Assembly (NCBI GenBank): GCA_033810155.1
Contig: JAPXKJ010000003.1
Location: 24,639 to 88,638 of the forward strand
Origin: Bacillota bacterium
GTDB taxonomy: Bacteria; Bacillota; Sulfobacillia; Fermentithermobacillales; Fermentithermobacillaceae
Direction of reading: 5' to 3'
Length of the DNA: 64,000 bases
Shown here: positions 1 to 64,000 of the stretch, one piece after another
How the letters are laid out: every line of letters starts with the position of its first letter
Position numbering within the stretch: the stretch's first letter is position 1
Position numbers and translations under genes: made by a program
Notes under the pieces: generated by a model
The model's database searches: none
The model's input: only the letters and a program-made list of their open reading frames with translations
What the model was told of the DNA's origin: nothing

Positions 1-489
1 TACCTGACGCTTGAAGGTCACAACATCGCCTACCTTGACTAGCTGTCTAACCTCGTTTTCGGGAATACCCACGTCGATGAACAGATCTTCCATCTTATGG
101 GCTTTCCTTGCTTCCTCTCTGGGCGTCAAGTGAGGAGGCTTTACCCCGATGACGCCGGTCAAAGGCTTCTTTCCATACACAACAACCTCATGCCCTGGGA
201 GTATCCGAGGGTCTACTCCTCCTACCTGTGAGAATCTAAGGAACCCGCCTTCTTCAATCTTGGTGATGATAAGCCCAATCTCGTCCATATGCCCGGCTAG
301 CATGATCTTGGGTCTTGGTTCGGAACCTTCTCCATACCTCACCCCAATAACATTGCCAAGGGCATCTCCGCGAATTTCGTCAACCAGTCCCGACATTGCG
401 TCCTTGACAAGGTCTGCAATGTTCGCAACCTCGAAACCGCTCACCCCATGGGCCATGGATGCTTCTTTAAGGAATTGCTTCACATCCAC
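1..489 (-). CDS. M42 family glutamyl aminopeptidase / endoglucanase-like peptidase; 5' part only, the gene runs off the window start
   Basis: Reverse-strand translation from GTG at 489 (AGGAGG 11 nt upstream) reads VDVKQFLKEASMAHGVSGFE...IMLAGHMDEIGLIITKIEEGG with no stops to position 1. This is a typical M42/FrvX N-terminus. It is absent from the ORF track because it is incomplete; the plus-strand ORF 149..508 is its shadow. Confidence 0.75.
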   Translation of the reverse strand, partial: MDVKQFLKEASMAHGVSGFEVANIADLVKDAMSGLVDEIRGDALGNVIGVRYGEGSEPRPKIMLAGHMDEIGLIITKIEEGGFLRFSQVGGVDPRILPGHEVVVYGKKPLTGVIGVKPPHLTPREEARKAHKMEDLFIDVGIPENEVRQLVKVGDVVTFKRQV

Positions 490-590
490 TTTGTTCTCAA
501 CCTCCTAAAAACACTTTGCCTTCTGAGACATCACATAGTTTCCCCTACCCGTGAGTCTTCTCCAATAATAGGAACCATTCCTCCTTTTCT

Positions 591-1949
591 TTACCCTAAA
601 ACCACTGGGCGTCCAGTTATCATTTCAATCTCCTTGTACCTCACACCTTCTAGGTCTCTCCCCCATGGATCGAACGCGCGTTTAGGCAAAGTGATGACAT
701 CTGGCACAAAACCTGACGAAGCAACATCTTCATAAACAGAAAGAAAATCCCGCACCGTAAGCAAACCTGCCGCTTGGATATTTCCCCCAAAGAAAAGAGA
801 AGGAACTGCCTCCACCCTTGCAGACAATCCTCGCTTCACGAGGGCACTTTCTATGAGCGGTTTTGCCAGTCTTGATGTAAGGATTAGCGCTTTTCTTCGC
901 CGTACTCTAGCCTTGCGTTCCCATTCGAACCAATCCTCGGGGGCGAGGTCGTCATACATTATCAGACCGGGGGGAACATACTTTTCTTTGTAAAGGACAG
1001 TGTCATAAAACACTCCATCTCTTTCATATGTTAGCTTAGGATTCTCGAGTTCCCTCAAAGTCGTAAACGCATGAGTCCGGGAGAATACTTCATCGCCGCG
1101 CACCATGGTGATCACATCTTGGGATCTCAGGCCCGCTTTTCTCGCCGGAGACCTTGGAAGAACATCCATGACCTCGGGCACTAAGTCTTTGAGTCGTGGA
1201 GGCTCAAAGAGAACGGGAGTCTTCATTTTCCGGGTTAATTCGATGCTAAGAGCAAAAAGATCATCCCATAAGGTCGCAGAAACCTTTGAACTCAGCGGAT
1301 GGAATTTTGAAAAACCTGGTGCCAGCAATCTTATCGTCGTAGCGCCTGATTCCTTGAGAAACACAGCTGTTTCAGTAATGTCCTGCCAACCGGTTAGGAA
1401 AGGCAAAGCAACAATGCTACCCTCGAACGGGATCTTGGATCCTAATAGCGCCACATTCCTAAGAGTCTTTTCAGGCTCTATATCCCCCATTACCTCTTTT
1501 CTATATCCTACAGTATTAAGTGATACAACAAATTCAACGTTCCCTATTTCTGAGATCTCTTCGATCAGATCCTCTGTTAGCAAGGTAGCATTGGTAGTCA
1601 CGCTGATAGTGCGATATGGATAAGCCCTGCGCACTACCTTTATGATTTCGAGAAACTCAGGATGGGTTAGGGGTTCTCCTTCGTTAATCCTTGTCACAGA
1701 CTCGCCAATGACTATAGGCCCTCTAGTACTACCTAGCCAAAGGATTGTCTCCTCTATCTCCCTCAAAGACCGAGGAGGGATGCTTAAGACCTCGCACCCT
1801 TTCGGATTATATTTATTGGAACAAAAAACACAGTTCATATTGCACACCGATGTGATAGGCAGTATTCCCTCTTTCTCTGCGTGATACAAAAGCGCATCTA
1901 TGGATGGTGTAGGCGTAGGTGTAAGAATCATCAGTTGCTTTCCCTCCAT
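591..1949 (-). CDS. radical SAM protein with a DUF512-type C-terminal domain
   Basis: CNMNCVFC is a CxxxCxxC 4Fe-4S/SAM motif near the N-terminus of a 452-aa protein. The start overlaps the tsaD stop by 19 nt. Confidence 0.7.
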   Translation of the reverse strand: MEGKQLMILTPTPTPSIDALLYHAEKEGILPITSVCNMNCVFCSNKYNPKGCEVLSIPPRSLREIEETILWLGSTRGPIVIGESVTRINEGEPLTHPEFLEIIKVVRRAYPYRTISVTTNATLLTEDLIEEISEIGNVEFVVSLNTVGYRKEVMGDIEPEKTLRNVALLGSKIPFEGSIVALPFLTGWQDITETAVFLKESGATTIRLLAPGFSKFHPLSSKVSATLWDDLFALSIELTRKMKTPVLFEPPRLKDLVPEVMDVLPRSPARKAGLRSQDVITMVRGDEVFSRTHAFTTLRELENPKLTYERDGVFYDTVLYKEKYVPPGLIMYDDLAPEDWFEWERKARVRRRKALILTSRLAKPLIESALVKRGLSARVEAVPSLFFGGNIQAAGLLTVRDFLSVYEDVASSGFVPDVITLPKRAFDPWGRDLEGVRYKEIEMITGRPVVLG

Positions 1950-2965
1950 GACTCCAATTCAAGCCCTGCGGAAGGGCTCAGGTACAGCCAATCTGCGATG
2001 TCACTGCCAGTGCAATGATACTTGAAGAAACCTGCAGCAGATATCATAGCCCCATTGTCTGTGCACAGTTCTATCGGCGGGATGTAGAGAGGAACCCCAA
2101 GCCTGTCGCATAGAAGATTAGCTTCTTTTCTCAACAACCTATTGGCTGCGACTCCACCTGAGATTGCAAAACTGTTTGCCCTCATATCTTTCATAATCTC
2201 ATCCACAGGATGAAGCAACTGCTCTACAACTGCTTTCCTGAAACTCGCGCATAGGTCTGGAATGACCTCTTCGCCTCTCCCTCTCGCCTCAAACTCCAAA
2301 ATAGCACGAGTCTTGATGCCGGAGAAACTATATGCGTGCTTCACTCCTTGGATTTTTGGCAGAGGAAAGAATATGCTTTCTGGATCTCCCATTTCGGCGA
2401 CTTCGTCCAAATGAGGCCCCCCAGGAAATGGCAATCCCAATTCTCGAGCGACTTTATCAAAAACTTCTCCTGCTGCGTCATCCAAGGTCTGCGAGATGAT
2501 ATCAAATTGTCCATGGTCTTTCATCAAGATAAGTTCTGAGTGACCACCTGAAACCACAAGGTTTAAAACTGGAAATGCGGGTTGATCTCCTCGCAGAAAA
2601 TTGGCATAGATGTGCCCTACCAGATGATGCACAGGCACAAGAGGAACGCCAAGCGTATAGGCTAAGGACTTTGCAAAGGATGTCCCCACCAGAAGTGCCC
2701 CTATTAGGCCAGGGCCGTGAGTTACTGACACCGCGTTAATATCCGAAAGTTCTATTCCCGCTTCGGCAAGGCACCGTTCCGTAACCGGTACCATCATCTC
2801 GATGTGGCGCCTTGAAGCTATTTCGGGAACAACGCCTCCGTATTTTGAATGAATATCTGTTTGCGAAGAAACCACGTTAGATAGTATCTTCGTTCCATTT
2901 TCGACCACGGCGCATGAAGTATCGTCGCAGGATGTGTCGATCCCAAGGATAAGCATTTCTATCAC
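1931..2965 (-). CDS. tsaD: tRNA N6-adenosine threonylcarbamoyltransferase TsaD (Kae1/Gcp)
   Basis: Full-length 344-aa ASKHA-fold protein with GIDTSCDDTS...HGPGLIG and HxxGH metal-site motifs. Confidence 0.9.
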   Translation of the reverse strand: MIEMLILGIDTSCDDTSCAVVENGTKILSNVVSSQTDIHSKYGGVVPEIASRRHIEMMVPVTERCLAEAGIELSDINAVSVTHGPGLIGALLVGTSFAKSLAYTLGVPLVPVHHLVGHIYANFLRGDQPAFPVLNLVVSGGHSELILMKDHGQFDIISQTLDDAAGEVFDKVARELGLPFPGGPHLDEVAEMGDPESIFFPLPKIQGVKHAYSFSGIKTRAILEFEARGRGEEVIPDLCASFRKAVVEQLLHPVDEIMKDMRANSFAISGGVAANRLLRKEANLLCDRLGVPLYIPPIELCTDNGAMISAAGFFKYHCTGSDIADWLYLSPSAGLELESWRESN

Positions 2966-3130
2966 CTCTTAGAAGTCTACAACAATTATACTGTGATCTG
3001 CAGGCTTTACCAGAACTTCGTCATGGCGCTAGGCTTATCTGGTATTGAAAGCTTGCGCTTGTATTGATAATCTTTTCTATGATCCCGAGATTGCAGCGCT
3101 AAATAGGTCGCATAAGGTGGGATACTAAAA

Positions 3131-4054
3131 ATGCATTTTGCAGATAGACTCCAGGACAGGATCGACAAAGTAGACTCCAGGATTGTAATCGGTATTGATC
3201 CTGATCCCAAACGCGTTTTTTCCCCCCAGTCAAGGCTCGAACAAGCCTTTGGGAATAAGTCTTCAGAATACGTTTTGGAGGCTTTCTGCCGCACCATAGT
3301 GGATGTAGCCAAAGACTACGCATGCGCCATAAAACCTCAGGCCGCCTTTTTCGAGTGTATGGGCATCATGGGTCTTACAGTTCTTTCACGAGTGATCGCT
3401 TATGCCCGTTCGTTTGACATACCAGTTATTCTTGACGCCAAAAGAGGCGATATTGGCAATACAGCCTCCGCTTACAGCGCTGCATATCTAGAGTCCGGAT
3501 CTGATTTCTTCGCGGATGCTCTGACCGTTAATCCTTTTCTTGGCCCCGACACGCTTGCCCCATTTGTCGAGACCGCAGACAAGAACAACTGCGGTTTGTT
3601 TGTGCTCGTAAAGACATCCAACCCGGGATCTTCGGCATTTCAAGACCTCAGTGTCTTAGATGCAGGCACCAGACAGGTTGCCACAGTATCTGAGATAATC
3701 GGTGCCGAAATCGCCAGCCTTGGAGACAAAAACCTAGGTACCTGCGGATTATCCAACATTGGAGCGGTAGTTGGCGCTACGCACCCCCAAAGTATGGTTC
3801 GTTTAAGACAGATCATGCCCCGAACAATCTTCCTTCTTCCTGGCTATGGAGCGCAAGGTGGCACAGCCGCAGATGTAAGACCAGCCTTTACTTCTGACGG
3901 GAAAGGTGCAATTGTGTCTTCATCACGGCAAATCATATTTGCCTACGAGAAACTGGAAAACTCACATCCCACGGCGGAACAAGTGACCCGCGCAATCGAG
4001 GACGCTGCTTTGAAAGCACGCGACGATATAAACTCGGTGATTTCGCTGATCTAG
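3131..4054 (+). CDS. pyrF: orotidine 5'-phosphate decarboxylase (long type 2)
   Basis: 307 aa with an IVIGIDPDP...DAKRGDIGNT core. Divergent from tsaD. Confidence 0.8.
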   Translation: MHFADRLQDRIDKVDSRIVIGIDPDPKRVFSPQSRLEQAFGNKSSEYVLEAFCRTIVDVAKDYACAIKPQAAFFECMGIMGLTVLSRVIAYARSFDIPVILDAKRGDIGNTASAYSAAYLESGSDFFADALTVNPFLGPDTLAPFVETADKNNCGLFVLVKTSNPGSSAFQDLSVLDAGTRQVATVSEIIGAEIASLGDKNLGTCGLSNIGAVVGATHPQSMVRLRQIMPRTIFLLPGYGAQGGTAADVRPAFTSDGKGAIVSSSRQIIFAYEKLENSHPTAEQVTRAIEDAALKARDDINSVISLI

Positions 4055-4067
4055 CCCTGTTTGCACT

Positions 4068-4568
4068 TTACACCATCCACTTTAACTGCTCTAACTGAGA
4101 GATTGACGGTCCAAGATCGTCCTTCCACATTATAAGGGCATCTTCATTGGTGTCAGTATAGTATCCTTTCCTGATTCCTCGTTCTACGAAACCCAGCTTT
4201 CTATATAGGTTTTGCGCCTGATGGTTAGAGACTCTAACTTCCAAAGTCATTTTAGAAGCACCAAGTTCTCTGGCTTTTTCAAACGCAAATCTTAGCATCT
4301 TTTCTCCTATTCCTTGGCGTCTCATCTTAGGGCTCACAGCTATGTTAGTTATGTGGGCTTCGTCTAATATAATCCACATGCCAAAGTACCCTACGATCTG
4401 GTCTTCGTACTCAGCTACGAAGTAATGGGCGTAGACGTTATCCCGAAGTTCTGATTCAAACGCTCTCCTGGACCATGGCGTCGGGTATGATTGACTCTCT
4501 ATGGCAAGAACCCCATCAAGGTCTTGAAGAGTCATCTCTCTTATTGCAACATTCAAAGAATCATTCAT
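4068..4568 (-). CDS. rimI: ribosomal-protein-alanine N-acetyltransferase (GNAT)
   Basis: 166-aa GNAT with a RRQGIGEKML acetyl-CoA motif, sitting between tsaB and tsaE, the conserved rimI position. Confidence 0.8.
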   Translation of the reverse strand: MNDSLNVAIREMTLQDLDGVLAIESQSYPTPWSRRAFESELRDNVYAHYFVAEYEDQIVGYFGMWIILDEAHITNIAVSPKMRRQGIGEKMLRFAFEKARELGASKMTLEVRVSNHQAQNLYRKLGFVERGIRKGYYTDTNEDALIMWKDDLGPSISQLEQLKWMV

Positions 4569-5350
4569 AACATTTCACCTTCGTCTATTCGTTCTGAAAA
4601 CAAAACTTCGGCTTGAGACCGCCTGTAATACTCTGGAGTAGCAAGTGAAGGATGAATTTCCAGACCTTGCTCAAACATCTCTCGCCCGATCAGCCCAACT
4701 ATTGCAGGCTTTGGCAATAACAGGTGTTCATCGACAGGACGTATGTCATAAGGTAACAGCCCTGAGGCCGAGATGGTGAAATCATGAGCCGCATCTCCCG
4801 TAATCCAAATAGGGCCATCGATTAACTCTTTGCTCAATTCTACACAAAACTCAGCATAGGTCCTCGGCCCAATCCTTATCTTTTCTTCATACACGCAATT
4901 AGACGGAAATGCGTGGTTATTTTCAAAAGGCACTTTTCTGCGTTCGAAGTAAGCGCACACCGTCTGACCTCTGGCTTTCCCTTGAACAATTGCTATCTTG
5001 TCATATGCCTTGCACTGTCTCAAGTACACTTCGAAAGTTGGCACCTTAACTACGCCCTTCCCAAGAGCCAGAGACATTCCTTGGACGCTCGCACAACCTA
5101 TTCTCAACCCAGTAAACGAACCAGGCCCATGTGATACCGCAAAACAGTCTATATCCTCCATGCTCAAATCGGCCATATTTAGGGCCTCTACAGATAGAGG
5201 CAGAAGCATAGCAGAATGTACTCTTGGTCTGGACGTAGTAACCTCAGAGAGCACGCCTTTTGAGTTAACCACAGATACCCCGAGCAAATCTGTGCTTGTT
5301 TCTACAGCAAGTATTGCGTTATTCATCCTCTTTGTTTCCTCTTTCAACAA
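4565..5350 (-). CDS. tsaB: tRNA threonylcarbamoyladenosine biosynthesis protein TsaB (YeaZ)
   Basis: Inactive Kae1 paralog with LAVETSTDLLGVSV...SHGPGSFTGLRIG. The start is uncertain (5350 or Met9 at 5326). Confidence 0.8.
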   Translation of the reverse strand: MLKEETKRMNNAILAVETSTDLLGVSVVNSKGVLSEVTTSRPRVHSAMLLPLSVEALNMADLSMEDIDCFAVSHGPGSFTGLRIGCASVQGMSLALGKGVVKVPTFEVYLRQCKAYDKIAIVQGKARGQTVCAYFERRKVPFENNHAFPSNCVYEEKIRIGPRTYAEFCVELSKELIDGPIWITGDAAHDFTISASGLLPYDIRPVDEHLLLPKPAIVGLIGREMFEQGLEIHPSLATPEYYRRSQAEVLFSERIDEGEML

Positions 5351-5846
5351 ATTCTTCTATTATCCGAGCCCATGACTCGTCTTCTGTAGCAATGTCAATG
5401 GTCCGATCATCCGTTATTAGAACAGACCCTTCGCTAAAGTGCCTGTCAGAGAAGCGTATACGAATTCTGAGGGTGACCTTTTCTAGTTCGCTGCTCAACC
5501 GGTCGGCCCATTCGATCACTACTACCGCCTCTGGGTCCAAATCCAAGAGAAGTCCCGATTCTTCGATCTCTTTCTCGTCCAAGCGATAGAAGTCAAAGTG
5601 ATGAAGATGGCATCTACCCTCATAGATCTTCTCCAATACGAAACTAGGGCTGTTCACAGGTTTACTAATGCCCAATCCTTGTGCAATTCCTTGGACCATA
5701 GTAGTCTTGCCAGCGCCTAACGGCCCCTCTAACAGGACTACCTCTCCACCTCTAAGGTGTTTTCCTATTAATTTCCCTAGTTCTCTAGTTTCTTCAGACG
5801 ATCGTGTTTTTACACTAAAGGATCTCTCGCTCAATAATCTCACCAT
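5319..5846 (-). CDS. tsaE: tRNA threonylcarbamoyladenosine biosynthesis ATPase TsaE (YjeE)
   Basis: Walker A GPLGAGKTT in a 175-aa protein, first gene of the tsaE-tsaB-rimI run. Confidence 0.85.
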   Translation of the reverse strand: MVRLLSERSFSVKTRSSEETRELGKLIGKHLRGGEVVLLEGPLGAGKTTMVQGIAQGLGISKPVNSPSFVLEKIYEGRCHLHHFDFYRLDEKEIEESGLLLDLDPEAVVVIEWADRLSSELEKVTLRIRIRFSDRHFSEGSVLITDDRTIDIATEDESWARIIEEFVERGNKEDE

Positions 5847-5865
5847 TTGTGTATTATAGTGCCTC

Positions 5866-6558
5866 TTAAGTACGTTGGTTGGCTAGTTCATCATATTTCA
5901 TTTTGAGACTCTTCATATCATCCAGCATAAGAGGTTTCTTGCCAGCCTCATCCCGCAAAACTGCCGCAGGATGAAATGTAACCAAATACATGATTCCATC
6001 TCTTTCAAACCACTTACCTCTATCTCTCGTAACTCTCAAACCCGGGTCTATGAGAGTTTGACAAGAAAGAGCCCCGAGAAGAACAATTATCCAAGGTTTA
6101 ATCAGGCGAATCTGGGCTGTGAGATTAGGAAGACACGCTTTGACTTCCTCATCAGTCGGCATCCTGTTTCCCGGCGGACGGCACTTGACTATATTCGTTA
6201 TGAAAACATCGCTTCTAGAGAACCCATAACCTTCCAGCATGGAGTCTAGAAGCTGCCCTGCCCGCCCGACAAAAGGCTTCCCTGTGTCGTCCTCTGTTTT
6301 CCCCGGTGCTTCTCCTATGAGCATTATACGTGCTTGGCGGTTGCCTTCACCAAACACCACACCTTTTGCTCCTTGTCTAAGCTGGCACTTTGTACACTGA
6401 AGTACGCGCTCTCTCAAAGCCCCCAAGTCGCCTATATTCGTAGGTTCCTTAGCAGGGGTTGGTTCAACTGCCGAAACTCGTTCCTCTAAGTCGCTGCTTT
6501 CAATCTTATCGGGATAGTCGAAAAGAGGACGTTGAAGCCACTCACTCTTTGTCGTCAA
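5866..6558 (-). CDS. uracil-DNA glycosylase, family 4 (Fe-S type)
   Basis: CTKCQL...GEAPG...HPAAVLR motifs typical of UdgA/family-4 UDG. Confidence 0.8.
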   Translation of the reverse strand: MTTKSEWLQRPLFDYPDKIESSDLEERVSAVEPTPAKEPTNIGDLGALRERVLQCTKCQLRQGAKGVVFGEGNRQARIMLIGEAPGKTEDDTGKPFVGRAGQLLDSMLEGYGFSRSDVFITNIVKCRPPGNRMPTDEEVKACLPNLTAQIRLIKPWIIVLLGALSCQTLIDPGLRVTRDRGKWFERDGIMYLVTFHPAAVLRDEAGKKPLMLDDMKSLKMKYDELANQRT

Positions 6559-7492
6559 CGCGATCCCCTTCTTCTCTATGACTCTGGCTTTCCAGGCTCC
6601 TTATTCTCTCTTCTATGATTTCAGGATATCTTCTGACCAGTTCTAAGTTATCACTTAGGTGCTTTAAATATAGTTCCCCGAATTCAGGACTAATATCTTG
6701 GAGTTTCTCATACATAGCCTTTCCGATTTGTACAGCTGATTCGCAGTCTGGCTGGCAAGGGAAGAAATCCTTTGTAAAGTAAGCAAATTTGTTCACTTCT
6801 TCGGGGCTCTCAGCATGTATTATCTGGTTGGCAGCCCTTACTTCGGGACTCAGAACTGCAGAACCTCTATCGAAGATATACCTATCTATGCAACAGGCAG
6901 GAAAGCTAAGTATGTCTCCGATCTTTCTCAAAAATGCAGGGTTGCTTTCTTCAGGGAACGCTCGCAGTGACACGGGCGCGGAGATATTTGGGTATCGCCA
7001 CGCTTCCCACCTTATATCTTTGCGCATGTCCTGCAACTCTTCCAATTCAACCGATACTGAATCATCCTTAAAAATATACACTTCTCGTATAGTCGGCCGA
7101 GATTCTAATATCCTTTTCTGAAGTCCCAGTCTATCGATCCAGTCCATATACAGGTTGTAGGAAACGGAACTCTCAACTACCTCTGTATAGAGTTCTCTCA
7201 AAAGTTCGGTCTTCATTCGAGCTTCTTTCACTTTGTCATCTCGTCCAAGTCTTCCTGCTTTCTTTTTAACGTAGTTGCTAAAAGACTCCCCGAGACTCTT
7301 CTTGCCTTCTATTTTGTTGCGAAATCGACTATCTATGGTAGCACCAAGAATGGCCGCATCTGGTAATTCAGCAGGTACTATGATCTGTGCAGCCTTACGC
7401 ACATCTAAGACAACGGGCAAGAAGTCGTCAAACTTGCATCCAAGAGGTATTGCAGATTCCTCCATAAACTCCTGCACAATTTGGTATTCCAT
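6542..7492 (-). CDS. conserved hypothetical protein with a Cys-rich motif
   Basis: 316-aa ORF containing PACCIDRY...FFPCQPDC, a possible metal site. No family was recognised by eye. Its stop overlaps the UDG start by 17 nt. Confidence 0.5.
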   Translation of the reverse strand: MEYQIVQEFMEESAIPLGCKFDDFLPVVLDVRKAAQIIVPAELPDAAILGATIDSRFRNKIEGKKSLGESFSNYVKKKAGRLGRDDKVKEARMKTELLRELYTEVVESSVSYNLYMDWIDRLGLQKRILESRPTIREVYIFKDDSVSVELEELQDMRKDIRWEAWRYPNISAPVSLRAFPEESNPAFLRKIGDILSFPACCIDRYIFDRGSAVLSPEVRAANQIIHAESPEEVNKFAYFTKDFFPCQPDCESAVQIGKAMYEKLQDISPEFGELYLKHLSDNLELVRRYPEIIEERIRSLESQSHREEGDRVDDKE

Positions 7493-7661
7493 TTCTCCGA
7501 CAGGCGCTAGTCACACTCACCTGCCCTTTGATCCTCCTTCCGATTGGATCTAGGCCTTCTGCGCGCTCTCATCATATATTATACAGTCATCGCCACTCAA
7601 AATGGTTCTGCGCTTTTGTGCTGTAACCCTCTAAGTCGCCGAGCAAAAAGAAACAAGTATC

Positions 7662-7706
7662 TCACAATTTGAAAGGGACGATAGAGCCCTTTTTGCTCTG
7701 CCGTCC
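7662..7706 (-). terminator. putative rho-independent terminator after the 7764..8888 gene
   Basis: Minus-strand RNA has the hairpin GGGACGGCAGAGC-AAAAAGG-GCTCTATCGTCCC followed by UUUCAAAUU, about 55 nt past the stop at 7764. Confidence 0.45.
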
Positions 7707-7763
7707 CTTAGTTTATCAGCGCATTACTGTTCGCTTCTATCTTCTACATCCGCCAGAATAGCC

Positions 7764-8888
7764 TTAAGCTTCGATTATCTCAACGTTCGCCCTTGGAACA
7801 GTTACTATGGTTCCATCCTCCAGCTTAGCTTTGAGAATTCTGACTTTAGACTCAGACTCAATAACCTGAAGCTCAGGTGGCAATTCGACAACCTCAGCCA
7901 ACAGACCAAAGTAAGGCTCTCTAATAATCCTTATGGCCGTTCCGACAACCAACCCTTGAGCCAAATCCTCCTCAGCGGCCCCTGAGGAGCTTGTCTGATA
8001 TCCTGGGACTATTATCTCAGGTCGCATGACCCCCGCCCTAATCTGTGTAGCGCCATTGATGCAGGCCTTGAGGCCGCTGATTTTTTGGAGAAGAGAAAAA
8101 GTCCTATCTGCCATCCTCATTTGTCCGAAACCTTCGGTGATAATGACAGTAACAGGAACATCCTCGTGACCTGTAATGGCGACTCCAATATCGAATCCCA
8201 GATACTCAATTAAGTCATGGTCTACGATACCACCTACCACAATACCTCGAGCCCCTACCTCGCCCGCCTTTTTGATTGCATCTGCTGTCACGAGCGAGCC
8301 ACCGACCAACACTTTATCTGCATCGTCGCTTTTTATGTGGGAAGCTTCAAGTACATCGCTAGGAGACTCGACTGCCACCCGTACGACCCCATTCGTCTCG
8401 CCGCCTACACCGAAAATTCCCTGTATAAAGGCGCCTTCTGTGACAACAACTACGCCCTCTTTTGGCAACACTTCCTCGACCACGCCTTCGATATAGGCAT
8501 CGACCTCAACGGGAATCGGAGGTTCTCTGAGCGTTACCTGCCCGGTAACCTTCGAGATCATCTCTATTGTGCCCTCTACCGGCGACCTTGCCTCACGCTT
8601 GAAAAGGCCAAAGAAAGAACTATACTGGGCCAGGATCTCTCCTTGGTGAACGTAGTCGCCCTCTTTTTTTTGCATGTATTCCACAACGTCTTCAGCTTCT
8701 ACACCTAGAATATTGGCGATATTAACAGTCTGCGGATTGCCCGGGATACTGGTTCTCGCTACAACTGTGCTAGGCGAAACTTTCTGCCCCTTTTCAACCA
8801 AAACTTCGCCGAGGATAGGAAGGCGCCGGGTCTTTCTAATAACCGCCTTTTCCGTAACTTTTAGCCCTGGTGTATATGCGTGTGCCAT
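7764..8888 (-). CDS. uncharacterised partner protein of the ASKHA ATPase, copy 1; paralog of 11420..12778
   Basis: 374 aa. Its paralog shares the motifs GEVLVE (N-terminal, barrel-sandwich-like), GGS..T.DA..KA.EVGA.G.V.G, ITG.EDVP.TVI.TEGFG, NGATQIRAG and PRANVE. It starts 17 nt after the ATPase stop. Confidence 0.65.
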   Translation of the reverse strand: MAHAYTPGLKVTEKAVIRKTRRLPILGEVLVEKGQKVSPSTVVARTSIPGNPQTVNIANILGVEAEDVVEYMQKKEGDYVHQGEILAQYSSFFGLFKREARSPVEGTIEMISKVTGQVTLREPPIPVEVDAYIEGVVEEVLPKEGVVVVTEGAFIQGIFGVGGETNGVVRVAVESPSDVLEASHIKSDDADKVLVGGSLVTADAIKKAGEVGARGIVVGGIVDHDLIEYLGFDIGVAITGHEDVPVTVIITEGFGQMRMADRTFSLLQKISGLKACINGATQIRAGVMRPEIIVPGYQTSSSGAAEEDLAQGLVVGTAIRIIREPYFGLLAEVVELPPELQVIESESKVRILKAKLEDGTIVTVPRANVEIIEA

Positions 8889-8905
8889 TTACTCCTTCCT
8901 CCCCT

Positions 8906-10816
8906 CTATATGCCTTTGTCCGCATATTTCTTAAGTAGATCTGCCGGATACATATCCATAGCTATAAACCACTCTAACAGCTTCTGACTTCTCAAAGTCG
9001 GATCATCAGGAAGGGCGAGAGGACGTCCACGGCAGTCTATCACTACACCAACTACGCCACCGTTTACCTTGCTTTCAACAACACGCCCGTGCCCCTTACC
9101 TACATCAAACTGCCTTGTAGGATGAATAACCGCATCAACCGTGACGTTTTCTGGAATCTTTATGACTTTCATTGAACCGTAAGGAACAGATTCCTCGATA
9201 GTTTCACCATTATAGTCAATTGTTACTGTAACACATGGCTCCCCAAATTGTAGGTTGCCGCTAGGACCTATGGGAGCAATAGAGGTGCCTAGTTTCACCA
9301 GACAGTCCCTGTCGAAAACTTGCATCGCTGCTTTAGGATGAACGGAAGCAAGAATTCCTAGTTGCGGCATCATGAAAATGGAGTCAACTGCCAGCATGGT
9401 CTCAGCTTCTGGTTGGAACGCATCCAATAGCATCATTGCAGCTTGTGCACGCCTAGGTGCGTGAGAAAGCGTTCCTCCTGATCCAATCAACATGCCCAGA
9501 TCTGCCATGTCGATGTATGTGTCTCCTGAACCCGACTGCTCAAACGTATCGCCGATGGTCCTTTCCTTGTGAACACCCCTCAAGCCTACCGCAAGGCTCT
9601 TGTGGTGAACAAACGCAAGGCGAAGAGCCTCACGGGCAATTCCTTGCTCGAGTATGAGGTCGTCTAGAGTCTGTGGAATCGTAGTAGGACGGATCATTTT
9701 ATTCCTGATCCTATTTCTGAGATCTGCTTCATCGATGGAAAATGGGATCCATCTCGAAATATTAGCCATTCCGGCCTCAAGAAGCACGTTGCAAATCGAA
9801 TAACTCATCCCTAAGTTTGCCGATACGGTTCTATTGAAGAAATCTCCAAACACTGAAAACACGTCAGTAGTAGCTCCTCCGATATCGACGCCTATGACGC
9901 TCATGTCATACTCTTTGGCTGCTGTTTGCATGCAGTTACCCACAGCACCAGGAGTTGGCATTATAGGAACAGCTGTCCAGTTCATAAGCTTATTATATCC
10001 AGGTGCCTGTGCCATAACGTGTTCCATGAAAAGATTGTGGATAGCTTCCCTGGCAGGCCCAAGGACCTCTCTTTCCAAAACAGGTCTTAGGTTATCTACT
10101 ACCCTGAGATCTGTTTTTTCGCTAAGGATCTCTTCAATATGCTTTCTGGCATGTTTATTCCCGGCATAGATTATCGGTAACTTATACCCTATCCCAAGCC
10201 GTGGCTTGGGTTCGGCAGCAGAAATAAGCTCTGCAATCTCAACAACGTGTGTTATTGTACCTCCGTCGATCCCTCCGGAAAGAAGGATCATATCCGGTCT
10301 CAGATGCCGGATTCTTTGGATTTTCTCGTGAGGTTTTCTTCCATCGTCGACTGAAATAACATCCATTACTATTGCGCCTGCTCCAAGCGCGGCTCTCGCT
10401 GCCGATTCTGCGGTCATAGTCTTGACAACGCCAGCTACCATCATCTGCAATCCTCCGCCTGCAGAAGACGTTGACATGAAGATGTCGGCACCTGACCCAT
10501 CTGGTTGCCTAGGAGTAATAACTCCTGTGTCACTCAAAAAACGCCTGCCCGTGAGTTCCTCGATCTCTCTGATGGCGTTTCTCGCACCCATTGTAACATC
10601 TTCAAAAGGTGCCTCTACTGTGGTCGGTGCCTCTCCCCTTACAATAAGGCGATACTCGTCTTCAACCTTCTCGATGAGGATAGCTTTTGTTGTAGTCGAA
10701 CCGCAGTCGGTGGCCAGAACAGTATTGATCTCTGTATCTGGCGTGAACGCAGTTTTTTCTTCCTGCACGAACTCTTCCCCTCCCTCGCTGCCACATGTAG
10801 CGTAAATACCTAACAT
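8906..10816 (-). CDS. ASKHA-fold ATPase, GlmL/MutL-like (glutamate-mutase E2-type family) with a ~170-aa C-terminal extension, copy 1
   Basis: 636 aa. Phosphate-1 motif LATDCGSTTTKAILIE, phosphate-2 VGVDIGGATTDVFS and adenosine motif LIGSGGTLSHAP. The N-terminal DxGST.TK resembles the GlmL family. Confidence 0.65.
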   Translation of the reverse strand: MLGIYATCGSEGGEEFVQEEKTAFTPDTEINTVLATDCGSTTTKAILIEKVEDEYRLIVRGEAPTTVEAPFEDVTMGARNAIREIEELTGRRFLSDTGVITPRQPDGSGADIFMSTSSAGGGLQMMVAGVVKTMTAESAARAALGAGAIVMDVISVDDGRKPHEKIQRIRHLRPDMILLSGGIDGGTITHVVEIAELISAAEPKPRLGIGYKLPIIYAGNKHARKHIEEILSEKTDLRVVDNLRPVLEREVLGPAREAIHNLFMEHVMAQAPGYNKLMNWTAVPIMPTPGAVGNCMQTAAKEYDMSVIGVDIGGATTDVFSVFGDFFNRTVSANLGMSYSICNVLLEAGMANISRWIPFSIDEADLRNRIRNKMIRPTTIPQTLDDLILEQGIAREALRLAFVHHKSLAVGLRGVHKERTIGDTFEQSGSGDTYIDMADLGMLIGSGGTLSHAPRRAQAAMMLLDAFQPEAETMLAVDSIFMMPQLGILASVHPKAAMQVFDRDCLVKLGTSIAPIGPSGNLQFGEPCVTVTIDYNGETIEESVPYGSMKVIKIPENVTVDAVIHPTRQFDVGKGHGRVVESKVNGGVVGVVIDCRGRPLALPDDPTLRSQKLLEWFIAMDMYPADLLKKYADKGI

Positions 10817-10858
10817 ATAAACTACGACATCTGGTCTTTAAATCCTCTTAGTCTTCGA

Positions 10859-11281
10859 CTAATTTTCAATTGTTTCCTCTGGTTTGGATCCGCTACTCTT
10901 ATTGCTATCCATATTCAAGGCTTCATCTATCATGGAACCCTTCTTAGCTCTCCTTAATTGCTTTGATTTCTTCTTGCTTTCCTTTTCCGCTTTGCGTTCA
11001 GCTTCTTCCTCCATGGCTGCAAGTTCAAGGCGCTGAATCAAGAGTTCTACATTATCTCGCTGATCGAAAAAGTAGGCATAGTCTTCGAAAGTCTCAAAAA
11101 ACACGCCAACGATAGGCGCAAAAAAGTGCATGGCCTGTCCTCCAAAATAACTGAGGGGCTTGTTCATCTCGAGAAAGAAGATCGCAGGAACTGTCATTCC
11201 GAACTGCACAATCCGAGCCGCTATAGCTTCTATGATCTCATCCCGTCTAGCTTCGTCAATTGGCTCATGAAATTTCAGCAT
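10859..11281 (-). CDS. small hypothetical protein with a hydrophobic core and a Lys/Glu-rich tail
   Basis: 140-aa ORF between the two module copies. FFAPIVGVFF hydrophobic stretch, then EEEAERKAEKESKKKSKQLRRAKK. Confidence 0.5.
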   Translation of the reverse strand: MLKFHEPIDEARRDEIIEAIAARIVQFGMTVPAIFFLEMNKPLSYFGGQAMHFFAPIVGVFFETFEDYAYFFDQRDNVELLIQRLELAAMEEEAERKAEKESKKKSKQLRRAKKGSMIDEALNMDSNKSSGSKPEETIEN

Positions 11282-11419
11282 CTATGACACCTCCTCCTGG
11301 TTCCGGATAGCTTGTAACCCTCATATTGTACATCACTTTTGGCAAGTTGGCTAATCCAATGTGGCACCGCAATATAGTTGGGAGCTGGCCTAACAAGTAG
11401 GACTCTTTTTTGCGCCATC

Positions 11420-12778
11420 TTACAACATCTCTACATTTGCCCTTGGCACCACAACTTGTTCACCATTTGCAAGTAGTACTTTGACAACTGGCACTTTTGC
11501 TTCGGTCTCTATCATCACAGGCTCTTTTGTGATTTCAGCAATAGTCCCTACCGCACCAAAGTAAGGTTCGTTTACGATCCGTATTTGTGCACCTTGCCTC
11601 AGATCAATATCATACCGCACCGGCTTAGCTAATTCGCCTTCATAACCAAAGAACGAAACGATTATCTCGGGTCTTATGGCTCCCGCTCTGATCTGAGTTG
11701 CACCATTCATAGACGCCGTCATTCCCTCAAGAGCCGCTAGGGTTTCCCATACTTCCCTTCTCATGTCTAGATGCCCGAAGCCTTCCATGAGAATTACGGT
11801 TAGAGGTATATCTTCTTGGCCCGTGATGCCTATTCCGAGTTTTACGCCCAACGACTGAGTGAGATTGAAGTAGTTCGCCGTGCCTGTTACAACTCCTTTG
11901 GCTCCAACCTCTATAGCTTTTGAAAAAGCGTCATTCGTGGCAAAAGAGCCACCGATGATTATCTTGCCTTTGCAGTCATCGGTTATCATGTCAGCTTCTA
12001 GAACTTGGTCCGGTCCATTTGCAAGGACCATGATCTCACCATGAGTCTCACGACCAAGGCCAAAAATACCGTTAAGTTTGATCCCCGGGGTCTCAATGAC
12101 ACATCCACGCGTTTCCATTACTTCTGAAACACGTCCCTCTACATAAGCGTTGACTATGACTTCTCTGAAGGGACGCGAAATGGTGACTTTCCCGGTTTTG
12201 GTATCGATATCAGATATTATTCCGGATACAGGCGCAAGCGCTGTCTTCGTAAAGAAAGCCTGAGCCTCGCCCTTTTTTGCGATCATCTGACCTTTCTTTA
12301 CCTCTTGTCCCACTGTCCTCAGCATGTGTTGCGGTAATTCCTCGGGCTTACACTTTATCTCAAAGGCGACATCGAAGGTGACAGGAGGCTCCTCTTTGCC
12401 AAATTCCTCGCGTATAGTTACCCTTCCAGACCGGTCGGATATCGACTCTATAACGCCATCTGTAGGAGATTCCAGTTCTTTCCTACCATATAGCCCCTGC
12501 TCCGCCCTGGCAAAGACTTCTTTCGTCTTGACCGAATCGCCTATTCCTTTCAACATACTTTTGGAAAGCTGAGCCGGTTCGACTCCCAACAATCTAGCGG
12601 CAGGTATGACCCAGGGAATCCCAGGCTTCATAGCTATTTTGGCTACCGGTGTATCAGGTTTTACTATATCCCCCACTTCAACAAGCACTTCTCCTGGGAG
12701 AGGCAGCTTGCGAGTTTTTCTCACAAGTGCAATCTGGCTTTTAACATTAGTCGGCAAATCTGCTAAAAAGTCCGCCAC
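11420..12778 (-). CDS. uncharacterised partner protein of the ASKHA ATPase, copy 2
   Basis: Paralog of 7764..8888. Start reassigned to GTG at 12778 (AAGGAGGG 7 nt upstream), which aligns with the copy-1 N-terminus. The track's longer ORF to 12847 adds a basic N-terminal tail and a 100-nt overlap. Confidence 0.6.
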   Translation of the reverse strand: MADFLADLPTNVKSQIALVRKTRKLPLPGEVLVEVGDIVKPDTPVAKIAMKPGIPWVIPAARLLGVEPAQLSKSMLKGIGDSVKTKEVFARAEQGLYGRKELESPTDGVIESISDRSGRVTIREEFGKEEPPVTFDVAFEIKCKPEELPQHMLRTVGQEVKKGQMIAKKGEAQAFFTKTALAPVSGIISDIDTKTGKVTISRPFREVIVNAYVEGRVSEVMETRGCVIETPGIKLNGIFGLGRETHGEIMVLANGPDQVLEADMITDDCKGKIIIGGSFATNDAFSKAIEVGAKGVVTGTANYFNLTQSLGVKLGIGITGQEDIPLTVILMEGFGHLDMRREVWETLAALEGMTASMNGATQIRAGAIRPEIIVSFFGYEGELAKPVRYDIDLRQGAQIRIVNEPYFGAVGTIAEITKEPVMIETEAKVPVVKVLLANGEQVVVPRANVEML

Positions 12779-14678
12779 GCTTCTTCCCTCCTTTTCCACC
12801 TTCCGACCTCTTCGCCGGGTACTTTTCTTGCAGCTCACGAATTTCATCCATTGGGTACGCGTTCATACCTTGAATCCAAGATGTGAGCAAATTGATTCGT
12901 TCCACGTTATCTTCGGGCAACTCCAGAGGGCGTCCTCTACCATCTAGGATGACACCGACCAAACCGCCGTGGATCTCTTTCTCCAACGCCTTACCTTTTC
13001 CATCACCTACATCTATGTTCCCACCGTGAGGTTGTATCCTACAGACGGCAGTTTCGCCAACCCCTAACGGTATAACCTGGAGTTCTCCTCCTGTAACCTT
13101 GTGCTCTACTACAGTACCATCTTCCATGGTCATCTTAACCGTAGCTGCCACCTGGCCACGTTTGAACGATCCAACCGGGGCTATTACGGTCCCTAGTCTT
13201 ACAAGACAGTCTTTCTCGAAAACCTCGGCAGATACCTCAGGGTATACCGACGAAAGAACACCAAGATGAGGCATCATGAATATCGAGTCCACAGCTAGAT
13301 AGGTTACCCCTGAAGGCTCAAAAGCATCGATGAGCATCAAAGCAGCCTGTTGTCGTCTCGGAGCATGCGAAAGAGCTCCGCCTGAACCAACTAGCATATC
13401 AAGATGGAGCATGTCTATTATGTCGCGTCCGGTAGCCGATGCTACTTTGCCTCGACCCGTAACCTGAAGTCCCACCTCTTCTTTTTCTACCTTCTTGGCA
13501 AGACTCTTGTGGTGTTCAAAACTAAGGCGAAGCGCTTCCCTGGCAATAGCCTGTTCAACTATTAGGTGGTACATTGTTTGTGGAATTGTAGTAGGTCTTA
13601 TCATCTTATTTGCAACCCAGTCCGAGATGCGAGACTGGTCGACCTCGAAAGGTACCCATCGCAGAATGTTATCGAATCCTGCTTCTTCCAAAACGTTGCA
13701 AATAGAGTAGCTCATACCTAGGTTCGCAGATACCGTCCTGGTGAAAGTGTCCTCGAAGTGTGAAAACACGTCAGTAGTAGCGCCGCCAATGTCTACACCT
13801 ATGATATTCTCATTATTCCTTTCTGCAAGGAGCATAATAAGTTTACCCACTGCACCAGGAGTGGGCATAATCGTCGTATCAACCCATTCCATGAGAGTCC
13901 CGTACCCTGGAGCTTGAGCCATGACGTGATTCATGAAAATCTCATGAATTGCTTCCCTGGCAGGTCCCAAGTTTTCAATATCGTGCCGGGGCCTCAAATT
14001 GTCGACTATGTTCACGTCCATGTCCGCCCCGCATATTTCCATAACAAGGTCTTGGGCGTCTTTATTGCCTGCGTATATTAGTGGCAGTTTGTACGTCGCC
14101 CCAAACCTCGGCTGCGGGTTCGCTTGTTTTATAATCTCGGCAATTGACGCTATATAAGCAACTGAGCCGCCATCTACACCACCTGACATGAGGATAATGT
14201 CAGGCCGCAATTCTGTAATCCTGGTGATCTGCTCCGATTGTGATCTACCGTCATCTACCGAGATTACATCCAACACAACCGCACCTGCACCTAAGGCAGC
14301 ACGGTGAGCTGAACTGGCACTTATTGTCTTTACTAATCCTGCAACCATCATCTGCAATCCTCCACCCGCAGATGATGTCGAAACGTAGATATCTACCCCC
14401 TTGTCACCTTCCTTGGGCCGAATCAAATTGCCTGACTCATCTAGAATTGGCCTATCAATAAGCTCCTCGATGCGCCGAATTGATTTCTTGACCCCAATCA
14501 TGACATCTTCCCATGGTTCCTCAACTGTGGTCGGCATTTCTCCACGAGTTACCAATCGATATTCGTCGCCACGTTTCTCGATAAGTATGGCTTTAGTAGT
14601 GGTCGACCCAACGTCGGTGGCAAGGATAGACTCTACCGGTTTGTTATCAAGGCCTTCCTTTCGCTGGATTTCTTCCAT
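12747..14678 (-). CDS. ASKHA-fold ATPase, GlmL/MutL-like, copy 2
   Basis: 643-aa paralog of 8906..10816 with ILATDVGSTTTKAILIE, GVDIGGATTDVFS and LVGSGGALSHAP. Confidence 0.65.
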   Translation of the reverse strand: MEEIQRKEGLDNKPVESILATDVGSTTTKAILIEKRGDEYRLVTRGEMPTTVEEPWEDVMIGVKKSIRRIEELIDRPILDESGNLIRPKEGDKGVDIYVSTSSAGGGLQMMVAGLVKTISASSAHRAALGAGAVVLDVISVDDGRSQSEQITRITELRPDIILMSGGVDGGSVAYIASIAEIIKQANPQPRFGATYKLPLIYAGNKDAQDLVMEICGADMDVNIVDNLRPRHDIENLGPAREAIHEIFMNHVMAQAPGYGTLMEWVDTTIMPTPGAVGKLIMLLAERNNENIIGVDIGGATTDVFSHFEDTFTRTVSANLGMSYSICNVLEEAGFDNILRWVPFEVDQSRISDWVANKMIRPTTIPQTMYHLIVEQAIAREALRLSFEHHKSLAKKVEKEEVGLQVTGRGKVASATGRDIIDMLHLDMLVGSGGALSHAPRRQQAALMLIDAFEPSGVTYLAVDSIFMMPHLGVLSSVYPEVSAEVFEKDCLVRLGTVIAPVGSFKRGQVAATVKMTMEDGTVVEHKVTGGELQVIPLGVGETAVCRIQPHGGNIDVGDGKGKALEKEIHGGLVGVILDGRGRPLELPEDNVERINLLTSWIQGMNAYPMDEIRELQEKYPAKRSEGGKGGKKRGGLFSRFAD

Positions 14679-14774
14679 CCGATTCCCTCCTCAAAGTCCT
14701 TTGTTCATCCAACAGACAATCTAGACTGGCGCATTCTCTATTGCGCCATAATTCTACTTTCACATTTGCACACA

Positions 14775-15617
14775 TCATTCTTTGGGTTTGATGTTGCGAA
14801 TTCGCTCAATTGCGGCCCGGATCCCTCCTCTTTCCTTCTTCTCTTTTTTGACAAGTTCGTCTTTCTCACTAAACGCCTGTTCAGGCATGGTGAGTTTCGA
14901 GGAAACTATTTCGAGCACCGTGTCTTTGTTTGAACCATCGGGGTAGTAATAGAGAAACATGCCCTGCTTCATTCGTCCCCTCACCGTCCGCGTATCGTGT
15001 GAAAGGAGCACACCGTCGTGGAATTGATAGTAAGTCAAGAACTTATCCCAAGAACGGATATCCCTTGCCAAAAAGGTCCTATACCCAACCGTTTGCTCTG
15101 TAATCACATATTTTACTGGGAACAAGTAAACGGCCAACCTGTTCAAAAGTATAAGTGTCATCACAGCCACGAAGAAAAACTGCGGAAACGCCCAGTAAGC
15201 AAGCCCTATACAACCTGCTACAGATGCTACCACTAGGGTGGAGACGCCCGGACGAAGCGGAAGGAGCCAAACCTTCCACGAGTATAATTCGACATCCTCT
15301 TTTTCTTGTTCGGCTGCTTGGGGGATGCTCTCTCCGGTAATCCCCTTACCTGCGTTGTTCTCAGATTCGCTTCTCGCTTCAGCATCGCCTTTTTTGGGCA
15401 GCGGACCTCTGAGATATGAAGGTCTGCTTGCATCAGGAGTCTGCTTGTCAGTGCCCTTCGACTCATCTTTTGCTTCCGTCATTGTAACCTCCCCAATGAA
15501 CACGTTTGTTGCCACTTGTATCATATGCCCTGGGCATTTCCTACCTGATTCTACGATCCTCGGGAATATCCTGCAACTTGATGATTGCGGTCCGCACAAT
15601 AGCCCAACCATGCTCAA
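14775..15617 (-). CDS. hypothetical membrane protein
   Basis: Two hydrophobic segments (WKVWLLPLRPGVSTLVVASVAGCIGLAYWAF, FFVAVMTLILLNRLAVYLF). ATGA start/stop overlap with the upstream DmpA-like gene. Confidence 0.5.
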   Translation of the reverse strand: MSMVGLLCGPQSSSCRIFPRIVESGRKCPGHMIQVATNVFIGEVTMTEAKDESKGTDKQTPDASRPSYLRGPLPKKGDAEARSESENNAGKGITGESIPQAAEQEKEDVELYSWKVWLLPLRPGVSTLVVASVAGCIGLAYWAFPQFFFVAVMTLILLNRLAVYLFPVKYVITEQTVGYRTFLARDIRSWDKFLTYYQFHDGVLLSHDTRTVRGRMKQGMFLYYYPDGSNKDTVLEIVSSKLTMPEQAFSEKDELVKKEKKERGGIRAAIERIRNIKPKE

Positions 15618-16750
15618 TCGATAACCTGATGCCTTGCCAAGATCTCGAGCACTGTGTCAATAGGTAGACCGAATCTTGTATGCCCATCGCGCCCTACCAT
15701 AGTCTCCGCCATGAACAATGAGTTTAGCACACTCTCTTCAACCGCCTCTACGCAGGCTCTGAACAACAGGCCTAAGTATGGAGAATCATCGCTTATGTAC
15801 CTCTGCTCAGATAATTCTGGGGTATCAGAATCTGACACCTTATTAGCTGTTGAGAAGGCCAATGCAAAATCGCCACTACCATGGGAGAACACAGACCCAG
15901 TGCGAGCTAAGCCACCCTGACAGCGCCGGGCGACCCGCAACAGCTGCCTGTCTGATAAGGGGGCATCTGTTCCCACAATAATTATGATCGAACCTGGAGG
16001 CGTCTGAGATTGCGCTCCAATGGACCTCTTGAGTTCTATTCCTACGGGGATCCCGCAAATCAGCAGATCTTCAAGTCTGCCAAAGTTAGACATCACCAGA
16101 ACACCCAATGTCCATCGTTCATCCATCTCCAATACTCTCGAAGAGGTACCAATCCCCCCCTTGAATCCTAGACACGACATACCGGTCCCTCCGCCGACGT
16201 TGCCTTCATCTACAGGACCATCTGTAGCATGGTAAAGTGCAGAAAAGACGTGTTCCTTCTTTACGTGTCTCCCTCTTATGTCGTTGAGATATCCATCATT
16301 ACATTCCAATACGCATGGATTAACCGTTCCCGCAGATACACCTATCTCCGGGTTACCTTCCAACATGTACTCACAAAGGCTATCCCAAGCCAAACCTACG
16401 CTAAGGGTGTTTGTAAGAATAATAGGTGTTTCTATGGTGCCGAGTTCCTGTATCTGTGCAATGCCTGTAGCCTTACCAAAACCGTTGATTACGTGTATGG
16501 CACCTCTCACTTTGTCTTTAAACAAATTGCCTCCGTGAGGCAAGACCGCAGTAACTCCCGTTCGAACTGGGCCCTTTCCCGGGTCAAGTGGGCCTTCACC
16601 TTCAACTATCGTGCAATGACCTACAAGAACTCCCGGAACATCTGTTATAGAATTCAAAGGACCAGTTGGCAAAACCCCTGTTGATAACTTGCATTCTCGA
16701 AACCTGCGTCGAGAGTACTCGGTAGACCCTACTGAAATGTCATGTCTCAT
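15614..16750 (-). CDS. DmpA/OAT-fold L-aminopeptidase / D-Ala-esterase-amidase (peptidase S58 family)
   Basis: 378 aa with PGVLVGHCT, GTGMS and GSGDFALAFST motifs characteristic of the DmpA family. Confidence 0.7.
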   Translation of the reverse strand: MRHDISVGSTEYSRRRFRECKLSTGVLPTGPLNSITDVPGVLVGHCTIVEGEGPLDPGKGPVRTGVTAVLPHGGNLFKDKVRGAIHVINGFGKATGIAQIQELGTIETPIILTNTLSVGLAWDSLCEYMLEGNPEIGVSAGTVNPCVLECNDGYLNDIRGRHVKKEHVFSALYHATDGPVDEGNVGGGTGMSCLGFKGGIGTSSRVLEMDERWTLGVLVMSNFGRLEDLLICGIPVGIELKRSIGAQSQTPPGSIIIIVGTDAPLSDRQLLRVARRCQGGLARTGSVFSHGSGDFALAFSTANKVSDSDTPELSEQRYISDDSPYLGLLFRACVEAVEESVLNSLFMAETMVGRDGHTRFGLPIDTVLEILARHQVID

Positions 16751-16771
16751 TACTAGCTAATAACCTCCAAA

Positions 16772-17479
16772 TCAACGACTAAACTCTTTTGCAGCTTCGA
16801 CAAATGCCTTAAACGGTTTGATAAACAAAGGATTATGTCTCCACATTCCTTCTGGATGCCACTGAATAAGCAGTACAAATCCTTGTCTAGCTTCCACCAC
16901 TTCTACCACCCCATCAAGGGCTCTACCCGACACGGTCAAACCATCTCCCGGATCCCTAACCGACTGATGGTGATACGAATTAACGACCAGACGGCGGGTT
17001 TCAAAAATGTCTGCCGCCATGGAACCTTCCTCTAGAATTACCTCGTGCGTCCCGTACCATCTCGGGGCATCTTGATTGTGTTTCATTGCTCCCCCAACCT
17101 GGGACGGTATATCCTGCACCAGCGAACCGCCTGCAGCTACGTTAACTACCTGGCATCCTCTGCAAATGCCCAGAATGGGCACCCTGCGTTCAAGAGCCAG
17201 TCTAGCAACGTTAAACTCTAGTTCGTCGAGCCTAGGGTTTATGGAACCAAGTTTCTGATGCGGACGTTCCATATACCTTTGAGGATCTATATCGGCGCCT
17301 CCCGGAAATACTACTCCATCTACCCTCGACACAAGCTCCTCAGCTTCCGATTTGCCTACCATCGGAATCAAAAGAGGTATGCCACCTCCTTCTAGCACTG
17401 CATCAACATAGGTATACTGCAATACCGAAGCCTGTCTTTCTTCATTCCAGCTAGCCGTTATACCAATAATTGGTTTCAA
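16772..17479 (-). CDS. class I glutamine-amidotransferase-like peptidase C26 (gamma-glutamyl-GABA hydrolase PuuD family)
   Basis: GICRGCQ catalytic Cys and a WHPE-type His motif. Confidence 0.75.
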   Translation of the reverse strand: MKPIIGITASWNEERQASVLQYTYVDAVLEGGGIPLLIPMVGKSEAEELVSRVDGVVFPGGADIDPQRYMERPHQKLGSINPRLDELEFNVARLALERRVPILGICRGCQVVNVAAGGSLVQDIPSQVGGAMKHNQDAPRWYGTHEVILEEGSMAADIFETRRLVVNSYHHQSVRDPGDGLTVSGRALDGVVEVVEARQGFVLLIQWHPEGMWRHNPLFIKPFKAFVEAAKEFSR

Positions 17480-17480
17480 C

Positions 17481-18560
17481 TTAAATCCCTTCTTTCAAGA
17501 AAGCATCTACATACGCGAAATTCGCGGGCGCTCCTCCTGTATGGAGAAAAACTATCGCCTCATCTTTATCATATAATCTGTTTCGCACATCGCCTATCAG
17601 ACATGCAAGCGCCTTACCTGTGTAAACCGGGTCGGTGATTATCCCCTCGCTTCGCGCAAGAGTAAGTATGGCTTCTATGCCTTCAGGAGTTGGCACGGCA
17701 TATCCAGGACCAACATAGTCCTCTGTAATGCTTATGTTGGATTTCACATCGTCCTTGGTGATATTAAGAATTCGATCCTTTATTTCACGAAGGTCACACG
17801 AGCCACCCTCCGTTTCGGTCTCGGTATCTAGGCACTCTAACTTTTCTTTTATTAGTCCAATAGCTTCCATTACCAGTTCTAAGACTCTAGCTTCTTTCTT
17901 AGCGGCGCCAGGGCTTACCGCAACTCCCTTAATGGAAAAAGAAAGTTGGTATATGAGTTTGCCAAGCAATAGACCTGCCAAAGTCCCTGACGAACCGGTC
18001 GCAACATACACAGCGCTAGGGGAGACTCCCGCGTCCACAAAATCACGCGCAAGTTCTGCAGCACAACCTATGTAACCTAGAGTTCCTATGCAGTTAGAGC
18101 CGCCTACCGGAATAACATAGGGGTTTTTGCCCTCCCGTTCTAAATCTGCCGCTGTTTCTTCTATTACATCTTCAGAGAGTCTTTGCCCGGTAAAAACTAG
18201 CCGCGCTCCCAAGATATGATCTAACAGTAAGTTCCCCTGCCTAGTACCGGGATCATCACCGTCTAGAACAAGAACCGGCTGCATACCAAGTTTCACAGAA
18301 GCAGCTGCCGTCATCCTAGCATGGTTCGACTGGGGCCCTCCTGATGTAATCACTGTGTCGCATTGTTTCGCAAGCGCGTCTCCAAGAAGAAACTCCAGTT
18401 TCCTTGCCTTGTTTCCGCCTAGAGCAAGCGCAGTAGCGTCATCTCGTTTGATGAATATCTGTGGTCCTCCTAATACCTGGCTGAACCGTGGAGTTCCTTC
18501 AAAAGGAGTGGGCAAATTGGCAAGATGCACCCTTGAGAATCCCAAAGTATTTTTTTGCAT
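17481..18560 (-). CDS. PLP-dependent ACC deaminase / D-cysteine desulfhydrase family enzyme
   Basis: GGNKARKLEFLLGDA signature holding the PLP lysine. The start was moved to ATG at 18560 (GAAGGGGG 8 nt upstream); the track ORF begins at an upstream TTG. Confidence 0.75.
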   Translation of the reverse strand: MQKNTLGFSRVHLANLPTPFEGTPRFSQVLGGPQIFIKRDDATALALGGNKARKLEFLLGDALAKQCDTVITSGGPQSNHARMTAAASVKLGMQPVLVLDGDDPGTRQGNLLLDHILGARLVFTGQRLSEDVIEETAADLEREGKNPYVIPVGGSNCIGTLGYIGCAAELARDFVDAGVSPSAVYVATGSSGTLAGLLLGKLIYQLSFSIKGVAVSPGAAKKEARVLELVMEAIGLIKEKLECLDTETETEGGSCDLREIKDRILNITKDDVKSNISITEDYVGPGYAVPTPEGIEAILTLARSEGIITDPVYTGKALACLIGDVRNRLYDKDEAIVFLHTGGAPANFAYVDAFLKEGI

Positions 18561-18596
18561 GTCAAAACCCCCTTCATACAAGAAATCATGATATAT

Positions 18597-18947
18597 CTAT
18601 ATCTCCTTAAGTCCCAATGAGATGGATAAGCCTTCATCAACTCTATCCATTATGTCTTTGTCGAGGTGCGCTACCCATTTCTTCAGCCGCCTTTTGTCTA
18701 TGGTCCTAATCTGCTCAAGTAAAATGACAGAGTCCTTTTCGAGATTAGAAACGCTTGCAGGCAACTCAACATGAGTGGGAAGCTTTGCTTTTTGGATCTG
18801 CGAACTTATGGCCGAAACAATGACCGTAGGACTGTATTTATTCCCTATATCGTTTTGCACGATTAGAACGGGTCTGAATCCGCCTTGTTCTGAACCAAGC
18901 ACGGGATTCAAGTCTGCAAAATAGATATCTCCTCGAGAAGGCTCCAA
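18597..18947 (-). CDS. mazF: type II toxin MazF/PemK family endoribonuclease (EndoA-like)
   Basis: Near-identical in pattern to B. subtilis EndoA: [28 protein letters not shown]...KAKLPTHVE...[13 protein letters not shown]. Confidence 0.9.
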
Positions 18948-19286
18948 TCAGGTCTTCCTCCATTTGTCTAAGTTCTCAGTACGCACGATCCTTCCTACCA
19001 CCTCGGCGTAGTACTCATCATCGTAATCATTGCGAGGAAAACAAGCAAAATCGCACCATATCTCCTCAGCAAGCACTTGGTTTATCTCCGCCATTTCTAG
19101 GTATCCAGTTTTCATAGATTCAAGCATATTGTCCCTTTTTATCTTCTCAATATAAAAACAACATGCCTCTTCAATAAACAAAGACCGGGTCTTGCTCATT
19201 CTCCTTGCAATGTCATCTATATCTGCAAGTACACCTTCGGGAAGTTTTGTCACAAACTCTTTCATCCTGTCCAAATCTAAGCCCAC
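18948..19286 (-). CDS. mazE: RHH/CopG-type antitoxin (EndoAI/MazE-like)
   Basis: Ends 1 nt before the mazF start. Has the LPE..L..ID....R....R...IEEA..Y....R......GY.EMA.IN pattern of EndoAI. Confidence 0.7.
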   Translation of the reverse strand: MGLDLDRMKEFVTKLPEGVLADIDDIARRMSKTRSLFIEEACCFYIEKIKRDNMLESMKTGYLEMAEINQVLAEEIWCDFACFPRNDYDDEYYAEVVGRIVRTENLDKWRKT

Positions 19287-19322
19287 CCTTTGGCAGGCCC
19301 TTCACCTCTCTTCGCAGAGTTT

Positions 19323-20972
19323 TCATTGCCTCTGGCCGCGTTCTATCGCTGCCCTACTCTGAGGCAAGCATTCTACGATGTCTCCGGCGAGTATCCCATA
19401 GGAGCCCTTGTTCTCATATGCTATCTCGCCTGCAGTTCCATGCCAAAACACCCCAACAACGGCACTGTCTAGAGGAGCCAAACCCTGAGCTCCCAGACCT
19501 GCAATTACCCCTGTCAAAACATCTCCGGCCCCCGCTGTAGCCATGGCAGCAGTACCCGAAGTATTAATAAACAGTTGACCTTCTGGCCCAGCCGTACATG
19601 TTCCGGCGCCTTTGAGACAGACAACGCTCTTAGATTCCATGGCTGCTTTTAACGCAATACGCGGCCTATCCCGGTTCAATTCTGACACACCCATATTACA
19701 TAGTGTTGCCATCTCTCCGGGATGAGGCGTAAGTATGAACTCACCGTGGAGTTTTGCAAGATATGGCAATCCGCCCAATTCCGCCAAACTAAAGAGCGCA
19801 TCTGCATCTATCACACAAGGTATGTTCAACACGTGCGGCAACATTTCCTTCAAGAATCCTGTCTGAGAAAGTCCCCTGCCCCATCCGGGCCCTATAGCTA
19901 CCGCGTCGCTTTTTTGTATGTTGTCTTTTATCATTCTAAATGATATGGGATCAGGCGTAAAGACCTCAGAATCTCCGCAAGGAAGCACCATCACCTCTGG
20001 TACCGCCGACGCACAGGCTTCGTAAATCTTGCCGGGGCAAATGAGAGTAACAGTCCCGGCGCCTGCTCTAAGAGCACCCTTTGCACACAAAACAGACGCA
20101 CCTGCCATCCCGAGTGAACCTGCTATCACCGTAACATGACCTGACATCCCCTTGTGGTGGTCTGCTTGTCTCACGGGCAAAAGCGGCCTCACATCTTGTG
20201 AGAACACGGCCTGTGTCGTAACCTCAATTGGATTCGTAAGCAAATCCTGGGCACTTTCGGAAGTGGTGTGCTGTCTCACCGATCCCCCTATACTAACTAC
20301 ACGATCAGGCGGAAAACTCAGGTTCTCTACTATTACATCACCTGCAAACATCCTGCCAGGGTAGGACAAGAGACCTATTTTGGCATAGCCCATAGTTACA
20401 GTGACAGTAGCCCTTATGCACGGCTCATATACTTCTCCTGTATCCGCAGATACCCCTGTAGGTATATCACAAGCGACAATCGGTGCTCCTTGAGAATTTG
20501 CCCATTCTGTGGCGAGATCCAGGGGAAATCTAGGACCCTCTTTTGCCCCAATTCCCAAAAGAGCATCAATTATGAGGTCAGGCGAGTCTAGCTGATCGAG
20601 GATCGCTTGCGGATTTTTATAATGGTCAAGAGAATGCACTTTGATTGGATAGGCTTTCAACATCTCATAGTTGGTAAACGCTTCGTAAGGCAGACCTGCT
20701 TCTTTCCCAAAAAAGCCCACCTTAACTTCATATCCATGCGCCGCTAGATGCCTTGCGGCGCAGAAGCCATCGCCACCGTTTTGACCGGGACCCGCAAGAA
20801 CAACTATGGTTCCTTTACTTCTGGGTTTACGGATACCCCTCCCATCTAAAAGAGCCATGGAATGATAAGCCAGGGCCCTCCCCGCATTTTCCATAAGGAT
20901 AAGAGCCGGAACGCCCATTTTCTGAACCATGCGATCTATCTCGCGCATTTGTTGTGAAGATACCAGGACCAC
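19323..20972 (-). CDS. nnr: bifunctional NAD(P)H-hydrate repair enzyme (YjeF N-terminal epimerase + ADP-dependent dehydratase)
   Basis: 549 aa. N-terminal VLAGPGQNGGDG and C-terminal GPGWG...TPHPGE...GAGDVLTG. Confidence 0.9.
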   Translation of the reverse strand: MVLVSSQQMREIDRMVQKMGVPALILMENAGRALAYHSMALLDGRGIRKPRSKGTIVVLAGPGQNGGDGFCAARHLAAHGYEVKVGFFGKEAGLPYEAFTNYEMLKAYPIKVHSLDHYKNPQAILDQLDSPDLIIDALLGIGAKEGPRFPLDLATEWANSQGAPIVACDIPTGVSADTGEVYEPCIRATVTVTMGYAKIGLLSYPGRMFAGDVIVENLSFPPDRVVSIGGSVRQHTTSESAQDLLTNPIEVTTQAVFSQDVRPLLPVRQADHHKGMSGHVTVIAGSLGMAGASVLCAKGALRAGAGTVTLICPGKIYEACASAVPEVMVLPCGDSEVFTPDPISFRMIKDNIQKSDAVAIGPGWGRGLSQTGFLKEMLPHVLNIPCVIDADALFSLAELGGLPYLAKLHGEFILTPHPGEMATLCNMGVSELNRDRPRIALKAAMESKSVVCLKGAGTCTAGPEGQLFINTSGTAAMATAGAGDVLTGVIAGLGAQGLAPLDSAVVGVFWHGTAGEIAYENKGSYGILAGDIVECLPQSRAAIERGQRQ

Positions 20973-21009
20973 TTCTCAAAACCTCCTTCGCCTAGGCTAA
21001 TGTCGAAGT

Positions 21010-21408
21010 TTATTGCCTAGGTACTCCAATGGCAACTGCAGCTGCCATCTGGCCATCGTGAGTAATCGAAATCTCTATGGATTCTAGGTTTTCCTCTTCC
21101 ATTAGGCGCGACGCATTACCTTTCAGACAAGCGACCGGACGCCCTTTTTCCCTACGTACGATCTCAATATCAGTCCACGGGATCTTTGGCCATCCCTCCC
21201 CCAAAACCTTCATGACCGCTTCCTTGGCAGCAATAGAGCCAGCCATTCTCTCTATCTGTCTCCTAGGCCTAGGACTAAGCAAGCAAAACCTGATTTCATC
21301 GCATGTGAAGAATCTTTCGAGAAAGAGGTTTTGCCTTGTGCTGTACATCTCTTCGACTCGAGCTAACGACACCAAGTCAAGTCCTATCCTGAAACCACAC
21401 GAGTCCAT
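21010..21408 (-). CDS. acpS: holo-[acyl-carrier-protein] synthase
   Basis: GLDLVSL...IAAKEA...GRP. Start placed at ATG 21408 (AAAGGGG 8 nt upstream); the track ORF starts upstream at 21489. Confidence 0.8.
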   Translation of the reverse strand: MDSCGFRIGLDLVSLARVEEMYSTRQNLFLERFFTCDEIRFCLLSPRPRRQIERMAGSIAAKEAVMKVLGEGWPKIPWTDIEIVRREKGRPVACLKGNASRLMEEENLESIEISITHDGQMAAAVAIGVPRQ

Positions 21409-21595
21409 CAGCATTGCCCCTTTTAAAAAAACCAAAATCGCGCCTTCCTTTGCCCACAGATCATACAGGAAGGCGCTTCTACATTCCATACGTCACGCCG
21501 CTATCCCTTCAGTGCCTTCACCTTGTTCTTGATTACTTTTATGTTGCAATTTCACCTCTGATTGCAGTATGAGTAAGTAAGAGGAGGTTAGTCAT

Positions 21596-23041
21596 TTGAT
21601 AGAAAATTTTAGTGTTAGAGAATTTGAAGACTATGTCAGCAAATTGATGGAAAAGACCAAGGTCCCTGGTATCGCTGTAGGGATCGGCGTTGATGGCAAT
21701 ATGGAGTACTTCAAGGGTTTTGGCCTTTCAGATGTAGAAAAGAACCAGCCAGTAACAGAAGACACAGTATTCGGTCTCGCCTCTGTAACCAAATCCTTTA
21801 CGGCTCTTTGCATAAACCTTTTGGCCGAAGAGAAGAAACTGTCGGTATCCCACCCTGTAAAGCGATATCTTCCAGAATTCAGTATTCTCCGATCGAACAC
21901 AGCCGACAAGATGACGCTACACTCTTTCTTGACACATACCTCGGGAATACCACCTCTTCCATCCCTCGATTACGTAAACGAACTCAGCATTACTGTAGAA
22001 GAGTATTTGGCTGATCCGATGGCTTTGAGAAACAAACCTGACGGTTGCTTGCAAGGGAAACCTGTGATTCGAACCAACAAAGATCTACTGCGATTTATCG
22101 CAAATTACAGTTTCGAACCGCTTGGCCGACCGGGACAATACATGAGTTATTCCAACGATTGCTTCTCCCTGTTAGGCGAGGTAATCGAAAGGGTTTCGGG
22201 TATCTCGTTTGAGCAGTATTTGAAGAAAAATGTCCTGGAGCCATTGGAAATGGACCATACCTTCATTGATGTGGCCGCTCTGTCTGATTTCGAATTTCAA
22301 GGGCTATACTATCGCGACGAAAAAGGTAACCTAGCCAAAGCTCCTTGGAAACACAGAGAAACGTTCGTATCGTCAGGATCGTTGAAATCATCTACTAAGG
22401 ATCTGCTTAGATACACTAGTTTATACATTGAAAAAGGCTTCTGGGGAAGTAATAGGATCTGCGAAACGGCAACCGCAGATAGAATAACATCGCCTTACTA
22501 TTCTATCGAAGGCGGAGGTTACTACGGCTATGGATTCCAGGTAGAACCCAGATACTGTGATGGGGTCACTTTAGTACATCACGGTGGAAACATAGTCGGA
22601 GTGGCCTCATATATTGGGTTCATACCCGAAAAGAAACTCTCTGTCTGCGTATTGTCAAATCTGAGCGGTTTTCCTGCTTCTAAAGTGTTTTTTGCTGCTA
22701 TAAACGGAATTCTGAATCTCCCACGGAACTACCACGAACCGAAAGTGCCCGCAGCGAGCATTCCTCCTGAACATTCGGCAAAGTTTACAGGGCTTTACGC
22801 ATCGGGAGAAGGTACCGAGGTTTCTATCGCCTTCGACGGTAAAAACCTCTACTATATCGTACACGGCAAGAACAGAAAAAGCGTGTATCCCGCAATACCG
22901 ACCAGTTACAATTCTATACGTGTAGACAGAGATATTGACCTCGAAGATGATGAAGATAGCACCGATTTATACTTCTTGTTTGACGCAAAGGGCGATGTCT
23001 GGGCAATGCGGCATGGCCTTAGACTCATTAGAAAAGTATGA
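21596..23041 (+). CDS. beta-lactamase-fold serine hydrolase (class C / D-aminopeptidase-like)
   Basis: SVTKSF is an SxxK active-site motif near the N-terminus of a 481-aa protein. Confidence 0.7.
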   Translation: MIENFSVREFEDYVSKLMEKTKVPGIAVGIGVDGNMEYFKGFGLSDVEKNQPVTEDTVFGLASVTKSFTALCINLLAEEKKLSVSHPVKRYLPEFSILRSNTADKMTLHSFLTHTSGIPPLPSLDYVNELSITVEEYLADPMALRNKPDGCLQGKPVIRTNKDLLRFIANYSFEPLGRPGQYMSYSNDCFSLLGEVIERVSGISFEQYLKKNVLEPLEMDHTFIDVAALSDFEFQGLYYRDEKGNLAKAPWKHRETFVSSGSLKSSTKDLLRYTSLYIEKGFWGSNRICETATADRITSPYYSIEGGGYYGYGFQVEPRYCDGVTLVHHGGNIVGVASYIGFIPEKKLSVCVLSNLSGFPASKVFFAAINGILNLPRNYHEPKVPAASIPPEHSAKFTGLYASGEGTEVSIAFDGKNLYYIVHGKNRKSVYPAIPTSYNSIRVDRDIDLEDDEDSTDLYFLFDAKGDVWAMRHGLRLIRKV

Positions 23042-23089
23042 TAGAGAAAGAGTGATCGTGAACCATCACCGAGTGGAAGGAGCAGGGAT

Positions 23090-24541
23090 ATGTTTAAAGT
23101 AAACAACTTCGAATTAGACCAAGTACCTTATGCAGATATAGTAGAGGACTGCAGCGCAATCATAGTAGGAAAGAAGGCATCAGCAACCGGCGAGGTCCTT
23201 TTTGGCCACAATGAGGATGACCGAGGCAACAACGTAATGGTGCAATACAGAGTCCCACGGAAAAAGCACAACCCTGGAGAGTATCTCACTTTCGAACCCG
23301 AGTGCGCCAAGATCCCACAAGTCCCTGTGACCTGGGGGTATATTTGGTCCGAAACACGAGCAAGTTGGAAAGCTCCATTTAGCGACACTTTCATAAACGA
23401 ATGGGGAGTCGCGATAGCCAGTGATAGCTGCTCAAATTCAAGAGAGGATATGCCAGAACTAACAAACGGCGGCATAGGATATGGCTTAGGTCATATAGTG
23501 GCTCAAAGAGCACGAACAGCAAGAGAAGGCGTCGAAATTGCAGCGGGCCTTCTGGATAAGTATGGGTACACAGCATCCGGTCGGGCATACCAGATTGTCG
23601 ACAACAATGAAGGTTGGGTGCTTCAAGTTGTAAAGGGCAAGCACTACGTAGCAAAGAGAGTGCCAGATGATGAAGTCATGTTCATTCCAAACTGGTACAC
23701 AATTCGAAATGTGGATCTGTCTGACAAAAATAACTACATTGCGTCTGACGACTTAATCACGTATGCAATTGACCGGGGATGGTATAAGCCTAGCGTCCCT
23801 TCCGATTTCAGCGATTTTGACTTCGCCATCGCCTATCAGGATCCCAATCAGAAACAAGACGGCAATATCTACCGCCATAAAAATGCTCTCCGCATGATCT
23901 TGGGTAAGGAACCCGAAGATGTGAGGGTATTCTCTGTAAGTCCGAAAGAGAAATTGGGAGTAGAAGATGTGAAGAAAATCTTAAGAACACACTACGAAGG
24001 CAAAGACGACGACTTGTCAAACGGATATTCTGTGAACCCTCATAAGACCGGCATCCGCACCATATGTACTTCGACCACAATCGAGAGCATAGTCGTGCAG
24101 TTCAGAGAAAAGCCTGAACTCACCTGTGTATGGCGTGCACTGCTAAATCCATGTACAAGCCCCTATGTACCTTGGTATCTGGGCATTGACAAAATACCTA
24201 CCGGCTTTGGTTGGATTTCACCGGAAACAGGGTTGGCTAATCACTTCAATGTGCCTCTTGCGGACCTTTCATATCGACCAGGCAGAGCATGGTGGGCATT
24301 CCAAGACGTGCAGGATTTGGCAGATGAATCTTATGCCGAGTTCATCGGAAGAATCTCGGAGTCTAGAGATGCTCTCGAAGAAATGTGGCGCAAATCTCAA
24401 AACGAATTTGAAGCACGGGTTTCGGAGACTCTATCAGATGACCCTGAGAAAGCGATAAGGATGCTCACAACCTACACTGATAAGCAAGCGCGTTTGGCCT
24501 GGACAACATGGAGAAAACTATTCCAAGACTTACTTAGCTAA
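23090..24541 (+). CDS. C69 family dipeptidase
   Basis: 483-aa protein with N-terminal DCSAIIVGKKASATG..LFGHNED, consistent with the N-terminal-nucleophile Cys of peptidase C69. Confidence 0.7.
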   Translation: MFKVNNFELDQVPYADIVEDCSAIIVGKKASATGEVLFGHNEDDRGNNVMVQYRVPRKKHNPGEYLTFEPECAKIPQVPVTWGYIWSETRASWKAPFSDTFINEWGVAIASDSCSNSREDMPELTNGGIGYGLGHIVAQRARTAREGVEIAAGLLDKYGYTASGRAYQIVDNNEGWVLQVVKGKHYVAKRVPDDEVMFIPNWYTIRNVDLSDKNNYIASDDLITYAIDRGWYKPSVPSDFSDFDFAIAYQDPNQKQDGNIYRHKNALRMILGKEPEDVRVFSVSPKEKLGVEDVKKILRTHYEGKDDDLSNGYSVNPHKTGIRTICTSTTIESIVVQFREKPELTCVWRALLNPCTSPYVPWYLGIDKIPTGFGWISPETGLANHFNVPLADLSYRPGRAWWAFQDVQDLADESYAEFIGRISESRDALEEMWRKSQNEFEARVSETLSDDPEKAIRMLTTYTDKQARLAWTTWRKLFQDLLS

Positions 24542-24555
24542 CAGCAAAGATAGAA

Positions 24556-24585
24556 AGGGGAACTTGTCCAGTTCCCCTCTTTTTC
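24556..24585. terminator. bidirectional rho-independent terminator between the convergent C69 dipeptidase gene and glmM
   Basis: AGGGGAAC-TTGTCCA-GTTCCCCT stem-loop, followed by CTTTTTCC on the plus strand and UUUCUAUCUUU on the minus strand. Confidence 0.6.
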
Positions 24586-24607
24586 CATCTTCGGAGACAT
24601 TGGTAAC

Positions 24608-25960
24608 TTATGACCCGATTTCCTTTTCAACGATTGTCTTTAGGTAGTCAATACATCTTTCAACGATTGCGGGGTCTTCTGATTCTACCATGATCCTCAC
24701 GACTGGTTCAGTTCCTGAAGCCCTTACGAGGACTCGCCCTACTCCTGATAATTGGCTGCTGATCTCTTTTACAGCTTCTTGCACCTTGGGAAGGTTGGCT
24801 ATTTCGTCCGGACACGGAGCCTTCACGTTTACCTGAACTTGGGGAATCTCCTTAACGACTGAAGCAAGTTCTGAGAAAGGAGACCTCGACCCTGCCAGTA
24901 TCTCACCTATGCATAGTGAGGTCAAAATACCGTCTCCGGCATGTAAAATGTCACCTATGATTATGTGACCCGACTGTTCGCCACCTAGGCTATATCCCCC
25001 CCGAAGCATCTCTTCAAGAACAAACCTGTCGCCAACTTGGGTTCTAATCAATTTGACGCCATAGGAAGAGAGGCAGCGCTCCAAACCATAATTAGACATA
25101 ACTGTGCCTACAACAGTGTTTTTGGACAGCCGCCCATTTTGAGCCATATGAAGCCCGATGATAGCCATCAATTTATCGCCGTTTATCACATTCCCTTTCT
25201 CATCTACTGCTATACATCTGTCACCATCACCATCATATGCGAATCCTGCATCATAAGAGCCCCGTGCTACCTCAGATGCCAAAGAATCAGGGTGTGTGGA
25301 ACCACACTCGCAATTTATGTTGAATCCGTCAGGAGAAAAATTCATGAAATCAGCATTTGGACACAAGAAACGCCACACATCGCGAGCGATCGTAGAAGTA
25401 GAACCATTCGCAGTATCGATTAGGACCTTAAGATCCGATAAATCTGTAGCAGGCAGAGCTTTCAGAAAATCGCTGTACGAGTTCACAAGATGACTGCCTC
25501 GTATGACTTTACCTATCTCTTTTCCAACGGGCCACGGGCCTCCATCTTCTCGGTCAGAAATGATCTTAGAGATGGTGACCTCAGCCTCATCCGAAATCTT
25601 CATCCCATCAGAGCCAAATACTTTCAGCCCATTGTACTCGAACGAATTGTGGGATGCGGAGATCATCACACCCCCGCTTAGGTCAAAGTGCGTGATGATG
25701 TACGAAAGTCCCGGCGTGGTGATAACACCCAGCTGGATCACGCCTCTTCCTGTAGAACAAACTCCAGCTGTAAGAGCAGCTTCTAGCATGTCGCTGGAAA
25801 CCCTTGTATCTTTTCCAACACAAATTGGTCTGTCATGTGATAGCAGAAAACCTACCGCCCTACCCAACCTAAAAGCTATTTCACAAGTCAAGTCCTGATT
25901 AGCAATCCCGCGAATACCATCGGTCCCAAATAAGTTCAAAGCACCACCCCCACATTTCAA
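24608..25960 (-). CDS. glmM: phosphoglucosamine mutase
   Basis: FGTDGIRG, the SASHN phosphoserine loop and GEQSGH. Last gene of cdaA-cdaR-glmM. The exact start is uncertain (TTG). Confidence 0.9.
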   Translation of the reverse strand: MKCGGGALNLFGTDGIRGIANQDLTCEIAFRLGRAVGFLLSHDRPICVGKDTRVSSDMLEAALTAGVCSTGRGVIQLGVITTPGLSYIITHFDLSGGVMISASHNSFEYNGLKVFGSDGMKISDEAEVTISKIISDREDGGPWPVGKEIGKVIRGSHLVNSYSDFLKALPATDLSDLKVLIDTANGSTSTIARDVWRFLCPNADFMNFSPDGFNINCECGSTHPDSLASEVARGSYDAGFAYDGDGDRCIAVDEKGNVINGDKLMAIIGLHMAQNGRLSKNTVVGTVMSNYGLERCLSSYGVKLIRTQVGDRFVLEEMLRGGYSLGGEQSGHIIIGDILHAGDGILTSLCIGEILAGSRSPFSELASVVKEIPQVQVNVKAPCPDEIANLPKVQEAVKEISSQLSGVGRVLVRASGTEPVVRIMVESEDPAIVERCIDYLKTIVEKEIGS

Positions 25961-26003
25961 GCAAAACCATCAGATTACCAAGGGCCTCCCTCTGCCGGCA
26001 GAA

Positions 26004-27218
26004 CTATCTCTTGGTCAGAGTTAACTTGACTTTTGGCGGTTTTATGTCTACTTGGAGGATATCCGCGCTGACTCCTTCAAGAGCATCGATCTTGTACGCC
26101 ACCACGAGGTCATGGGTTCCCTCGCCTCTCCCCTGAGCGTCTATGTAAACTGTTATGTCTTCGCTCCGGATCTTACGAACAAGGTCGCTCCTGCCGGTAA
26201 GAACGACGTTTACTGTGGCAGGCTCTATGCTCCAGGTATATCCTACAGGCGGAGACTCTAATTGCACTATGACATCTTCAAGGGTGCGAGTTTCGATCTC
26301 TTCGATTATGTCTACCTTAACGACAACTTGCTGCGTTTGACAACTAACGCCAGTAGGAAGGCTGAGCGAAACTGTAGTCTGGAAGGCGCTATCCTTTCCC
26401 GAAACATCCACAGGCTTCGTACCTATCCAATTTATGGTATCGATGATGCTTTTGTCTCCCCGGATTTTAACTTGCTGCGGATTGGCTACAATAGGCCCAA
26501 TCGTGTACCCATCTTTCGGAGTCCCGCTGACGACGACCTGGACCGGTACGAGTTTGGCCGGAGGTAGTTTTTGCAAAGGTACCAAAACTTCTATCTCCGA
26601 AGGTTCAATCTGTATACCAGACAGCTCGTTTCCTGCCGCATCTACTGCGACGAGTTTGGCCGTTGCGTTAACTTCGCTCGTTGCTCCGGTTATATCCACT
26701 ACGGCGTAAACGTGGTCTACTTTCTCAACAAATCTTTTGGCCCCTCTTACAGTCACAGCATTTACAGATGGCATTGGCATACCCTTTTCGTAGTCTTCGC
26801 CCGGACTACCCTGCACTTCTACCACAACGCCTACTTCGGCAGAACTCATGACATCAAGTTCAAAGGCGACTGTTGCCGGGCTTATCTCGACTACCTTGAT
26901 GCCATAGGGTACATCAACGTGAGGAGTTGTAGAAAAAGAACCTGGTTCAACTGAAGAAAGATCAACCTCAACCTTTAATTTCCCGGCGTCCAGCTCATCT
27001 AGGGTTCTTGTCCGTCCCTCTAGCGTCACTGTTACCTTATCGGGATTTGTCGACACGATCATCATTCCGTCTTGAACCATAGCAGGAACTACATCCAAGA
27101 CAAAGCTACGCCGTTCAATTGGATTTTTGTCATTGAAAACCTGTGCCCAAACAACAACGGCGAGGATGATAGCAATGATTTTCGCGGTGAGGTCTTTAGA
27201 CATTGCCGCCTTAATCAT
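26004..27218 (-). CDS. cdaR: CdaR (YbbR-domain regulator of diadenylate cyclase)
   Basis: N-terminal TM helix followed by repeated YbbR-like beta-rich domains. ATGA overlap with cdaA. Confidence 0.75.
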   Translation of the reverse strand: MIKAAMSKDLTAKIIAIILAVVVWAQVFNDKNPIERRSFVLDVVPAMVQDGMMIVSTNPDKVTVTLEGRTRTLDELDAGKLKVEVDLSSVEPGSFSTTPHVDVPYGIKVVEISPATVAFELDVMSSAEVGVVVEVQGSPGEDYEKGMPMPSVNAVTVRGAKRFVEKVDHVYAVVDITGATSEVNATAKLVAVDAAGNELSGIQIEPSEIEVLVPLQKLPPAKLVPVQVVVSGTPKDGYTIGPIVANPQQVKIRGDKSIIDTINWIGTKPVDVSGKDSAFQTTVSLSLPTGVSCQTQQVVVKVDIIEEIETRTLEDVIVQLESPPVGYTWSIEPATVNVVLTGRSDLVRKIRSEDITVYIDAQGRGEGTHDLVVAYKIDALEGVSADILQVDIKPPKVKLTLTKR

Positions 27219-28120
27219 CTGTCATACCCCCGGCCGAAAATCCCAGAGATGTGCTGCATATCGAGACTTTCCATAAGTTTTTCCTTGAGAGTTTTGGCAT
27301 CCAATCCACGTATAAGCCTCCCGCCGTCAGCAAACGATACAATTCCAGTTTCCTCGGACACAACCACTGAGACTGCGTCAGACACCTGAGTAACGCCTAT
27401 AGCGGCCCGGTGTCTGGATCCCAATTCTATTGCAACGGGATCTTGAGTAAACGGAAGAAAACTAGCCGCGACGGCTATTCTGTCTTCTCTTATTATGCAA
27501 GCACCGTCGTGAAGAGGGCTGCCGGGATTGAAGATGTTCTTAAGCAGTTCACGACTGACTAAAGCGTCAAGCCTAACGGCATCTTCCATATACTCTTCAA
27601 GCCCCGTCTGCCTTTCTAGCACGATAAGCGCGCCGATTCTATCTGAAGACATATCGAAACAAGCGGACACTATCTCGTCAATTGTCCGCTCAATGGATTC
27701 TCCGCCTGACTTCAGAAAGGAGCGTGAAAATATCTTACCGCGACCGATTTGTTCAAGAGCGCGCCTGAGCTCAGGCTGGAAAACGACGGGTAACGCAACA
27801 AGAAGCATTGTTCGTATTTGCACCAAAAGCCAGTTGACAGTGTAGAGCCTGGCCCACTGGGTTAAAGAGACAAGAAGTAGCAGTATGATGATACCCTTGA
27901 GAAGTTGAACAGCCCGCGTACCTTTGATCAGCGTATATATCTTGTAGAAGAAATACGCGACCAAAGCGATATCGATAATGGCCAATATAGCATCTTGCCA
28001 AGTGAAAAACTTGAGTTGCTCTAACAAGTGCCCGAACACATCCTTTCCATTGCGTATAGGATAACACTCAGACAAGCGCGGATAAACCCTTTTTTTGAAG
28101 GACTGTACCACAAGCGACAT
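27215..28120 (-). CDS. cdaA: diadenylate cyclase CdaA (DisA_N domain, membrane-anchored)
   Basis: Three N-terminal TM helices, then a DAC domain with GALIV...DGA...RHRAA motifs. Confidence 0.85.
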   Translation of the reverse strand: MSLVVQSFKKRVYPRLSECYPIRNGKDVFGHLLEQLKFFTWQDAILAIIDIALVAYFFYKIYTLIKGTRAVQLLKGIIILLLLVSLTQWARLYTVNWLLVQIRTMLLVALPVVFQPELRRALEQIGRGKIFSRSFLKSGGESIERTIDEIVSACFDMSSDRIGALIVLERQTGLEEYMEDAVRLDALVSRELLKNIFNPGSPLHDGACIIREDRIAVAASFLPFTQDPVAIELGSRHRAAIGVTQVSDAVSVVVSEETGIVSFADGGRLIRGLDAKTLKEKLMESLDMQHISGIFGRGYDR

Positions 28121-28236
28121 CTGTTTGATAAACCCGCTGCATTCTGTAATTATCTTGCCTCAGCATTTGATTCGTGCATAGGATTGTGTATCATTGATAT
28201 TAGCGGCAGATAATTAGTGTAAGGAGGTGGATTTGC

Positions 28237-28797
28237 GTGACAGTTTACTTTGAAAAGCCCGGACGCTCAAATACCGAAGACACTGCTTCCATCGCGCTCA
28301 ATCGTGCTAAGGAACTCGGCATAAAAAACATAGTTGTAGCCTCAAACACGGGACAGACCGCGCGCTTTTTCATTGATGACAACATCAACCTGACTTGTGT
28401 AACCCATCAATCCGGTTTCCGCGAGCCTGGATGCAACGAGATGAGTGAAGAAGAAAGGGTAAGCCTTGAGTCAGAAGGCGTAAAAGTCCTAACCACTACC
28501 CATCTTTTCGGCAACGTAGAAAGAGCGGTGACCAACAAATTCGGAGGATTGTATCCAGGTGGGATTATTTCCCACACGCTTCGCATGTTTTCCCAAGGAA
28601 CGAAAGTAGCTGTAGAGGTGGCGGTCATGGCGCTAGACGCCGGTATGATCCCCTACGGCGAAATGATAATATCAGTAGGAGGAACAAGCGGTGGGGCTGA
28701 TACCGCACTTGTCCTTCTTCCAGCTCATTCTAACAATATATTCGATACCCAGATATTGGAAATACTATGCAAACCGCTTAAACCGAGAAAACAGTAG
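28237..28797 (+). CDS. pyruvate kinase C-terminal (alpha/beta) domain-like protein
   Basis: NIVVASNTGQTARFF matches the PK_C pattern ivv.t.sG.tAr. GTG start with AAGGAGGTGG upstream. Confidence 0.4.
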   Translation: MTVYFEKPGRSNTEDTASIALNRAKELGIKNIVVASNTGQTARFFIDDNINLTCVTHQSGFREPGCNEMSEEERVSLESEGVKVLTTTHLFGNVERAVTNKFGGLYPGGIISHTLRMFSQGTKVAVEVAVMALDAGMIPYGEMIISVGGTSGGADTALVLLPAHSNNIFDTQILEILCKPLKPRKQ

Positions 28798-28809
28798 CAT
28801 TTTGGGAGG

Positions 28810-29610
28810 ATGTTAATGATAGACATTTCGGAAATTGCCGGATTTAAAGTATGCCTTAACGAAAGCGGCTGTCTTGAGTTCGGAGAAGGTGTATTAGCAC
28901 CGCATCCTGAGGCCCGAAAACGTCGAGACGCGGTGGACGTGCTCCTTTATTCGGAACAAGCGGGACCAGATACCCTGTACCTAATGTACAGGGGTACAGG
29001 CCTGGAAAAAGATAGAATTTCTATGGCCAATGCGGGGTTAAGGTACGACATAACAGTAATATATCCGGGCAAAGTCGGCTTCGAATATGTAAAGACAGTA
29101 GGGCACTATCATCCGCAGGCGCCTGGGAGTTCTTACACATACCCAGAGGTATACCAAGTGTTGCATGGGAAAGCCCATTTCCTTATGCAAAAAGGCGGAA
29201 ACATAAGTGGCGAAGTAGAAGACTTCGTAGTGGCCGACTTCGATAAAGGTGATATCTTGCTTATTCCGCCTCACTATGCGCACGTTACGGTTAACCCAGG
29301 CCCTGAACCTCTTGTCATCGCAAATTGGATTGCCAGAGACTGTTCCTCAGTGTACGAACCTATAAGGGCTCGAAAAGGGATGGCATATTACGACGTTGAA
29401 TACAAGGGGCAAAGTATATTCATGCCCAACGACACTTACAGTGAACATCCGAAGCCCAGGCTAGAAAAACCCAGAGACTTTTCTAAGGTAGGTCTTTACA
29501 GGGAAAGAAGCATATATGGATCGTGGCAAGATGGTGCCGATTTAGGTTTCCTGGTCAAACCTCATCTTTACGAAAGTCTTTGGAATGATGTGCAGGGAAA
29601 AAGCGGATAG
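28810..29610 (+). CDS. cupin-type glucose-6-phosphate isomerase family protein
   Basis: GHYHP...PEVYQVLHGKA is a cupin His/Glu metal motif as in archaeal-type cPGI. Confidence 0.5.
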   Translation: MLMIDISEIAGFKVCLNESGCLEFGEGVLAPHPEARKRRDAVDVLLYSEQAGPDTLYLMYRGTGLEKDRISMANAGLRYDITVIYPGKVGFEYVKTVGHYHPQAPGSSYTYPEVYQVLHGKAHFLMQKGGNISGEVEDFVVADFDKGDILLIPPHYAHVTVNPGPEPLVIANWIARDCSSVYEPIRARKGMAYYDVEYKGQSIFMPNDTYSEHPKPRLEKPRDFSKVGLYRERSIYGSWQDGADLGFLVKPHLYESLWNDVQGKSG

Positions 29611-29650
29611 TGACAAGTTAGGTTCCACTGAAATAGAGGGAGATCTCGCT

Positions 29651-30544
29651 TTGGACTCAAATACTACCAGTTTGATCATTATCACGGGCCTATCAGGAGC
29701 GGGCAAGTCCAGCGTCCTAAGGACACTGGAGGATTTTGGCTATTTTTGCGTAGATAACCTTCCGCCATCGTTGATTCCGACTTTCATGGAACTGTGTACG
29801 CAAGCACGAAAGCCCATTGACAAAATAGCAATCGTCGTGGATATAAGGGGCGGCGAGTTTTTCCATGACTTATCTCGCGCCCTTACCGACGTCAAAGAAA
29901 CTGGCATTCGACCGGTTATCTTGTTCCTTGAAGCTGATGACGATACCCTAATCAGACGTTACAAATTTACGCGGCGAAGACACCCTCTTTCGGAACAAAG
30001 TGGCGTGCTCGAAAGCATAAGAGACGAGAGAGAGATGCTAAAGGACATACGCGATAAAGCCCACCTAGTCATAGATACCAGCAATCTAGAGAGCCAAGAT
30101 CTGAGGCAGCAAATAATAGAGATAGTGTCTAGGACCGTTAATTTGGAGCAGCTTATAATCAACGTCCTGACTTTTGGATTCAAGCACGGTATTCCTCTAG
30201 ATGCAGATCTAGTGTTTGACGTTCGGTTTCTGCCGAACCCATATTACGTAGAGGAATTAAAGACGCAGTCCGGACTAGATGAAGAAGTGGCGAAATACGT
30301 TCTTGAAGCGCCTGTGAGCCAAAAATTCCTACAATACTCAACAGAATTTCTAGACTTCCTAATACCTAATTTCATTGAAGAGGGCAAGACCCATCTCACG
30401 ATTGCCATTGGTTGCACAGGTGGTCGCCATCGATCTGTAGTTATCGGTGAGAAAATAAGAGAGTACCTAGAGTCCAGAGGCTACATGGTGATTGTAGAAC
30501 ATAGAGACATCAGGCTTGGTGAAGATAGAGGTGATGACTCATGA
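29651..30544 (+). CDS. rapZ: RNase adapter protein RapZ (YvcJ, P-loop NTPase)
   Basis: LIIITGLSGAGKSS Walker A. Start reassigned to in-frame TTG 29651 (GAGGGAG 8 nt upstream), giving an N-terminus like YvcJ; the track ORF from 29585 would overlap the previous gene. Confidence 0.85.
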   Translation: MDSNTTSLIIITGLSGAGKSSVLRTLEDFGYFCVDNLPPSLIPTFMELCTQARKPIDKIAIVVDIRGGEFFHDLSRALTDVKETGIRPVILFLEADDDTLIRRYKFTRRRHPLSEQSGVLESIRDEREMLKDIRDKAHLVIDTSNLESQDLRQQIIEIVSRTVNLEQLIINVLTFGFKHGIPLDADLVFDVRFLPNPYYVEELKTQSGLDEEVAKYVLEAPVSQKFLQYSTEFLDFLIPNFIEEGKTHLTIAIGCTGGRHRSVVIGEKIREYLESRGYMVIVEHRDIRLGEDRGDDS

Positions 30545-31536
30545 AATCATCCGTTCTGCCTAAAGTCGTAGCAATAGGCGGCGGAACTGGTCTTTCTACG
30601 ATCTTGCGAGGGCTTAAATCGTTTCCCTGCGAGATTTCTGCTATAGTCACAGTTGCAGACGATGGGGGTAGCTCGGGGCGACTCAGAAAAGATATGGGCA
30701 TACTGCCACCAGGGGATATCCGCAACTGTATCATAGCGCTCGCTGAAGCAGAGACGGATATGACTGCGCTATTTGGTCACAGATTCCAAAAAGGCGAGTT
30801 GAAAGGCCACAGCTTCGGCAACCTATTCTTAGCGGCGATGACTGAGATGACTGGCGATTTCCAGGTAGCCATAAGGACGATGTCAAGGATTCTCGCAGTA
30901 AAGGGAAAGGTTTTACCTGCAACCTTGAGCAACGTAACCCTTGTAGCAGATATGGGAGATGGTACTAAAGTACTTGGAGAAACAAACATTCCGGCTGCTA
31001 ACGGGAAAATCAAAAGAGTGAGCCTGGTACCTGAAAACCCACCTGCTCTAGACGAAGCCATGTACGCGATCGACACTGCAGATATAATAGTAATCGGTCC
31101 CGGAAGCTTGTACACCTCCATAATACCGAATCTCCTCGTCCAAGGAATACCCGGTGCCATCAAGAAGTCCAAGGGCAACAAAGTGTACATCTGTAACATC
31201 ATGACTCAACCTGGTGAAACTGACGGTTACTCTGCTTGTGACCATGTGAGAGCAATCGAAGAACATGCGGGAAGATTGTTCACCTACGTAGTCGTAAACA
31301 CGGGTGTGCCTTCCAACGAATTGTCGGAAAAATACGCAATTGAGAACAAACGCCTAGTATTACCCGACATTGATGCGCTGCGTGCGGCAGGTTACATGCC
31401 AATTACAGGCGATTTTCTTGCAAGCAGTGATATAGCACACCACGATTCATATATAATCGCCCGTACCATATTGGATCTTGCCGACCCACGCAACACATAT
31501 GACAACATCGAGATTACCAAGGCAGGTTTAGATTAG
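30541..31536 (+). CDS. yvcK: gluconeogenesis factor YvcK (UPF0052/CofD-like)
   Basis: VVAIGGGTGLSTILRGLK N-terminus. ATGA overlap with rapZ. Confidence 0.85.
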   Translation: MKSSVLPKVVAIGGGTGLSTILRGLKSFPCEISAIVTVADDGGSSGRLRKDMGILPPGDIRNCIIALAEAETDMTALFGHRFQKGELKGHSFGNLFLAAMTEMTGDFQVAIRTMSRILAVKGKVLPATLSNVTLVADMGDGTKVLGETNIPAANGKIKRVSLVPENPPALDEAMYAIDTADIIVIGPGSLYTSIIPNLLVQGIPGAIKKSKGNKVYICNIMTQPGETDGYSACDHVRAIEEHAGRLFTYVVVNTGVPSNELSEKYAIENKRLVLPDIDALRAAGYMPITGDFLASSDIAHHDSYIIARTILDLADPRNTYDNIEITKAGLD

Positions 31537-31539
31537 AGA

Positions 31540-32433
31540 GTGAAACTCGAGAAAGACACCTTTTCGAGGACAGTAAAAGAGGAACTATCCAGAGTTGAGA
31601 CGATGGACTATCGCGAGGCATTCTGGGAGTATTATGCTCTCAGTCTGCTCTTATTCTCCCACACATCACCCGACGACCGGTTTGATTTTGAGTCCGCCAA
31701 AGGCCAGGTGAAGCCATATCTCTTGCGCAGGATGTTCTACCTTGATAAGGTGATAAACACCGGCAATGAGCATTCAAATGGCAACCGGCCCAAAGGCCTC
31801 GTTGAACTCAAATACGATGTGAAAGCTAGGAGAGCCTTTTTAAGAGGCGTTTTTCTCGCAAAAGGTTCTCTTTCATCGCCGCTGAAACAACATCATCTAG
31901 AGTTTGTTCTTCCAAAAAAGGAAAAGGCACTTGTCGTCTCCAACCTTCTAAGGGTTGATGGCCTTAAGACTGGGATTACCCAACGTAGAGGTTCGTGGAT
32001 CGTATATATGAAAAACGGTGATGAAATATCCGAATTCCTCACAATGCTTGGAGCATCACGTTCCGTGCTCAAATACGAAGAAATTAGAGTGCAGAAAGCC
32101 TTAAAAAGTTCTGTCCAGCGGCAAGTTAATATGGATAAAGCTAATGTTTCAAGAACGGTAGAATCATCGTTGGGTCAAATAGCCGACATCGAACTCATAG
32201 ACGAGGAAGTTGGCTTACGCTCATTGCCACCCGCCTTGAAAGAAGTAGCTCAGGCGAGGCTCGCAAATCCGTCCTTGACCTTAGAAGAACTGGGACAGAC
32301 CCTCAACCCGCCAATTTCCAAATCTGCAGTCAATCATAGGTTGCGTAGAATATCGAAGAGAGCAGCATCCATAAAAGAAGGAAAACCCAAAGGGACAAGG
32401 GATAGCCCTGAGGGTTTGCCTCAACGGGGATAA
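31540..32433 (+). CDS. whiA: DNA-binding sporulation/cell-division regulator WhiA
   Basis: GTG start. LAGLIDGDG-type homing-endonuclease-like domain plus a C-terminal HTH. Third gene of the conserved rapZ-yvcK-whiA run. Confidence 0.85.
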   Translation: MKLEKDTFSRTVKEELSRVETMDYREAFWEYYALSLLLFSHTSPDDRFDFESAKGQVKPYLLRRMFYLDKVINTGNEHSNGNRPKGLVELKYDVKARRAFLRGVFLAKGSLSSPLKQHHLEFVLPKKEKALVVSNLLRVDGLKTGITQRRGSWIVYMKNGDEISEFLTMLGASRSVLKYEEIRVQKALKSSVQRQVNMDKANVSRTVESSLGQIADIELIDEEVGLRSLPPALKEVAQARLANPSLTLEELGQTLNPPISKSAVNHRLRRISKRAASIKEGKPKGTRDSPEGLPQRG

Positions 32434-32444
32434 ATCAAGAGAGC

Positions 32445-32840
32445 CTATTCAATAACAATCTCAACATGCTGGCCTTCGTCCTCATCAACCACATCAATCA
32501 GTTTACCTCGAAAACCGTAAGATAAAGCTTCACTTAGATCGTTAAGATCTACTCCCATCTCATCTAGGTCTACACCACTTACAGATGAGAACTTGTTGCC
32601 GGTTTTGAGCGCCCAATTGACGAGTTTCATAGGAAGATTAACCATGACTTTGGGTTTATTTGCCCCCAAATCAGTCACCCTGATTTTGAGCCACCTAGCA
32701 GGTGTCTGAGGTACATCTAGCTCAGACACTTCGGTAGGCAACTCCATCGCCTCAAGCAATCCTACAGCCTCATCCGCAGTAATCTTGCCATCCCTTAACA
32801 TCTCCAAAACGCGAAGTCTCTCTTCATCCATGATTTCCAT
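32445..32840 (-). CDS. small protein sharing an N-terminal SHOCT-like helical domain with the DUF4097 protein
   Basis: N-terminal EERLRVLEMLRDGKITADEAVGLLEAM repeats the motif found in the two upstream genes. Confidence 0.5.
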   Translation of the reverse strand: MEIMDEERLRVLEMLRDGKITADEAVGLLEAMELPTEVSELDVPQTPARWLKIRVTDLGANKPKVMVNLPMKLVNWALKTGNKFSSVSGVDLDEMGVDLNDLSEALSYGFRGKLIDVVDEDEGQHVEIVIE

Positions 32841-32851
32841 AGCGCCTCCTT

Positions 32852-34036
32852 CTAGAGAAATTCTACTGATATCCTGCCTGAACTAGTCGATGCCTTCAAG
32901 GAACCCTTTGATTCCGCTTCTGCAAACCCTTTGCTGCAAGCTCTATAGTGCCTGGTTCGCAAGTGTTTCTTTCTTTCATCGATTAAAACGTCTACGTCTC
33001 CCATCCCGTCTACATCGACCGCTCCGCTGTTAGTGACCAAATCTACCTCATAGGAATCAGTCTCGCCTTTACGGATCTTCGCTTCAATAGGTCCATTGCT
33101 CGTCTTGAGGTTCCAATTCCCTGTCCCTGTGAGTTCCACAACTATCCGCCCATTCATCGTCTTTGCGGTCATGTTGCGAGATTCGCCTTCGTACTCAATT
33201 CGACCATTCATATCCGTCATCTCTACATCGCAGAATCTGCAACCTCTAGCCTCAATACGACCATTCATGGTCTCTGCAGTACATTTTTTGCCTGACGCAT
33301 TTTCGATGGCTATCCGCCCGTTGGCGGTATTTAGTTCCAGCACCTCAAACTTTGTGTCTAGCGCTTCAATCCGCCCGTTAGCTGTTTTAGCTCTACACCG
33401 GGAGCCTGATATTCCCTGCACAGTTATGCGCCCGTTGGCTGAGTGAAGATTTACGGTAGCCCTTCTGTCTGCAGGCAGAGTAAGCATGAAATCTACCGAG
33501 AGATTTCTGCTCCCAAGACGCTGGCGTTCCTTCGCGATCGCACTAAGGGCCAAGCCCGTATGGCTAAACTCGAAGCAACCTTCAAGAATCTTCTCGGCCT
33601 CTTCTTCAGTTTCCGCATTTGCTTTCTTCAAAACCTCTAGGCGGTAGCCTGATCTATCCCAACTCCTCACTTCTATGACGCCATTTGCAGACTGCAAATC
33701 AACCTCAATCTCGCCTTCTGGGTCTAGCTCACCTTGGAATTCTTCCGATAGTTCAAACCGGGGACCACGTGACGCACCGCCGGAAAACATCTGGGTTATG
33801 CGTTCAGCCAAACTCTCGGCTCTTGATTCTGCAAGTTCCTCTATTTTTTCCACCGCTTGCTCTATTGACGCCTCTCTACCCTCTGTGTCATCTGAAATGC
33901 CACGCATAGATTTGAGAGGTGGCTTCGGCGCCGGCTTAGATCCTAAGAGAGCATTGAGCAACTCGGCACCTTGTTCCGGCGTAATCTTGCCATCTTTAAC
34001 CATTTCCAAGACAAGCATCTTTTCCTCTTTTGACAC
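32852..34036 (-). CDS. DUF4097-family beta-strand-repeat protein (YvlB-like)
   Basis: N-terminal LVLEMVKDGKITPEQGAELLNAL domain, then about 8 tandem (A/M/S)NGRI repeats typical of DUF4097. Confidence 0.6.
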   Translation of the reverse strand: MSKEEKMLVLEMVKDGKITPEQGAELLNALLGSKPAPKPPLKSMRGISDDTEGREASIEQAVEKIEELAESRAESLAERITQMFSGGASRGPRFELSEEFQGELDPEGEIEVDLQSANGVIEVRSWDRSGYRLEVLKKANAETEEEAEKILEGCFEFSHTGLALSAIAKERQRLGSRNLSVDFMLTLPADRRATVNLHSANGRITVQGISGSRCRAKTANGRIEALDTKFEVLELNTANGRIAIENASGKKCTAETMNGRIEARGCRFCDVEMTDMNGRIEYEGESRNMTAKTMNGRIVVELTGTGNWNLKTSNGPIEAKIRKGETDSYEVDLVTNSGAVDVDGMGDVDVLIDERKKHLRTRHYRACSKGFAEAESKGSLKASTSSGRISVEFL

Positions 34037-34067
34037 ATTTCTTCCCCCTCGTCATGTACTGAGAACC

Positions 34068-34469
34068 TTATCTACGACCCAAGTTCTTCAACATCCTGGT
34101 TGCGTCCTGAACGCTTATCTCCCCACTATCGAGCCTATCCAAGATCATTTTTCGCTGTTCTGAGTATCTTTCTTCGTCTACATAACCAGGCTCTTCCCCA
34201 TCTACGGGATACCCTAGCGCCCTTATCAACGATTCCAGCCTACTCCTTACAGTGGGATATGAGATTCCTAACTCTCGCTCAACCTCTTTGATGTTGCCGC
34301 GGTTCTTTATAAATACTTCTGCAAACCCTTTTTGTTCAGGCGTAAGCGAACAGAACTTACACAGCTCAAAGTTACCTGATATTTTGGTATGACATACAGG
34401 ACATTCCAGTTCCGTAACCTCCATAGGCTGAGAACAAACAGGGCACCTTCCAATCACTTCATTTGGCAT
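34068..34469 (-). CDS. DUF2089-type zinc-ribbon/HTH protein
   Basis: CPVC...CPVCH zinc ribbon, an HTH, and a C-terminal MILDRLDSGEISVQDATRMLKNL SHOCT-like motif. Confidence 0.6.
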   Translation of the reverse strand: MPNEVIGRCPVCSQPMEVTELECPVCHTKISGNFELCKFCSLTPEQKGFAEVFIKNRGNIKEVERELGISYPTVRSRLESLIRALGYPVDGEEPGYVDEERYSEQRKMILDRLDSGEISVQDATRMLKNLGRR

Positions 34470-34492
34470 ACTTCATCCCACCTTTCTTCATC

Positions 34493-34521
34493 AATATATG
34501 ACGTGGGTTTAGAAATGTCAA
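34493..34521 (-). promoter_or_regulatory. sigma-A-type promoter for the DUF2089 operon
   Basis: Minus strand TTGACA (34516..34521), 17 nt, TATATT (34493..34498), then AAAGGTGGGA RBS and ATG at 34469. Confidence 0.5.
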
Positions 34522-34554
34522 TAGCAATGTTAATAATATTAATTGATCGATTGA
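34518..34554. promoter_or_regulatory. 37-bp imperfect palindrome overlapping the -35 element; putative operator
   Basis: TCAATAGCAATGTTAATAATATTAATTGATCGATTGA has the symmetry TCAAT...TTAATA(A)TATTAA...ATTGA. Confidence 0.35.
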
Positions 34555-34565
34555 ACTCTCTTGTG

Positions 34566-36455
34566 TTAGCGGTGAGTATCGAAGTATTCGAGGATGGATG
34601 AAGCGAGTTTTGGACCTATCCCTTTTATTTTAACAAGCTCCTCGTAGGACGCAGATTTCACGGCGTCTACGCTACCAAAAGCCTTCAGAAGATCTTTGGA
34701 TTTTTTAGGACCGAGGCCCGGGATTTGTGACAATTCAGTACCTAGACGTTTTTTATCCCTTATCTTTCGATGGTATGAGAGAGCAAATCTGTGTGCTTCG
34801 TCGCGAATCCTAATAACTAAGAACAAAGCGCCTGAATCTTCCGGAAGCACTACAGGTTGCGACCTGTGAGGCAAAAAAATCTCTTCGTTCCGCTCTGCCA
34901 AACCTGCTATAGGTATATCCAATTTCAGTTCATCCAAAACTTGCTTTGCTGCGCTGACTTGCCCCTTGCCCCCATCGACGATTATTAGGTCGGGAAATAT
35001 CGCAAACTTGCTCTGCCTTCTGGGCATATCACCCTCTTTTTCTAAGGCATCCCTTTCTTTAATTCCCCTCTTGAAACGCCTCCACATCACTTCTTGCATC
35101 ATCGCATAATCATCAGGTTTTCCGTCTACTTTCATGCGAAACCGCCGATACGAAGACTTGTCGGGTTTGCCATCTAGCAATAAGACCATAGATGCGACAG
35201 CTTCCTTACCGGAAGTATTAGATATGTCATAGCATTCTATTCGTTGAGGGGGTTCGGATAGTCCTAAGGCATCTGCCAAATCTCGTAGGGCTTTTATAGT
35301 TTCCTGGGTCTGCCTTTCGTATCTAGGTATGTACGCTTGCATCATAGCTCTTGAGTTGTCGTTAGCCATAGATACTAAGTCTTTCAACACTCCTCTTTTG
35401 GGCACCCTTATTCTCAACCCTGTGTATTTACTGATTTCATCTACATCAGGCAGTGAGACAGGAATCACAACCTCTTTTGGGATAAAAGAAGCATTCGGGT
35501 AGTATTGGCTCACAAATGCGCTTATTATTTCATGGTCTTCATCCAGCTCAGTCCCCGTAAGAACGAATCCTTCCCTGCCCATAAGTTTACCCTCTCTTAC
35601 TGGCAAAAGAGCAACAAAACTAAGCTTCCCCGAACGCGCCAATCCCAAGATGTCTCGATTTTTCATGTCGGGAAGCACGATTTTCTGCTTTTGAGTCACA
35701 TCATCAAGCGCGGAGATTCGATCCCTGATCCTTGCAGCTTCTTCAAAATCGAGGTTCTCAGCGCATCGTTCCATACGTGCAGATAGGGTATCCCTTACAT
35801 CTTTGTGGCGACCTTCCAGGAACTTGATTACACCGTCTATTGTTTCCATGTAGGAATCTCTATCTAAGTTCCCGGTGCAAGGACCCAGACATCTTCCTAT
35901 CTGATAGTCCAAACATGGGCGGGAAGCCTGGGACAAATGCGCGTCTGAACAGGTTCTATAAGGAAAAATCCGGCGCAACAACGAAAGCGTTTCTCTAAGC
36001 GAACCGGCTTTCGTAAACGGCCCGAAGTAGCGCGCTCCATCCTGGTTCATTCTCCTTACTACAGTAACTCTTGGCCACTCTTCCTCTAAGTCGATTCTGA
36101 GGTAAGGATAGTTCTTGTCATCTCGCAACAAGATGTTGTATCGAGGTCGGTATTTTTTTATGAGGTTGCACTCTAAGATTAAAGCTTCCGCTTCCGAATC
36201 TACGATTATCGTTTCGAGGCCGCCTACTCTTTCCATAAGCGCTTCCGTCTTAGCTGACAAGTTCGATGCAAAGTAAGAACGAACCCTGTTCTTGAGATTC
36301 CTAGCTTTGCCAACATACAATACCTCACCCGATTCGTCGCGAAACACATATACCCCTGGAGAAGCAGACAGATCTTTTGTCTTTTCTGCCAAAACTCCAC
36401 GATTACCCCTGATACCGGCCCATATATGTTCCTGCGGGCTAACTTTCACGCTCAT
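34566..36455 (-). CDS. uvrC: excinuclease ABC subunit C
   Basis: GIY-YIG N-terminus (PGVYVFRD...LYVGKA) and C-terminal HhH. Start chosen at Met 36455; the track ORF starts at 36476. Confidence 0.9.
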
Positions 36456-39417
36456 CAACCCCGGCAAGAGTGACATCCTCAGCGGCGGCCTTGTTCTGCC
36501 CTGACGCTTTTTTCGGTCTTCTTGAACCTATGTTATCCGCTGACCTAGTCTGTTTGGATGACTGTTCCTTCGCTTTACTCTTAGGCGCTAAAAGAACTTT
36601 TTTCAAAGATTGACCTGTATAAGAAGACGGATGATTCATAATATCCTCGGGAGTGCCTTCTGCAACGACGTAACCACCTTCTTCGCCCCCTTCAGGACCT
36701 AGATCGATGATATAGTCCGCAGATTTTATGACGTCCATGTTGTGTTCAATGACTACCACTGTGCTACCACCATCCCTTAGACGCTGTAGCACGCTTAACA
36801 GTTTGCGGATGTCCTCAAAATGAAGTCCGGTGGTAGGCTCGTCTAAAATGTAGAGGGTTCGCTCATTGCCTCTTCTCGAAAGCTCAGTAGACAGTTTTAC
36901 TCTTTGAGCTTCTCCTCCGGATAGTGTAGTAGCAGGTTGCCCCAACTTTATATACCCCAAGCCCACATCATAGAGCGTCTTCAACTTCCGTTTCACCGAA
37001 GGTACGTTTTTGAAAAGTTCTAAGGCTTCCTCAACAGTCATATCCAAGACTTCAGCAATGTTCTTTCCGCGGTACTTCACTTCCAATGTCTGGCTATTGT
37101 ATCGCTTGCCGTTGCATACTTCACACGGAACATATACGTCGGACAGGAACTGCATTTCTATCCTAATAATACCTTCACCTCTGCAAGCCTCACACCTGCC
37201 TCCTCTTACGTTGAAACTGAATCGTCCCGGTTTGTATCCCCTCATCTTGGCCTCAGGAGTTCCTGCAAAAAGCTGCCTTATGTCAGTGAACACTCCTGTA
37301 TATGTGGCAGGATTGGACCTCGGAGTCCGACCTATAGGCGATTGGTCTATGTTTATGACTTTGTCCAGAAACTCCATTCCCTCAATCCCGTCGTGATCGC
37401 CTGGCCGAAGCCTCGCTCCATGCAGCGACGACGCGAGCTTTCTGTAGAGGATATCATCTACCAAAGTACTTTTCCCTGAACCTGAGACCCCTGTTATACA
37501 GGTAAATACTCCGAGAGGTATTCTTACATCGATGTTCTTTAGATTATGCTCTCGGGCACCTTTGATCGTGATAAACTTCTCAGGTTTCCTTCGTTTTTTC
37601 GGAACAGGGATTTGCCTTTTGCCCGACAGATATTGGCCAGTTATTGATTCTTCGCATTCAAGAAGATCCTCTACCGATCCGGCGCATATAACGTAACCGC
37701 CATTGTCACCAGCGCCAGGTCCAATATCAACAACATAGTCTGCTGAGCGTATTGTCTCTTCATCGTGTTCCACTACGATTACCGTATTGCCAATACCCCG
37801 AAGATGTTTCAATGTATCTAACAATTTCTTGTTGTCACGAGCATGTAGACCAACACTTGGTTCATCTAGCACATATAACACCCCTACTAGACCTGAACCA
37901 ATCTGCGTTGCCAACCGTATCCTTTGAGATTCACCACCTGATAGAGTACCCGCATGACGGTTTAGAGTTATATATCCTAATCCTACATCGGTTAAGAACG
38001 TTAGTCTCGAACGAAGCTGCTTCAAAACTTGGTTTGCAATTAGAGACTCTCTTTCGGTAAGCGTCAAAGTATCTAGGAATTTCAGTGCATTTTCACATGA
38101 CATATCGGTAAGGTCCGCTATGTTGATATCGCCTACAGTTACAGCAAGCGATTCAGGCCTAAGTCGCTTGCCTTCACATACAGGACAAGGCACTGCAGCC
38201 ATAAACTGCTCTATCCACTGTCTCGCATCGTCACTGGTAGCCTGCTTGTAACGCCTCTCGAGGTTAGGAATAACCCCTTCAAAAGTAATCAAACGATCCG
38301 ATTCCCTGCCGTACGGGCTTTCATAATGAAAAGGCACTTTTCGGTCTGAAATCCCATATAAAATCGCCTCAACGTGCTCAGGCGGAAGATCCTGAATTGC
38401 CACATCCGTAGATATCCCTAAAAATCCTGCTACTGCGTCCAAAAGCTGAGCGTAATATCCATCGGGGGTTCCATTCCACGGTGCTATCGCACCATCTGAA
38501 ATCGATTTTCGTCTATCGGGGATAATCATTTCAGGATCGATTTCCATATTGACTCCTAATCCATTGCACGCAGGGCAGGCACCAAATGGACTGTTGAATG
38601 AAAACAACCTTGGTTCCAGTTCCGGTATAGATATGCCGCAGTCAGGGCAAGCCAAAGACTGGCTGAAAAGGATATCTTCTTTATCACCATCTATGATAAG
38701 CTCAATGCATACTAGATCACCTGATAGGGAAAGTGCAGTCTCCAGCGAATCCACCAGTCTCTGTCTCGTGCCTTCCCGAATTATCAGCCTGTCGACGACC
38801 ACCTCTATGTTGTGATTTTTGTGCTTCGCTAGTCGCTTTCCCAGAAACTCGGAGACTTCCCCTGTGACCCCATCGACCCTAACCCTCACAAATCCCAGCC
38901 TTTGAATATCGTCGAAGACCTTTTCATACTCTCCTTTCCTGCCCCGCACCAAAGGAGCTAACACCGAGAACCTGGTACCTTCGGGCAGCTCAAGGATTTT
39001 GTCTGCCATCTGATCTACGCTTTGCCTAGATATAGGCTTTCCGCATTTCGGACAGTGGGGATGACCCACGCGTGCGTAAAGAAGTCTGAGGTAGTCGTAT
39101 ATTTCAGTCACAGTCCCCACAGTCGACCGCGGGTTCCTGACTCCCGATTTCTGGTCAATAGAGATTGCCGGCGATAGCCCTTCGATGTAGTCTACATCAG
39201 GCTTATCCATAAGGCCCAAAAACTGCCTAGCGTAAGCCGATAGTGATTCAACATACCGCCTCTGACCTTCGGCGTAGATGGTATCAAAGGCCAATGAACT
39301 CTTGCCTGAACCCGACAACCCAGTTATGACTGTCAGGGTGTCTCTGGGTATTTCCAGATCTATGTTCTTTAGGTTGTGCTGACGCGCACCCCTTATGACT
39401 ATCTTATCGCGGGACAT
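36439..39417 (-). CDS. uvrA: excinuclease ABC subunit A, with a ~45-aa basic C-terminal tail
   Basis: Two ABC ATPase modules ([10 protein letters not shown] and [10 protein letters not shown]) and zinc fingers. 992 aa. Confidence 0.9.
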
Positions 39418-41434
39418 TGCGTTTACCTCTCAAGGATGGGATTTCTCCTCCGTATTGTTCTAGTTCAAACAGCATATCTCTTATGATCGCCGCCCTCTCG
39501 AACTCAAGATTTGCAGATGCTTCTTTCATCTCTTTCATTAGACTCTCAATAACCTCTGGGACTTGTTTCTTTGGAATATCTCTCAAATTCTTTTGTCTTA
39601 GGAGAGAATCCACTTTCTCTTCTTCCAGAGGTCTTTCGTGTGCGATTACATCGTGGATCTTTTTTTCTATGGTCTTAGGAACGATTCCGTGCTTTTCATT
39701 ATAGGCTCTTTGTTTGAATCTGCGTCTTTCGGTTTCGCGGATGGCTCTCTCCATGGACCCTGTTATAGTATCTGCATACATTATAACTTTTCCATTTACG
39801 TTTCGAGCTGCTCTACCCGTAGTTTGTATCAATGAAGTTTCGGATCTCAAAAACCCTTCTCGATCAGCGTCGAGTATACAGACGCGTGAAACCTCAGGCA
39901 AGTCAAGTCCTTCTCTTAGAAGGTTTATGCCTACTAAGACGTCAAAAACGCCAAGTCTCAAATCTCGAATTATCTCCATGCGCTCCAAAGTCTTTACGTC
40001 AGAGTGCATATAAGTCACTTTTATACCTAGCTCCCTGAGATATTCAGTTAGGTCTTCAGCCATGCGCTTGGTAAGGGTAGTCACCAAGACTCTCTCATTT
40101 CTAGAACATGCTTCCCGGATCTCGGAGACTAAATCATCTATTTGATTCGCAGTAGGTCTAATCTCTATCTCCGGATCGATGAGCCCTGTCGGGCGTACAA
40201 CCTGTTCTACTACCTGAGAAGCAACCTCCATTTCGAAAGGCCCTGGCGTAGCAGATACGTAAATCACCTGGCCCACTTTGGACATGAACTCATCGAAGGT
40301 AAGCGGCCTATTGTCGAAAGCCGAAGGAAGCCTGAATCCAAATTTGACTAAAGCCTCTTTGCGCGAGCGATCTCCCTCATACATCGCCCGAAGTTGTGGT
40401 ATTGTCACGTGAGATTCATCTATTACAACTAGGAAATCTTCCGGGAAAAAATCTAGTAGCGTATAAGGTGGCTGCCCCGGGAGCCTTTGAGTAAGGTGCC
40501 TAGAATAATTTTCGATACCCGGGCAATATCCCATCTCCTGGAGCATCTCCAAGTCAAATCTGGTCCTTTGCTCAAGCCTGTAAGCTTCGAGGATTTTGCC
40601 TTGGTCCCTCAATTCTCTCAGCCTTATCTCAAGCTCTTCCTCTATAGTCTTTATGGCGAGTGCCATTTTATCATCTTTCACTACATAGTGTTTAGCGGGA
40701 TAGATCATGACGTGATTCATCTCGGAAATGGCTCGCCCTGTAAGCACATCAAACTGCAGGATCCTTTCAACCTCGTCCCCAAAGAGCTCCACTCTTACAG
40801 CTGTATCAGTAGATCCTGCAGGATAGATCTCTATGGTATCACCACGCACCCTGAAGGTGCCTCGCCGAAAATCAATGTCGTTCCGGGTATACTGTATGTC
40901 TACCAGCCTACGCAAGATCTCTTCCCGTTCTTTCTGCATTCCCTTTCGTACCGAAAGCACAAGGTCTCTGTAGTCTTCAGGTGATCCCAAACCGTATATA
41001 CAGGACACGCTAGCCACGGTAAGGACGTCTCTGCGTTCAAACAAGGCACAGGTAGCTGAGTGTCTCAGTTTGTCGATCTCATCGTTAATCATGGCATCCT
41101 TTTCTATATAGGTGTCTGTCTGAGGAATGTATGCCTCCGGCTGATAGTAATCGTAGTAGCTGACGAAGTATTCAACCGCGTTGTCAGGGAAAAAAGCTTT
41201 GAACTCTGAAGCCAGCTGAGCGGCCAAGATCTTGTTGTGAGACACCACCAAAGTAGGGCGGTTGAGCCGTGCGACGACGTTGGCAATAGTAAACGTCTTG
41301 CCTGAGCCTGTAACCCCCAGCAAAACCTGGTGTCTATATCCCTTTTTCACACCGTAAACAAGGGCATTTATGGCTTCAGGCTGGTCTCCTTCTGGTCTAA
41401 AATCAGAAACTAATTTGAAATCTGGCAACTGCAT
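39404..41434 (-). CDS. uvrB: excinuclease ABC subunit B
   Basis: GVTGSGKT Walker A and helicase motifs. Start is ATG 41434 or GTG 41446. Confidence 0.9.
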
Positions 41435-41448
41435 TCCCCCATCCACTT

Positions 41449-41477
41449 ATTATAACCGGCGAGGGGTAGGCAATCAA
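41449..41477 (-). promoter_or_regulatory. sigma-A-type promoter of uvrB
   Basis: Minus strand TTGATT (41472..41477), 17-nt spacer, TATAAT (41449..41454), immediately upstream of the uvrB start. Confidence 0.45.
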
Positions 41478-41503
41478 ATGTTCTATATGGGGCCAAATAT
41501 GAG

Positions 41504-41540
41504 AATAGACTTGGCAAGTAGACAAGTCTCGATGGGACAA
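41504..41540 (-). terminator. putative terminator ending the ftsE..PDZ-protein transcription unit
   Basis: Minus RNA AGACUUG-UCUACUUGC-CAAGUCU followed by AUUCUCAUAUUU, 22 nt after the stop at 41562. Confidence 0.35.
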
Positions 41541-41561
41541 ACAGAGGTTCCATAGGAATTA

Positions 41562-42857
41562 CTACTTAGTGTCAGCAGATCTAGCTTGCATTTTCCCTAG
41601 CATTTTCTTTATGAAAGTAACCACGATTCCCTCGTTGTATTGGCTCACCATTGGCTCGTCTCCCGGCTCTGGAACAAAAATTATCCCTATGGGTTCGCCA
41701 CGGACTATTCGGATGTCAGTGTGAAGCGTTTCAACTCGACCGTCCTGACCTTGTCTCTCGATAGTCACGACTACGCTTTCTGATTCAGAAAACTCAACAA
41801 GTTGCAAAAACTCATGCCTGGAATCAATTCCGCAACCATCAACTGAGACTATTATATCCCCAGTCCTTATTCCCGATTTTTCTGCCGGACTGCCGTGGAC
41901 AACATCGAGGACCATTGCCCCTTTCTCCGGGGGAACATAGATGGGAGGATTTTCAAACTCTTCTTTGAGCCCTTTCTTAATCACGAGTTCATGGCCAATT
42001 GGCGAAAATAGCGCCGCGACCCAGGCAAACAAAGGCCACCGCGACGCCATAATAGAGAAAATCAGTAGGACCATGCTAAAAAGCATCAACGTCTTCGACG
42101 TGCTTATAGACTTATCTTTGGGATTTGAGGCAACGGCGATATCACCGTAGCCTAGGGCAGCAATTACAGGCATCATCGCAAAAATCATGTGTTCGGTACT
42201 TAAGTCGCCTGGTGTCCTTATCAAAGGCCACCAATCTGGAAGATAAATCAGATCCTGAATGTCAGAGATAAAAGGCGCTTGTATAAGGAATAAAACGATC
42301 AGGGGAATGGGCCAAAACCGCTGAAGCGCAAAGCCGCCGACTACCTTTCCGTCCTTACTCGAAACATAAAAAGGGGTAGAACATGAATGCCCCGATATCC
42401 ATATAAGAAAGGCTTCTGCAGCATGAAGACATGCAACAAGGCCCATCACTGACGGCACGTTTATCTTGGGCCATCCAAATAAAAGGTAGCTAAGACTGGC
42501 AAGACCACCAGCGTATGAGTAACATACAAACCTCGGGCTCACTAGAAAAAGTAGCAGAGCAAGCGGGAAAAGATAACCTATCCCGCTGTCACTAACGGAC
42601 ACCCCAACTATGACCAAAAGGAGGCTTGCAAACAGTCCTCCCACTAATCCAAGGCCGATGGCGTAAAGAGTATTGCCAAACGCCTTGTTTTTTGCGGTGC
42701 CGTATAGTTTCTCTTCTATCGACTGTATCTTGCGATACTGAACTGTCACAAGAACCAACACGACCAGATACAAACCGTCTACCACAGGATTGCCAAATAT
42801 GCTCGGGTAAGAACGGATAACTGAACCAACCAGTTCAATCAATGGGTCCACGCACAT
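41562..42857 (-). CDS. polytopic membrane protein with a C-terminal PDZ domain
   Basis: Multiple TM helices, then VVHGSPAEKSGIRTGDIIVSVDG, a PDZ GLGF-like motif. Confidence 0.6.
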   Translation of the reverse strand: MCVDPLIELVGSVIRSYPSIFGNPVVDGLYLVVLVLVTVQYRKIQSIEEKLYGTAKNKAFGNTLYAIGLGLVGGLFASLLLVIVGVSVSDSGIGYLFPLALLLFLVSPRFVCYSYAGGLASLSYLLFGWPKINVPSVMGLVACLHAAEAFLIWISGHSCSTPFYVSSKDGKVVGGFALQRFWPIPLIVLFLIQAPFISDIQDLIYLPDWWPLIRTPGDLSTEHMIFAMMPVIAALGYGDIAVASNPKDKSISTSKTLMLFSMVLLIFSIMASRWPLFAWVAALFSPIGHELVIKKGLKEEFENPPIYVPPEKGAMVLDVVHGSPAEKSGIRTGDIIVSVDGCGIDSRHEFLQLVEFSESESVVVTIERQGQDGRVETLHTDIRIVRGEPIGIIFVPEPGDEPMVSQYNEGIVVTFIKKMLGKMQARSADTK

Positions 42858-42886
42858 TCCCCTCTCGTATTTGAACCAAACACAAG

Positions 42887-44011
42887 CTAGAACGTCTTTT
42901 CGATCTCGGCCTTCGCAAGTTCCAGTGCTTTTGCAAGCTGCTCTTCGTCCCCTTCTACCATTACATCCGGTTCGAGCCCTATTCCGTGAATGGAACGTCC
43001 CTTGGGAGTCAAATATTCGGCTATGGTGACTTTGACGTAGGAACCATCCCTTAGCTCATATGAATTCTGTACCAAACCTTTCCCGAATGTAGTCTTGCCC
43101 ACTAAAGTACCTACCTCATGATCCTGTATGGCTCCTGCCAGGATTTCGGAAGCGCTTGCAGTGCCCTCGTTAACCAGGACAACAAGGGGCATTCCCAATC
43201 CCGTACCCGATGAATTGAAACTCGTCTTCTCAAACTTCCTTCCACTGATAGTGACAACGGTTCCCTTGGGAACAAACAAGTTCGCAATATCTATGCACTT
43301 ATCCAAAAGGCCTCCACCGTTATAGCGGAGATCGAGTACTATGGCCTGAGCGCCCTGGGCTTTTAGCTCCTTCAGCGCCTGAGAAGTCTCTACAGCCGCA
43401 TTCTCGCTAAAAGTTATTAGTTCGATGTAGCCAATGGTATCGTCTTTCATCTCATAGTTTACAGCAGGAATAACGATGTTTTCTCTCACGAGCGAAAACT
43501 CAAGGATCTCACCGTCACGATATATGGTGATACTCACTTCGGTTCCAGCAGGACCTCTTATGAGTGCCGCGGCTTCGTCGCTAGTAAAAATATCCTTGCC
43601 GTTTACGCTGAGGATAACATCGTTTGCTTTGATGCCGGCTTTATCGGCAGGTGTTCCTTTCATTGGCGCTACGATAGTGACTTTCCCATCTTTTACCCCT
43701 ATAGTAATACCGACGCCAGAGTACTCACCGCTAGTCGTTATGTAAAACTCAGTCCACTCTTGCTTAGTCATGTATGTGGTGTACGGATCGCCAAGAGCTG
43801 ACACGACTCCCCGAGGAGCGCCTTCCATCAGACTAGTTTTGTCAAAATCCTTGTAATACGCTTGGTCTAAGACTCTTTGCACCTCATATACCTTTGCTAT
43901 AGGAGTATATCTGACCACAAAATACGAACATAATCCAACCGTAACCATAATTGATATAACGGCTGTAATAATGCACAGTCTCAGAGTTCTTCGATTAGAT
44001 TTAGCTTCCAT
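42887..44011 (-). CDS. ctpA: S41 family carboxyl-terminal processing protease
   Basis: N-terminal TM, a PDZ domain, then the S41 catalytic region GTASASEILAGA...K. Confidence 0.8.
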   Translation of the reverse strand: MEAKSNRRTLRLCIITAVISIMVTVGLCSYFVVRYTPIAKVYEVQRVLDQAYYKDFDKTSLMEGAPRGVVSALGDPYTTYMTKQEWTEFYITTSGEYSGVGITIGVKDGKVTIVAPMKGTPADKAGIKANDVILSVNGKDIFTSDEAAALIRGPAGTEVSITIYRDGEILEFSLVRENIVIPAVNYEMKDDTIGYIELITFSENAAVETSQALKELKAQGAQAIVLDLRYNGGGLLDKCIDIANLFVPKGTVVTISGRKFEKTSFNSSGTGLGMPLVVLVNEGTASASEILAGAIQDHEVGTLVGKTTFGKGLVQNSYELRDGSYVKVTIAEYLTPKGRSIHGIGLEPDVMVEGDEEQLAKALELAKAEIEKTF

Positions 44012-44216
44012 ATAAAGCCACCGCCGTTCTTTCCTTTATTCAATCGAACCCACACATAACATTCAGATCTGGTCTACTTATGAAGCGTCATACTCAGTCT
44101 AGCATATTCAAGACGAAACTGCTTATCCCAGTTGCTATGCAAGTCTCTACAAAAGGCTTGCACACCGACTTAGATAAGCAGCGCTTACGTTTGCGTCTAG
44201 AAATACCCTATGTGAC

Positions 44217-45380
44217 CTAAAAGGACACCCAGTTCTTGGGATTATCCGTAACACCCTTAACACGTACCTCAAAGTGTAGGTGGGGACCCGTGGACACTCC
44301 GGTGCTCCCAGCCAAGGCAATCGTTTGTCCTCTTGTGACCACATCTCCAACTTTTACTAACAGTTTAGAGGCATGACCATAGAGGGTTGAGATGCTGCCA
44401 CCATGGTCAATAATCACACAGAGCCCATATCCGCCATTTGAACCCGACAGGATAACTGTCCCATCTTCCGCAGCCTTTATAGGAGTACCGCTATTTACGG
44501 CAATATCTATGCCGGAATGCCATTTGTACTTCCCCAAAAGAGGATGCCACCTGTTGCCGTAGTCGGAGCTTATCCATCCTCCTGAGACCGGCCGTATCAT
44601 GGACAGGCCCTCAGGTTTCTCTCGCTGATGACCTTGTGCCTGAAGATCTATGATTACCTGTTCCAGAGCTTTGGACTCACGTTCCATTTCGTCGAGAGTT
44701 TCTTCAAGTTTTTGCCTGTCTTGCTGTAGTTGCGCAAGATATCTCTCTCTATCTGTGCTTCGAGATGCAACGGCCGCTCTTTTCTGCTCCTCTTGTCTTT
44801 TTGACCAGGTTATATCGTTAAGATCTTTCTCAAGTGTTGCTTTTTTCTCATCCAACGCAACCTTCATGGCCTCATATTCTTCGATAAGGCGGACATCGTC
44901 CTGGGCAACCTCGCGAAGGTAGTACAACCTAGCCGTAAAATCCGAAATGCTATCTGAGTTCAACAATATCTCCAAGTAGGACATTCTCCCGGCTTTGTAC
45001 ATAGTTACTAGTCTCTCGTCAAAAAGGCCCTTTTGCTCAGCTATCTTGTTTTCCATCGCTTCAATCTCTTTTTTTGTTTCGTTTATTCTTCCGTTGAGAT
45101 ATTCAATTCTAGCTACCATGTACGCAAGTTCTTTCTCCGACAAAGTCAGTTCCATTTCTAACTTTTCCAGTTCTTTCAACACGGAACTCTCTGAACGCCG
45201 TTTGGACTCAATCTGTTTTTGATACTCCTCAATCTCCTTTTGCATCCGCTCAAGTTCCGAATACTTGTCGTCCAAAATACCGGCTTTTGCAACATTAAGG
45301 TATGGGATAAAAGCCAAGCATAAAGCAGCTATCACGGCGAATGCGATAATGCTTTTGCATTTGTACCTGCCTTTCTCCAT
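44217..45380 (-). CDS. coiled-coil M23 family metallopeptidase (EnvC-like murein hydrolase activator)
   Basis: Long N-terminal coiled coil and a C-terminal HxGID...GSTGVSTGPHLHFE M23 domain. Lies downstream of ftsEX. Confidence 0.75.
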   Translation of the reverse strand: MEKGRYKCKSIIAFAVIAALCLAFIPYLNVAKAGILDDKYSELERMQKEIEEYQKQIESKRRSESSVLKELEKLEMELTLSEKELAYMVARIEYLNGRINETKKEIEAMENKIAEQKGLFDERLVTMYKAGRMSYLEILLNSDSISDFTARLYYLREVAQDDVRLIEEYEAMKVALDEKKATLEKDLNDITWSKRQEEQKRAAVASRSTDRERYLAQLQQDRQKLEETLDEMERESKALEQVIIDLQAQGHQREKPEGLSMIRPVSGGWISSDYGNRWHPLLGKYKWHSGIDIAVNSGTPIKAAEDGTVILSGSNGGYGLCVIIDHGGSISTLYGHASKLLVKVGDVVTRGQTIALAGSTGVSTGPHLHFEVRVKGVTDNPKNWVSF

Positions 45381-45398
45381 AGCAAAACCCCCTAACGA

Positions 45399-46283
45399 CT
45401 ACACTTTCAAATGTCTTCGGACTGAAAGGACCGAACCCGCCGCACCGACTACAATTCCAGTGATCGCCATTATCCCGAACATCTGCAGTGTTGACTGGGT
45501 ATCAAGCACATACATAGGTATAAATGGTATGAATTCATAGAGCCTCTCAAAAAGCCAATTGTAAATGCCAACTGCAAAGAAGGCACCCAAAATGCTCCCA
45601 AATACACCTATTACTACTCCTTCAAGTATAAAGGGACCTACAACGAATCCATCCGTAGCACCCACAAGCTTCATCACCGCAATTTCGTGCCGCCTGGAAT
45701 CGATTGTCAGCCTGATCGAATTCCCTATAACCATTATTGAAACTGCCCCTACTGCAACCATACCTCCGAGAGACACATACTGAATAGCCCGACCAATTGA
45801 CATCATTCGCCTCGAAACTTCTTCTTGGTAGATAACATCGTCTATGATATCAAGAGTCTGAATTTCAGCCACAACGGCATCGATTTCATCTACACCGGTA
45901 GTTTTCACCCTTATGCTTGCAGGCAAAGGATTCTCTTCTTTCAAAGAATCGAGCACAGACGCCTTATCTTTGAACATTAATTTCAACTCTTCGAGAGCAT
46001 CTTCCTTGCTCACATACTTTACAGTGCTAACACCAGGCATTCCTTGCACACGCTCAACTGCCGTAGAAATCTGTTCAGCCGAGGCATCTTTTATGATATA
46101 GGCCTGGATTTCCATCTGCTGTTCCGCCACGGTGTAGATATATCCTAAGTTAACGCTAACCAAGAAACTGATCCCGAGCAGAAACAACGCAAAACCTGTT
46201 GTTAAAGACGAGAGAAATGACGAAAATTTGCTACGCCATAGGCTCCTAAAAGCCTCAGAGAATACATATCCTATGAACCTCAA
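45399..46283 (-). CDS. ftsX: cell division ABC transporter permease FtsX
   Basis: Four-TM FtsX topology. Overlaps the ftsE stop. Confidence 0.8.
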   Translation of the reverse strand: MRFIGYVFSEAFRSLWRSKFSSFLSSLTTGFALFLLGISFLVSVNLGYIYTVAEQQMEIQAYIIKDASAEQISTAVERVQGMPGVSTVKYVSKEDALEELKLMFKDKASVLDSLKEENPLPASIRVKTTGVDEIDAVVAEIQTLDIIDDVIYQEEVSRRMMSIGRAIQYVSLGGMVAVGAVSIMVIGNSIRLTIDSRRHEIAVMKLVGATDGFVVGPFILEGVVIGVFGSILGAFFAVGIYNWLFERLYEFIPFIPMYVLDTQSTLQMFGIMAITGIVVGAAGSVLSVRRHLKV

Positions 46284-46969
46284 GAACTATACGCCCCTCT
46301 TCTCTCGTCACGTACAACTGTGCCGTTTCTGAGTTCGATCACTCTCTTCTTGAAGAGGTTAACCATATCCTGTGCATGAGTCGCGACTACAACAGTCGTG
46401 CCGTACATGTTGGCACGCTCGAGAAGGCTAAAAATCTCGTGAGCCGTCTTGGGATCCAAATTGCCGGAAGGTTCATCTGCCAAAAGAACATCGGGATTTC
46501 GGACAAGCGCCCTGGCAATGGCAATTCTCTGCTGCTCTCCCCCGGATAGCTCATTGGGATAAGCGTCTCTTCTGTCCTTTAAGCCAACTAGATTCAGAAC
46601 CTGGGCGACCCTTTTCTTGATCTCGCGTGTAGGCGTGCCCGTAACTTCCAGAGCAAAGGATATATTCTCTCCAATTGTCTTATCCTCAAGCAGTTTGAAG
46701 TCTTGGAATACTACACCTATGCGCCGTCTAAGAAAAGGAATCTCCCTTCGCCGAATCTTCGTCAAATCTTTTCCCAATACCACAACTTGACCAGTAGACG
46801 GTGTTTCTTCTCTGTACAATAGTTTTATGAGAGTAGACTTACCTGCGCCACTCGGACCCACGATAAACACAAACTCACCCTTGTCTATGGCAAGAGTTAC
46901 CGATTCCAGAGCTTTGGCGCTACGCCCATAATCTTTGGACACATTCCTCAAGCTAATCAAAATAGTCAC
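46280..46969 (-). CDS. ftsE: cell division ATP-binding protein FtsE
   Basis: GPSGAGKST Walker A, LSGGEQQR signature and a Walker B. Confidence 0.9.
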   Translation of the reverse strand: MTILISLRNVSKDYGRSAKALESVTLAIDKGEFVFIVGPSGAGKSTLIKLLYREETPSTGQVVVLGKDLTKIRRREIPFLRRRIGVVFQDFKLLEDKTIGENISFALEVTGTPTREIKKRVAQVLNLVGLKDRRDAYPNELSGGEQQRIAIARALVRNPDVLLADEPSGNLDPKTAHEIFSLLERANMYGTTVVVATHAQDMVNLFKKRVIELRNGTVVRDERRGAYSS

Positions 46970-47086
46970 CTGCCATCACAACGCAACAAAAGCTGCCTTA
47001 TGCTTGTACACTAATATTTCGACACGATTTCGGCACATCCTGTTCCCAGAAACGGCTAATACGCGCCCTTATGAAAAAAACTGCCC

Positions 47087-48088
47087 TCAGGTTTGAAGAA
47101 AGGCCCTTGCTTCTTCACAGAACTTCTCTGCCGTAAGTCCGTAGGCTTCCATAAGTTCCTTAGCCGACCCCGACTGCCCAAATTCATCGTTTACACCCAG
47201 ACGCATTACAGGCATAGGATGAATCCTACTCAGCGTTTCACATACTGCGCTACCTAGACCGCCGATTATGTTATGTTCCTCGCAAGTTATAATCATCCGA
47301 CTGCAAGCAGCCGCTTTTCTTAGCAACTCTACGTCGATAGGTTTTACGCACGCCATGTCTATCAAAAGACATGATATACCTTCGTCTTCAAGAGTCTGAG
47401 CAGCTTGCAAAGCAGGCAGAACCGTAACCCCACACGCTACAAAACAGACATCGAAAGGTGCCTCCTCTGGATCTGAACCTAATTTCCCCTCTATAAGGTC
47501 ATCGATGGAACCTTCTGACAATTGAGGCCATAAGACTGTCCCTTTTCCGATTTCAAAACTATGATTTGGCTTAAGTATAGGAGACACTTTCTCCCTGCCC
47601 AGCCTAATATAGACTGGCCCTTCATGGGCAGCAGCCGCTCTTACAGCGAGATGCGTTTCCCGGGCGTCGCAGGGCACTATGACGACCATTCCAGGAATCA
47701 CCCTCATAAGAGCAATATCCTCCAAGGCTTGATGAGATGCCCCGTCAGGGCCTACAGTAAGTCCCCCGTGAGATGCCACTATCTTCACATTGAAACCAGG
47801 ATATGCGATAGATTGCCGTACTTGATCGTATGCCCTGCCACTTGCAAATACAGCAAACGTTGACACAAATGGGATCTTCCCCGACCGTGCAAGCCCTGCC
47901 GCTATTCCCATCATATTGGCTTCGGCTATTCCCACGTTAAAAAACCGCTCGGGAAACGCTTTTGCAAATTCAGATGTTTTTGTAGAGGAGGACAAGTCTG
48001 CGTCAAGAACGCAAATATCAGGATTCTCCTTGCCTAATTCAACTAGGGTTTCACCGTAAGCGTCCCTTGTTGCTTTCATCTCCGATAC
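47087..48088 (-). CDS. transketolase, C-terminal section (split transketolase)
   Basis: Pyrimidine-binding and C-terminal domains. Start assigned to ATG 48088 (GAGGGTGAAGGGAGA RBS); the track's upstream extension is unsupported. Confidence 0.8.
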   Translation of the reverse strand, partial: VSEMKATRDAYGETLVELGKENPDICVLDADLSSSTKTSEFAKAFPERFFNVGIAEANMMGIAAGLARSGKIPFVSTFAVFASGRAYDQVRQSIAYPGFNVKIVASHGGLTVGPDGASHQALEDIALMRVIPGMVVIVPCDARETHLAVRAAAAHEGPVYIRLGREKVSPILKPNHSFEIGKGTVLWPQLSEGSIDDLIEGKLGSDPEEAPFDVCFVACGVTVLPALQAAQTLEDEGISCLLIDMACVKPIDVELLRKAAACSRMIITCEEHNIIGGLGSAVCETLSRIHPMPVMRLGVNDEFGQSGSAKELMEAYGLTAEKFCEEARAFLQT

Positions 48089-48148
48089 CTCGGACATTCT
48101 CCCTTCACCCTCGTGAACATTAATTCGGTAGATACAACATAGCACGAG

Positions 48149-49003
48149 TTAGATTTCTCGGCTCATCAATTCTTCAATCGCTTTCGCTGCTTCTTGTGGA
48201 CTCGGAGCTTTTCCATGCCATTCTCTCTTATTCTCCATGAAACTCACTCCCTTGCCCTTTACAGTCTCGGCAATTACAACCGAAGGGCGCCCTTTAGTCA
48301 TTCGGGCTTTGCCAAAAGCACTGAGAAGACTAATAGGATTGTGTCCGTCTGCCGAAAGCACGTTCCAACCAAATGCTTCAAACTTCTCAGACAAAGGCTC
48401 TGGGCACATTACATCCTCAATCCTGCCATCTATCTGAAGGTGATTGTGATCCACTATTGCCACGAGGTTATCTAGTCCGTAGTGATGACCTGCCATCGCG
48501 GCCTCCCAGACTTGACCTTCCTGGCATTCGCCATCTCCTAACAATACCCAGACCATGTACTGCTTACTATCCAATTTGCCCGAAAGAGCCATTCCAACTC
48601 CCATAGACAGGCCCTGACCCAAGGAACCCGTTGAGACTTCTACACCTGGCACTTTGCGACAGTCCGGATGCCCTTGCAGGGGCGAACCTAACTGCCTGAG
48701 TGTGGGCAAGAGATCTTTTGAAAAATAACCTTTCTCGGCCAAAACCGCATAAAGCGCAGGGGCAGCATGACCCTTGGAAAGAATGAACCTATCTCTATCG
48801 GGCCACAAAGGCTCATCAGGTTTCACGTTGAGCACCCCGCCAAAATATAACGTGCTCAATATATCTGCCGATGACAAAGACCCACCGGGATGACCCGAGC
48901 CCGCTTTGGATGTCATCTGTATTACATTGACCCTAATTTCTCTTGCCTTTTCTTTTACTAACTGAACTATCTTCTCCATGCTTTCGGTTGGGGATTCCTG
49001 CAT
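48149..49003 (-). CDS. transketolase, N-terminal (TPP-binding) section
   Basis: GSGHPGGSLS...GDGE...GHH thiamine-diphosphate motifs in 284 aa. Confidence 0.8.
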   Translation of the reverse strand: MQESPTESMEKIVQLVKEKAREIRVNVIQMTSKAGSGHPGGSLSSADILSTLYFGGVLNVKPDEPLWPDRDRFILSKGHAAPALYAVLAEKGYFSKDLLPTLRQLGSPLQGHPDCRKVPGVEVSTGSLGQGLSMGVGMALSGKLDSKQYMVWVLLGDGECQEGQVWEAAMAGHHYGLDNLVAIVDHNHLQIDGRIEDVMCPEPLSEKFEAFGWNVLSADGHNPISLLSAFGKARMTKGRPSVVIAETVKGKGVSFMENKREWHGKAPSPQEAAKAIEELMSREI

Positions 49004-49034
49004 CGTCTAGCCCTCCATCTTGCCTTTTCCCTTT

Positions 49035-49754
49035 TTACTCTTTGCCGCTCACAAGGATCTTAAGTACAAACTGCAAAAGCAAAGCATCTTGTTTTATCCT
49101 GCTCGGTTCCAGAATCAGCCGGTACAACCATTCCAAGCCTAGGTTCTGTATAATCTCCGGAGCTCTCTTCTTCTCTCCTGCCAATACATCGAAAACCCCA
49201 CCTACTCCTATGCCTACTTTGGCACCCAATTCACTTTTATACTTCCATATGAATTTCTCCTGCTTAGGAGAACCCATGGCACAAAGCAAGAGGTCAGCTT
49301 CTGTTTCCCTAATAGCCTGTACGATTCTAGGCTCCTCTTCCGGGGAAAAATATCCGTGATGGGTCCCACATATCCTAACCCCGGGGAACAGTTCCTTAGC
49401 CTTTTGAGCCGCTTTCTCTGCTACTTCTTCTTTCCCACCAAGGAAAAAAACCTTAGGCGAGACTTCTGAACCTAGCAAGCCATAAGCCAATTCTACACCT
49501 GTTACTCTGTCAGGCAAATCCACGCCCTTCCTACGAGCTGCCCAGAGGATTCCTACACCGTCGGGAACGATTAAATCGGCAGATCGGAGTATCTGCATAA
49601 ACTCAGCGTCCTTTTGAGCAGTCATCACCATTATAGGATTAGCCGTGACAATGATCTTTGTACGACCGTCGTTCTGAGAGAACATCCCCTCTATAGTGCT
49701 TAACGCCCCTTGAAGCGTAACAGGACTAAACTCAACTCCAAGAATATTGACCAA
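49035..49754 (-). CDS. tagA: WecB/TagA/CpsF family glycosyltransferase
   Basis: 239-aa protein with the family-typical ...GVGILW...FFLGG... core. Confidence 0.7.
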   Translation of the reverse strand: MVNILGVEFSPVTLQGALSTIEGMFSQNDGRTKIIVTANPIMVMTAQKDAEFMQILRSADLIVPDGVGILWAARRKGVDLPDRVTGVELAYGLLGSEVSPKVFFLGGKEEVAEKAAQKAKELFPGVRICGTHHGYFSPEEEPRIVQAIRETEADLLLCAMGSPKQEKFIWKYKSELGAKVGIGVGGVFDVLAGEKKRAPEIIQNLGLEWLYRLILEPSRIKQDALLLQFVLKILVSGKE

Positions 49755-49956
49755 CCTAACCTCACCCTTTTCAGTGTAACACGGAGACGATTCTCGTGAA
49801 CCAACTTCGGCTCTTTTTGCCGAATACCTGTTTAAAGATACAACCCTTCCTTAAGGGTATCTTTTTTTGTTATGATTCAAAAAGACTTGATTTAATGTTT
49901 GTGCTGTAAATAATGAATTGTAACCTGGACCATGCAAGAAAACGAGGTGCGGACGT

Positions 49957-51051
49957 GTGGCGAAAGTTCTCCTTTCCGGGTATTACGGTTTTGGTAACAT
50001 AGGCGATGAAGCTATTCTGGCGTCTACTGTCAAAGCTTTGAGAAAGGCCAGGCCTGACCTGGATATCATGGTCCTTTCTCAACATCCTGAGGAGACTAGC
50101 ACGGCATATGGCGTAGAATCTTATCCTAGAATGTCCATGAATGAGGTAAGAAAGGCCGTACGAAAATCAGATCTAGTGATCTTCGGCGGTGGAAGTCTAC
50201 TACAAGACGCTACTTCTTTTAGATCTCTTTTGTACTACCTGTCGATAATACACCTATCAAGTTTTTACAATAAACCTGTGGTAGTGTACGCAAACGGGAT
50301 CGGGCCAATAAACTCTCGTCTGGGCAGGTTACTTACAAAACGGGCTATGGGGAAAGTGAAAGACATAACAGTAAGAGATAGTGACTCCAAGGAGGAACTA
50401 TTGAGGCTCGGCGTGACTAAGGATATAAAGGTAACGGCTGACCCAGCTTTTCTTTTAGAGCCTGCACCAGACGATCTAACAAAGAAAATCCTTGAATCTC
50501 ATGGAGTGAACGGACAACAAGACATCGTATGGATTGCCCTAAGAGACATAAATGCTCCGGCATGGTTTTACGATCAAATCACGACATTAGTATCTAAGAT
50601 GAAACAACATGGGCTATCGCCGTGCTTTCTTGCGATGCAAGAAAGAGATTTGGCCTTGACCACGAAATTGAACCAAGATATCACAGCCATGAAGATGGAT
50701 CCATTGCCGGTTATCTCAAATGTAACGCCCGTAGATGCTCTCGGCATCCTTGGAGCTGGCCAATTCTGCCTGGGGATGCGATTACACACTTTGATACTAT
50801 CATCTAGAGTGGGAGTCCCATTTGTTGGGATAGATATAGACCCTAAGATTAGCGCATTTTGCAACACAGCAGGTTGTCCAGTTCTCCCATACCCGGCAAA
50901 ACACCCTAACTTCGACATCGTAAAAGAGTTTTTTGCCTTAATCCGAGATGGCGATATGTACAGAAGAACGCTGAATGAAGAACTACCGGTGTTCTCCTCT
51001 CTTGCCGAAGAAAACATAAGCATCGTCTTACGTCATCTAGACCGCATATAG
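49957..51051 (+). CDS. csaB: polysaccharide pyruvyl transferase CsaB
   Basis: GTG start. LSGYYGFGNIGDEAIL N-terminus typical of CsaB. Confidence 0.7.
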   Translation: MAKVLLSGYYGFGNIGDEAILASTVKALRKARPDLDIMVLSQHPEETSTAYGVESYPRMSMNEVRKAVRKSDLVIFGGGSLLQDATSFRSLLYYLSIIHLSSFYNKPVVVYANGIGPINSRLGRLLTKRAMGKVKDITVRDSDSKEELLRLGVTKDIKVTADPAFLLEPAPDDLTKKILESHGVNGQQDIVWIALRDINAPAWFYDQITTLVSKMKQHGLSPCFLAMQERDLALTTKLNQDITAMKMDPLPVISNVTPVDALGILGAGQFCLGMRLHTLILSSRVGVPFVGIDIDPKISAFCNTAGCPVLPYPAKHPNFDIVKEFFALIRDGDMYRRTLNEELPVFSSLAEENISIVLRHLDRI

Positions 51052-51067
51052 AACTGCCCGTAACCAC

Positions 51068-51487
51068 CTATCTAATGTCAAACTTGCCTCGTACCATAAT
51101 AAACGCATTGGAAGTAACCTTTATCCCTCTGCCATCATCTCTTGGAACCAAAAGTAGGTGATTTCTTGGCACTTCGGCACCTTTTGCCAGGTCGGAGCCG
51201 GCAGTAACATCGCACAACCCACCAAGTTCAGAATCTATTACGGTAGCATCTCCTGATCTGAGAATGATCTCTGTCCCAGAATACCCGATAAGGCTCTGCC
51301 CAGAAGAAAGTTCAACTACATTCATCTTCATCATTGAATCCACATAGGACCTTGAGACTAACGGATCGTCCTCGCTCCCGGGTAAAACTGTGCTACCAGC
51401 GAAAACCAGCCCCCTACCAAACCACCCAACTGAAAACGCGACTAGCACTGCTAATACCACCAAACATATCAGGTATCTCCTTGGCAT
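51068..51487 (-). CDS. hypothetical secreted/membrane-anchored protein
   Basis: 139-aa ORF with an N-terminal hydrophobic helix. No recognisable family. Confidence 0.4.
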   Translation of the reverse strand: MPRRYLICLVVLAVLVAFSVGWFGRGLVFAGSTVLPGSEDDPLVSRSYVDSMMKMNVVELSSGQSLIGYSGTEIILRSGDATVIDSELGGLCDVTAGSDLAKGAEVPRNHLLLVPRDDGRGIKVTSNAFIMVRGKFDIR

Positions 51488-51520
51488 TTCAGAACCACCT
51501 TCCGTAGGTTTTGATATGTG

Positions 51521-52635
51521 TTATCCGTCTGCCGCCCGTTCGGCATCTTGCCGAAGTTTGGCATATATGAAGTCGTCTATATCGCCATCCATAACACGTT
51601 CCACGTTGGTTATCTCTAAGCCTGTGCGGTGGTCTTTAACCAGCGTGTATGGCTGAAAGATATATGACCTAATCTGACTTCCCCATGTAATCTCTTTTTG
51701 GGGACCCCTAAGGTTTTCAATCTCCTTTAGTTTTTCTTCCTCCTTGAGGGCCAGAAGTTTGGCTTTTAAAACCCGCATTGCCACGAGCTTATTCGAGTGC
51801 TGAGAACGCTCGTTTTGGCATGTAACGACAATGCCTGTAGGAATATGCGTGATCCTAACCGCAGAATCAGTCTTATTAACGTGCTGGCCACCTGCGCCAG
51901 AAGACCTATATGTGTCTATCTTGATCTCATCTGGGTTGATGTCTACTTCTTCTTCGGTTTCAATCTCAGGCAACACGTCCACAGATGCAAACGAGGTGTG
52001 CCTCCTCTGATTTGAATCGAAAGGAGAGATCCTTACCAGCCTGTGCACGCCCTTTTCCGGGCGCAAAAAACCATATGCGTGGTCGCCCCTAACAGAAAAA
52101 CTCACGCTTTTCAGTCCGGCTTCCTCACCAGGTAACATATCAAGAGTCTCCAGTTCAAATCCTCTACGCTCAACCCATCTAGAGTACATTCTGTAGAGCA
52201 TCTCAACCCAATCCATCGCCTCTGTACCCCCTGCACCCGCATGCAGGGTAACTATGGCGTCTCTCGAATCATACGGGCCAGAAAACAAGGTTTCAAACTC
52301 TAGGTCGTGGATCTTTCCAGACAGTTCCTCCGCCGTTTGCTTCAGATCTTCTAGAAGCGACATGTCGCCTTCTTCTTCGGCCAAAATAGCTATGGAAATA
52401 CTGTCTTCTACCTGGACCTTGAGATCGTTGAATGTGTTTAGTTTGTTTTCGATATGGCTTATTCGTCTGCCAATTGATTGCGCTCGCCTATGATCTTCCC
52501 ATACTGAAGGGTCTTGCATTTTGGCATTTAGATCCGCCAACTCCATGGATAACTTAACAGGGTCAAAGAGACCTCCCAATATTTGCTAGTCTTTCTTTCA
52601 AAGACTCCAATTCATTTATTACTTCTTCGTACATA
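51521..52635 (-). CDS. prfB: peptide chain release factor 2, expressed through a programmed +1 frameshift
   Basis: Frame 0 from ATG 52635 (GGAGGG 7 nt upstream) encodes MYEEVINELESLKERLANIGRSL and then UGA. The +1 frame continues DPVKLSMELADL... through the SPF and GGQ (SGAGGQHVNKT) motifs to 51521. Confidence 0.85.
52562..52577 (-). other. RF2 autoregulatory +1 frameshift site
   Basis: Internal SD GGGAGG (52577..52572), UCU spacer, slippery CUU UGA C (52568..52562). This is the canonical prfB shift cassette. Confidence 0.8.
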
Positions 52636-52706
52636 ATCATTCCCTCCGCTAATTACGATACCTGTGACCCATTTCCCAGACATGAATAATACGGCATTTT
52701 GCGCCG

Positions 52707-55466
52707 TTATCCAAGTTTTCCACAACAATTTTTATACTTCTTTCCGCTACCACACGGGCAGGGGTCATTTCGCCCTACTTTTTTCCCGAACTTAAGCGGT
52801 GCAGACCTTTGTTGTCCACCTTCAGGTGTATCTTGAGATTGAGGCCCGCTAAGTCTTATCACTCTCACCGGCCCCGAGGTTCCTTGACCATCTCTTTTGG
52901 ATCCGACGCCTCGTTCCTTAGATACAGTTACTCTGTAGAGATAGGAGACTGTATCTTTCTCTATATTTTGAACCATGTTCTGAAACAGTTCATAACCTTC
53001 TTTTTGATATTCAAGTAAAGGATCTCTCTGACCATACGCCCTCAGTCCTATTCCTTCGCGAAGACCCTCCATGGCACGCAGCTGGTCTATCCACTTTTGA
53101 TCAACTACTCTAAGAAGGATGAGTCGCTGCACCTCGTTGAAGTTCGGCCCAAGCATTTCTGCTTTCTCTTTGTATCCTTGATCGAAAACCTTCATGACAG
53201 CTTCTAATACAACTTCTCTGGAACTGGCAGAATCCAAAACTTTTCCGAAATCTATGGCAGGCATTAGCTCCTTGAGATAAGAAACAAGCCCGTCTATATC
53301 TGCCTCGTGGTTCCTTTCGCCCGGATTCCAAAATGCATCAAAGCCCGTTTCTACTGTCCTCGTAATCATACTCCGCAGAATATCACAAAGATCATCAAGT
53401 TCAAGTACCTGGCGTCTCTGAGCGTATATGACTTCACGCTGTTTGTTCAGAACATTGTCGTATTCGAGCACATTCTTCCTTATAGAAAAGTTGTGCGCCT
53501 CAATGCGTTTCTGGGCTGTTTCCACAGACTTGGTGATCAATGGGTGCTCTATAGGCTCGTCCTCTGAGAATCCTACCTTTTCCATAACGTTACTTATGAG
53601 GTCCCCTCCAAACAGCCGCATAAGCTCATCATCCAACGAAAGATAGAACCTCGACGAGCCCGGGTCTCCTTGTCTACCCGCTCTGCCTCTTAACTGGTTA
53701 TCTATACGCCGAGCTTCGTGGCGTTCTGTTCCAAGAACATGGAGTCCGCCCAAAGACACTACCTCGTCATGCTCTTCATCTGTCTGACTTTTGAACTGCT
53801 CAAAGAGTTCCTTGTATCTGCTTCTCGCCTCAAGAATCACATTAGTGCGCTCATCTTGTGTGCCCTCGTCTACCTTTGCAAGTATTGCTTGGGGCAGCAC
53901 CTTCTCCGAGGCGATAGATACCACTTCAGGATCATAGCCTTCTTTTCTAAGAGCCGAACGCGTCATGAAGTCAGGATTGCCACCCAGTAGGATGTCAGTT
54001 CCCCGCCCGGCCATGTTGGTTGCAATGGTCACCGCGCCTTTTCTTCCTGCCTGGGCCACTATTTCCGCTTCCCGTTCGTGATGCTTAGCGTTGAGGACTT
54101 CATGGTCGATCCCTCTTCTTTTGAGCATAGAAGATAGCATCTCTGATTTTTCCACCGAACGCGTGCCCACAAGAACGGGCCTGGCAATTTCATGCATGTG
54201 AGCAATTTCTTCAACAACAGCTTTGAACTTGGCGTCTGCTGTTTTCCAAATAGAATCGGGCATATTCGTCCTTACCAGAGCCTTATTCGGTGGAATAGAC
54301 ACAACATCCAAACCGTATATTTCTACAAACTCCGGTTCTTCAGTGGCAGCGGTTCCTGTCATGCCGGAAAGTTTGTCATACATCCTGAAGAAGTTTTGCA
54401 CTGTGATAGTAGCGAGCGTATCGCTTTCTTCTTTTATGTTTACTCCTTCTTTGGCTTCAATTGCCTGATGAAGCCCATCTGAAAATCTCCTACCTTCAAG
54501 AATGCGACCGGTAAACTCATCTACTATTAGAACCTCTCCGTTTTTCACCACGTAGTCAACATCTCGATGCATTAGCTCTTTTGCCCTTAGGGCCTGCTTA
54601 ACATAATGCTCCAACCCTATGTTGTTTTCATCGGAAAGATCCTCTATGCCCAACCATTCCTCTGTTTTTTTGATCCCTTCATCGGTCAATACGATCGTCT
54701 TAGCTTTCTCATCTATTGTGTAATGGTTATCTCTTTTTAGCGTGCGAGCCAGATCCCTAAATCTTATATACTTGTCTGTAGTGCCCTCTCCTCGGCCTGA
54801 AATTATGAGAGGGGTTCTTGCCTCATCTATCAGAATTGAATCAACCTCATCGATTACAGCGTAGTTTAGAGGGCTTTGAACGAGATCCTCCTTGCGCCAA
54901 GCCATGTTATCTCTAAGATAGTCAAAACCGAATTCCGTATTCGTACCATAGATGATAGGGCATGAATAAGAATCCTTCTTCTGAGCAACTTCCATTCCCG
55001 GGATTACAAGTCCTACATCTAAGCCCAAGAACCTGTAAATTTGACCCATCCACTCTCTATCTCGCTTTGCCAGATAGTCGTTGACCGTAACTACGTGGAC
55101 GGTAGCGCCTCCTAAGGCGTTCAGATAAGTCGGGAGAGTAGCTACGAGCGTTTTTCCTTCTCCCGTTTGCATCTCCGCAATACGTCCCTGATGAAGAACA
55201 ACACCGCCTATTATCTGAACGTCAAAGTGCCTCATATCGAGCACGCGTTTGGAAACTTCTCTGACGACGGCAAAAGCCTCGGGCAGTATTTTATCCAGCG
55301 GCTCACCTCTAGATATGCGTTCCCGGAACTCTCCGGTCTTACCTTGCAGGTTTCCGTCGGAAGCTCGCTCCAAAACCGGCTCAAATCTTCCTACCAAATC
55401 GACGATTGGACTTATTTTTCGCAGCTCCCGGTCATTGGCGTTAAACAAATTCTTTAGAATGGACAT
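52707..55466 (-). CDS. secA: preprotein translocase ATPase SecA
   Basis: DEAD-motor motifs and a C-terminal zinc-binding CPCGSGKKYKNCCG. Start assigned to ATG 55466 (AAGGAG 6 nt upstream, N-terminus MSILKNLF). Confidence 0.9.
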   Translation of the reverse strand: MSILKNLFNANDRELRKISPIVDLVGRFEPVLERASDGNLQGKTGEFRERISRGEPLDKILPEAFAVVREVSKRVLDMRHFDVQIIGGVVLHQGRIAEMQTGEGKTLVATLPTYLNALGGATVHVVTVNDYLAKRDREWMGQIYRFLGLDVGLVIPGMEVAQKKDSYSCPIIYGTNTEFGFDYLRDNMAWRKEDLVQSPLNYAVIDEVDSILIDEARTPLIISGRGEGTTDKYIRFRDLARTLKRDNHYTIDEKAKTIVLTDEGIKKTEEWLGIEDLSDENNIGLEHYVKQALRAKELMHRDVDYVVKNGEVLIVDEFTGRILEGRRFSDGLHQAIEAKEGVNIKEESDTLATITVQNFFRMYDKLSGMTGTAATEEPEFVEIYGLDVVSIPPNKALVRTNMPDSIWKTADAKFKAVVEEIAHMHEIARPVLVGTRSVEKSEMLSSMLKRRGIDHEVLNAKHHEREAEIVAQAGRKGAVTIATNMAGRGTDILLGGNPDFMTRSALRKEGYDPEVVSIASEKVLPQAILAKVDEGTQDERTNVILEARSRYKELFEQFKSQTDEEHDEVVSLGGLHVLGTERHEARRIDNQLRGRAGRQGDPGSSRFYLSLDDELMRLFGGDLISNVMEKVGFSEDEPIEHPLITKSVETAQKRIEAHNFSIRKNVLEYDNVLNKQREVIYAQRRQVLELDDLCDILRSMITRTVETGFDAFWNPGERNHEADIDGLVSYLKELMPAIDFGKVLDSASSREVVLEAVMKVFDQGYKEKAEMLGPNFNEVQRLILLRVVDQKWIDQLRAMEGLREGIGLRAYGQRDPLLEYQKEGYELFQNMVQNIEKDTVSYLYRVTVSKERGVGSKRDGQGTSGPVRVIRLSGPQSQDTPEGGQQRSAPLKFGKKVGRNDPCPCGSGKKYKNCCGKLG

Positions 55467-55516
55467 GCATATCTCCTTTTCTGCGTGCAAACTCACAAAC
55501 AATCAAACAGTTTTGC

Positions 55517-56101
55517 CTATATATCTCTGCCTTTAATTCTACCATTCTTCTGCCTCTGCGAAAAACTTGCATGCATTGCGTTCATTATGAACAAGAAGAT
55601 TCCCGCCGCCATGAATATGTCGCCTAGACTAAACGTGGTGGGCGCTTTGGAAAGAAACTTCCAAGAGAATATATCTGCAAGAAACGTAAGCGTTGTGTTA
55701 TCCCCTAACATGCAGTGAGTAAAACTGGAAGAGAGCACTGATATTTGGCTGCCCAAGACATCGGGGCCTAGCGGAGACAAATCAACAGGCATTCTGCCTC
55801 CATTGGCCATTATGACTAGGAAATTCAAAAATACTCCAAACGCAAGCACCCTAAACCCACGCAATCTTAGATTTGGATAAAGGCCGTAAAATAGCATAAG
55901 GTAAGTAACGAAACTTAAGACGAGGCAAATCTGCGGATACGGCTCAAATCTACCGCTTAGCAACTTGATCGATGCGATTTTCACCAAGAATGAACCCGCA
56001 ATCCACACCACTCTATCAAGGTCTACATCTGCAAGCCGAGAAATCTTGCCTCCCGAAACTAGCCCAACAACCAGGGAAACGACCATTACGGTTAGGAACA
56101 A
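55517..56101 (-). CDS. DUF5317-family integral membrane protein
   Basis: Six hydrophobic segments. Typical genomic partner of HD-GYP phosphodiesterases in Clostridia. Confidence 0.55.
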   Translation of the reverse strand: MFLTVMVVSLVVGLVSGGKISRLADVDLDRVVWIAGSFLVKIASIKLLSGRFEPYPQICLVLSFVTYLMLFYGLYPNLRLRGFRVLAFGVFLNFLVIMANGGRMPVDLSPLGPDVLGSQISVLSSSFTHCMLGDNTTLTFLADIFSWKFLSKAPTTFSLGDIFMAAGIFLFIMNAMHASFSQRQKNGRIKGRDI

Positions 56102-56105
56102 CGGA

Positions 56106-57371
56106 TCACTTCCTTAGAATCTTTTCATCTATTACTTTGAGCATAGCTTCTACCACTTGGGGATCAAACTGAGTTCCACTGCACCTTATGATCTCTTTTC
56201 TAGCCTCTTCATAGTCCATCCTTTCTTTGTACGGCCGATCTGTTGTCATAGCATCAAAAGCGTCTGCGCAGGCAATAATACGCGCTTCTAGAGGTATCTC
56301 TTCACCACGTAATCCTTTCGGGAAACCTGTACCATCCCATCTCTCATGGTGGTATCTCACCCACTCCGCACCCTTACTCAATGTCTTCATCGCCCCAATA
56401 ATATCTGCCCCTATATCAACATGCTTCTTCATTTCTTCATATTCTTCGTACGTAAAATAGTCTGTTTTCTTTAATATGTTGTCAGGTATTCCTACTTTGC
56501 CCACATCATGCAAAAGGGCAACGTGTTTCAGTAAGTCCACCTCTTCGTCGTCAAGTCCCATTTCTTTTCCTAGTAACCCAGAGTATTCGGACACCCTTAT
56601 GGAATGGCCCTGGGTATACGGATCTCTTGCATCTACAGCCGTACCCAAAGCCTCAGCCATTTCGCCATAGGTGTCTTTTAGATCCACATATTTCTGAAGG
56701 GACATCTTAGTCACGACTAAAGGCAGATAAAACAACAGAAGCACAAGGGGCCCAGCTTGTTTCGTTACAACAACCATAAGGGCGCCGAGAGGAAATAGAG
56801 CGAACATATTAGGCAACATCCACACTATGTTCTGGCGCCAAATGGTCAGGAAAGATAGTCCGGTTTGAAGGGACACAAATTCTCCGGTCATGACAGCATT
56901 GAGCATCGTGTAAGCTAGCGCCGCTAATACAAAAGCCAGAAGTCCTGAAGGAAATTCCAAGAATCCAAATTCGCCGCCCAGAAAAGCGTACACAATGGAG
57001 AACACATAGGCGCATATGCTTAGCATCCCCCTGTTGAATAGTACTAGTTTGAGAGGAACCTGCCCTACTAAGTCTCGTCTGCGAAGAGTAAACAACGCTG
57101 CCACCCACATACCTATGGCAGGACCGTGCAGAACGATAACCGTGAAAATGAGAGGGGCAGCGACGGAAGCGGTACCTTTCCCCTTTGGGAAAGGAATTGC
57201 CAGAGTCTCGCCAAAAGCTATGAGCGCTCCCAAAAAACATACTTCTAAAAAGTGAGCCCAACCCTCGAATGAAGGAATGTTCATACATAGCAACGCAATA
57301 CCAAGGCATATTATGCCCCATAAATACACATCAAAGGACTTGAGACTCTTATTCAACGGTAGACACCTCAT
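56106..57371 (-). CDS. membrane-anchored HD-GYP domain c-di-GMP phosphodiesterase
   Basis: N-terminal polytopic domain, then HVALLHDVGK and HHERWDGTGFPKG, i.e. HD and GYP motifs. Confidence 0.8.
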   Translation of the reverse strand: MRCLPLNKSLKSFDVYLWGIICLGIALLCMNIPSFEGWAHFLEVCFLGALIAFGETLAIPFPKGKGTASVAAPLIFTVIVLHGPAIGMWVAALFTLRRRDLVGQVPLKLVLFNRGMLSICAYVFSIVYAFLGGEFGFLEFPSGLLAFVLAALAYTMLNAVMTGEFVSLQTGLSFLTIWRQNIVWMLPNMFALFPLGALMVVVTKQAGPLVLLLFYLPLVVTKMSLQKYVDLKDTYGEMAEALGTAVDARDPYTQGHSIRVSEYSGLLGKEMGLDDEEVDLLKHVALLHDVGKVGIPDNILKKTDYFTYEEYEEMKKHVDIGADIIGAMKTLSKGAEWVRYHHERWDGTGFPKGLRGEEIPLEARIIACADAFDAMTTDRPYKERMDYEEARKEIIRCSGTQFDPQVVEAMLKVIDEKILRK

Positions 57372-57631
57372 GACCAGGCCGACAGCCCCGGCAGAAACTC
57401 TAACCTACTTGAAAGTTCGCCGCTCCAGCCAAAAGGAGCGTGAGGATGGCGAAAATCACCCTGAGAACCTTCTTATTCACCTAAAAACCCCCCGTCAACT
57501 GGCTGAATCTGAATCGCTAGATCAGATTCATTTAGCTCCGCTGATGAAAGTTGCCGGGCTGTCGGCATAGTAATTTGTTCAACGACTGTTTCGATTAGTC
57601 CTTCTATTAAGTAGTGCAAATCCGTCTGATC

Positions 57632-58273
57632 TCATGCATTCGCCATAAGCCTTGGAAACCGCCGATTAACCGCATCAAGAGTCGCCTTTACCACCGCTTC
57701 CCTTTCGTCATATGAAACAGGACAAGAACCCGTTAGGGTTAGTTCCCTGCCATCCTCAATAACACCAAGAACAACCAGAGCCGTTCGCAGAGATCTTGAC
57801 TCGTATACATTTACATCTCTAAGAGAAATATTAACACTTTCTTTCAAGAAATGACTAAGAGCGTTTACAGTAGCTTCTGCGCAAAACCAGTTCCATCTGG
57901 TCGCAGTGGCAATTCCTTCACTTTCTCCGAGAGAAACTACTCCACCCAAAGCAAGTCTTACTCTAGCAACAGCAGATGATCCGCTTGCCATGAGCTCTAT
58001 CCCGACCAGTTTCGGCCGAGCGACAAAAGCCAATTCTGTGTCGGTCATCTGAACGATCGAAATCTTACCTTTATCGATCTTTTCTCCGGATGCCGCCAAG
58101 ATGGCAGATTCTACATCGCGTATTACATATTTGGGCGAACGACCTGTTCGCGCCACGACATTAATTTCGTCGACATTGTTGTCCTCGCCAATGGAAACTC
58201 GACAATCCAACACGTCATTTATCTTCTTGATGATGTCCTCATAATCTTTGGCTGAATGATCCTTGATGCCCAT
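57632..58273 (-). CDS. hypothetical protein (213 aa)
   Basis: No family recognised. Co-directional with and 33 nt downstream of the 396-aa gene. Confidence 0.45.
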   Translation of the reverse strand: MGIKDHSAKDYEDIIKKINDVLDCRVSIGEDNNVDEINVVARTGRSPKYVIRDVESAILAASGEKIDKGKISIVQMTDTELAFVARPKLVGIELMASGSSAVARVRLALGGVVSLGESEGIATATRWNWFCAEATVNALSHFLKESVNISLRDVNVYESRSLRTALVVLGVIEDGRELTLTGSCPVSYDEREAVVKATLDAVNRRFPRLMANA

Positions 58274-58306
58274 TTTTATGCACTCCCAATTGGAAAAGCG
58301 CTTCGA

Positions 58307-59497
58307 TCACATATACGGGGCCATAATTGCAGTGTTATGACGATACCCTGAATCTTCTTTCTCCTTAGCAACCATCTCTGCCATAATCCACAGTCCCGCA
58401 GCCACCAGACTGTGCCCGCCAAGTATAACCGGGACAGGGCATTCAACCGCGCTCTTAGTAAAATCCCTTACCCACTCATCTTCAATCAATTGGTACTGGC
58501 CTAGATCTGAGTAGAACCTGTCCCAATCGGAAACTTGACCCTTAAGATGAGCAAAAATCACTCTTGTATCGATGAAGGCTAGATCGCAGACACGAGACAG
58601 ATACTCAAAAAACATCTTCGGGCCGACCTCATTTATCATAAAACCTAATAGAGATACAACTTCTCCTCTTTCTTCTCGACCCAATGCCTTCATACCTCTC
58701 TCCTCAGAAAACACACGCATTCTATGCACCATGTTGGAGTTTATATATTGTATGACCGCAGGCCCCACTCGTCCTATCACCGCTATCTCACGTGAATCTT
58801 GCCTAAGTATTCGTAAGGCATCATTTAGGTTCTGAGTAGGCCAATCGAGAGAACTTATGATCCTTGATGATCTCGGTCCACAGTTAGGATGCAGACCAAG
58901 TACCAGGATATCAGTTGGGGTATCTATATCGAAATTGACCCTACCCGAGTTAGGCACAAGAAGCCGCCGCATTCCAATGTCGCGAAGCAAATTGCCAAGG
59001 ACGTTGTCATTCTCAGGTAGTTCAACCTCATCGATTGCTCTTGCAGGAGTAAAGGCAACCAGGTCTGCGGACTGGACATTATTCATTATGACTGTATTTC
59101 GGCTCTGCTTGAGCGTAAGGGCAATCTGGTCAAACTCTTCCAAATACACAAGGGGGGCAGCTGTCCCCCCCATATACAACACGTTTTCTAATCGGTAATT
59201 GACGATTATCTCCCTTAATCTACGTCCAAAGTGGAACTTGCCATCATCTGGCTCCAAATCAACTATTGCGAACTCTGACGCTTCGCGCGCGAGGTCTTCG
59301 TAATTGGTTGCAAGTATGATTTCGTCAATTTCCGGTGCCAATGCCAGCTTAGACAGTGTATCTAGGGCAATCTCTTTCCGGATGTCTTTGATCTTTGCAT
59401 CTAGAGAAGTTTTCGGTTTACCACCTTCAAACATTACTGCGGTAACCTTAGGTTGTTCCAAGCTGGCTCCCCCGCTTAACATAGACAAGTTTCCCAA
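58307..59497 (-). CDS. hypothetical two-domain protein (396 aa)
   Basis: No motif I can assign. It starts 6 nt after the hpf stop, so it is probably co-transcribed. Confidence 0.45.
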   Translation of the reverse strand: MGNLSMLSGGASLEQPKVTAVMFEGGKPKTSLDAKIKDIRKEIALDTLSKLALAPEIDEIILATNYEDLAREASEFAIVDLEPDDGKFHFGRRLREIIVNYRLENVLYMGGTAAPLVYLEEFDQIALTLKQSRNTVIMNNVQSADLVAFTPARAIDEVELPENDNVLGNLLRDIGMRRLLVPNSGRVNFDIDTPTDILVLGLHPNCGPRSSRIISSLDWPTQNLNDALRILRQDSREIAVIGRVGPAVIQYINSNMVHRMRVFSEERGMKALGREERGEVVSLLGFMINEVGPKMFFEYLSRVCDLAFIDTRVIFAHLKGQVSDWDRFYSDLGQYQLIEDEWVRDFTKSAVECPVPVILGGHSLVAAGLWIMAEMVAKEKEDSGYRHNTAIMAPYM

Positions 59498-59503
59498 AAG
59501 CCC

Positions 59504-60019
59504 CTATATTTCCGGCTCAATGAGACCAAAGTTGCCGTCTTTTCTTCTGTAGATCACGTTAACCAAACCGGTTTCCCCGTTTGCAAAAACAAAGAAATCG
59601 TGACCCAAAAGCTCCATCTGCATCGCAGCTTCTTCAGGCATCATAGGTTTCATGGCAAATCTCTTGACTTTTACGATCCTTCCCGTTTCCGGTTCTTCCT
59701 CATGTTCTGACAACCGAGGTTCTTGCTTATCGCGCTTAAGAAGCCTCGTCTTATATTTGTCCAGCTGCCGCTCGAGTTTCTCAACAACCAGGTCTACTGA
59801 GGCAAACGCGTCCTGGGCCGACTCTTCTGCCCTCAAAATCATGCCGTTGAGAGGTAGCGTAACTTCAACCACGTACCTGCCCCGCTGAGTTGAAAACATC
59901 ACCTGGCACAAACAAGAATCCTGCTTTACATACTTATCCAATTTGGACAATTTCTTCTCTGCATATTCCCGAAGTGCGGGGCTTACATTCATGTTCTTAC
60001 CTCTTACGTTGATCTCCAT
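59504..60019 (-). CDS. hpf: ribosome hibernation promoting factor (long form)
   Basis: MEINVRGKNMNVSPALREYAEKKLSKL N-terminus and a C-terminal dimerisation domain. Confidence 0.85.
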   Translation of the reverse strand: MEINVRGKNMNVSPALREYAEKKLSKLDKYVKQDSCLCQVMFSTQRGRYVVEVTLPLNGMILRAEESAQDAFASVDLVVEKLERQLDKYKTRLLKRDKQEPRLSEHEEEPETGRIVKVKRFAMKPMMPEEAAMQMELLGHDFFVFANGETGLVNVIYRRKDGNFGLIEPEI

Positions 60020-60323
60020 GTGGCATGCCTCCTCGAAATAACCGTTACTTTTGCCTTTGGATTATGCGAATAACCAAAGATCTCTTCGTACTATACAATA
60101 AGTTCTCCGAGCCCATTCCATATACCTTTCATATGGCTTTACACGACGCTTCAATCTCAATTCAATAATACGCTAAACCCATACATGTGTGAACCTGCAA
60201 TCCACATAACTGTGCACAATGGAAGATAGCATCTAAGTGGTTATCAACACAATTATCCACACTATCCCCAGATATCATTATGCAGTTTTCGCCCACCGTT
60301 CACTACAAAATCAAAAATACTTG

Positions 60324-60352
60324 TTGACTCTTTCTTCTTATCGTGCTATATT
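60324..60352 (+). promoter_or_regulatory. sigma-A promoter of cspA
   Basis: TTGACT (60324..60329), 17 nt, TATATT (60347..60352). AGGAGG lies about 11 nt before the ATG and the leader is about 70 nt. Confidence 0.6.
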
Positions 60353-60426
60353 CGCAACACGAGCTAAAAGCTCCAAAAGATGTTGGGTTGGGGCCCAGCG
60401 TCGGGAATTAGGAGGAATGTCCCACA

Positions 60427-60630
60427 ATGCAAGGTACAGTAAAATGGTTTAACGCGCAAAAAGGCTTCGGTTTCATTCAACGTGATGACGGTCCAGACGT
60501 ATTCGTACACTATTCGGCAATCAAATCTGACGGGTTTCGTACGCTTAACGAAGGCGATCTTGTAGAATTCGAAATCGTAGAAGGCCCCAAAGGCCTGCAA
60601 GCTGCAGAAGTGACTAGAATTTCTGAGTAA
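60427..60630 (+). CDS. cspA: cold-shock protein (CspA family)
   Basis: [17 protein letters not shown]...VFVHYSAI carries the RNP1 and RNP2 motifs. Confidence 0.9.
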
Positions 60631-60643
60631 GCAAAGCCAACTC

Positions 60644-60672
60644 GCCCCGGTCTATAACCGGGGCTTTTTTAT
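60644..60672 (+). terminator. rho-independent terminator of cspA
   Basis: GCCCCGG-TCTATAA-CCGGGGC followed by TTTTTTATTT. Confidence 0.7.
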
Positions 60673-60679
60673 TTCTACT

Positions 60680-61048
60680 CTACAAAACGGTATCAAATCG
60701 TCCCCCTGAGTAGTTACCGGTGGAATAAGCTGATAAGACCCTTAATTGAGTGATGACATCCGAGATCTCGTGACTGATGTTCGTCATTTCTTGTTGCAGA
60801 AGCGAGGCAATCTCCTTATCCAACTCGCCTACTGAAACTATGATCTCTTTGATTGATTCAAATTCTTTATCTCCTAATTGAGGATTGCCACAGGAGTCTA
60901 TTCGTTTGAGGATCTCTTCCCTTTCCGATATTATCGACTCAAGACTCGAAAAGTCTCCACCCTGCGCAAAAGTTAGTGCTTTCTTGGTCAGTTCTAAAAG
61001 GTCTTTGAACATGTTAAGCATGGCTTCTAATCGCTTCTTCCCAACCAT
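60680..61048 (-). CDS. fliT: flagellar chaperone FliT-like protein (alternatively FlgN-like)
   Basis: 122-aa helical protein immediately after fliS, in the B. subtilis order fliD-fliS-fliT-hpf. Sequence similarity is weak. Confidence 0.4.
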   Translation of the reverse strand: MVGKKRLEAMLNMFKDLLELTKKALTFAQGGDFSSLESIISEREEILKRIDSCGNPQLGDKEFESIKEIIVSVGELDKEIASLLQQEMTNISHEISDVITQLRVLSAYSTGNYSGGRFDTVL

Positions 61049-61409
61049 CTCTAATTTCGGTCATAATCGTAATCGCGGCTTCTACTTGCTCTGGATCTTT
61101 TTTGAGGTTTGCGGATACGAGCGATGAATAAACAAAATCGTACACAGATGCAAGACTGTCTGCAATCTCACCTGTGCTGAAATCCAGGGATACTCTCAGT
61201 TCGTCAATGATATCTTGCGCACGTATGAGGCTTTCATTTGCACCGCTGTAATTTTTGTCCGCTATGCATTGCATTGCCCTCCGCATGGACTTGAGACAAC
61301 CATCGTACAGCATAAGTACCAGTTCAGCTGGTGAAGCAGTCTCTACCTTCGACTGCCTGTATACTTCAAGCGCTTTGTCTATATTTCCCACATACCCTAC
61401 ATTCACCAA
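61014..61409 (-). CDS. fliS: flagellar export chaperone FliS
   Basis: ASPAELVLMLYDGCLK is the FliS signature. Confidence 0.8.
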   Translation of the reverse strand: MVNVGYVGNIDKALEVYRQSKVETASPAELVLMLYDGCLKSMRRAMQCIADKNYSGANESLIRAQDIIDELRVSLDFSTGEIADSLASVYDFVYSSLVSANLKKDPEQVEAAITIMTEIRDGWEEAIRSHA

Positions 61410-61440
61410 AGCCTATCACCTATCTTTCTTCTACTTCATC

Positions 61441-62793
61441 TTAACCGCTGAACATAGACAACATTTGCTGAGATAACCACATTGACTGGGTTTCCATTCT
61501 GGCCAAATACGTTTCTAGGGCAGTAAACTTCCTTTGAAGACCCGCAAGTTTCATGTCCAAACGCTTCTGGACGTTGTCGATCTGCTTTGATATATCCTTG
61601 TTCTCTGACTCAAACTGAGCATCTTTCAGCGGTAAAAAACCGTTGTACGAAGTGTACATCTGCAAGGTGCTCTCTAGCGTCTTGAAAACGCCGTTGGAGC
61701 CTGAGCTACCCTCGACAAAAAGAGAAGCCACTGATTCTCTGTCGGTTGAAAGCGCCTCTTTCAATTTTGACTCATCAATAGATATTTTACCGTCCCGCGA
61801 GAAAGCGCCGATTGCTCCGGTGCTTATCCCAACCTGCCCTACAAACTTGAAACCCGGGAGATCGATAGATGCAAACAACGTGCTCTGAATTTCGGAAAGC
61901 AATCTCTGGAGCAATGGATCTCCGAAAAGAAGTCCGCTGGATTTAGTGTCATTATCCCAGAAATTGTAACGCGAAGTGAGGTCAATCAGGGAGTTGTATT
62001 CATCTGCAAATGACTTAACTGCGCTTACAATTGAATCATCGTTGTAGGCTACTGATAAGGAGGTTTCCCCTGTTTTCAAAAGATCAAGAGTGACTCCTTG
62101 AATGGCATCGGATACTTTGTTTGAGTCTCTTTCAAACGTAACACCGTTTATCTTGAAACTTGAATTCGATGCTGAGACTACTTGCGAGATATCGAATGTG
62201 TTGCCTTCTGCAAGAGTCTCAACTATGGCAATTTCTTTGCCAGTGGATTCTCCCGTAAGCACAAGAGAGTACTCGTTGGGTCTAACCTGCAAGACAGAAG
62301 CCCTGATTCCCATTTCACCCTGGTTTATCTTGTCGGCAACCGTGTTTAGAGTATCTGACTCGACAATATCAACTGAAAATGGATCTGAACCATCAAGGGT
62401 AAGAGTCAGGCTTCCCGACATGCCCAGTGAAACATCAGGTCCCTGTGAAAAAACCCTAGATTGAAGAACATGGGATCGGGCAAGCGTTAGCACTTCAATG
62501 TCGTATCTGCCCACCGCGGCCGATTCAGATGCCGATGCAGAAACAATGCTCAGGTCACTTACCTTCGGCGTTTTGGTATTGTAAAGGCTCTCTTTCGTAA
62601 GCGTCCCTATCTTTGAAAGAACCGCATCGACTTTGGTCTTAATAGCATTCCAAGCAGCTCTTTTTTCTGCAACTGCTTGTTTTTTCAATTCCAGTTTCTC
62701 TATGGGAATTCTCTCTACTTTCATTAGCTGTTCAATGATATTTTGCGTATCTAGTCCGGTCATATTCATGGTAACCTTTGAACTCATGCTCAC
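61441..62793 (-). CDS. fliD: flagellar filament capping protein FliD (HAP2)
   Basis: 450 aa with N- and C-terminal heptad regions and a typical FliD_N/FliD_C layout. Confidence 0.8.
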   Translation of the reverse strand: MSMSSKVTMNMTGLDTQNIIEQLMKVERIPIEKLELKKQAVAEKRAAWNAIKTKVDAVLSKIGTLTKESLYNTKTPKVSDLSIVSASASESAAVGRYDIEVLTLARSHVLQSRVFSQGPDVSLGMSGSLTLTLDGSDPFSVDIVESDTLNTVADKINQGEMGIRASVLQVRPNEYSLVLTGESTGKEIAIVETLAEGNTFDISQVVSASNSSFKINGVTFERDSNKVSDAIQGVTLDLLKTGETSLSVAYNDDSIVSAVKSFADEYNSLIDLTSRYNFWDNDTKSSGLLFGDPLLQRLLSEIQSTLFASIDLPGFKFVGQVGISTGAIGAFSRDGKISIDESKLKEALSTDRESVASLFVEGSSGSNGVFKTLESTLQMYTSYNGFLPLKDAQFESENKDISKQIDNVQKRLDMKLAGLQRKFTALETYLARMETQSMWLSQQMLSMFSG

Positions 62794-62953
62794 ACCTCCA
62801 AAGAGTATATTTCCACCACCTGCACATAACTACAGACACACAGTCCTTACTTAGTTTTCAACCAGCGTAGATCCCAAAAAGGGTTCCGGATTTGAGGATT
62901 ATTTCACATATCCTTCAACAATGTAATCGTATATAAGGGAGTATAGATTAGCC

Positions 62954-63208
62954 TTATTCTTCTTTATCCTCTTTTTTTAGGAGCTCGCGTTTTAAGCGAT
63001 CCAAATCCAAAATGGAATCTTTCGCCAGGGTCATCTCTTCGGCGATCTCGACCTCTACCTCTTCCCGCAGGATCTTTGTCCCAGAAGGAGCTTCGATTCC
63101 CAGTTTTACAAACGCCTTAGAACCTTTGCCCCTTATTTCCGTGACCCGTATGATGATATCGTCACCTATGAGTATTGCTTCGCCCTGCTTTCTCGATAGA
63201 ACAAGCAT
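62954..63208 (-). CDS. csrA: carbon storage regulator CsrA
   Basis: MLVLSRKQGEAILIGDDIIIRV...GIEAP is a near-consensus CsrA. Confidence 0.85.
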   Translation of the reverse strand: MLVLSRKQGEAILIGDDIIIRVTEIRGKGSKAFVKLGIEAPSGTKILREEVEVEIAEEMTLAKDSILDLDRLKRELLKKEDKEE

Positions 63209-63210
63209 AT

Positions 63211-63663
63211 CTAGCCCGTCCTCTTCATAAGATTCTGTAGCTCGACAAATACATTGTGCCTAGTACTATACTCCTGGGAAATAGTAATTACCTGCCTACC
63301 CAAACGTTTGGAAGGGTTAATCACCAGAGGCGCCTGAAGATTTACTGTCATATCTCTCACTTCTTCCGGCAGAGTCACTACTGAAAGGAGCACAAGATCT
63401 CCAGGATTTGAGGCTTCCAGAATCTCCAAATCCTTTGGGGTAAACTCAGGATCGTAGTCTTTGAATACAAGCCTAGGATCCAATATTACGAAGCCCAGGG
63501 ATTGGTCATCAAGGCTTTGAAGCCACTTAAAGACACCAAAATCGTCAAGGTCGAAAACAAAAAACCTTTTGCATGATTGAAACCCTATAAGACCTTCCGG
63601 AAAATCTATGACCTGGTCGTCTCGTATATGCAGTACCCCAAACTGTCTTGTGGGAAATTCCAT
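63211..63663 (-). CDS. fliW: flagellar assembly factor FliW
   Basis: 150 aa, and 2 nt before csrA, matching the conserved fliW-csrA pair. Confidence 0.8.
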   Translation of the reverse strand: MEFPTRQFGVLHIRDDQVIDFPEGLIGFQSCKRFFVFDLDDFGVFKWLQSLDDQSLGFVILDPRLVFKDYDPEFTPKDLEILEASNPGDLVLLSVVTLPEEVRDMTVNLQAPLVINPSKRLGRQVITISQEYSTRHNVFVELQNLMKRTG

Positions 63664-63716
63664 ACGAATCCCTCCTGCCGGACATAACCTCTCTTTTCCA
63701 AAAACCAGTACAGGTC

Positions 63717-64000
63717 CTAATGTAAATAGTCTAGTAGACTAGGCTGAATGAGTCTTGCTCCTACAGCAAGCGCAGTCTGATAGGCCATCTGCTGGGACAT
63801 AAGTTTTACAACTACTTCGGTAATATCTACCTCTTCCACATTTGCCAATACCCTTTTGTACTCGACATACATTTCGCCCGCTTTTTCTTCCAGGGTATCT
63901 AGTCTCCGAAGTTTTGCGCCGTTTTCAGCCCTATGAGATAGCACCTTATCCAAACATTTGTCTATTCCTTCTGCAGCATCTTTGATATCATCGACATTCG
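63717..64000 (-). CDS. flgL: flagellar hook-associated protein 3 FlgL (or flagellin-family protein); C-terminal part only
   Basis: The C-terminal ...MSQQMAYQTALAVGARLIQPSLLDYL matches the flagellin/FlgL C-terminal helix. The gene runs off the window end. Confidence 0.55.
   Translation of the reverse strand, partial: NVDDIKDAAEGIDKCLDKVLSHRAENGAKLRRLDTLEEKAGEMYVEYKRVLANVEEVDITEVVVKLMSQQMAYQTALAVGARLIQPSLLDYLH

What the first reader, a model, noticed from the sequence alone, without database searches (positions are those of the whole stretch)
7764..12778. Partner proteins form a conserved but unrecognised family
The 374-aa and 475-aa partners share a collinear set of motifs: GEVLVE (in an N-terminal barrel-sandwich/biotinyl-like segment), GGS..T.DA..KA.EVGA.G.V.G, ITG.EDVP.TVI.TEGFG, NGATQIRAG and IR..EPYFG......PRANVE. 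I cannot map them to any domain I know. Copy 2 apparently starts at GTG 12778 with a strong AAGGAGGG SD that lies inside the upstream ATPase gene, giving a 32-nt overlap. That implies translational coupling and probably 1:1 stoichiometry with the ATPase.
Basis: seen in the sequence. Interest (0 to 1): 0.7.

Follow-up and report, generated by a model that had tools for sequence, protein, structure and literature searches.

The report
Unrecognised partner subunit of GlmL-like ATPases
Two paralogous genes encode an undescribed but widely conserved protein that pairs one-to-one with an actin-fold (GlmL/MutL-type) ATPase in many uncultured bacteria and archaea; its function is unknown, and in many lineages the pair sits beside an equally undescribed block of membrane proteins.

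Summary
The 374-aa protein (7764-8888, minus strand) and the long copy (11420-12778) are true paralogues: 41% identity over 323 aa, E=2e-76. All five motifs are present and collinear in both. The GTG-12778 start with its 32-nt overlap is backed by a conserved Shine-Dalgarno site and start codon in eight related loci.

The family is large: 2,606 clusters at 50% identity, in Bacillota, several bacterial candidate phyla, Planctomycetota, and Bathyarchaeia and Methanomethylicia. It has no Pfam, NCBIfam, PADLOC or PHROG model, no solved relative and no paper. Sources call it 'hypothetical protein'.

- barrel-sandwich hybrid
- small beta domain
- swivelling beta/beta/alpha domain (PEP-utiliser/RraA-like, without the phospho-histidine)
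- KOW/SH3-like barrel

Each partner follows a long-form GlmL/MutL ASKHA ATPase. A clade of about 1,000-aa natural ATPase-partner fusions shows that they act together in one polypeptide.

A small protein (p140) and a 2-TM protein with a possible PH-like domain travel with the pair. In many phyla so does an invariant four-gene membrane block (DUF6754 plus three others), which this window lacks.

Best reading: the partner is an obligate subunit of a two-protein ATP-driven module in an undescribed, probably membrane-associated system. The biochemical role is inferred only.

The parts
7764..8888 (-). Partner B, 374 aa (short form). Approximate domains: barrel-sandwich hybrid at residues 10-125, small beta domain at 126-172, swivelling beta/beta/alpha domain at 188-297, KOW/SH3-like barrel at 313-372.
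8016..8135 (-). Most conserved stretch of partner B: E252-G-F-G255 and Q282-I-R-A-G-V-M-R-P-E291 in the swivel domain. E252, G253, G255, Q282, R284, A285, G286, R289 and P290 are invariant across 44 diverse homologues.
   Evidence: Alignment A2 and A6. Coordinates. The 231-240 and 281-290 blocks have low pLDDT (60 and 65), both alone and in the fusion model.
8889..8905 (-). 17-nt spacer between the ATPase B stop and the partner B ATG. It holds a purine-rich GGAGG-type ribosome-binding site (AGGGGAGGAAGGAG).
   Evidence: Sequence read.
8906..10816 (-). ATPase B, 636 aa. It is a long-form GlmL/MutL-family ASKHA ATPase with intact DxGSTTTK, DIGGATTD and GSGG motifs, a flavodoxin-like insert, and a ~130-aa beta-rich C-terminal extension that GlmL lacks.
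10859..11281 (-). p140, a small conserved protein of the module. Motif: VPAIFFLE..KPLSYxGxQ..FF.P ... ExR.N.E.L, followed by a Lys/Glu-rich tail.
   Evidence: Found upstream of the ATPase in bacteria and archaea (27 loci). No family hit. Only 'hypothetical' names, apart from one JGI MreC label.
11420..12778 (-). Partner A, 452 aa from GTG 12778 (long form). Same four domains plus a duplicated ~73-aa barrel-sandwich lobe.
12747..12794 (-). Overlap and translational-coupling region. SD AAGGAGGG at 12793-12786, GTG at 12778-12776 and the ATPase A stop at 12749-12747 give a 32-nt overlap.
   Evidence: Sequence. The same SD and start are conserved in L001, L003, L005, L006, L011, L012, L016 and L030.
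12747..14678 (-). ATPase A, 643 aa, the cognate long-form GlmL/MutL-family ATPase of partner A.
   Evidence: PF13941 E=1e-123. Orthologues at 66-81% always precede a long-form partner.
14775..15617 (-). TM280, a membrane protein with two adjacent TM helices (about residues 121-170) and a C-terminal beta-rich domain that may be PH-like. The true start is probably downstream of the TTG, because homologues are 144-234 aa.
   Evidence: Hydropathy. A homologue gives a weak, sub-threshold bPH_4 hit (E=0.012). Synteny in 18 loci.
6542..7492 (-). DUF483-like Cys-rich protein, 316 aa, immediately downstream. It is a possible accessory component.
   Evidence: PF04467 E=1e-4, below cut-off. Conserved downstream in Bacillota loci and present inside the system in a Bathyarchaeia locus, L063.

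Best explanation
The two 'partner' genes are paralogous members of an undescribed protein family. Its architecture is barrel-sandwich hybrid, small beta domain, swivelling beta/beta/alpha domain, then a KOW/SH3-like barrel.

Each partner is the dedicated subunit of the long-form GlmL/MutL-type ASKHA ATPase encoded just upstream. It is translationally coupled to that ATPase and present in equal amounts. Together they form a two-protein ATP-driven module.

The module belongs to a larger conserved gene set. That set includes a small protein (p140) and a 2-TM protein that may carry a PH-like domain. In many phyla it also includes a four-gene membrane block (DUF6754 plus three others).

Proposed mechanism (inferred). 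ATP binding and hydrolysis open and close the two ASKHA lobes. The partner is held on the ATPase's C-terminal extension. It converts that movement into action on a client through its swivel domain. The invariant loops of that domain (T239-G-x-E242, E252-G-F-G255, Q282-x-R-A-G-x-x-R-P-E291) would form the working site.

The nearest analogue in logic is the B12-dehydratase reactivase, an ASKHA ATPase that also carries a swivelling domain. Here the client is probably membrane-associated rather than a B12 mutase.

Shown: homology, family size, fold composition, gene order, start site, existence of fusions. Inferred: physical complex, stoichiometry, role of the loops, membrane link, biochemical activity.
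For: - Paralogy: E=2e-76.
- Cognate pairing: A-type ATPase orthologues (66-81%) always precede long partners and B-type (54-84%) precede short ones. In 46 of 73 partner-bearing loci the ATPase is immediately upstream.
- Conserved SD and overlapping start, and a 17-nt spacer for pair B.
- Natural ATPase-partner fusions of 974-1,022 aa form a clade of 44 clusters at 90% identity, down to 51% identity to P0150, in Marinimicrobia and Planctomycetota.
- The AF2 model of one fusion has pTM 0.80, against 0.67 for the partner alone. This suggests a defined mutual arrangement.
- ASKHA nucleotide motifs are intact in both ATPases.
- Invariant polar residues cluster in swivel-domain loops. Those loops stay at low confidence in both models, as expected for a site that is ordered by a ligand or another protein.
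- Membrane link: p140 and TM280 homologues flank the pair in Zixibacteria and Eisenbacteria, and p140 also in Bathyarchaeia.
- Genes of the M6(DUF6754)-M5-M7-M4 block lie within the fetched flanks in 19 loci, 18 of them among the 46 loci with an adjacent ATPase-partner pair.
- In the reciprocal scan from DUF6754, the partner, ATPase and p140 rank among the most recurrent neighbour families; only an oligopeptide-type ABC ATPase family is found in more loci (7 against 5, 4 and 4).
- L093 has the window's exact synteny with the membrane block inserted between TM280 and ATPase A.
Against: - No experiment exists on any component.
- The window and its closest relatives (L001-L008) lack the membrane block within the sequence held.
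- Most DUF6754 blocks with 10-kb flanks have no ATPase or partner nearby. The membrane link is therefore frequent but not obligatory.
- In Poribacteria and some WOR-3 loci the partner stands alone among unrelated genes.
- I had no coordinates or PAE for the models. The interface, and the position of the invariant loops relative to the nucleotide site, are not established.
- Peptidase and amino-acid genes recur nearby and fit a soluble metabolic role equally well.
Confidence: 0.6

Rival explanations
1. The pair is an ATP-dependent small-molecule enzyme of the hydantoinase/oxoprolinase type. The ASKHA subunit phosphorylates or activates a substrate, probably an amino-acid or peptide-derived metabolite. 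The partner supplies the substrate-binding or catalytic site through its invariant Glu, Gln and Arg residues.
For: - The ATPases give secondary hits to Hydantoinase_A (E=6e-6, 26.1 bits against a cut-off of 22.9, for ATPase A). GlmL is related to that branch.
- The invariant E252, Q282, R284, R289 and N368 look like an active site.
- Amino-acid and peptide genes recur nearby. These are S58 DmpA, C26 and PALP in Bacillota, M55 DppA and Orn/DAP decarboxylase in Methanomethylicia, and GcvP subunits in Eisenbacteria-type loci.
- Swivelling domains form active sites in RraA-like aldolases and in aconitase X.
Against: - No HyuB-like or other catalytic domain was found.
- The neighbouring metabolic genes differ between phyla, and none is conserved across them.
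- The conserved co-travelling genes are membrane or small hydrophobic proteins.
- The 54-58% identity between bacteria and archaea over the whole length suggests constraint over the whole protein surface rather than at a single pocket.
Confidence: 0.2
2. The pair is a GlmL-type reactivase (chaperone) for a coenzyme-B12-dependent mutase, as the automatic annotations 'glutamate mutase L' and 'methylaspartate mutase' imply. The partner would be an extra adaptor.
For: - PF13941 MutL E=1e-123 to 1e-125.
- Source names.
Against: - Scores are far below the GlmL equivalog cut-off (227 and 235 against 475). They are also below the TIGR01319 subfamily cut-off (159 and 179 against 204).
- None of the neighbours scanned against Pfam in the 164 loci was a B12 mutase or aminomutase subunit. 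Most neighbour families were not scanned.
- No DxHxxG motif is present in the insert (sequence).
- The same insert matches CheY and flavodoxin equally well.
Confidence: 0.08
3. The ATPase is an actin-like filament former and the partner is its membrane or cargo adaptor, giving a cytoskeletal or segregation system.
For: - ASKHA fold.
- A weak PHROG 'partition protein' hit, E=0.0057.
- Membrane proteins in the neighbourhood.
Against: - The closest sequence relatives are GlmL and hydantoinase-type enzymes, not MreB, ParM or FtsA.
- Fusion of the adaptor to the ATPase in a whole clade is unusual for filament systems.
- The large flavodoxin-like insert and the C-terminal beta domain sit where protofilament contacts would be needed. 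This last point is an inference.
Confidence: 0.05
4. The partner is a NusG/Spt5-like transcription factor, as one JGI annotation says.
For: - The C-terminal domain is a KOW-type barrel.
- The profile hit to Thermotoga NusG 2xhc has E=7e-4.
- Pfam KOW scores 23.1 bits against a cut-off of 22.3 in one homologue.
Against: - No NGN domain was detected by any search.
- The gene is consistently paired with, and sometimes fused to, an ATPase.
- The KOW-like barrel is only about 60 of 374 residues.
Confidence: 0.03

Closest known systems
GlmL/MutL family (PF13941, TIGR01319), the presumed accessory or reactivating protein of glutamate mutase. This applies to the upstream ATPases, not the partners.
   Same: Full-length PF13941 match (E about 1e-124), an ASKHA fold and intact nucleotide motifs.
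   Different: About 130-180 residues longer, with a beta-rich C-terminal extension. Scores are below the NCBIfam equivalog and subfamily cut-offs. No B12 mutase was found nearby. A dedicated partner subunit is always present, which GlmL is not known to have.
Diol/glycerol dehydratase reactivase DdrAB/GdrAB
   Different: In DdrA the swivel domain is part of the ATPase chain, and the second subunit is a small flavodoxin-like protein. Here the swivel domain is on a separate four-domain protein with barrel-sandwich and KOW modules. There is no sequence similarity, and no dehydratase genes were found nearby.
Phosphohistidine 'swivel' domain of PEP-utilising enzymes (PF00391: Enzyme I, PPDK, PEP synthase, rifampin phosphotransferase)
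   Different: No histidine sits at the phospho-acceptor position, and that motif is variable across the family. There is no Pfam hit to PF00391. The domain profile gives no significant hit to any solved PEP-utiliser. The invariant residues lie in other loops.
NqrA / RnfC N-terminal barrel-sandwich hybrid domain (PF05896, PF13375), and biotinyl/lipoyl domains
   Different: No conserved biotin or lipoyl lysine. No Complex1_51K, SLBB or Fe-S modules. Everything after the first domain is unrelated.
NusG/Spt5 KOW domain
   Same: The C-terminal ~60 residues form a KOW/SH3-like barrel with the G-x-x-V/I-R-I-x-x-x-P-F-x-G signature.
   Different: No NGN domain. The genomic and fusion context is an ATPase, not the transcription or translation machinery.

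Membership tests
PEP-utilising enzyme mobile (phosphohistidine) domain, PF00391 | Swivelling beta/beta/alpha fold | tested here: met
   [not shown]
PEP-utilising enzyme mobile (phosphohistidine) domain, PF00391 | Conserved phospho-acceptor His in the G-G-x-T-x-H-[STA] motif | tested here: not met
   Both copies read GGSLVTADA and GGSFATNDA, with no His. The position varies (T, S, G, R, D) in alignment A2.
PEP-utilising enzyme mobile (phosphohistidine) domain, PF00391 | Sequence-profile match to the family | tested here: not met
   No PF00391 hit at E<=0.1 for either copy, nor at E<=0.01 among 42 homologues. The domain-only profile against PDB has a best E of 0.34, to unrelated proteins. A true profile-profile (HHpred) test against PF00391 could not be run.
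Biotinyl/lipoyl carrier domain (PF00364) | Barrel-sandwich hybrid fold | tested here: met
   [not shown]
Biotinyl/lipoyl carrier domain (PF00364) | Conserved modifiable Lys at the hairpin tip (A/E-M-K-M type motif) | tested here: not met
   No invariant or nearly invariant Lys anywhere in the N-terminal domain in alignments A1 and A2. The conserved positions there are R21, L23, G27, V31, V37 and G50.
RnfC/NqrA N-terminal domain (PF13375, PF05896) | Pfam score above the gathering threshold | tested here: inconclusive
   Copy A scores 26.5 bits against a cut-off of 25.6. Copy B scores 15.6 bits, below it. 18 of 42 homologues match at E<=0.01.
RnfC/NqrA | Downstream NADH/FMN (Complex1_51K), SLBB and Fe-S modules, or the NqrA Rossmann-like core | tested here: not met
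   [not shown]
NusG/Spt5 | KOW domain | tested here: met
   [not shown]
NusG/Spt5 | N-terminal NGN domain | tested here: not met
   No NGN hit in Pfam or NCBIfam. Only a marginal profile alignment (E=7e-4) reaches the end of the NGN of 2xhc.
GlmL (NF040745) / GlmL family (TIGR01319), for the upstream ATPases | Score above NCBIfam's curated cut-offs | tested here: not met
   227 and 235 bits against 475. 159 and 179 bits against 204. The Pfam domain PF13941 itself is met.
GlmL / B12-mutase accessory proteins | Encoded with the subunits of an AdoCbl-dependent mutase or aminomutase | tested here: not met
   No mutase subunit lies in the window cluster, and none was seen among the neighbours scanned in the 164 related loci. 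Most neighbour families were not scanned.
Dehydratase reactivase DdrAB/GdrAB | Sequence or full-length structural similarity to DdrA plus a DdrB-type small subunit | tested here: not met
   [not shown]
Known anti-phage defence or phage protein families | Match to a PADLOC or PHROG model | tested here: not met
   No PADLOC hit for seven cluster proteins. No PHROG hit apart from one weak ATPase match.

The most novel reading that the evidence does not exclude
The ATPase-partner pair, with p140 and the 2-TM protein, is the cytoplasmic motor or regulator of a previously undescribed membrane machine. That machine is built from the invariant DUF6754-M5-M7-M4 block and is shared by bacteria and archaea. 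If so, it would be the first membrane transport or energy-coupling system driven by an ASKHA-fold ATPase. The partner's swivel domain would act as the mechanical coupler.
Probability: 0.25. Interest if true: 0.85.

Novelty: new variant of a known kind. Interest (0 to 1): 0.62.

Why it matters
- **Scale of the gap.** The family has thousands of members. It keeps 54-58% identity between Bacillota and archaea. It still has no model in Pfam, NCBIfam, PADLOC or PHROGs, no solved relative and no literature.
- **Misannotation.** Its ATPase is routinely labelled 'glutamate mutase L' or 'methylaspartate mutase', which this analysis shows is not justified.
- **A testable system.** Pairing, fusion, conserved start-site overlap and recurring membrane neighbours define a concrete multi-protein system that can be expressed and tested.
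- **Reach.** The carriers are mostly uncultured lineages that dominate anaerobic digesters, sediments and the ocean interior. Working out the function would annotate a conserved gene set in hundreds of such genomes.
- **Possible new role for the fold.** It could show a new way that actin-fold ATPases are used.

Tried and rejected
- **Family libraries.** Pfam, NCBIfam, PADLOC and PHROGs scans of all cluster proteins gave only weak barrel-sandwich hits for the partners, and nothing for p140 or TM280.
- **PDB sequence searches.** I searched with the single protein, the family profile and a swivel-domain-only profile. Nothing was significant except a marginal NusG hit.
- **Literature.** Searches for GlmL, MutL, ASKHA, TIGR01319, DUF6754 and domain combinations found nothing relevant.
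- **AlphaFold database.** Foldseek against afdb50 was not available.
- **p140 homologue search.** It returned only close 'hypothetical' relatives and no informative fusions.
- **PEP-utiliser comparison.** I looked for a PEP-utilising enzyme in the window and in the ORFs of all 164 loci, to build a profile for hhalign. None was present.
- **Membrane-block proteins.** hhalign shows no homology among M4, M5, M6 and M7. They also have no NCBIfam or PDB hits.
- **Neighbours of stand-alone partners** in Poribacteria are unrelated genes.
- **Neighbours of DUF6754 blocks** are heterogeneous.
- **Phospho-carrier idea rejected.** The swivel domain lacks the His, and that motif is not conserved.
- **Biotin/lipoyl carrier rejected.** There is no conserved Lys.
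- **Third copy rejected.** The 636-aa and 374-aa ORFs at 34566-36476 and 42887-44011 have matching lengths but are UvrC and a CtpB-like S41 protease.
Full report
**What is in the sequence.** Between 6.5 and 15.6 kb, every gene lies on the minus strand in one tight cluster.
- TM280: 14775-15617
- ATPase A: 12747-14678, 643 aa
- long partner A: maximal ORF 11420-12847
- p140: 10859-11281
- ATPase B: 8906-10816, 636 aa
- short partner B: 7764-8888, 374 aa
- a DUF483-like protein: 6542-7492

Housekeeping genes follow downstream (UDG, TsaE, TsaB, RimI). The rest of the 64-kb window is ordinary chromosome: UvrABC, SecA, a CtpB-like protease and TsaD. It has no tRNA gene and no Rfam hit. Only two partner copies exist in the window.

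**Checking the observation.** The two partners align at 41% identity over 323 residues (E=2e-76). A second, N-terminal segment aligns at E=1e-14. Two details need correcting. Copy A has EDIP and MEGFG where copy B has EDVP and TEGFG. Three residues, not two, separate IR from EPYFG. The extra length of copy A comes from a tandem duplication of a ~73-residue lobe of the N-terminal domain (E=9e-9). The proteins are therefore homologous over their whole length.

**Start of copy A.** On the minus strand the sequence reads aaaggagggaagaagcGTG.
- GGAGG: 12791-12787
- GTG: 12778-12776
- ATPase A stop: 12749-12747
- overlap: 32 nt

In eight related loci the equivalent position carries the same GGAGGG, a 7-8 nt spacer and a GTG/ATG/TTG codon, followed by Ala-Val/Asp-Ser. 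In most of these loci no in-frame ATG lies upstream. The window's upstream ATG 12847 is not conserved. The 452-aa product then begins M-A-D-F, much like copy B's M-A-H-A-Y. Pair B has a 17-nt purine-rich spacer instead of an overlap.

**Size and spread of the family.**
- The word-index search was saturated at 8,000 hits. All source names but one JGI 'NusG' label read 'hypothetical protein'.
- The exhaustive search found 2,606 clusters at 50% identity with E<=1e-3, and 526 with E<=1e-30.
- The closest relatives (76-78%) are Candidatus Fermentithermobacillaceae/DTU015 Bacillota. This probably places the window's organism in that group.
- At 54-58% identity the family appears in Zixibacteria, WOR-3, Poribacteria, Eisenbacteria, Stahlbacteria, Ignavibacteriaceae, Cloacimonadota and Planctomycetota.
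- It also appears in archaea: Bathyarchaeia, other Thermoproteota and Methanomethylicia.
- Every genome listed is a MAG or another uncultured-source assembly.
- The NCBI names seen are all 'hypothetical protein'.

**Is the family recognised anywhere?**
- Pfam gives only weak barrel-sandwich hits. RnfC_N is just above threshold in copy A and below it in copy B. Across 42 homologues only barrel-sandwich families recur.
- NCBIfam, PADLOC and PHROGs give nothing.
- No solved structure matches by sequence, apart from a marginal hit of the family profile to Thermotoga NusG (E=7e-4).
- Four literature searches found no description.

'Unrecognised' therefore stands for the libraries I could reach.

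- Residues ~126-172: a small beta domain.

- GEVLVE lies in the barrel-sandwich domain.
- GGS..T.DA..KA.EVGA.G.V.G is the first strand-helix-strand of the swivel domain.
- ITG.ED...TEGFG and NGATQIRAG are loops and strands of the same domain.
- IR...EPYFG and PRANVE lie in the KOW-like barrel.

The GGS motif resembles the phosphohistidine motif of PEP-utilising enzymes, but it has no histidine and varies across the family. A profile of the swivel domain alone finds no solved relative. The link to PEP-utilisers is therefore at fold level only.

Across 44 diverse members the invariant residues are R21, G27, G135, G160, G167, E252, G253, G255, Q282, R284, A285, G286, R289, P290 and N368. The conserved blocks 231-240 and 281-290 have the lowest confidence within the folded domains (pLDDT 60 and 65). 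The same holds in the fusion model. I read this as a site that needs a ligand or another protein to become ordered. That is an inference.

**Evidence that partner and ATPase work as one unit.**
1. In 46 of 73 partner-bearing loci, the ATPase is immediately upstream on the same strand.
2. Pairing is cognate. A-type ATPases precede long partners and B-type ATPases precede short ones.
3. The start-site overlap or short spacer is conserved.
4. A clade of 974-1,022-residue proteins fuses the ATPase to the partner in the same order. It comprises 44 clusters at 90% identity, from Marinimicrobia and Planctomycetota, and diverges down to 51% identity to P0150.
5. The AF2 model of one fusion has pTM 0.80, higher than the partner alone at 0.67.

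I had no coordinates or PAE, so the interface itself is not established.

**The wider gene set.** Clustering all ORFs of 84 loci shows that p140 (27 loci) and a TM280-like protein (18 loci) travel with the pair. The TM280-like protein has two TM helices and may carry a PH-like domain (a weak, sub-threshold bPH_4 hit in one homologue). p140 occurs with the pair in both bacteria and archaea, TM280 homologues in bacteria.

Four further families always occur in the order M6-M5-M7-M4.
- M6 is DUF6754 (PF20539, E down to 1e-123).
- M4 and M5 are polytopic membrane proteins.
- M6 and M7 each have an N-terminal TM helix, a ~200-residue soluble part and a C-terminal TM helix.
- None has any other annotation, and they are not homologous to each other.

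Genes of this block lie within the fetched flanks in 19 loci, in Zixibacteria, Eisenbacteria, Bathyarchaeia, a Thermoproteota MAG and some Bacillota. In 18 of them the ATPase-partner pair is adjacent.

In the reciprocal scan from DUF6754, the block's order is invariant and it is often repeated two or three times in tandem. The ATPase, partner or p140 is adjacent in about 9 of about 35 long loci. Only an oligopeptide-type ABC ATPase family is found in more loci (7, against 5, 4 and 4 for partner, ATPase and p140).

Locus L093 is 62-69% identical to the window proteins. It reproduces the window's order exactly, but with the block inserted:
- PALP-C26-S58-TM280-[M6 M5 M7 M4]-ATPase A-long partner-p140 x2-ATPase B-short partner.

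The window has only ~96 nt between TM280 and ATPase A, and no M-block homologue within 64 kb. Its lineage has therefore lost or moved the block.

**Interpretation.**
- Firmly supported: the partners are an uncharacterised, ancient and strongly constrained family. Each is a dedicated subunit of a long-form GlmL-type ATPase.
- Moderately supported: the pair belongs to a larger system that is probably membrane-associated.
- Inferred only: the swivel-domain loops are the working site, and the pair acts like a reactivase-type ATP-driven remodeller.

An ATP-dependent small-molecule enzyme linked to amino-acid or peptide metabolism remains a serious rival. Peptidase, PLP-enzyme and glycine-cleavage genes recur nearby. 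None of them is conserved across phyla.

The automatic label 'glutamate mutase L' is not justified. The scores are below the cut-offs, and none of the neighbours I scanned is a B12 mutase.

**Novelty and score.** The component folds and the ATPase family are known. The four-domain architecture, the obligatory pairing and the associated gene set are not described in any library or paper I could search. I file it as a new variant of a known kind, namely two-subunit ASKHA ATPase modules. There is a 25% chance that it is the motor of a categorically new membrane machine. Interest is 0.62.

Noticed in passing
L009, L019, L027, L029, L047, L056, L057, L062, L063, L078, L093, L098, L140, L141, L157 and others (for example L057:2309-5357 and L093:7387-10700): An invariant four-gene membrane block, M6(DUF6754/PF20539)-M5-M7-M4, is often repeated two or three times in tandem. 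It lies next to the p140-ATPase-partner module in bacteria and archaea. None of the four proteins has any other annotation or a solved relative. The window has no copy within 64 kb.
   Followed up: partly
L093:362-18078 compared with window 7764-18581: A marine-sediment contig with 62-69% identical proteins has the window's exact gene order (PALP, C26, S58, TM280, two ATPase-partner pairs, p140). It also carries the DUF6754 block inserted between TM280 and ATPase A, and two p140 copies. The window lineage therefore appears to have lost or relocated the block at that junction (window about 14679-14774).
   Followed up: partly
window 10859-11281 (-): p140 is a small protein conserved from Bacillota to Bathyarchaeia. 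It has a hydrophobic VPAIFFLE..KPLSYxGxQ..FF.P core and a Lys/Glu-rich tail, and lies upstream of the ATPase in most loci that carry it. It has no family assignment anywhere.
   Followed up: partly
window 14775-15617 (-): TM280 has two adjacent TM helices and a beta-rich C-terminal domain. A homologue gives a weak, sub-threshold bacterial PH-domain hit. The listed TTG start gives 280 aa but homologues are 144-234 aa, so the real start is probably further downstream.
   Followed up: partly
P0150, P0227, P0271-P0313 (not in the window): A whole clade of ~1,000-aa proteins fuses the GlmL-type ATPase to the partner. It comes from Marinimicrobia and Planctomycetota, including Tara Oceans data, and is annotated 'glutamate mutase L'.
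   Followed up: yes
[not shown]
   Followed up: partly
window 6542-7492 (-); L063:4808-5623: A DUF483-like protein with Cys-containing motifs (FPACC, FPCQPDC) follows partner B in Bacillota loci. It also sits between the membrane block and the ATPase in a Bathyarchaeia locus, so it may be an accessory component.
   Followed up: no
window 15614-18581 (-); L077:9190-11317; L053, L058, L059, L062: Amino-acid and peptide genes recur near the module, but they differ by phylum. Bacillota have S58 (DmpA-like) peptidase, a C26 amidotransferase-type hydrolase and a PALP enzyme. Methanomethylicia have M55 D-aminopeptidase and Orn/DAP decarboxylase. Eisenbacteria-type loci have glycine-cleavage P-protein subunits.
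   Followed up: partly
L013, L020-L022, L024-L026, L034-L036, L042-L046, L049 (Poribacteria, WOR-3): In these lineages the partner gene stands alone among unrelated genes: ABC-2 permeases, a PhyH dioxygenase, an ECF sigma factor. No ATPase lies within the fetched flanks (8 kb on each side where the contig allows). Whether an ATPase exists elsewhere in those genomes is unknown.
   Followed up: partly
window 1-64000: GC skew is negative in 29 of the 32 2-kb windows, and 23 of the 28 ORFs of 330 aa or more lie on the minus strand. This is consistent with one replichore of a Bacillota chromosome read against the direction of replication. There is no tRNA gene and no Rfam family in 64 kb.
   Followed up: no

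Follow-up and report, generated by a model that had tools for sequence, protein, structure and literature searches.

The enzymes encoded at this locus have described relatives in DmpA and BapA (peptidase family S58), PuuD (gamma-glutamyl-GABA hydrolase, family C26) and the D-cysteine desulfhydrase DcyD. A DmpA-type enzyme is cleaved at a Gly-Ser bond, its sequenced beta-chain N-terminus being SIIVVIATDA (PMC9570944). S58 enzymes also cleave, as far as published abstracts report, L- and beta-aminoacyl substrates, e.g. beta-alanyl peptides. True ACC deaminases carry Glu295 and Leu322 (Pseudomonas numbering) at two distinguishing positions (PMC4048297). The ATPases encoded next to the enzyme genes share PF13941 with GlmL/MutL of glutamate mutase and with a GlmL-related ornithine-degradation protein.

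The window, i.e. the whole stretch of 64,000 nucleotides (64 kb) analysed here, belongs to a Bacillota bacterium whose closest named relative is a member of class DTU015, for which sporulation and the fermentation of peptides and amino acids are predicted (PMC10215811). We propose, with a probability of about 0.6, that the genes at 14775-18581 belong to two adjacent units, lying side by side through ancestral Bacillota gene order. The first would be a tight three-gene operon, PLP-C26-S58, located behind mazEF. The second would start at the membrane gene (14775-15482), with its own sigma-H-type motif, and head a MutL-like ATPase/partner module. The features are the following:

18948-19286, minus strand: mazE-like antitoxin gene, directly upstream of the MazF toxin and PLP genes
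18597-18947, minus strand: MazF/PemK toxin gene (PF02452, 125 bits)
17481-18560, minus strand: gene of a PLP-dependent enzyme, D-cysteine desulfhydrase/ACC deaminase family (listed open reading frame 17481-18581)
16772-17479, minus strand: peptidase C26 gene, 235 aa, TTG start, gamma-glutamyl amidase of the class-I glutamine-amidotransferase-like type
15614-16750, minus strand: peptidase S58 gene, 378 aa, DmpA/BapA-type self-processing Ntn aminopeptidase
15548-15572, minus strand: sigma-H-type promoter-like motif, AGGATAT-N11-GTAGAAT
14775-15482, minus strand: gene of a membrane-anchored PH-like domain protein, 235 aa (listed open reading frame 14775-15617)
12747-14678, minus strand: first MutL/GlmL-like ASKHA ATPase (MutL1), in the neighbouring module
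1-489, minus strand: M42 fragment, elsewhere in the window
21596-23041, plus strand: PF00144 beta-lactamase-fold (S12-type) protein
23090-24541, plus strand: C69 dipeptidase

A preliminary description of this DNA saw in 14775-18581 a catabolic run of four co-directional genes. All four are present on the minus strand, and the family assigned to each (two-TM protein, DmpA-type S58, C26, PLP) agrees with Pfam/NCBIfam scores and hydropathy. The description as a catabolic run holds for the three enzyme genes, the membrane gene being a component of the MutL-like module. Since 51 of the 60 ORFs of the window, with 85% of the coding bases, lie on the minus strand, the shared orientation of the run is uninformative. 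The spacing is tight within the enzyme genes: 36 nt from the MazF stop codon to the PLP ATG (18560), 1 nt from the PLP stop to the C26 start and 21 nt between C26 and S58. It reaches 131 nt between S58 and the membrane gene, counted from the ATG at 15482, and the interval from the membrane gene stop codon to the first ATPase is exactly the 96 nt previously given. The ATGA overlap reported for the membrane and DmpA genes is absent: the junction is CGATTGAGCA and reads TTGA, so that an overlap with the TGA would need a TTG start.

The two listed starts that differ from ours are both upstream TTG codons. For the PLP gene, an AAGGGGG Shine-Dalgarno sequence lies 7 nt before ATG 18560, which is most likely the start rather than TTG 18581 and would give an enzyme of 359 aa. 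For the membrane gene the TTG at 15617 is probably not real, because the open frames of its relatives cannot exceed 229-234 aa and near-identical proteins are annotated by gene callers as 235 aa long; the most likely start is ATG 15482, 131 nt further on and preceded by GGGGAGG at 15494-15488.

We considered that even the three enzyme genes might be unlinked, i.e. unrelated housekeeping hydrolases in the dense one-strand genome of a peptidase-rich peptide fermenter. The strand bias and the peptide-based life predicted for the class (PMC10215811) are in keeping with this, as are the M42, C69 and S12-type genes named in the preliminary description; these were indeed found elsewhere in the window, the first as a fragment and the two others on the plus strand. 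In locus L002 the PLP gene is absent while C26 and S58 are kept. But the 1-nt and 21-nt gaps argue against it, as does the C26-then-S58 order, which is seen again in 8 loci from genomes and 10 from metagenomes. The full PLP-C26-S58 order is found in L003, L007, L025, L032, L092, L111 and L128, with S58 identities down to about 50%. We therefore regard an unlinked set as improbable.

The S58 protein matches PF03576 with 402.2 bits (gathering threshold 23.9) over profile positions 1-306 of 307; no NCBIfam model matched it. Its best solved relative is the “D-aminopeptidase” of P. horikoshii (2DRH, 407 bits); BapA (3N2W) and DmpA (1B65) come next, and the matches to the three structures range from 223 to 407 bits. 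Gly253-Ser254 is invariant in 8 orthologues and is followed by IIIIVGTDAP, which aligns with the N-S LLIVIATDAPL site of BapA and is similar to the SIIVVIATDA sequenced from the DmpA-type beta chain (PMC9570944); the GSGD and NFG motifs are also kept. Thus the sequence has the Gly/Asn-Ser site at which self-cleavage is predicted to free an N-terminal Ser nucleophile on the beta chain. It differs from DmpA and BapA in that the solved structure closest to it comes from an archaeal protein that is uncharacterised, and in that its gene sits in a conserved C26-S58 pair, not described for either enzyme.

The C26 protein gives a full-length match to PF07722 (Peptidase_C26, 203.8 bits). Its best solved relatives are Listeria Lin1909 (3FIJ), a “probable glutamine amidotransferase” of P. 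aeruginosa (7D4R) and PuuD (6VTV), with which it shares the family over the full length and the catalytic motifs. The motifs GICRGCQ (104-110, Cys) and QWHPE (206-210, His/Glu) are conserved in these alignments, i.e. the Cys-His-Glu triad is intact and the protein belongs to the family. In contrast to PuuD, it remains far under the equivalog cut-off (NF008471, 108.7 bits against 266), and its best solved relative carries no assigned function. No polyamine or GABA pathway genes were seen near it in the annotated parts of the window.

The PLP enzyme matches PF00291 (144.9 bits) and falls just under the cut-off of TIGR01275, the D-Cys desulfhydrase/ACC deaminase family (286.9 against 289.4 bits), an insertion splitting the match. 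It is below every equivalog cut-off, the best being CuyA (332 against 450) and that of DcyD 249 against 429. Its best solved relatives are the D-Cys desulfhydrases 7YSK and 4D8T, the latter being the Salmonella DcyD. With DcyD, and also with CuyA and XcbE, it shares the fold-type II architecture and the PLP lysine of GGNK (positions 48-51); it matches the solved DcyD enzymes at 225-237 bits. The two distinguishing positions fall in the motifs YTGK (313) and HTGG (340), and we take Thr to be the residue presumably equivalent to both Glu295 and Leu322, from the DcyD alignment and the Pseudomonas ACC deaminase sequence. With that presumed placement, and with 172 bits against a cut-off of 392 for TIGR01274 (AcdS), ACC deaminase is ruled out. 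Judging from these residues and scores, the enzyme is probably of the D-cysteine-desulfhydrase type and predicted to be beta-eliminating. Unlike the solved DcyD-type enzymes it carries an insertion of about 30 aa, which is common to L003 only and lacking in L025 and L032.

In related genomes the island formed by these genes is variable. Pfam verified the additional presence of M55 D-aminopeptidase (PF04951), Asparaginase_II (PF06089), DUF4438 and M20 amidohydrolase genes, next to alanine racemase. M55 is found in the islands of L025, L006, L008, L092, L102 and L133, and the gene just upstream of mazEF or of the PLP gene is alr in L025, L032, L092, L111, L128 and L133. MazF-PLP or MazF-C26 orders occur in L002, L003, L025, L032, L080, L082, L111 and L128. 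These neighbours, together with the D-cysteine-desulfhydrase type of the PLP enzyme, could indicate a salvage set for cell-wall peptides and D-amino acids tied to alanine racemase; the position of the set would then be due to its linkage with alr-mazEF rather than with the module. From stem-peptide fragments, S58 and M55 would free D-Ala or Gly; C26 would cut the gamma-D-glutamyl bond, and deamination of a D-amino acid would fall to the PLP enzyme. Against this, the window itself is devoid of alr, M55 and M20 genes, and the run contains neither a transporter nor a muropeptide-specific enzyme. The stereo-specificities are family-level expectations, and S58 enzymes act, according to abstracts, on L- and beta-aminoacyl substrates as well. 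Moreover acpS-alr-mazEF is a conserved backbone order in Firmicutes to which, to our knowledge, no pathway meaning is attached. We consider a salvage set unlikely, though it is the least unlikely of the alternatives.

Part of the evidence for the reading as two adjacent units is what surrounds the module in other genomes. We surveyed 79 module loci, 18 of Bacillota type and 61 from other phyla. PLP is next to the module in 5/18 Bacillota-type loci against 0/61 others, S58 in 10/18 against 0/61, and C26 in 12/18 against a single one of the 61, where it is on the opposite strand. Two housekeeping controls behave alike, TsaE (13/18 against 0/61) and AcpS (8/18 against 1/61). Thus tsaE and acpS are kept about as often as the enzyme genes, which is consistent with inherited gene order. 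Adjacency across distant lineages beyond background synteny, which would define a functional neighbourhood, was not found among these loci.

Within the Bacillota type, in return, the adjacency recurs in other genomes, so that one of the refuting outcomes named in the preliminary description, a lack of such conservation, does not apply. A C26/S58/PLP-type island is co-directionally upstream of the module in 12/12 loci that have 5 kb or more of upstream flank, and beside it in 8 metagenome loci; at least one island gene persists even where MutL identity falls to about 55%. A metagenome scan centred on S58 found C26 directly upstream in 10 loci, 8 of which have the module downstream, while S58 without adjacent C26 has the module in 0/38 loci (those with 1.5 kb or more of upstream flank). 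Most S58 homologues of comparable similarity occur without the module.

This persistence raises the question of whether, in this lineage, the enzyme genes and the module make up a single functional supra-operon. In that case the ATPase and its partner would act on, import or process a compound (amino acid, D-amino acid, gamma-glutamyl or small-peptide compound) made or consumed by the S58, C26 and PLP enzymes. Besides the 12/12 and 8/10 counts, co-directional genes with short gaps and no terminator speak for it. In L092, the fullest case, the arrangement is uninterrupted: Alr, PLP, C26, S58, AsnII, M55, DUF4438, membrane gene, DUF6754, c5, c7, c6, MutL, partner. In a second group of phyla the module directly follows another amino-acid catabolic operon, that of glycine cleavage, which faintly recalls the substrate idea, and GlmL relatives serve amino-acid mutases, according to NCBIfam family names. 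However, the enzyme genes are nearly absent from the 61 other loci and the unrelated tsaE and acpS are retained equally often; the content of the island differs by genome, with other genes interposed in L007, L017 and L025. The strand bias deprives co-directionality of its meaning, and a conserved candidate promoter motif separates the units. Since the adjacency is lineage-limited, S58 occurs mostly without the module and the membrane gene is owned by the module, the context is weak evidence for the substrate of the ATPase, which the preliminary description had hoped to read from it. A supra-operon thus seems to us very unlikely, if less so than unlinked enzyme genes.

The ATPases themselves point in the same direction. 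Both adjacent ATPases match PF13941 over about 470 residues (414-421 bits), but reach only 234.9 and 227 bits with the GlmL equivalog (cut-off 475) and also remain under the Or-4 and TIGR01319 cut-offs. In contrast to GlmL they are about 640 aa long with a C-terminal beta-rich extension, and what accompanies them is a barrel-sandwich-hybrid partner and membrane proteins instead of B12 mutase genes. No B12-dependent mutase genes were seen in the annotated parts of the window and of the module loci. A role as GlmL/glutamate mutase accessory was rejected on these two grounds, the equivalog score and the annotated neighbours. Among solved structures, FtsA and PilM come closest in fold to a model of MutL1. 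The module is found across more than 10 phyla, and its recurrent order is: membrane gene, small protein, MutL-like, partner, DUF6754, c5, c7, c6. Its companions are membrane proteins: a PH-like one, a protein of about 120-140 aa, DUF6754 and three multi-TM proteins. Among Bacillota-type (18) and other (61) loci respectively, the membrane gene is found in 13 and 14, the small protein in 18 and 34 and DUF6754 in 6 and 22.

The membrane protein has two adjacent hydrophobic helices by hydropathy (78-98 and 102-120 in the model) and matches no Pfam family even at E = 1. Its model shows a PH-like beta-sandwich with a C-terminal helix. It resembles membrane-flanked bacterial PH domains (Pfam bPH_2/YdbT-like), with which the modelled protein shares a two-helix membrane hairpin, a small beta-sandwich of PH-like type connected to it, and the C-terminal helix. 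It differs from them in that its first strand precedes the TM hairpin in the model and in that its gene invariably heads the MutL-like module. A profile found a co-directional copy upstream of the module in 27/79 loci, spanning Eisenbacteria, Zixibacteria, Gemmatimonadetes and deltaproteobacterial MAGs. By sequence, the membrane gene is thus the first gene of the module and lies outside the enzyme operon.

A candidate promoter precedes it. The sigma-H consensus is RNAGGAWWW/RNNGAATWW (quoted in PMC8510167), and the 3' end of the motif at 15548-15572 is 65 nt upstream of the ATG. AGGAWWW-N11-12-RNNGAAT has this single match in the 64-kb window for 0.58 expected, i.e. within chance. Both blocks are nevertheless kept in L002, L003, L080, L081 and L082, at the corresponding position of a spacer that has otherwise diverged; 6 of the 15 matches in 588 kb are these conserved sites, all in the closest clade, and the genomes of that clade are non-independent. 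The motif between the S58 and membrane genes points towards separate transcription units, the other refuting outcome named in the preliminary description. As for 7764-18581 being one operon, the inspected spacers of the run, including the one after the S58 gene, hold no terminator-like site or hairpin, so that read-through from the first unit into the second is possible.

In the two-unit reading the enzyme island would clear peptides of non-standard linkage or stereochemistry (gamma-glutamyl, D- or beta-aminoacyl) and deaminate a small D- or beta-substituted amino acid, which would fit the life of a peptide fermenter in class DTU015. We infer the substrates of these enzymes, as we do the activity of the promoter and the lack of coupling between the two units. 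The persistent island upstream of the module could reflect selection for linkage, not descent alone. The module would travel across phyla with membrane proteins and not with amino-acid enzymes. The finding on the enzyme genes is ordinary as stated; the widespread, uncharacterised module is the interesting part.

We read the region of the minus strand between 14775 and 18581 as two units, with a probability of about 0.6: an operon of three enzyme genes (PLP, C26 and S58), and a membrane gene that heads the neighbouring MutL-like ATPase module. The preliminary description had taken the four genes as one catabolic run; it is largely correct but mis-segmented. The four co-directional ORFs are present, all on the minus strand, and so are the other peptidase-like genes it named in the window:

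17481-18581, minus strand: PLP enzyme of fold-type II, first in transcription order
16772-17479, minus strand: Peptidase_C26 (PF07722, 203.8 bits)
15614-16750, minus strand: Peptidase_S58 (PF03576, 402 bits)
14775-15617, minus strand: membrane gene, ORF as listed, no Pfam or NCBIfam match
1-489: M42 fragment
21596-23041, plus strand: PF00144 beta-lactamase-fold protein (S12-type), 481 aa
23090-24541, plus strand: C69 dipeptidase

The ATGA overlap described between the membrane and DmpA-type (S58) genes is absent: the junction is CGATTGAGCA and would be TTGA. The TTG start at 15617 is itself doubtful because in the closest orthologues the frame of the membrane gene cannot run past 229-234 aa, gene callers assign 235 aa to membrane proteins 89-98% identical, and GGGGAGG precedes the ATG at 15482. 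It was rejected, the extension being unconserved, without Shine-Dalgarno, and beginning upstream of a conserved promoter motif. For the PLP gene the probable start is ATG 18560, with AAGGGGG as Shine-Dalgarno. With these revised starts the gaps are 36 nt (MazF-PLP), 1 nt (PLP-C26) and 21 nt (C26-S58); the use of ATG 15482 brings the S58-membrane gene spacing to 131 nt, and the 96 nt given between the fourth gene and the first MutL-like ATPase (MutL1, start 14678) are exact. Co-directionality is uninformative here, since 51 of the 60 ORFs of the window lie on the minus strand. The plus-strand PF00144 and C69 genes (21596-24541) are a divergent pair upstream of acpS, and a related locus, L002, has an ORF of ~470 aa at their position and orientation. 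S12 enzymes include D-aminopeptidases, which would fit a D-peptide theme.

When the S58-membrane spacer is aligned between the window and its closest relatives, two conserved blocks appear, GCAGGAWWW and, after 11 nt, GTMGAAT, followed by the Shine-Dalgarno and ATG; the rest has diverged. In the window this is the sigma-H-type motif AGGATAT-N11-GTAGAAT (15548-15572, minus strand), kept in the related loci L002, L003, L080, L081 and L082. The motif contains CGTC, and an ECF-sigma reading was considered and rejected: ECF promoters have a spacing of 16-17 nt, and the spacing found agrees with the sigma-H consensus and not with ECF. The two conserved blocks agree with this consensus, RNAGGAWWW / RNNGAATWW (PMC8510167). 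The motif matches once in the 64-kb window, either strand included, where 0.58 matches are expected by chance; in 588 kb of related loci it has 15 plus-strand matches, six of them at the S58-membrane spacer position. These are good but indirect indications, read from sequence, that the membrane gene has a separate promoter; they are limited by the mutual closeness of the motif-bearing relatives and by the lack of a terminator after S58. A scan of 7000-21600 for consensus sigma-70 promoters and terminators gave counts at or below those of shuffled sequence, and none of the spacers of this interval, that after S58 included, holds a terminator. Rfam at gathering thresholds returned zero matches over the whole window, thus no riboswitch or leader. 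The S58-membrane spacer also carries two palindromes on the minus strand, TGCGGACCGCA at 15586-15596 and ATGCCCAGGGCAT at 15525-15537, the latter just downstream of the promoter motif; both are unconserved in L002 and L003.

In genomes, the MutL-like proteins have their closest homologues in MAGs of Candidatus Fermentithermobacillaceae (81% and 79% identity). These belong to class DTU015, for which sporulation and fermentation of peptides and amino acids are predicted (PMC10215811). If the sigma-H-type motif is active, the MutL-like module would be under stationary-phase or sporulation-onset control in a spore-forming lineage.

To survey the module, 78 genome loci around MutL-like homologues were fetched, their ORFs clustered and searched with profiles; counts are over 79 loci. 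The recurrent order is a PH-like membrane protein, a protein of ~120-140 aa, the MutL-like ATPase, its partner, DUF6754 (PF20539) and three further multi-TM proteins; in some loci the final four are repeated, two or three times over. The order occurs in Zixibacteria, Eisenbacteria, WOR-3, Ignavibacteria, Marinimicrobia, Nitrospira, Planctomycetota and Deltaproteobacteria. The ATPases are 54-57% identical between phyla, and the partner is a barrel-sandwich-hybrid protein (window 7764-15482, minus strand; L061, L066, L020, L078, L044, L049 and others). The membrane gene lies upstream of the module and co-directional with it in 27/79 loci, of which 14 do not belong to the Bacillota-type set; it thus heads the module instead of belonging to the catabolic run. 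For the modelled module ATPase (MutL1), the nearest solved folds are FtsA and PilM. The membrane protein and the 140-aa protein have no match in Pfam (to E = 1) or NCBIfam, and a PDB sequence search with the second ATPase, MutL2, and partner B gave no meaningful match. By tblastn and profile searches the window contains none of DUF6754, the multi-TM module proteins c5, c6 and c7, Asparaginase_II, M55, DUF4438, M20 or alr; the DUF6754 set is likewise absent from the other DTU015 loci, within the DNA covered. Nothing relevant was found in the literature on DUF6754, TIGR01319, PF13941 or GlmL/ASKHA, and the module cluster, for which the PDB gave no sequence relative, is apparently undescribed though conserved across phyla.

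At the other end of the module, directly after partner B, a 316-aa protein (6542-7492, minus strand) scores 22.7 bits with DUF483, below the threshold of 25. Its gene is present at this position in six loci (the window, L002-L004, L007 and L008) and could encode an additional part of the module that is specific to the lineage. As listed, the partner-A ORF (11420-12847) shares 101 nt with the 3' end of MutL1 (12747-12847); its true start is probably further downstream, since partner similarity in relatives begins just past the MutL stop codon.

The PLP enzyme matches PF00291 (144.9 bits) and, just below the cut-off of 289.4, the D-cysteine desulfhydrase family TIGR01275 (286.9); its top NCBIfam model is CuyA, at 332 against a cut-off of 450. 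It aligns best to the solved D-cysteine desulfhydrases 7YSK and 4D8T, with the GGNK lysine present. Threonine occupies both sites that we take to match Glu295 and Leu322 of true ACC deaminases, placed by way of the DcyD alignment and the Pseudomonas ACC deaminase sequence. Glu295 and Leu322 are needed for ACC deaminase activity, and DcyD-like enzymes have Thr instead (PMC4048297). On these two specificity residues an ACC deaminase was rejected; of the joint ACC-deaminase/D-cysteine-desulfhydrase assignment only the second half is retained, and by its sequence the enzyme is DcyD-like. Every profile match is broken into two stretches by a ~30-aa acidic insertion (LECLDTETETEGGSCDLREIKDRILNITKDD..., window ~17770-17865, residues ~232-263 of the 359-aa form); the insertion is common only to the Bu02 orthologue (L003) and absent in L025, L032 and the solved D-cysteine desulfhydrases.

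The family identities proposed for the C26 and S58 genes are borne out by PF07722 and PF03576. With the PuuD equivalog the C26 protein reaches only 108.7 against 266; alignments to Lin1909, P. aeruginosa 7D4R and PuuD show that the motifs GICRGCQ (cysteine) and QWHPE (histidine/glutamate) are kept. The top solved relative of S58 is P. horikoshii 2DRH (407 bits), then BapA 3N2W and DmpA 1B65. The orthologues all keep Gly253-Ser254 with IIIIVGTDAP after it; a DmpA-type enzyme cleaved at Gly-Ser has a matching N-terminus of its beta-chain, determined as SIIVVIATDA (PMC9570944). From this site and this match the self-processing Ntn apparatus looks intact. An exact-protein look-up of S58 returned only a 2.3-kb Logan contig of uninformative context. 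In this MAG of a peptide-fermenting Bacillota, each of the three enzymes is an ordinary representative of a well-known hydrolase or PLP family. PLP-C26-S58 is an ordinary three-gene hydrolase/lyase operon, whose inferred role is to clear peptides of gamma-glutamyl and of D- or beta-aminoacyl type, along with a small amino acid that is D- or beta-substituted.

Near the module, PLP, C26 and S58 genes are found in 5, 12 and 10 of the 18 Bacillota-type loci, against 0, 1 and 0 of the 61 others, the lone C26 being on the opposite strand. In Bacillota-type loci this enzyme island may also hold Asparaginase_II, M55 D-aminopeptidase, DUF4438 and M20 amidohydrolase. It is flanked by AcpS-Nnr-Alr-MazEF on one side and by the module, then UDG and TsaE-TsaB-RimI-TsaD, on the other. 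All 12 Bacillota-type loci whose upstream flank reaches 5 kb or more keep one or more island genes, so that the refutation named in the preliminary description, a lack of conserved adjacency in other genomes, does not apply. The housekeeping controls behave similarly: TsaE is present in 13/18 Bacillota-type loci versus 0/61, AcpS in 8/18 versus 1/61. Since these are kept as well as the "catabolic" genes, the pattern is that of a gene order passed down within a single lineage, as opposed to a specific functional link.

A metagenome scan with the S58 alignment gave 80 loci (47-69% identity). The pair C26-then-S58 occurs in 10, eight of which have the module downstream; of the remaining two, one has a downstream flank of only 418 nt, and in the other different genes follow. 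These eight loci and the 12 conserved islands speak for a genuine functional coupling of island and module, which we consider quite unlikely. The module is found in 0/38 S58 loci that have no adjacent C26 and whose upstream flank is 1.5 kb or longer, thus S58 homologues of comparable similarity function without it. The adjacency is real and conserved in one Bacillota lineage, but indistinguishable from background synteny and unfit for assigning a substrate to the ATPases, a use that the preliminary description had suggested.

The upstream neighbours of the module are lineage-specific. Glycine-cleavage genes (gcvT, gcvH, gcvPA, gcvPB) lie directly upstream of its membrane/small gene in L035, L044, L049, L068 and L070, and are neighbours also in L023, L029, L048, L074 and L078; these loci are labelled WOR-3, Eisenbacteria or TA06 or are, in several cases, MAGs without phylum label. 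In Marinimicrobia a trio of RlpA-like, YegS and CdsA genes takes this position.

A more specific idea, which we hold rather unlikely, is that the island serves the salvage of cell-wall material or D-amino acids and is tied to alr; it is compatible with the two-unit reading. In L025, L032, L092 and L111 alr lies between nnr (or acpS) and a mazE-like antitoxin gene (cf. window 18948-20972), and the 64-kb window has no alr. Highly improbable, in our estimate, is that in one Bacillota lineage the island of hydrolases for non-standard peptide bonds (S58, C26, M55, Asparaginase_II, DUF4438, M20, DcyD-type PLP) and the PH-anchored FtsA/PilM-like module are one functional unit, for instance a sigma-H-induced membrane machine importing or remodelling cell-wall or D-/gamma-linked peptides for breakdown by the island. 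The sigma-H switch would then act as stationary phase or sporulation sets in, the enzyme genes would be the first substrate clue for an orphan system in more than 10 phyla, and the glycine-cleavage genes abutting it elsewhere a second.

Under the two-unit reading the four-gene run as first stated matters little, and the value lies in what is ruled out and in the redrawn boundary. Neighbourhood inference from the enzyme genes should not be used for the substrate of the ATPase module. The start of the module moves up by one gene, to that of a PH-like protein anchored in the membrane, which has a conserved promoter motif of its own. With DUF6754, multi-TM companions and FtsA/PilM-like folds, this takes the module away from "amino-acid metabolism" and towards a "membrane-associated ASKHA machine", and the redrawn boundary is useful to the follow-up of the module itself.

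Follow-up and report, generated by a model that had tools for sequence, protein, structure and literature searches.

An interrupted reading frame at the start of an RF2 gene

On the minus strand of the window, by which we mean the whole 64,000-nucleotide stretch of DNA that was analysed, the prfB (RF2) gene is broken near its start by an in-frame TGA. The question raised by this locus is whether the two parts of the gene are joined by a programmed +1 ribosomal frameshift, or whether the stop codon is an artefact of sequencing or separates RF2 from an unrelated leader. The mechanical ORF list gives a TTG-initiated ORF at 51521..52579 (352 aa), as the first-pass annotation had reported, and at a minimum length of 20 aa it also gives a short ORF of 25 codons at 52563..52640. 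We are highly confident that these are parts of a single gene, prfB, with the canonical autoregulatory programmed +1 frameshift.

Anatomy of the recoding site

The complete gene (51521..52634, minus strand) consists of a frame-0 segment at 52634..52566, a skipped T at 52565 and a +1-frame segment at 52564..51521. The frame-0 segment, MYEEVINELESLKERLANIGRSL, comprises 23 codons from the ATG at 52634 and ends ...LANIGRSL. Read from an ATG at 52640 it becomes M-I-MYEEVINELESLKERLANIGRSL, again followed by the TGA at 52565..52563, which is codon 24 of the window prfB. The first-pass annotation had described these 23 codons, ending in IGRSL and followed by an in-frame UGA, and they are seen on the minus strand. 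Its start codon, ATG at 52635, needs correction by one base: the ATG that opens the 23 codons is at 52634..52632. The +1 frame begins DPVKLSMELADL... at 52564 and has 347 codons before the TAA at 51523..51521.

On the minus strand, the context of the stop at 52577..52562 is GGGAGG-TCT-CTT-TGA-C, which is the arrangement that had been proposed, with an internal Shine-Dalgarno (SD) sequence 3 nt before CUU. The SD-like hexamer GGGAGG (52572..52577) lies exactly 3 nt 5' of the slippery CTT, and the intervening spacer is the E-site codon TCT (Ser, 52569..52571). It is followed by the slippery CTT_T (52565..52568; CTT at 52568..52566, T at 52565) and by the premature, RF2-specific stop with its 3' base, TGA-C (52562..52565; TGA at 52565..52563, C at 52562). 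The whole frameshift cassette is ATTGGGAGGTCTCTTTGACCCT. A search for the combined motif GGAGGNNNCTTTGAC gave one match in the 64-kb window and none in 100 dinucleotide-preserving shuffles, so a chance occurrence in the window is excluded.

Stop codon usage was summarised for a crude set of 49 ORFs from the window. Of the 15 TGA stops that end genes in this set, a small number, not one is followed by C, and the TGA-C of prfB is therefore an atypically weak context. TGA accounts for 31% of stops in the same set, below the very high usage of RF2 codons that is tied to loss of the motif. When 161 nt of RNA around the site were folded, the result was no more structured than shuffled sequences (z = -0.29), on which basis structure-stimulated frameshifting was rejected; nor is a structure needed. 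A search of the whole window (1..64000) against Rfam matched no family at gathering thresholds: no curated frameshift element, no riboswitch, no rRNA (including 16S) and no tRNA (including tRNA-Leu). All sequence-level hallmarks of a prfB +1 frameshift are present, namely UGA, CUU_U, the SD-like spacing, the 3' C, a joined RF2 product and conservation.

Proposed frameshifting mechanism

The stepwise mechanism is taken from the E. coli literature as summarised in PMC12421855. Translation would start at the ATG at 52634 and proceed through 23 codons in frame 0, bringing CUU (Leu) into the P site and UGA-C into the A site. With abundant RF2, the ribosome would terminate and release a 23-residue peptide. 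If RF2 were scarce, the ribosome would instead pause at UGA-C, and during the pause GGGAGG, 3 nt upstream, would pair with the anti-SD of 16S rRNA in a duplex expected to destabilise the E-site tRNA. The peptidyl-tRNA-Leu would slip, re-pairing from CUU to UUU, after which GAC (Asp) would be decoded and the 347-codon +1 frame translated to give a 370-aa RF2. For the window gene, we infer slippage, SD:anti-SD pairing and RF2-dependent feedback from studies of E. coli and B. subtilis.

Several features of the window are consistent with this mechanism. There is no RNA structure around the site, the TGA-C context is weak, and GGAGG is used for initiation. GGAGG falls 4-10 nt before the start of a long ORF in 25 of its 102 occurrences in the window, as compared with 1/102 for its complement; it thus serves as an initiation signal here, and the enrichment lends indirect support to complementarity between the internal SD and the 3' end of the 16S rRNA.

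Conservation of the site among relatives

Relatives were scanned using one genome per GTDB species, and 80 related loci were returned. The closest come from Candidatus Fermentithermobacillaceae MAGs (96% and 92% identity) and other uncultured Bacillota, and they include the complete MAG genome of Ca. Fermentithermobacillus carboniphilus. At the 96% locus (L001) the site is identical to that of the window. CTT-TGA is found in 52/80 loci, and the other 28/80 carry one uninterrupted RF2 ORF. In 51 of the 80, a scripted scan found CTT-TGA followed by a +1 ORF of 300-380 codons that encodes SPF and GGQ; the 52nd, L056, has a canonical GGGAGGTCATCTTTGACC site (L056 4040..4230). In L056 the +1 frame is broken again downstream, with the longest remaining RF2 ORF starting at 4223, probably due to an assembly indel.

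At the 52 related sites, TCT serves as spacer codon 28 times, CAT 12 times and TCA 8 times. TGA is followed by C at 50 of them and by A at the remaining 2; the two CTT TGA A sites (L076 3945 and L077 4011) are in MAGs labelled Streptobacillus and Spirochaetota.

We placed the window and its 15 closest species-level relatives (Ca. Fermentithermobacillaceae and allied Bacillota MAGs) in an ungapped register. Fifteen consecutive nucleotides, GGAGGTCTCTTTGAC, which include the GGAGG core of the SD-like hexamer, are invariant in all 16 sequences. In the upstream flank, the mean non-consensus counts at the three positions of frame-0 codons are 3.8/1.7/6.6, and in the downstream flank the corresponding counts for +1-frame codons are 5.2/3.7/7.9; both flanks are thus free to vary, most of all at third positions. 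The conservation of the 15 nt goes further than constraint on coding would account for. This pattern is the signature of two coding frames that meet at a recoding signal constrained at the nucleotide level. The anatomy of the site, its strong nucleotide conservation and the RF2 homology of both gene segments (detailed below) are established for the window.

The frameshift could be essentially constitutive in this lineage, an evolutionary relic that no longer forms part of an RF2-sensing feedback loop. Frameshift efficiency does depend on lineage and is low, for example, in M. smegmatis, according to PMC12421855. Yet the in-frame stop in the window, TGA, is specific to RF2 and has the weak context of a following C, as have 50/52 related sites, and the RF1-specific TAG is never the stop at prfB sites in the genomes surveyed in PMC12421855. 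All elements are absolutely conserved across relatives with RF2 matches of 67-96% identity, which argues for continuing selection. Unregulated RF2 is also toxic to B. subtilis, another member of the Bacillota (PMC12421855). We regard a constitutive shift as very improbable, and prefer an autoregulatory one.

One-base frame breaks are common as assembly artefacts, and the second break in L056 looks like such an error. If the in-frame stop of the window had arisen in the same way, as a sequencing or assembly indel, the real gene would be one uninterrupted ORF. The break, however, sits exactly inside 16 nt that correspond to the cassette known for this frameshift, CTT-TGA recurs in more than half of the related loci, and the same 15 nt are invariant across 15 separately assembled species-level genomes. 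In relatives where the shift is truly absent, the SD-like and CTTT elements are absent too, in agreement with PMC12421855. Thus, the probability of an indel is negligible. The invariance of GGAGGTCTCTTTGAC amid third-position variation, first in frame 0 and then in the +1 frame, excludes both a pseudogene and the sequencing error that the first-pass annotation had named as what would refute its reading. The identical site was also seen in a Logan contig (run SRR21487928); this contig may share a sample with the window and so was not counted as an independent resequencing.

The joined product is a full-length RF2

Joining the 23 frame-0 codons to the 347 +1-frame codons that precede the TAA gives a protein of 370 aa. 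It scores 511.2 bits against the NCBIfam prfB model TIGR00020 (cutoff 370), whereas its scores against the RF1 models, 288 and 283 bits, are under their cutoffs of 400 and 423. Pfam identifies PCRF (PF03462, 1.4e-56) and RF-1 (PF00472, 1.7e-43). The RF2 stop-codon recognition tripeptide SPF (residues 203-205; 52019..52027, minus strand) and the peptidyl-tRNA hydrolysis motif GGQ (residues 248-250; 51884..51892, minus strand) are both encoded in the +1 frame. The earlier statement that RF2 continues in this frame is borne out.

The best PDB sequence matches of the joined protein are the RF2 chains 9fy1 (366 residues, E 7e-122) and 6szs (362 residues, 6e-121), both of which we take to be from B. 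subtilis, and the next matches are to E. coli and Thermus RF2. The match to 9fy1 spans nearly the whole protein. Its alignment is unbroken over query residues 4-362 and crosses the junction between frame 0 and the +1 frame, where ...RLANIGRSLDPVK... lies opposite ...RLADFRGSLDLES... and SLD is conserved. Compared as protein only, the two are collinear through the junction (...RLADFRGSLD... in 9fy1, ...RLANIGRSLD... in the window), and the frame-0 query residues 4-23 pair with residues 5-24 of the chain. Because the alignment runs across the junction, the 23 frame-0 codons encode the genuine RF2 N-terminus and are not an unrelated leader.

This bears on the possibility that RF2 synthesis involves no recoding and begins at the TTG at 52579 or at an ATG at 'MELADL', so that the 23-codon ORF would be an unrelated leader or the locus a pseudogene. 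Products of that kind, of 352, 341 or 332 aa, do appear in the ORF list and in the output of most public gene callers. However, besides the alignment of the 23 residues with the N-terminus of solved RF2 chains, the leader is under frame-0 purifying selection in the relatives, with its start and SD conserved, and the TTG at 52579 falls within the SD-like motif, with no separate SD to serve it. We give translation without recoding practically no credence. Nor is prfB a pseudogene, since the +1 ORF is unbroken, every catalytic motif is in place and the score is well over the prfB cutoff. The recoded two-segment gene is the reading we retain.

Start codon, initiation signal and gene neighbourhood

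The likely true start is the ATG at 52632..52634 (minus strand). ATG or GTG is found at this position in 16/16 aligned sequences, exactly 66 nt 5' of CTT in every one. The in-frame ATG two codons upstream (52640..52638) is not conserved in the relatives. An initiation SD, GGAGGG, is located at 52642..52647 (minus strand), with the core GGAGG 8 nt and the full hexamer 7 nt 5' of the ATG at 52634. The purine-rich block and the position of the start are kept in the 15 relatives.

Upstream of prfB, across a 72-nt gap, is secA (52707..55502, minus strand; Pfam SecA_DEAD, P-loop_SecA, SecA_SW and SEC-C). In 45/80 related loci a secA match precedes prfB, and in the 15 closest it ends directly beside that gene; we presume that secA is upstream of prfB in B. 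subtilis as well. The 15 closest relatives retain the order DUF5317, secA, prfB and 139-aa ORF. The 139-aa ORF, directly downstream of prfB (51068..51487, minus strand), has a hydrophobic N-terminus (MPRRYLICLVVLAVLVAFSVGWFG...) and is matched by no Pfam family; only these 15 relatives have it at the same position, with 53-96% identity. The region upstream of secA (55517..57371, minus strand) encodes a DUF5317 protein (194 aa), conserved directly upstream of secA in about 16 relatives, and an HD_5/HD protein with a MASE9 sensor region (421 aa).

A scan of 51000..53000 for promoters and terminators gave counts near shuffle expectation. The sole terminator-like hairpin after secA, ACGGCGCAAAATGCCGT (52691..52707, minus strand), is weak and overlaps the secA stop codon; because its T-tract, ATTATTCATG, is poor, we rejected it as an operon boundary. 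Elsewhere in the window, a split transketolase consists of an N-terminal part (48149..49003) and a part with the pyrimidine-binding and C-terminal regions (47087..48145). Near it, a WecG/TagA glycosyltransferase is encoded on the minus strand (49035..49754) and a polysaccharide pyruvyl transferase on the plus strand (49957..51051). Of 49 long non-overlapping ORFs in the window, 40 are on the minus strand.

Comparison with prfB of E. coli and other bacteria

Alignment with a known prfB at the shift site had been suggested as a check, and the E. coli K-12 gene (b2891) matches element for element; the solved RF2 chain, as described above, is collinear through the junction. The E. coli site reads CTT AGG GGG TAT CTT TGA C, and its RefSeq annotation is a two-piece join. 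Common to both genes are an SD-like hexamer, a 3-nt spacer codon, CTT, TGA and C, and in both the +1 frame opens with GAC (Asp) and encodes the remaining RF2. The two proteins align end to end (E 5e-104). The differences at the site are minor and lie in the hexamer (GGGAGG in the window, AGGGGG in E. coli K-12), the spacer codon in the E site (UCU for Ser, compared with UAU for Tyr) and the length of the frame-0 leader (23 codons with the stop at codon 24, compared with 25 codons with the stop at codon 26). The neighbours also differ: the upstream gene is secA in the window but recJ in E. coli, where lysS is downstream. In the YRSSGAGGQ stretch of the window RF2, Ser occupies the residue equivalent to what we take to be position 246 of E. 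coli RF2. A blastn search ('distant') of the gene against E. coli genomes matched prfA only (70% identity over 146 nt) and was set aside.

Across bacteria, the programmed frameshift is required for prfB in 64% of 12,753 genomes (Prince, Lin and Feaga, mBio 2025, PMC12421855), and the SD-like sequence, CTTT and the next C are described there as hyper-conserved at prfB sites.

Representation of the gene in public data

The first-pass annotation had remarked that ORF tracks miss recoded genes. This is correct for the present gene, because its product is public solely as a truncated call and most members of its cluster are truncated too. In an exact look-up of the public protein collection, the window product was present only as the 352-aa TTG call, and neither the joined 370-aa protein nor the 341-aa ATG version was found. 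The 90%-identity cluster (that of P0001) consists mostly of N-terminally truncated calls of 341, 332 or 352 aa, from JGI/IMG, ENA, Logan and NCBI. Within it, the full 370 aa appear only as NCBI nr entries, in two versions.

The first version, P0005 (HON86879.1 / HRC52942.1 / MBP8620638.1), from Candidatus Fermentithermobacillaceae MAGs, is a few amino-acid substitutions away from the window protein and shares the cluster with the window's 352-aa TTG-ORF product. Its junction, NIGRSL-DPVKLS, is as in the window, and the RSL-DPVK peptide that had been predicted is thereby present in the NCBI protein of a close relative. The second version, P0008 (MBP8613992.1), reads NIGRLF-DPVA, and the DNA of locus L002 at 4045..4080 is GGGAGG TCT CTT TGA C. 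The P0008 join is placed one codon early (RLFD for RSLD), which is a detail of annotation and not of biology.

Significance of the prfB site

The site is a textbook recoding site, already known and ordinary, and NCBI has annotated it correctly in near-identical relatives. Its importance is one of annotation only: naive ORF finders and many metagenome gene callers give truncated products of 332-352 aa, and the true 370-aa protein requires a two-piece join.

There is a slim chance that the site does more than this. The combination of GGGAGG and UCU, invariant across the clade, may set a frameshift efficiency, and with it an RF2 set-point, unlike that of E. coli, or the 23-residue product may have a function of its own. 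As a counterweight to a special role for GGGAGG and UCU, UCU is simply the commonest spacer codon at the related sites. If a different set-point did exist, it could reflect adaptation to life in a thermophilic, anaerobic lineage of the Bacillota.

Follow-up and report, generated by a model that had tools for sequence, protein, structure and literature searches.

Introduction
The genes hpf, secA and prfB form an ancient housekeeping neighbourhood, and the locus described here raises the question of what the genes lying between hpf and secA do there, and how the phosphodiesterase among them is controlled. The locus lies in a 64,000-nt stretch of DNA from a Bacillota bacterium (GCA_033810155.1; JAPXKJ010000003.1:24639-88638), the whole of which is called the window. 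On its minus strand, hpf is followed by X, Y, a gap, a MASE9-HD-GYP gene, a DUF5317 gene and secA. This order had been described in an earlier note and is present as described; the identities given there to hpf, HD-GYP and DUF5317 agree with Pfam and NCBIfam matches, and that of secA with the translated ORF (Table 1). Membrane-bound MASE HD-GYP enzymes are common. The locus offers three unstudied, deeply conserved candidate partners, namely a micropeptide without a called gene on the contigs checked, the Y family, which is absent from Pfam, and a structured RNA absent from Rfam, and with these the control of a MASE9 HD-GYP phosphodiesterase becomes a directly testable question.

Table 1. Features of the cluster in the window, in order of transcription.
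Feature	Position	Strand	Description	Basis or remark
hpf	59504..60019	-	long-form ribosome hibernation-promoting factor	Pfam Ribosomal_S30AE and Ribosom_S30AE_C; NCBIfam TIGR00741
X	58307..59497	-	396 aa	probable start ATG 59482, giving 391 aa
Y	57632..58273	-	213 aa, soluble, two domains	
P1 5' strand	57552..57571	-	ACTATGCCGACAGCCCGGCA, with conserved GRCCGRC box	sequence reading, helix search, MFE folds, arm permutation
Leader core	57478..57559	-	RNA motif, 82 nt	composite pattern, covariance model, P2 covariation
Core: anti-SD		-		
Core: doublet	57535-57542	-	AGCGGAGC	
Core: P2 hairpin	57505-57529	-		
Core: P2 loop	57514-57521	-	TCTAGCGA	
sORF SD	57488-57493	-	GGGGGG	
sORF start	57478-57480	-	GTG	
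sORF	57400..57480	-	26 aa, MNKKVLRVIFAILTLLLAGAANFQVG	coding signature, conservation
P1 3' strand	57373..57393	-	TGCCGGGGCTGTCGGCCTGGT	6 nt past sORF stop; 3 nt short of HD-GYP SD
MASE9-HD-GYP gene	56106..57371	-	probable SD GAGGTG 57364-57369	probable start TTG 57356
DUF5317 gene	55517..56101	-	membrane protein	begins 4 nt past HD-GYP stop; Pfam PF17248
secA	52707..55502	-	downstream cluster boundary	ORF translation

A widely conserved gene cluster
The earlier note had placed X 6 nt after hpf. The spacing is probably 21 nt, since a 99%-identical homologue (P0001) has 391 aa and the ATG at 59482 is thus the more likely start. For the HD-GYP gene the TTG is favoured because the alternative ATG at 57371 overlaps a ribosome-binding site, GAGGTG-N7-TTG, that is kept in relatives. 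The 260-nt gap before this gene is likewise present, but it is no plain leader, as it holds a conserved short ORF (sORF) and a structured RNA. secA lies further downstream of the sORF, beyond the HD-GYP and DUF5317 genes.

The synteny sample consisted of 80 species-level loci holding Y, with denominators that differ per neighbour. The HD-GYP gene comes next after Y in 63/69 loci and DUF5317 follows it in 54/59, while hpf lies upstream of Y in 44 of 62 and secA downstream in 37 of 59. X was found in about 40% of loci (25/62), always with hpf and always between hpf and Y, adjoining Y in every locus examined. The arrangement is thus strongly conserved, so that the lack of conservation which the note named as a ground for refutation does not apply, and it occurs in at least three phyla: Bacillota, Actinomycetota (Coriobacteriia) and Armatimonadota. 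This spread speaks against the proposal that the genes had been inserted between hpf and secA; it is Bacillus that looks like the reduced state. In Desulfosporosinus and relatives, the Y-leader-sORF-HD-GYP-DUF5317 block is intact and lies away from hpf and secA. The suspected tie of the unknown genes to second-messenger genes is supported, Y keeping the HD-GYP/DUF5317 pair beside it even without hpf and secA. What lies here is therefore no local insertion; the cluster hpf-[X]-Y-(leader and micropeptide gene)-MASE9-HD-GYP-DUF5317-secA is widely conserved, and the region is one of its copies. Cultured carriers of the module include Desulfosporosinus meridiei, Thermosediminibacter litoriperuensis and Fonticella tunisiensis.

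The persistence of the block away from hpf and secA also bears on whether these genes are neighbours only by inherited hpf/secA synteny, with X and Y standing apart from c-di-GMP signalling; this is very improbable, for although hpf, secA and prfB are anciently adjacent and Moorella has hpf-Y-secA without leader, sORF or HD-GYP gene, the block moved as a unit in Desulfosporosinus and relatives, and X stands beside Y in every locus examined.

A micropeptide gene in the gap
Wherever an HD-GYP gene was adjacent, the sORF was found too (63/63 loci), preceded across loci by strong Shine-Dalgarno sequences (SDs) 6-9 nt upstream; on the four contigs with listed gene calls, none is called between Y and HD-GYP. 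Over these 63 loci, nucleotide differences by codon position were 0.465/0.336/0.685, and 32% of differing codons were synonymous in frame, compared with 7% and 5% in the shifted frames. Codon-position bias, in-frame synonymous excess and conserved SD and start establish the sORF, by its coding signature, as a real coding gene, and the same kind of comparison indicates that its peptide sequence is under purifying selection. The window peptide has a basic N-terminus, about 17 hydrophobic residues, a LAG(G/A)A motif and a short tail of aromatic and polar residues. Across loci most of the peptides are 24-29 aa long; two loci have 20 aa, and the divergent Chthonomonadia copies 38 aa. The window micropeptide is a hydrophobic 26-residue putative membrane peptide, and it belongs to a new sequence family. 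A lipoprotein or a Phr-type pheromone precursor was considered and set aside, as matches to signal-like models were sub-threshold and no Cys is conserved.

A structured leader RNA
The leader core comprises an AGCGG-AGCGG doublet and a hairpin, P2, with UAGCGR in its loop, followed downstream by the ribosome-binding site of the sORF. Core and sORF are enclosed by a long-range helix, P1, which is a long, perfect duplex of 10-20 bp with many compensatory variants; its end precedes the HD-GYP SD by a median of 8 nt across loci (3 nt in the window). With 57 leader cores aligned by MAFFT alone, RNAalifold gave no structure, as the variable loops shifted the stems against each other, so structure was aligned via a covariance model and helices were tested by permuting arms within and between loci. 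P1 arms paired better within a locus (31.8) than across loci (21.3; p 6e-28). For P2, covariation was 0.556 against 0.233 in shuffles (0/500) and 0.13-0.24 in slid controls, pairing was 82% against 61.5% in shuffles, and 7/7 pairs had changed on both sides. These covarying helices establish the leader as a structured cis-regulatory RNA. A helix sequestering the sORF SD has modest to weak support from arm permutation (16.3 vs 14.4, p 5e-6), with which MFE folds agree, and the 5' partner in this putative helix differs between clades. A general role of P1 as an intrinsic terminator was rejected, since only 17/58 loci have a U-tract after it, and the window has none there.

The AGCGG/UAGCGR elements are near-invariant in sequence. 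The number and order of the doublets vary, with three in Desulfosporosinus and none in one related locus (L085), which has P1 and the sORF without the AGCGG elements. In the window the composite leader pattern occurs once (0.03 expected) and the covariance model matches with E 2.4e-5. Across 100 sources (1.27 Mb) this model gave 68 matches, exactly one per matching locus. A metagenome scan gave 48 pattern matches in this gene context, 44 of them with stems of at least 6 bp, and 72 outside it, mostly with stems of 3-5 bp. In these searches the leader motif was found at this kind of locus only. Against Rfam 15 (including c-di-GMP-I/II and raiA), no leader match was obtained at E<=1 in the window and four related loci, and at gathering thresholds no family matched anywhere in the window.

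The encoded proteins
The HD-GYP protein matches HD_5 (E 3.6e-37; 128 bits, cut-off 27.2) and HD (8.6e-26), with MASE9 (Pfam PF20972) N-terminal to HD-GYP at residues 100-221 (27.8 bits, cut-off 24.3); its downstream neighbour matches PF17248 (E 1e-30; 107.2 bits, cut-off 25). The HD metal-binding motif is intact (LLHDVGK). The signature HHERWDGTGFP departs from HHExxDGxGYP in having GFP for GYP, as in all 13 Fermentithermobacillaceae-type loci, while GYP is present in the remaining 47 first-copy enzymes for which a signature was located. According to the preprint by Galperin and Chou (bioRxiv 10.1101/2021.11.05.467447), the central Tyr of this signature contacts c-di-GMP, and MASE9 is proposed to bind ligands within the membrane; the preprint mentions neither hpf nor secA. 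With GFP in place of GYP, the activity of the window enzyme is uncertain. A literature search turned up no account of the micropeptide gene and structured leader upstream, of Y or of the DUF5317 partner; it found DUF5317 in no paper and MASE9 in this sense only in that preprint. A search on HD-GYP and riboswitch candidates, at the level of titles and abstracts, returned no description of the leader element.

X and Y had been said to have no recognisable motifs, which holds for Pfam and NCBIfam searches, where neither gave a significant match, but not for structure prediction, where both have clear folds. Y is predicted to have an N-terminal alpha-beta-beta-alpha-beta domain with several conserved or near-invariant Arg/Lys residues, and a C-terminal domain with the (beta-beta-beta-alpha)x2 fold of the allosteric LeuA_dimer domain. 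Against the Pfam model of this domain (PF08502), Y scores 14.2 bits, under the cut-off of 24.9; weak matches occur in 39/82 family members, the best at E 4.3e-5. Compared with the LeuA_dimer domain of isopropylmalate/citramalate synthases (PDB 3f6g, 3fig), Y is a stand-alone protein with another N-terminal domain and without the catalytic TIM barrel. The Y family numbers about 3,700 clusters at 50% identity. Given the LeuA-type allosteric fold, Y is best read as a probable soluble ligand-binding regulator or sensor.

For X, the predicted N-terminal domain (about residues 18-215) has a MobA-like GT-A nucleotidyltransferase fold, closest to CofC/FbiD; the additional C-terminal domain (about residues 236-382) is alpha/beta, of ~160 aa, and a search of the PDB detected no relatives of it. 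Across 82 sequences, D145, D190 and D192 never vary. In FbiD, a three-aspartate Mg2+/phosphate site is formed by D116, D188 and D190 (PMC6450877); D190-x-D192 of X matches D188-x-D190 by position and is a candidate counterpart of it. X does not match the Pfam CofC model, the window protein having no Pfam match at all, and 11/82 relatives match only the generic NTP_transf_3 model. In the genome X is accompanied by hpf, Y and, in some lineages, a B12-radical SAM enzyme, and F420 biosynthesis genes are absent among the X-locus neighbours listed for related contigs. X thus differs from the CofC/FbiD guanylyltransferases of F420 biosynthesis (PDB 2i5e, 6bwg/6bwh, 7p97) by its extra domain and gene context. 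It is best read from its predicted fold as an accessory CofC/FbiD-like nucleotidyltransferase, which may make or modify a phospho-metabolite signal.

Proposed control through micropeptide translation
We read the region as a c-di-GMP phosphodiesterase membrane module whose synthesis would be gated by and coupled through translation of the micropeptide, with Y as sensor and X as accessory. We give this reading a probability of roughly 0.45: its anatomy is shown by the results above, and its regulatory logic we infer from geometry. Against it count the weak evidence for the SD-sequestering helix, the L085 locus that lacks the AGCGG elements, the conserved Y of Moorella at a locus without a leader, the folds of Y, which are not classical RNA-binding ones, and the GFP of the window enzyme. 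The functional core would be Y, the leader with its sORF, HD-GYP and DUF5317, together a membrane c-di-GMP phosphodiesterase module that is controlled post-transcriptionally. In the leader core, the anti-SD, the AGCGG doublet and P2 with its UAGCGR loop would set the accessibility of the micropeptide SD in response to an effector; the first candidate for this effector is Y, whose gene lies immediately upstream, followed by a small molecule. A ribosome reaching the sORF stop, 6 nt before the P1 3' strand, would have to unzip P1, which otherwise lies 3 nt upstream of the HD-GYP ribosome-binding site, so that translation of HD-GYP and DUF5317 would be coupled to that of the micropeptide. The released 26-mer would insert into the membrane, where it may serve the MASE9 sensor and/or DUF5317 as a partner or as a ligand within the membrane. 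The locus also hints that ribosome hibernation (hpf), c-di-GMP turnover and secretion (secA) are physically linked in anaerobic Bacillota and Coriobacteriia.

It is possible, though unlikely, that Y is itself a trans-acting RNA-binding protein, which as an oligomer on the AGCGG pentamers would control micropeptide and HD-GYP translation via a ligand of its LeuA-like domain. TRAP and HutP are oligomeric RNA-binding attenuation proteins with multi-site operators, which the repeated NAG-CG pentamers may be said to resemble; moreover, the Y gene is always directly 5' of the leader, and Y combines its conserved N-terminal Arg/Lys residues with a predicted dimer-forming allosteric fold. However, this idea is weakened by Moorella, whose Y retains every conserved N-terminal residue, with the motif NRNPKQIVRDVES...DHKKISVVQ whole, at a locus without leader, sORF or HD-GYP gene, so that the core function of Y appears to be independent of the leader. 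R25 and R45 are also substituted in some leader-bearing loci, and fold comparison detected no classical RNA-binding fold in Y.

Rather improbable is a metabolite riboswitch, in which the leader core would bind c-di-GMP, pGpG, another guanine nucleotide or a product of X and toggle the sORF ribosome-binding site without a protein effector. Near-invariant unpaired nucleotides flanked by covarying helices in three phyla would suit such a switch, as would the position upstream of a c-di-GMP phosphodiesterase gene, where cyclic-dinucleotide riboswitches typically sit; with no Rfam family matching, its class would be new. Several gene types are under the control of most riboswitch classes, however, and this motif was found at one kind of locus only; its varying AGCGG doublets are less suited to a fixed ligand pocket than to alternative pairing or to protein-binding sites in repeated copies. 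Quite unlikely, too, is the absence of any regulated switch, with the sORF encoding a third structural subunit and P1 serving as an mRNA processing or stability element (e.g. an RNase III site splitting hpf-X-Y from the HD-GYP transcript) or as a plain translational-coupling device. P1 is indeed a perfect duplex of the kind that RNase III cleaves, the scarcity of U-tracts after it leaves no general terminator, and purifying selection on the peptide fits a subunit, but the near-invariant AGCGG/UAGCGR elements and the P2 covariation inside P1 would be left unexplained.

A bolder reading, which we hold to be a long shot, would make the AGCGG-repeat leader a new RNA switch class (riboswitch or Y-operated) tying c-di-GMP breakdown to the hpf/secA stationary-phase locus, with Y sensing a new nucleotide-linked metabolite made by X (with B12-radical SAM in some lineages) and the micropeptide as the in-membrane ligand that sets MASE9-HD-GYP activity.

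Comparison with known systems
With reference to the preprint on MASE9 (Galperin and Chou, bioRxiv 10.1101/2021.11.05.467447), the window enzyme shares its MASE9 and HD_5/HD architecture, with membrane sensor and cytoplasmic HD-GYP, with T. maritima TM1467 and S. venezuelae HdgA; its clade differs from those enzymes in having GFP, not GYP. Like the leader, the raiA motif RNA (RF03072), the structured RNA already known around hpf/raiA genes, occurs in Bacillota and Actinomycetota near hpf, and at one related locus (L060) it lies at 2840-3076, several kb upstream of hpf. In contrast, the leader lies downstream of Y and has no Rfam match, and raiA has no match in the window.

The proposed coupling resembles SecM-secA, MifM-yidC2 and leader peptides, where translation of an upstream ORF likewise remodels mRNA structure near a downstream ribosome-binding site. 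Unlike arrest peptides of the SecM/MifM/VemP type, the sORF peptides are too short, no arrest motif is conserved among them across loci, and they are followed by HD-GYP instead of secA. At 24-29 aa they are shorter than the ribosomal exit tunnel and so are out of reach of co-translational monitoring by Sec/YidC; on this ground and on that of the next gene, a role as SecM/MifM-like secretion monitor of secA was rejected. MgrB (acting on PhoQ), MgtS, AcrZ and KdpF are peptides of ~25-50 aa whose single hydrophobic helix serves to act on a larger membrane protein, and some, such as KdpF, are encoded in their partner's operon. The sORF peptide would resemble them in size and in its putative hydrophobic helix, and it differs in belonging to a new sequence family and in being encoded inside a long-range RNA helix, behind a conserved RNA motif.

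Conserved gene arrangement

The window holds a deeply conserved c-di-GMP module that is described in no paper found, and within that module lies a micropeptide gene left uncalled on the contigs checked, together with a structured RNA outside Rfam. The gene order hpf-X-Y-HD-GYP-DUF5317-secA read in the earlier note, where X is the 396-aa ORF after hpf and Y the 213-aa ORF after X, was exact in its coordinates, with all genes on the minus strand, and its identification of hpf, HD-GYP and DUF5317 was upheld by Pfam and NCBIfam; X and Y were without significant match in either. Its interpretation is partly supported: the observation was confirmed, but the cluster is not an insertion between hpf and secA, the arrangement being conserved over the 80 species-level loci analysed.

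Features of the hpf-secA region and of the leader between Y and the HD-GYP gene
Feature	Position	Strand	Basis or remark
hpf	59504-60019	minus	long-form HPF by Pfam and NCBIfam
X, 396-aa ORF	58307-59497	minus	ORF translation
Y, 213-aa ORF	57632-58273	minus	ORF translation
P1 5' strand	57552-57571	minus	
Covariance-model hit	57478-57559		E 2.4e-5
sORF, GTG start, 26 codons, MNKKVLRVIFAILTLLLAGAANFQVG	57400-57480	minus	inside Y-HD-GYP gap
P1 3' strand	57373-57393	minus	
MASE9-HD-GYP, 421-aa ORF	56106-57371	minus	Pfam MASE9 and HD_5/HD, E 3.6e-37
DUF5317, 194-aa ORF	55517-56101	minus	Pfam/NCBIfam search, E 1e-30
secA	52707-55502	minus	ORF translation
prfB	from 52579 downwards	minus	ORF listing

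Relatives of Y were sought in one genome per species (at least 569 matches, 80 loci analysed), and synteny was assessed by calling six-frame ORFs and scoring each against profiles derived from the window proteins, counts being restricted to loci with enough flanking sequence. Upstream of Y, hpf was found in 44/62 loci and X in 25/62, between hpf and Y in every case. The MASE9-HD-GYP gene, encoding a predicted membrane c-di-GMP phosphodiesterase, follows Y after a gap of ~170-340 nt in 63 of 69 loci, with DUF5317 next in 54/59 and secA next in 37/59. The loci come from Bacillota (Fermentithermobacillaceae, Thermincola, Symbiobacterium, Dethiobacter, Thermosediminibacter, Carboxydocellales), from Coriobacteriia and other Actinomycetota, and from Chthonomonadia (Armatimonadota). 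In Desulfosporosinus and relatives, the Y-gap-HD-GYP-DUF5317 block occupies another genomic site that lacks both hpf and secA, and Moorella has hpf-Y-secA only. From these counts and variants, Y, the gap, HD-GYP and DUF5317 are the stable core, to which X is an accessory gene linked with hpf and Y. More distant X homologues sit in the same cluster type, where hpf and X are sometimes separated by a gene for a B12-binding radical SAM protein, as in two loci of another Bacillota lineage (L083, 4669-6000; L086, 4626-5984) whose X has an additional C-terminal TrkA_C domain fused; this neighbour and the fusion hint that X is part of a small-molecule pathway.

Several loci depart in detail. A second tandem HD-GYP gene lies between MASE9-HD-GYP and DUF5317 in L017, L019, L033, L035, L059, L060, L073, L075, L076, L085 and likewise several metagenome loci, and L033 has two Y genes in tandem. 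At L065 (8791-9460), HD-GYP and DUF5317 have apparently decayed to fragments; the leader and an intact small ORF (MKTIAKVVMALVALVLAGGANWKW) persist. The Coriobacteriia locus L060 contains a bona fide raiA motif RNA (2840-3076; RF03072, 162.6 bits) several kb upstream of hpf, a motif without match in the window. Upstream of hpf and of an oppositely oriented csp gene, reading of the ORF translations alone suggests flagellar and regulatory genes (60680-63953, minus), namely fliS, fliD, csrA, fliW and the last part of a gene for a flagellar hook-associated protein, an order also seen in Bacillus.

Window proteins

The Y gene region is 100% identical to a Candidatus Fermentithermobacillaceae MAG contig (Bacillota). 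X probably starts at ATG 59482, since a 99%-identical homologue is 391 aa, and the HD-GYP protein probably at TTG 57356, because ATG 57371 overlaps a GAGGTG-N7-TTG ribosome-binding site kept in relatives. The signature of this enzyme reads GFP rather than GYP in the window and in every one of the 13 Fermentithermobacillaceae-type loci (L003-L015), a clade-specific change from known HD-GYP enzymes; GYP is kept in the other 47 first-copy enzymes with a signature found. Because the signature Tyr normally touches a phosphate oxygen of c-di-GMP (Galperin & Chou, bioRxiv 10.1101/2021.11.05.467447), the activity or specificity of the window enzyme may be altered. Further downstream, prfB has a classical programmed +1 frameshift site (52540-52640, minus), GGGAGG then TCT CTT TGA C; its short N-terminal frame starts near ATG 52634, while the frame read after the shift corresponds to the long ORF listed from 52579.

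A micropeptide gene in the leader

What the earlier note called a 260-nt leader contains a small ORF (sORF), of which an equivalent occurs in nearly all loci, usually with 24-29 codons and with 20 in two loci. It is present in 63/63 loci with an adjacent HD-GYP gene and absent, like HD-GYP, from two Moorella loci. Its Shine-Dalgarno (SD) site is strong and lies 6-9 nt upstream across loci; in D. meridiei, for example, an AAGGAGG ribosome-binding site precedes MSKLFKAISVLVTLVLAGGATFRW. When 63 distinct loci were compared in pairs, nucleotides differed by 0.465, 0.336 and 0.685 at the first, second and third codon positions, and 32% of differing codon pairs were synonymous in frame versus 7% and 5% in shifted frames, from which the sORF is judged to be a coding sequence. 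Public gene calls on the four contigs listed show none between Y and HD-GYP, and Pfam and NCBIfam models give nothing above noise for the peptide. Its consensus is M-(S/N/K)-K-x-x-K-x-I-x-x-L-x-T-L-V-L-A-G-G-A-x-(F/W/Y)-(R/K/Q)-x. With ~17 hydrophobic residues between a basic N-terminus and a short tail of aromatic and basic residues, the product has a composition that fits a single-helix membrane micropeptide. Two Chthonomonadia loci (L079, ~3201-3317; L080, ~8752-8868) retain the RNA core and P1 described below, but their sORF codes for another peptide, 38 aa long and ending in a polyproline stretch (...IYPPPKPPPPPSASY), at which ribosome stalling just before the P1 3' strand would be expected.

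A structured leader RNA

The sORF is framed by a long-range helix, P1, in which a GRCCGRC box that follows the Y stop (as a rule by no more than ~30 nt; by ~60 nt in the window's clade) pairs with GYCGGYC just past the sORF stop. P1 covaries, with compensatory variants such as GACCGGCGG/CCGCCGGTC, GGACCAACGCCG/CGGCGTTGGTCC, GAGCCAACGG/CCGTTGGCTC and CCCCCTATCTTCCC/GGGAAGGTAGGGGG; it is recovered in MFE folds, and its arms pair better within than across loci (31.8 vs 21.3, Mann-Whitney p 6e-28). In most loci, 0-20 nt separate the sORF stop from the P1 3' strand that follows (6 nt in the window), a spacing that widens to ~40-80 nt in several others, mainly one Desulfosporosinus group; from the P1 3' end to the HD-GYP SD, the median distance is 8 nt (IQR 6-12; window 3 nt). 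That P1 is a general terminator is ruled out by the U-tract, which follows it in only 17/58 loci.

Inside P1, directly 5' of the sORF SD, lies a core in which an (N)AGCG(R)AGCGG doublet is combined with a hairpin (P2) whose loop contains UAGCGR; purine-rich sequence comes after it. The AGCGG and UAGCGR elements are invariant in AGCG-AG and UAGCG (57-sequence alignment). A covariance model built on P2 and searched against 100 sources totalling 1.27 Mb gave 68 hits, exactly one per matching locus. In its alignment, P2 pairing reached 82.1% vs 61.5% in shuffles (0/500) and covariation 0.556 vs 0.233 (0/500), with 0.13-0.24 in slid controls and changes on both sides in 7/7 pairs. The sORF SD and spacer can pair with pyrimidine-rich sequence immediately 5' of the doublet, a role that the doublet or linker itself can take in some clades (for example CCCC/GGGG, CCUCGA/UCGAGG, GGAAAACC/GGUUUUCC, UUUAUAGCCU/AGGCUAUAAA); sequestration of this SD has only modest support (16.3 vs 14.4, p 5e-6). 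At L085 (7861-8076), P1 and the sORF (MARLLKAIVALITLIFAAGSHLQIG) are present and the AGCGG and UAGCGR elements absent, which makes this locus a naturally occurring variant of possible use in dissecting the leader.

The motif is limited to one kind of locus. The window has a single match to a composite pattern, against 0.03 expected, and 38 loci likewise have one match apiece, in this leader every time. A stricter pattern returned 120 metagenome stretches, 48 of them in Y/sORF/HD-GYP context, with stems of at least 6 bp in 44/48; the remaining 72, outside that context and with stems mostly of just 3-5 bp, look like chance matches, as expected. No Rfam family matches the leader RNA of the window and four related loci. 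Elsewhere in the window, the 5' UTR and start (60258-60600, plus) of the cold-shock protein gene (60427-60630) resemble the cspA thermoregulator RF01766 below threshold (41 bits vs gathering 78, E 2.7e-8); L043 has the same element (49.7 bits).

Possible mechanism

We infer that the leader core would gate ribosome access to the sORF. The obvious candidate for an effector acting on the core is Y, to which the position of its gene, its allosteric fold and the repetition of the RNA elements all point; Y has no recognised RNA-binding fold, however, and in Moorella its conserved motif is intact though any leader is absent. A core sensing a small molecule, as a riboswitch, is possible but less likely, because the motif is confined to a single locus kind and its repeats vary in number. 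It is speculation, drawn from the fold of X and its invariable place next to Y, that X might provide or modify a phospho-metabolite signal. A ribosome completing the sORF would have to open P1, a helix that otherwise lies right against the HD-GYP ribosome-binding site, so that HD-GYP/DUF5317 synthesis would be coupled to that of the micropeptide. In the membrane, the micropeptide would then associate with MASE9-HD-GYP, DUF5317 or both, in keeping with the published suggestion that MASE9 binds its ligand within the membrane (Galperin & Chou, bioRxiv 10.1101/2021.11.05.467447).

Relation to known systems

HPF, MASE9-HD-GYP and DUF5317 are known families; the micropeptide family and leader RNA had no match in Pfam, NCBIfam, Rfam or the literature searched. 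X has a fold like that of CofC/FbiD but falls outside the CofC sequence family and carries a new C-terminal domain; in Y, a LeuA-type allosteric fold is joined to a new N-terminal domain. The leader is like known cis-regulatory leaders with a translated upstream ORF, and the micropeptide like known small membrane proteins attached to sensors. Altogether, several new families are assembled here into a system that resembles known kinds.
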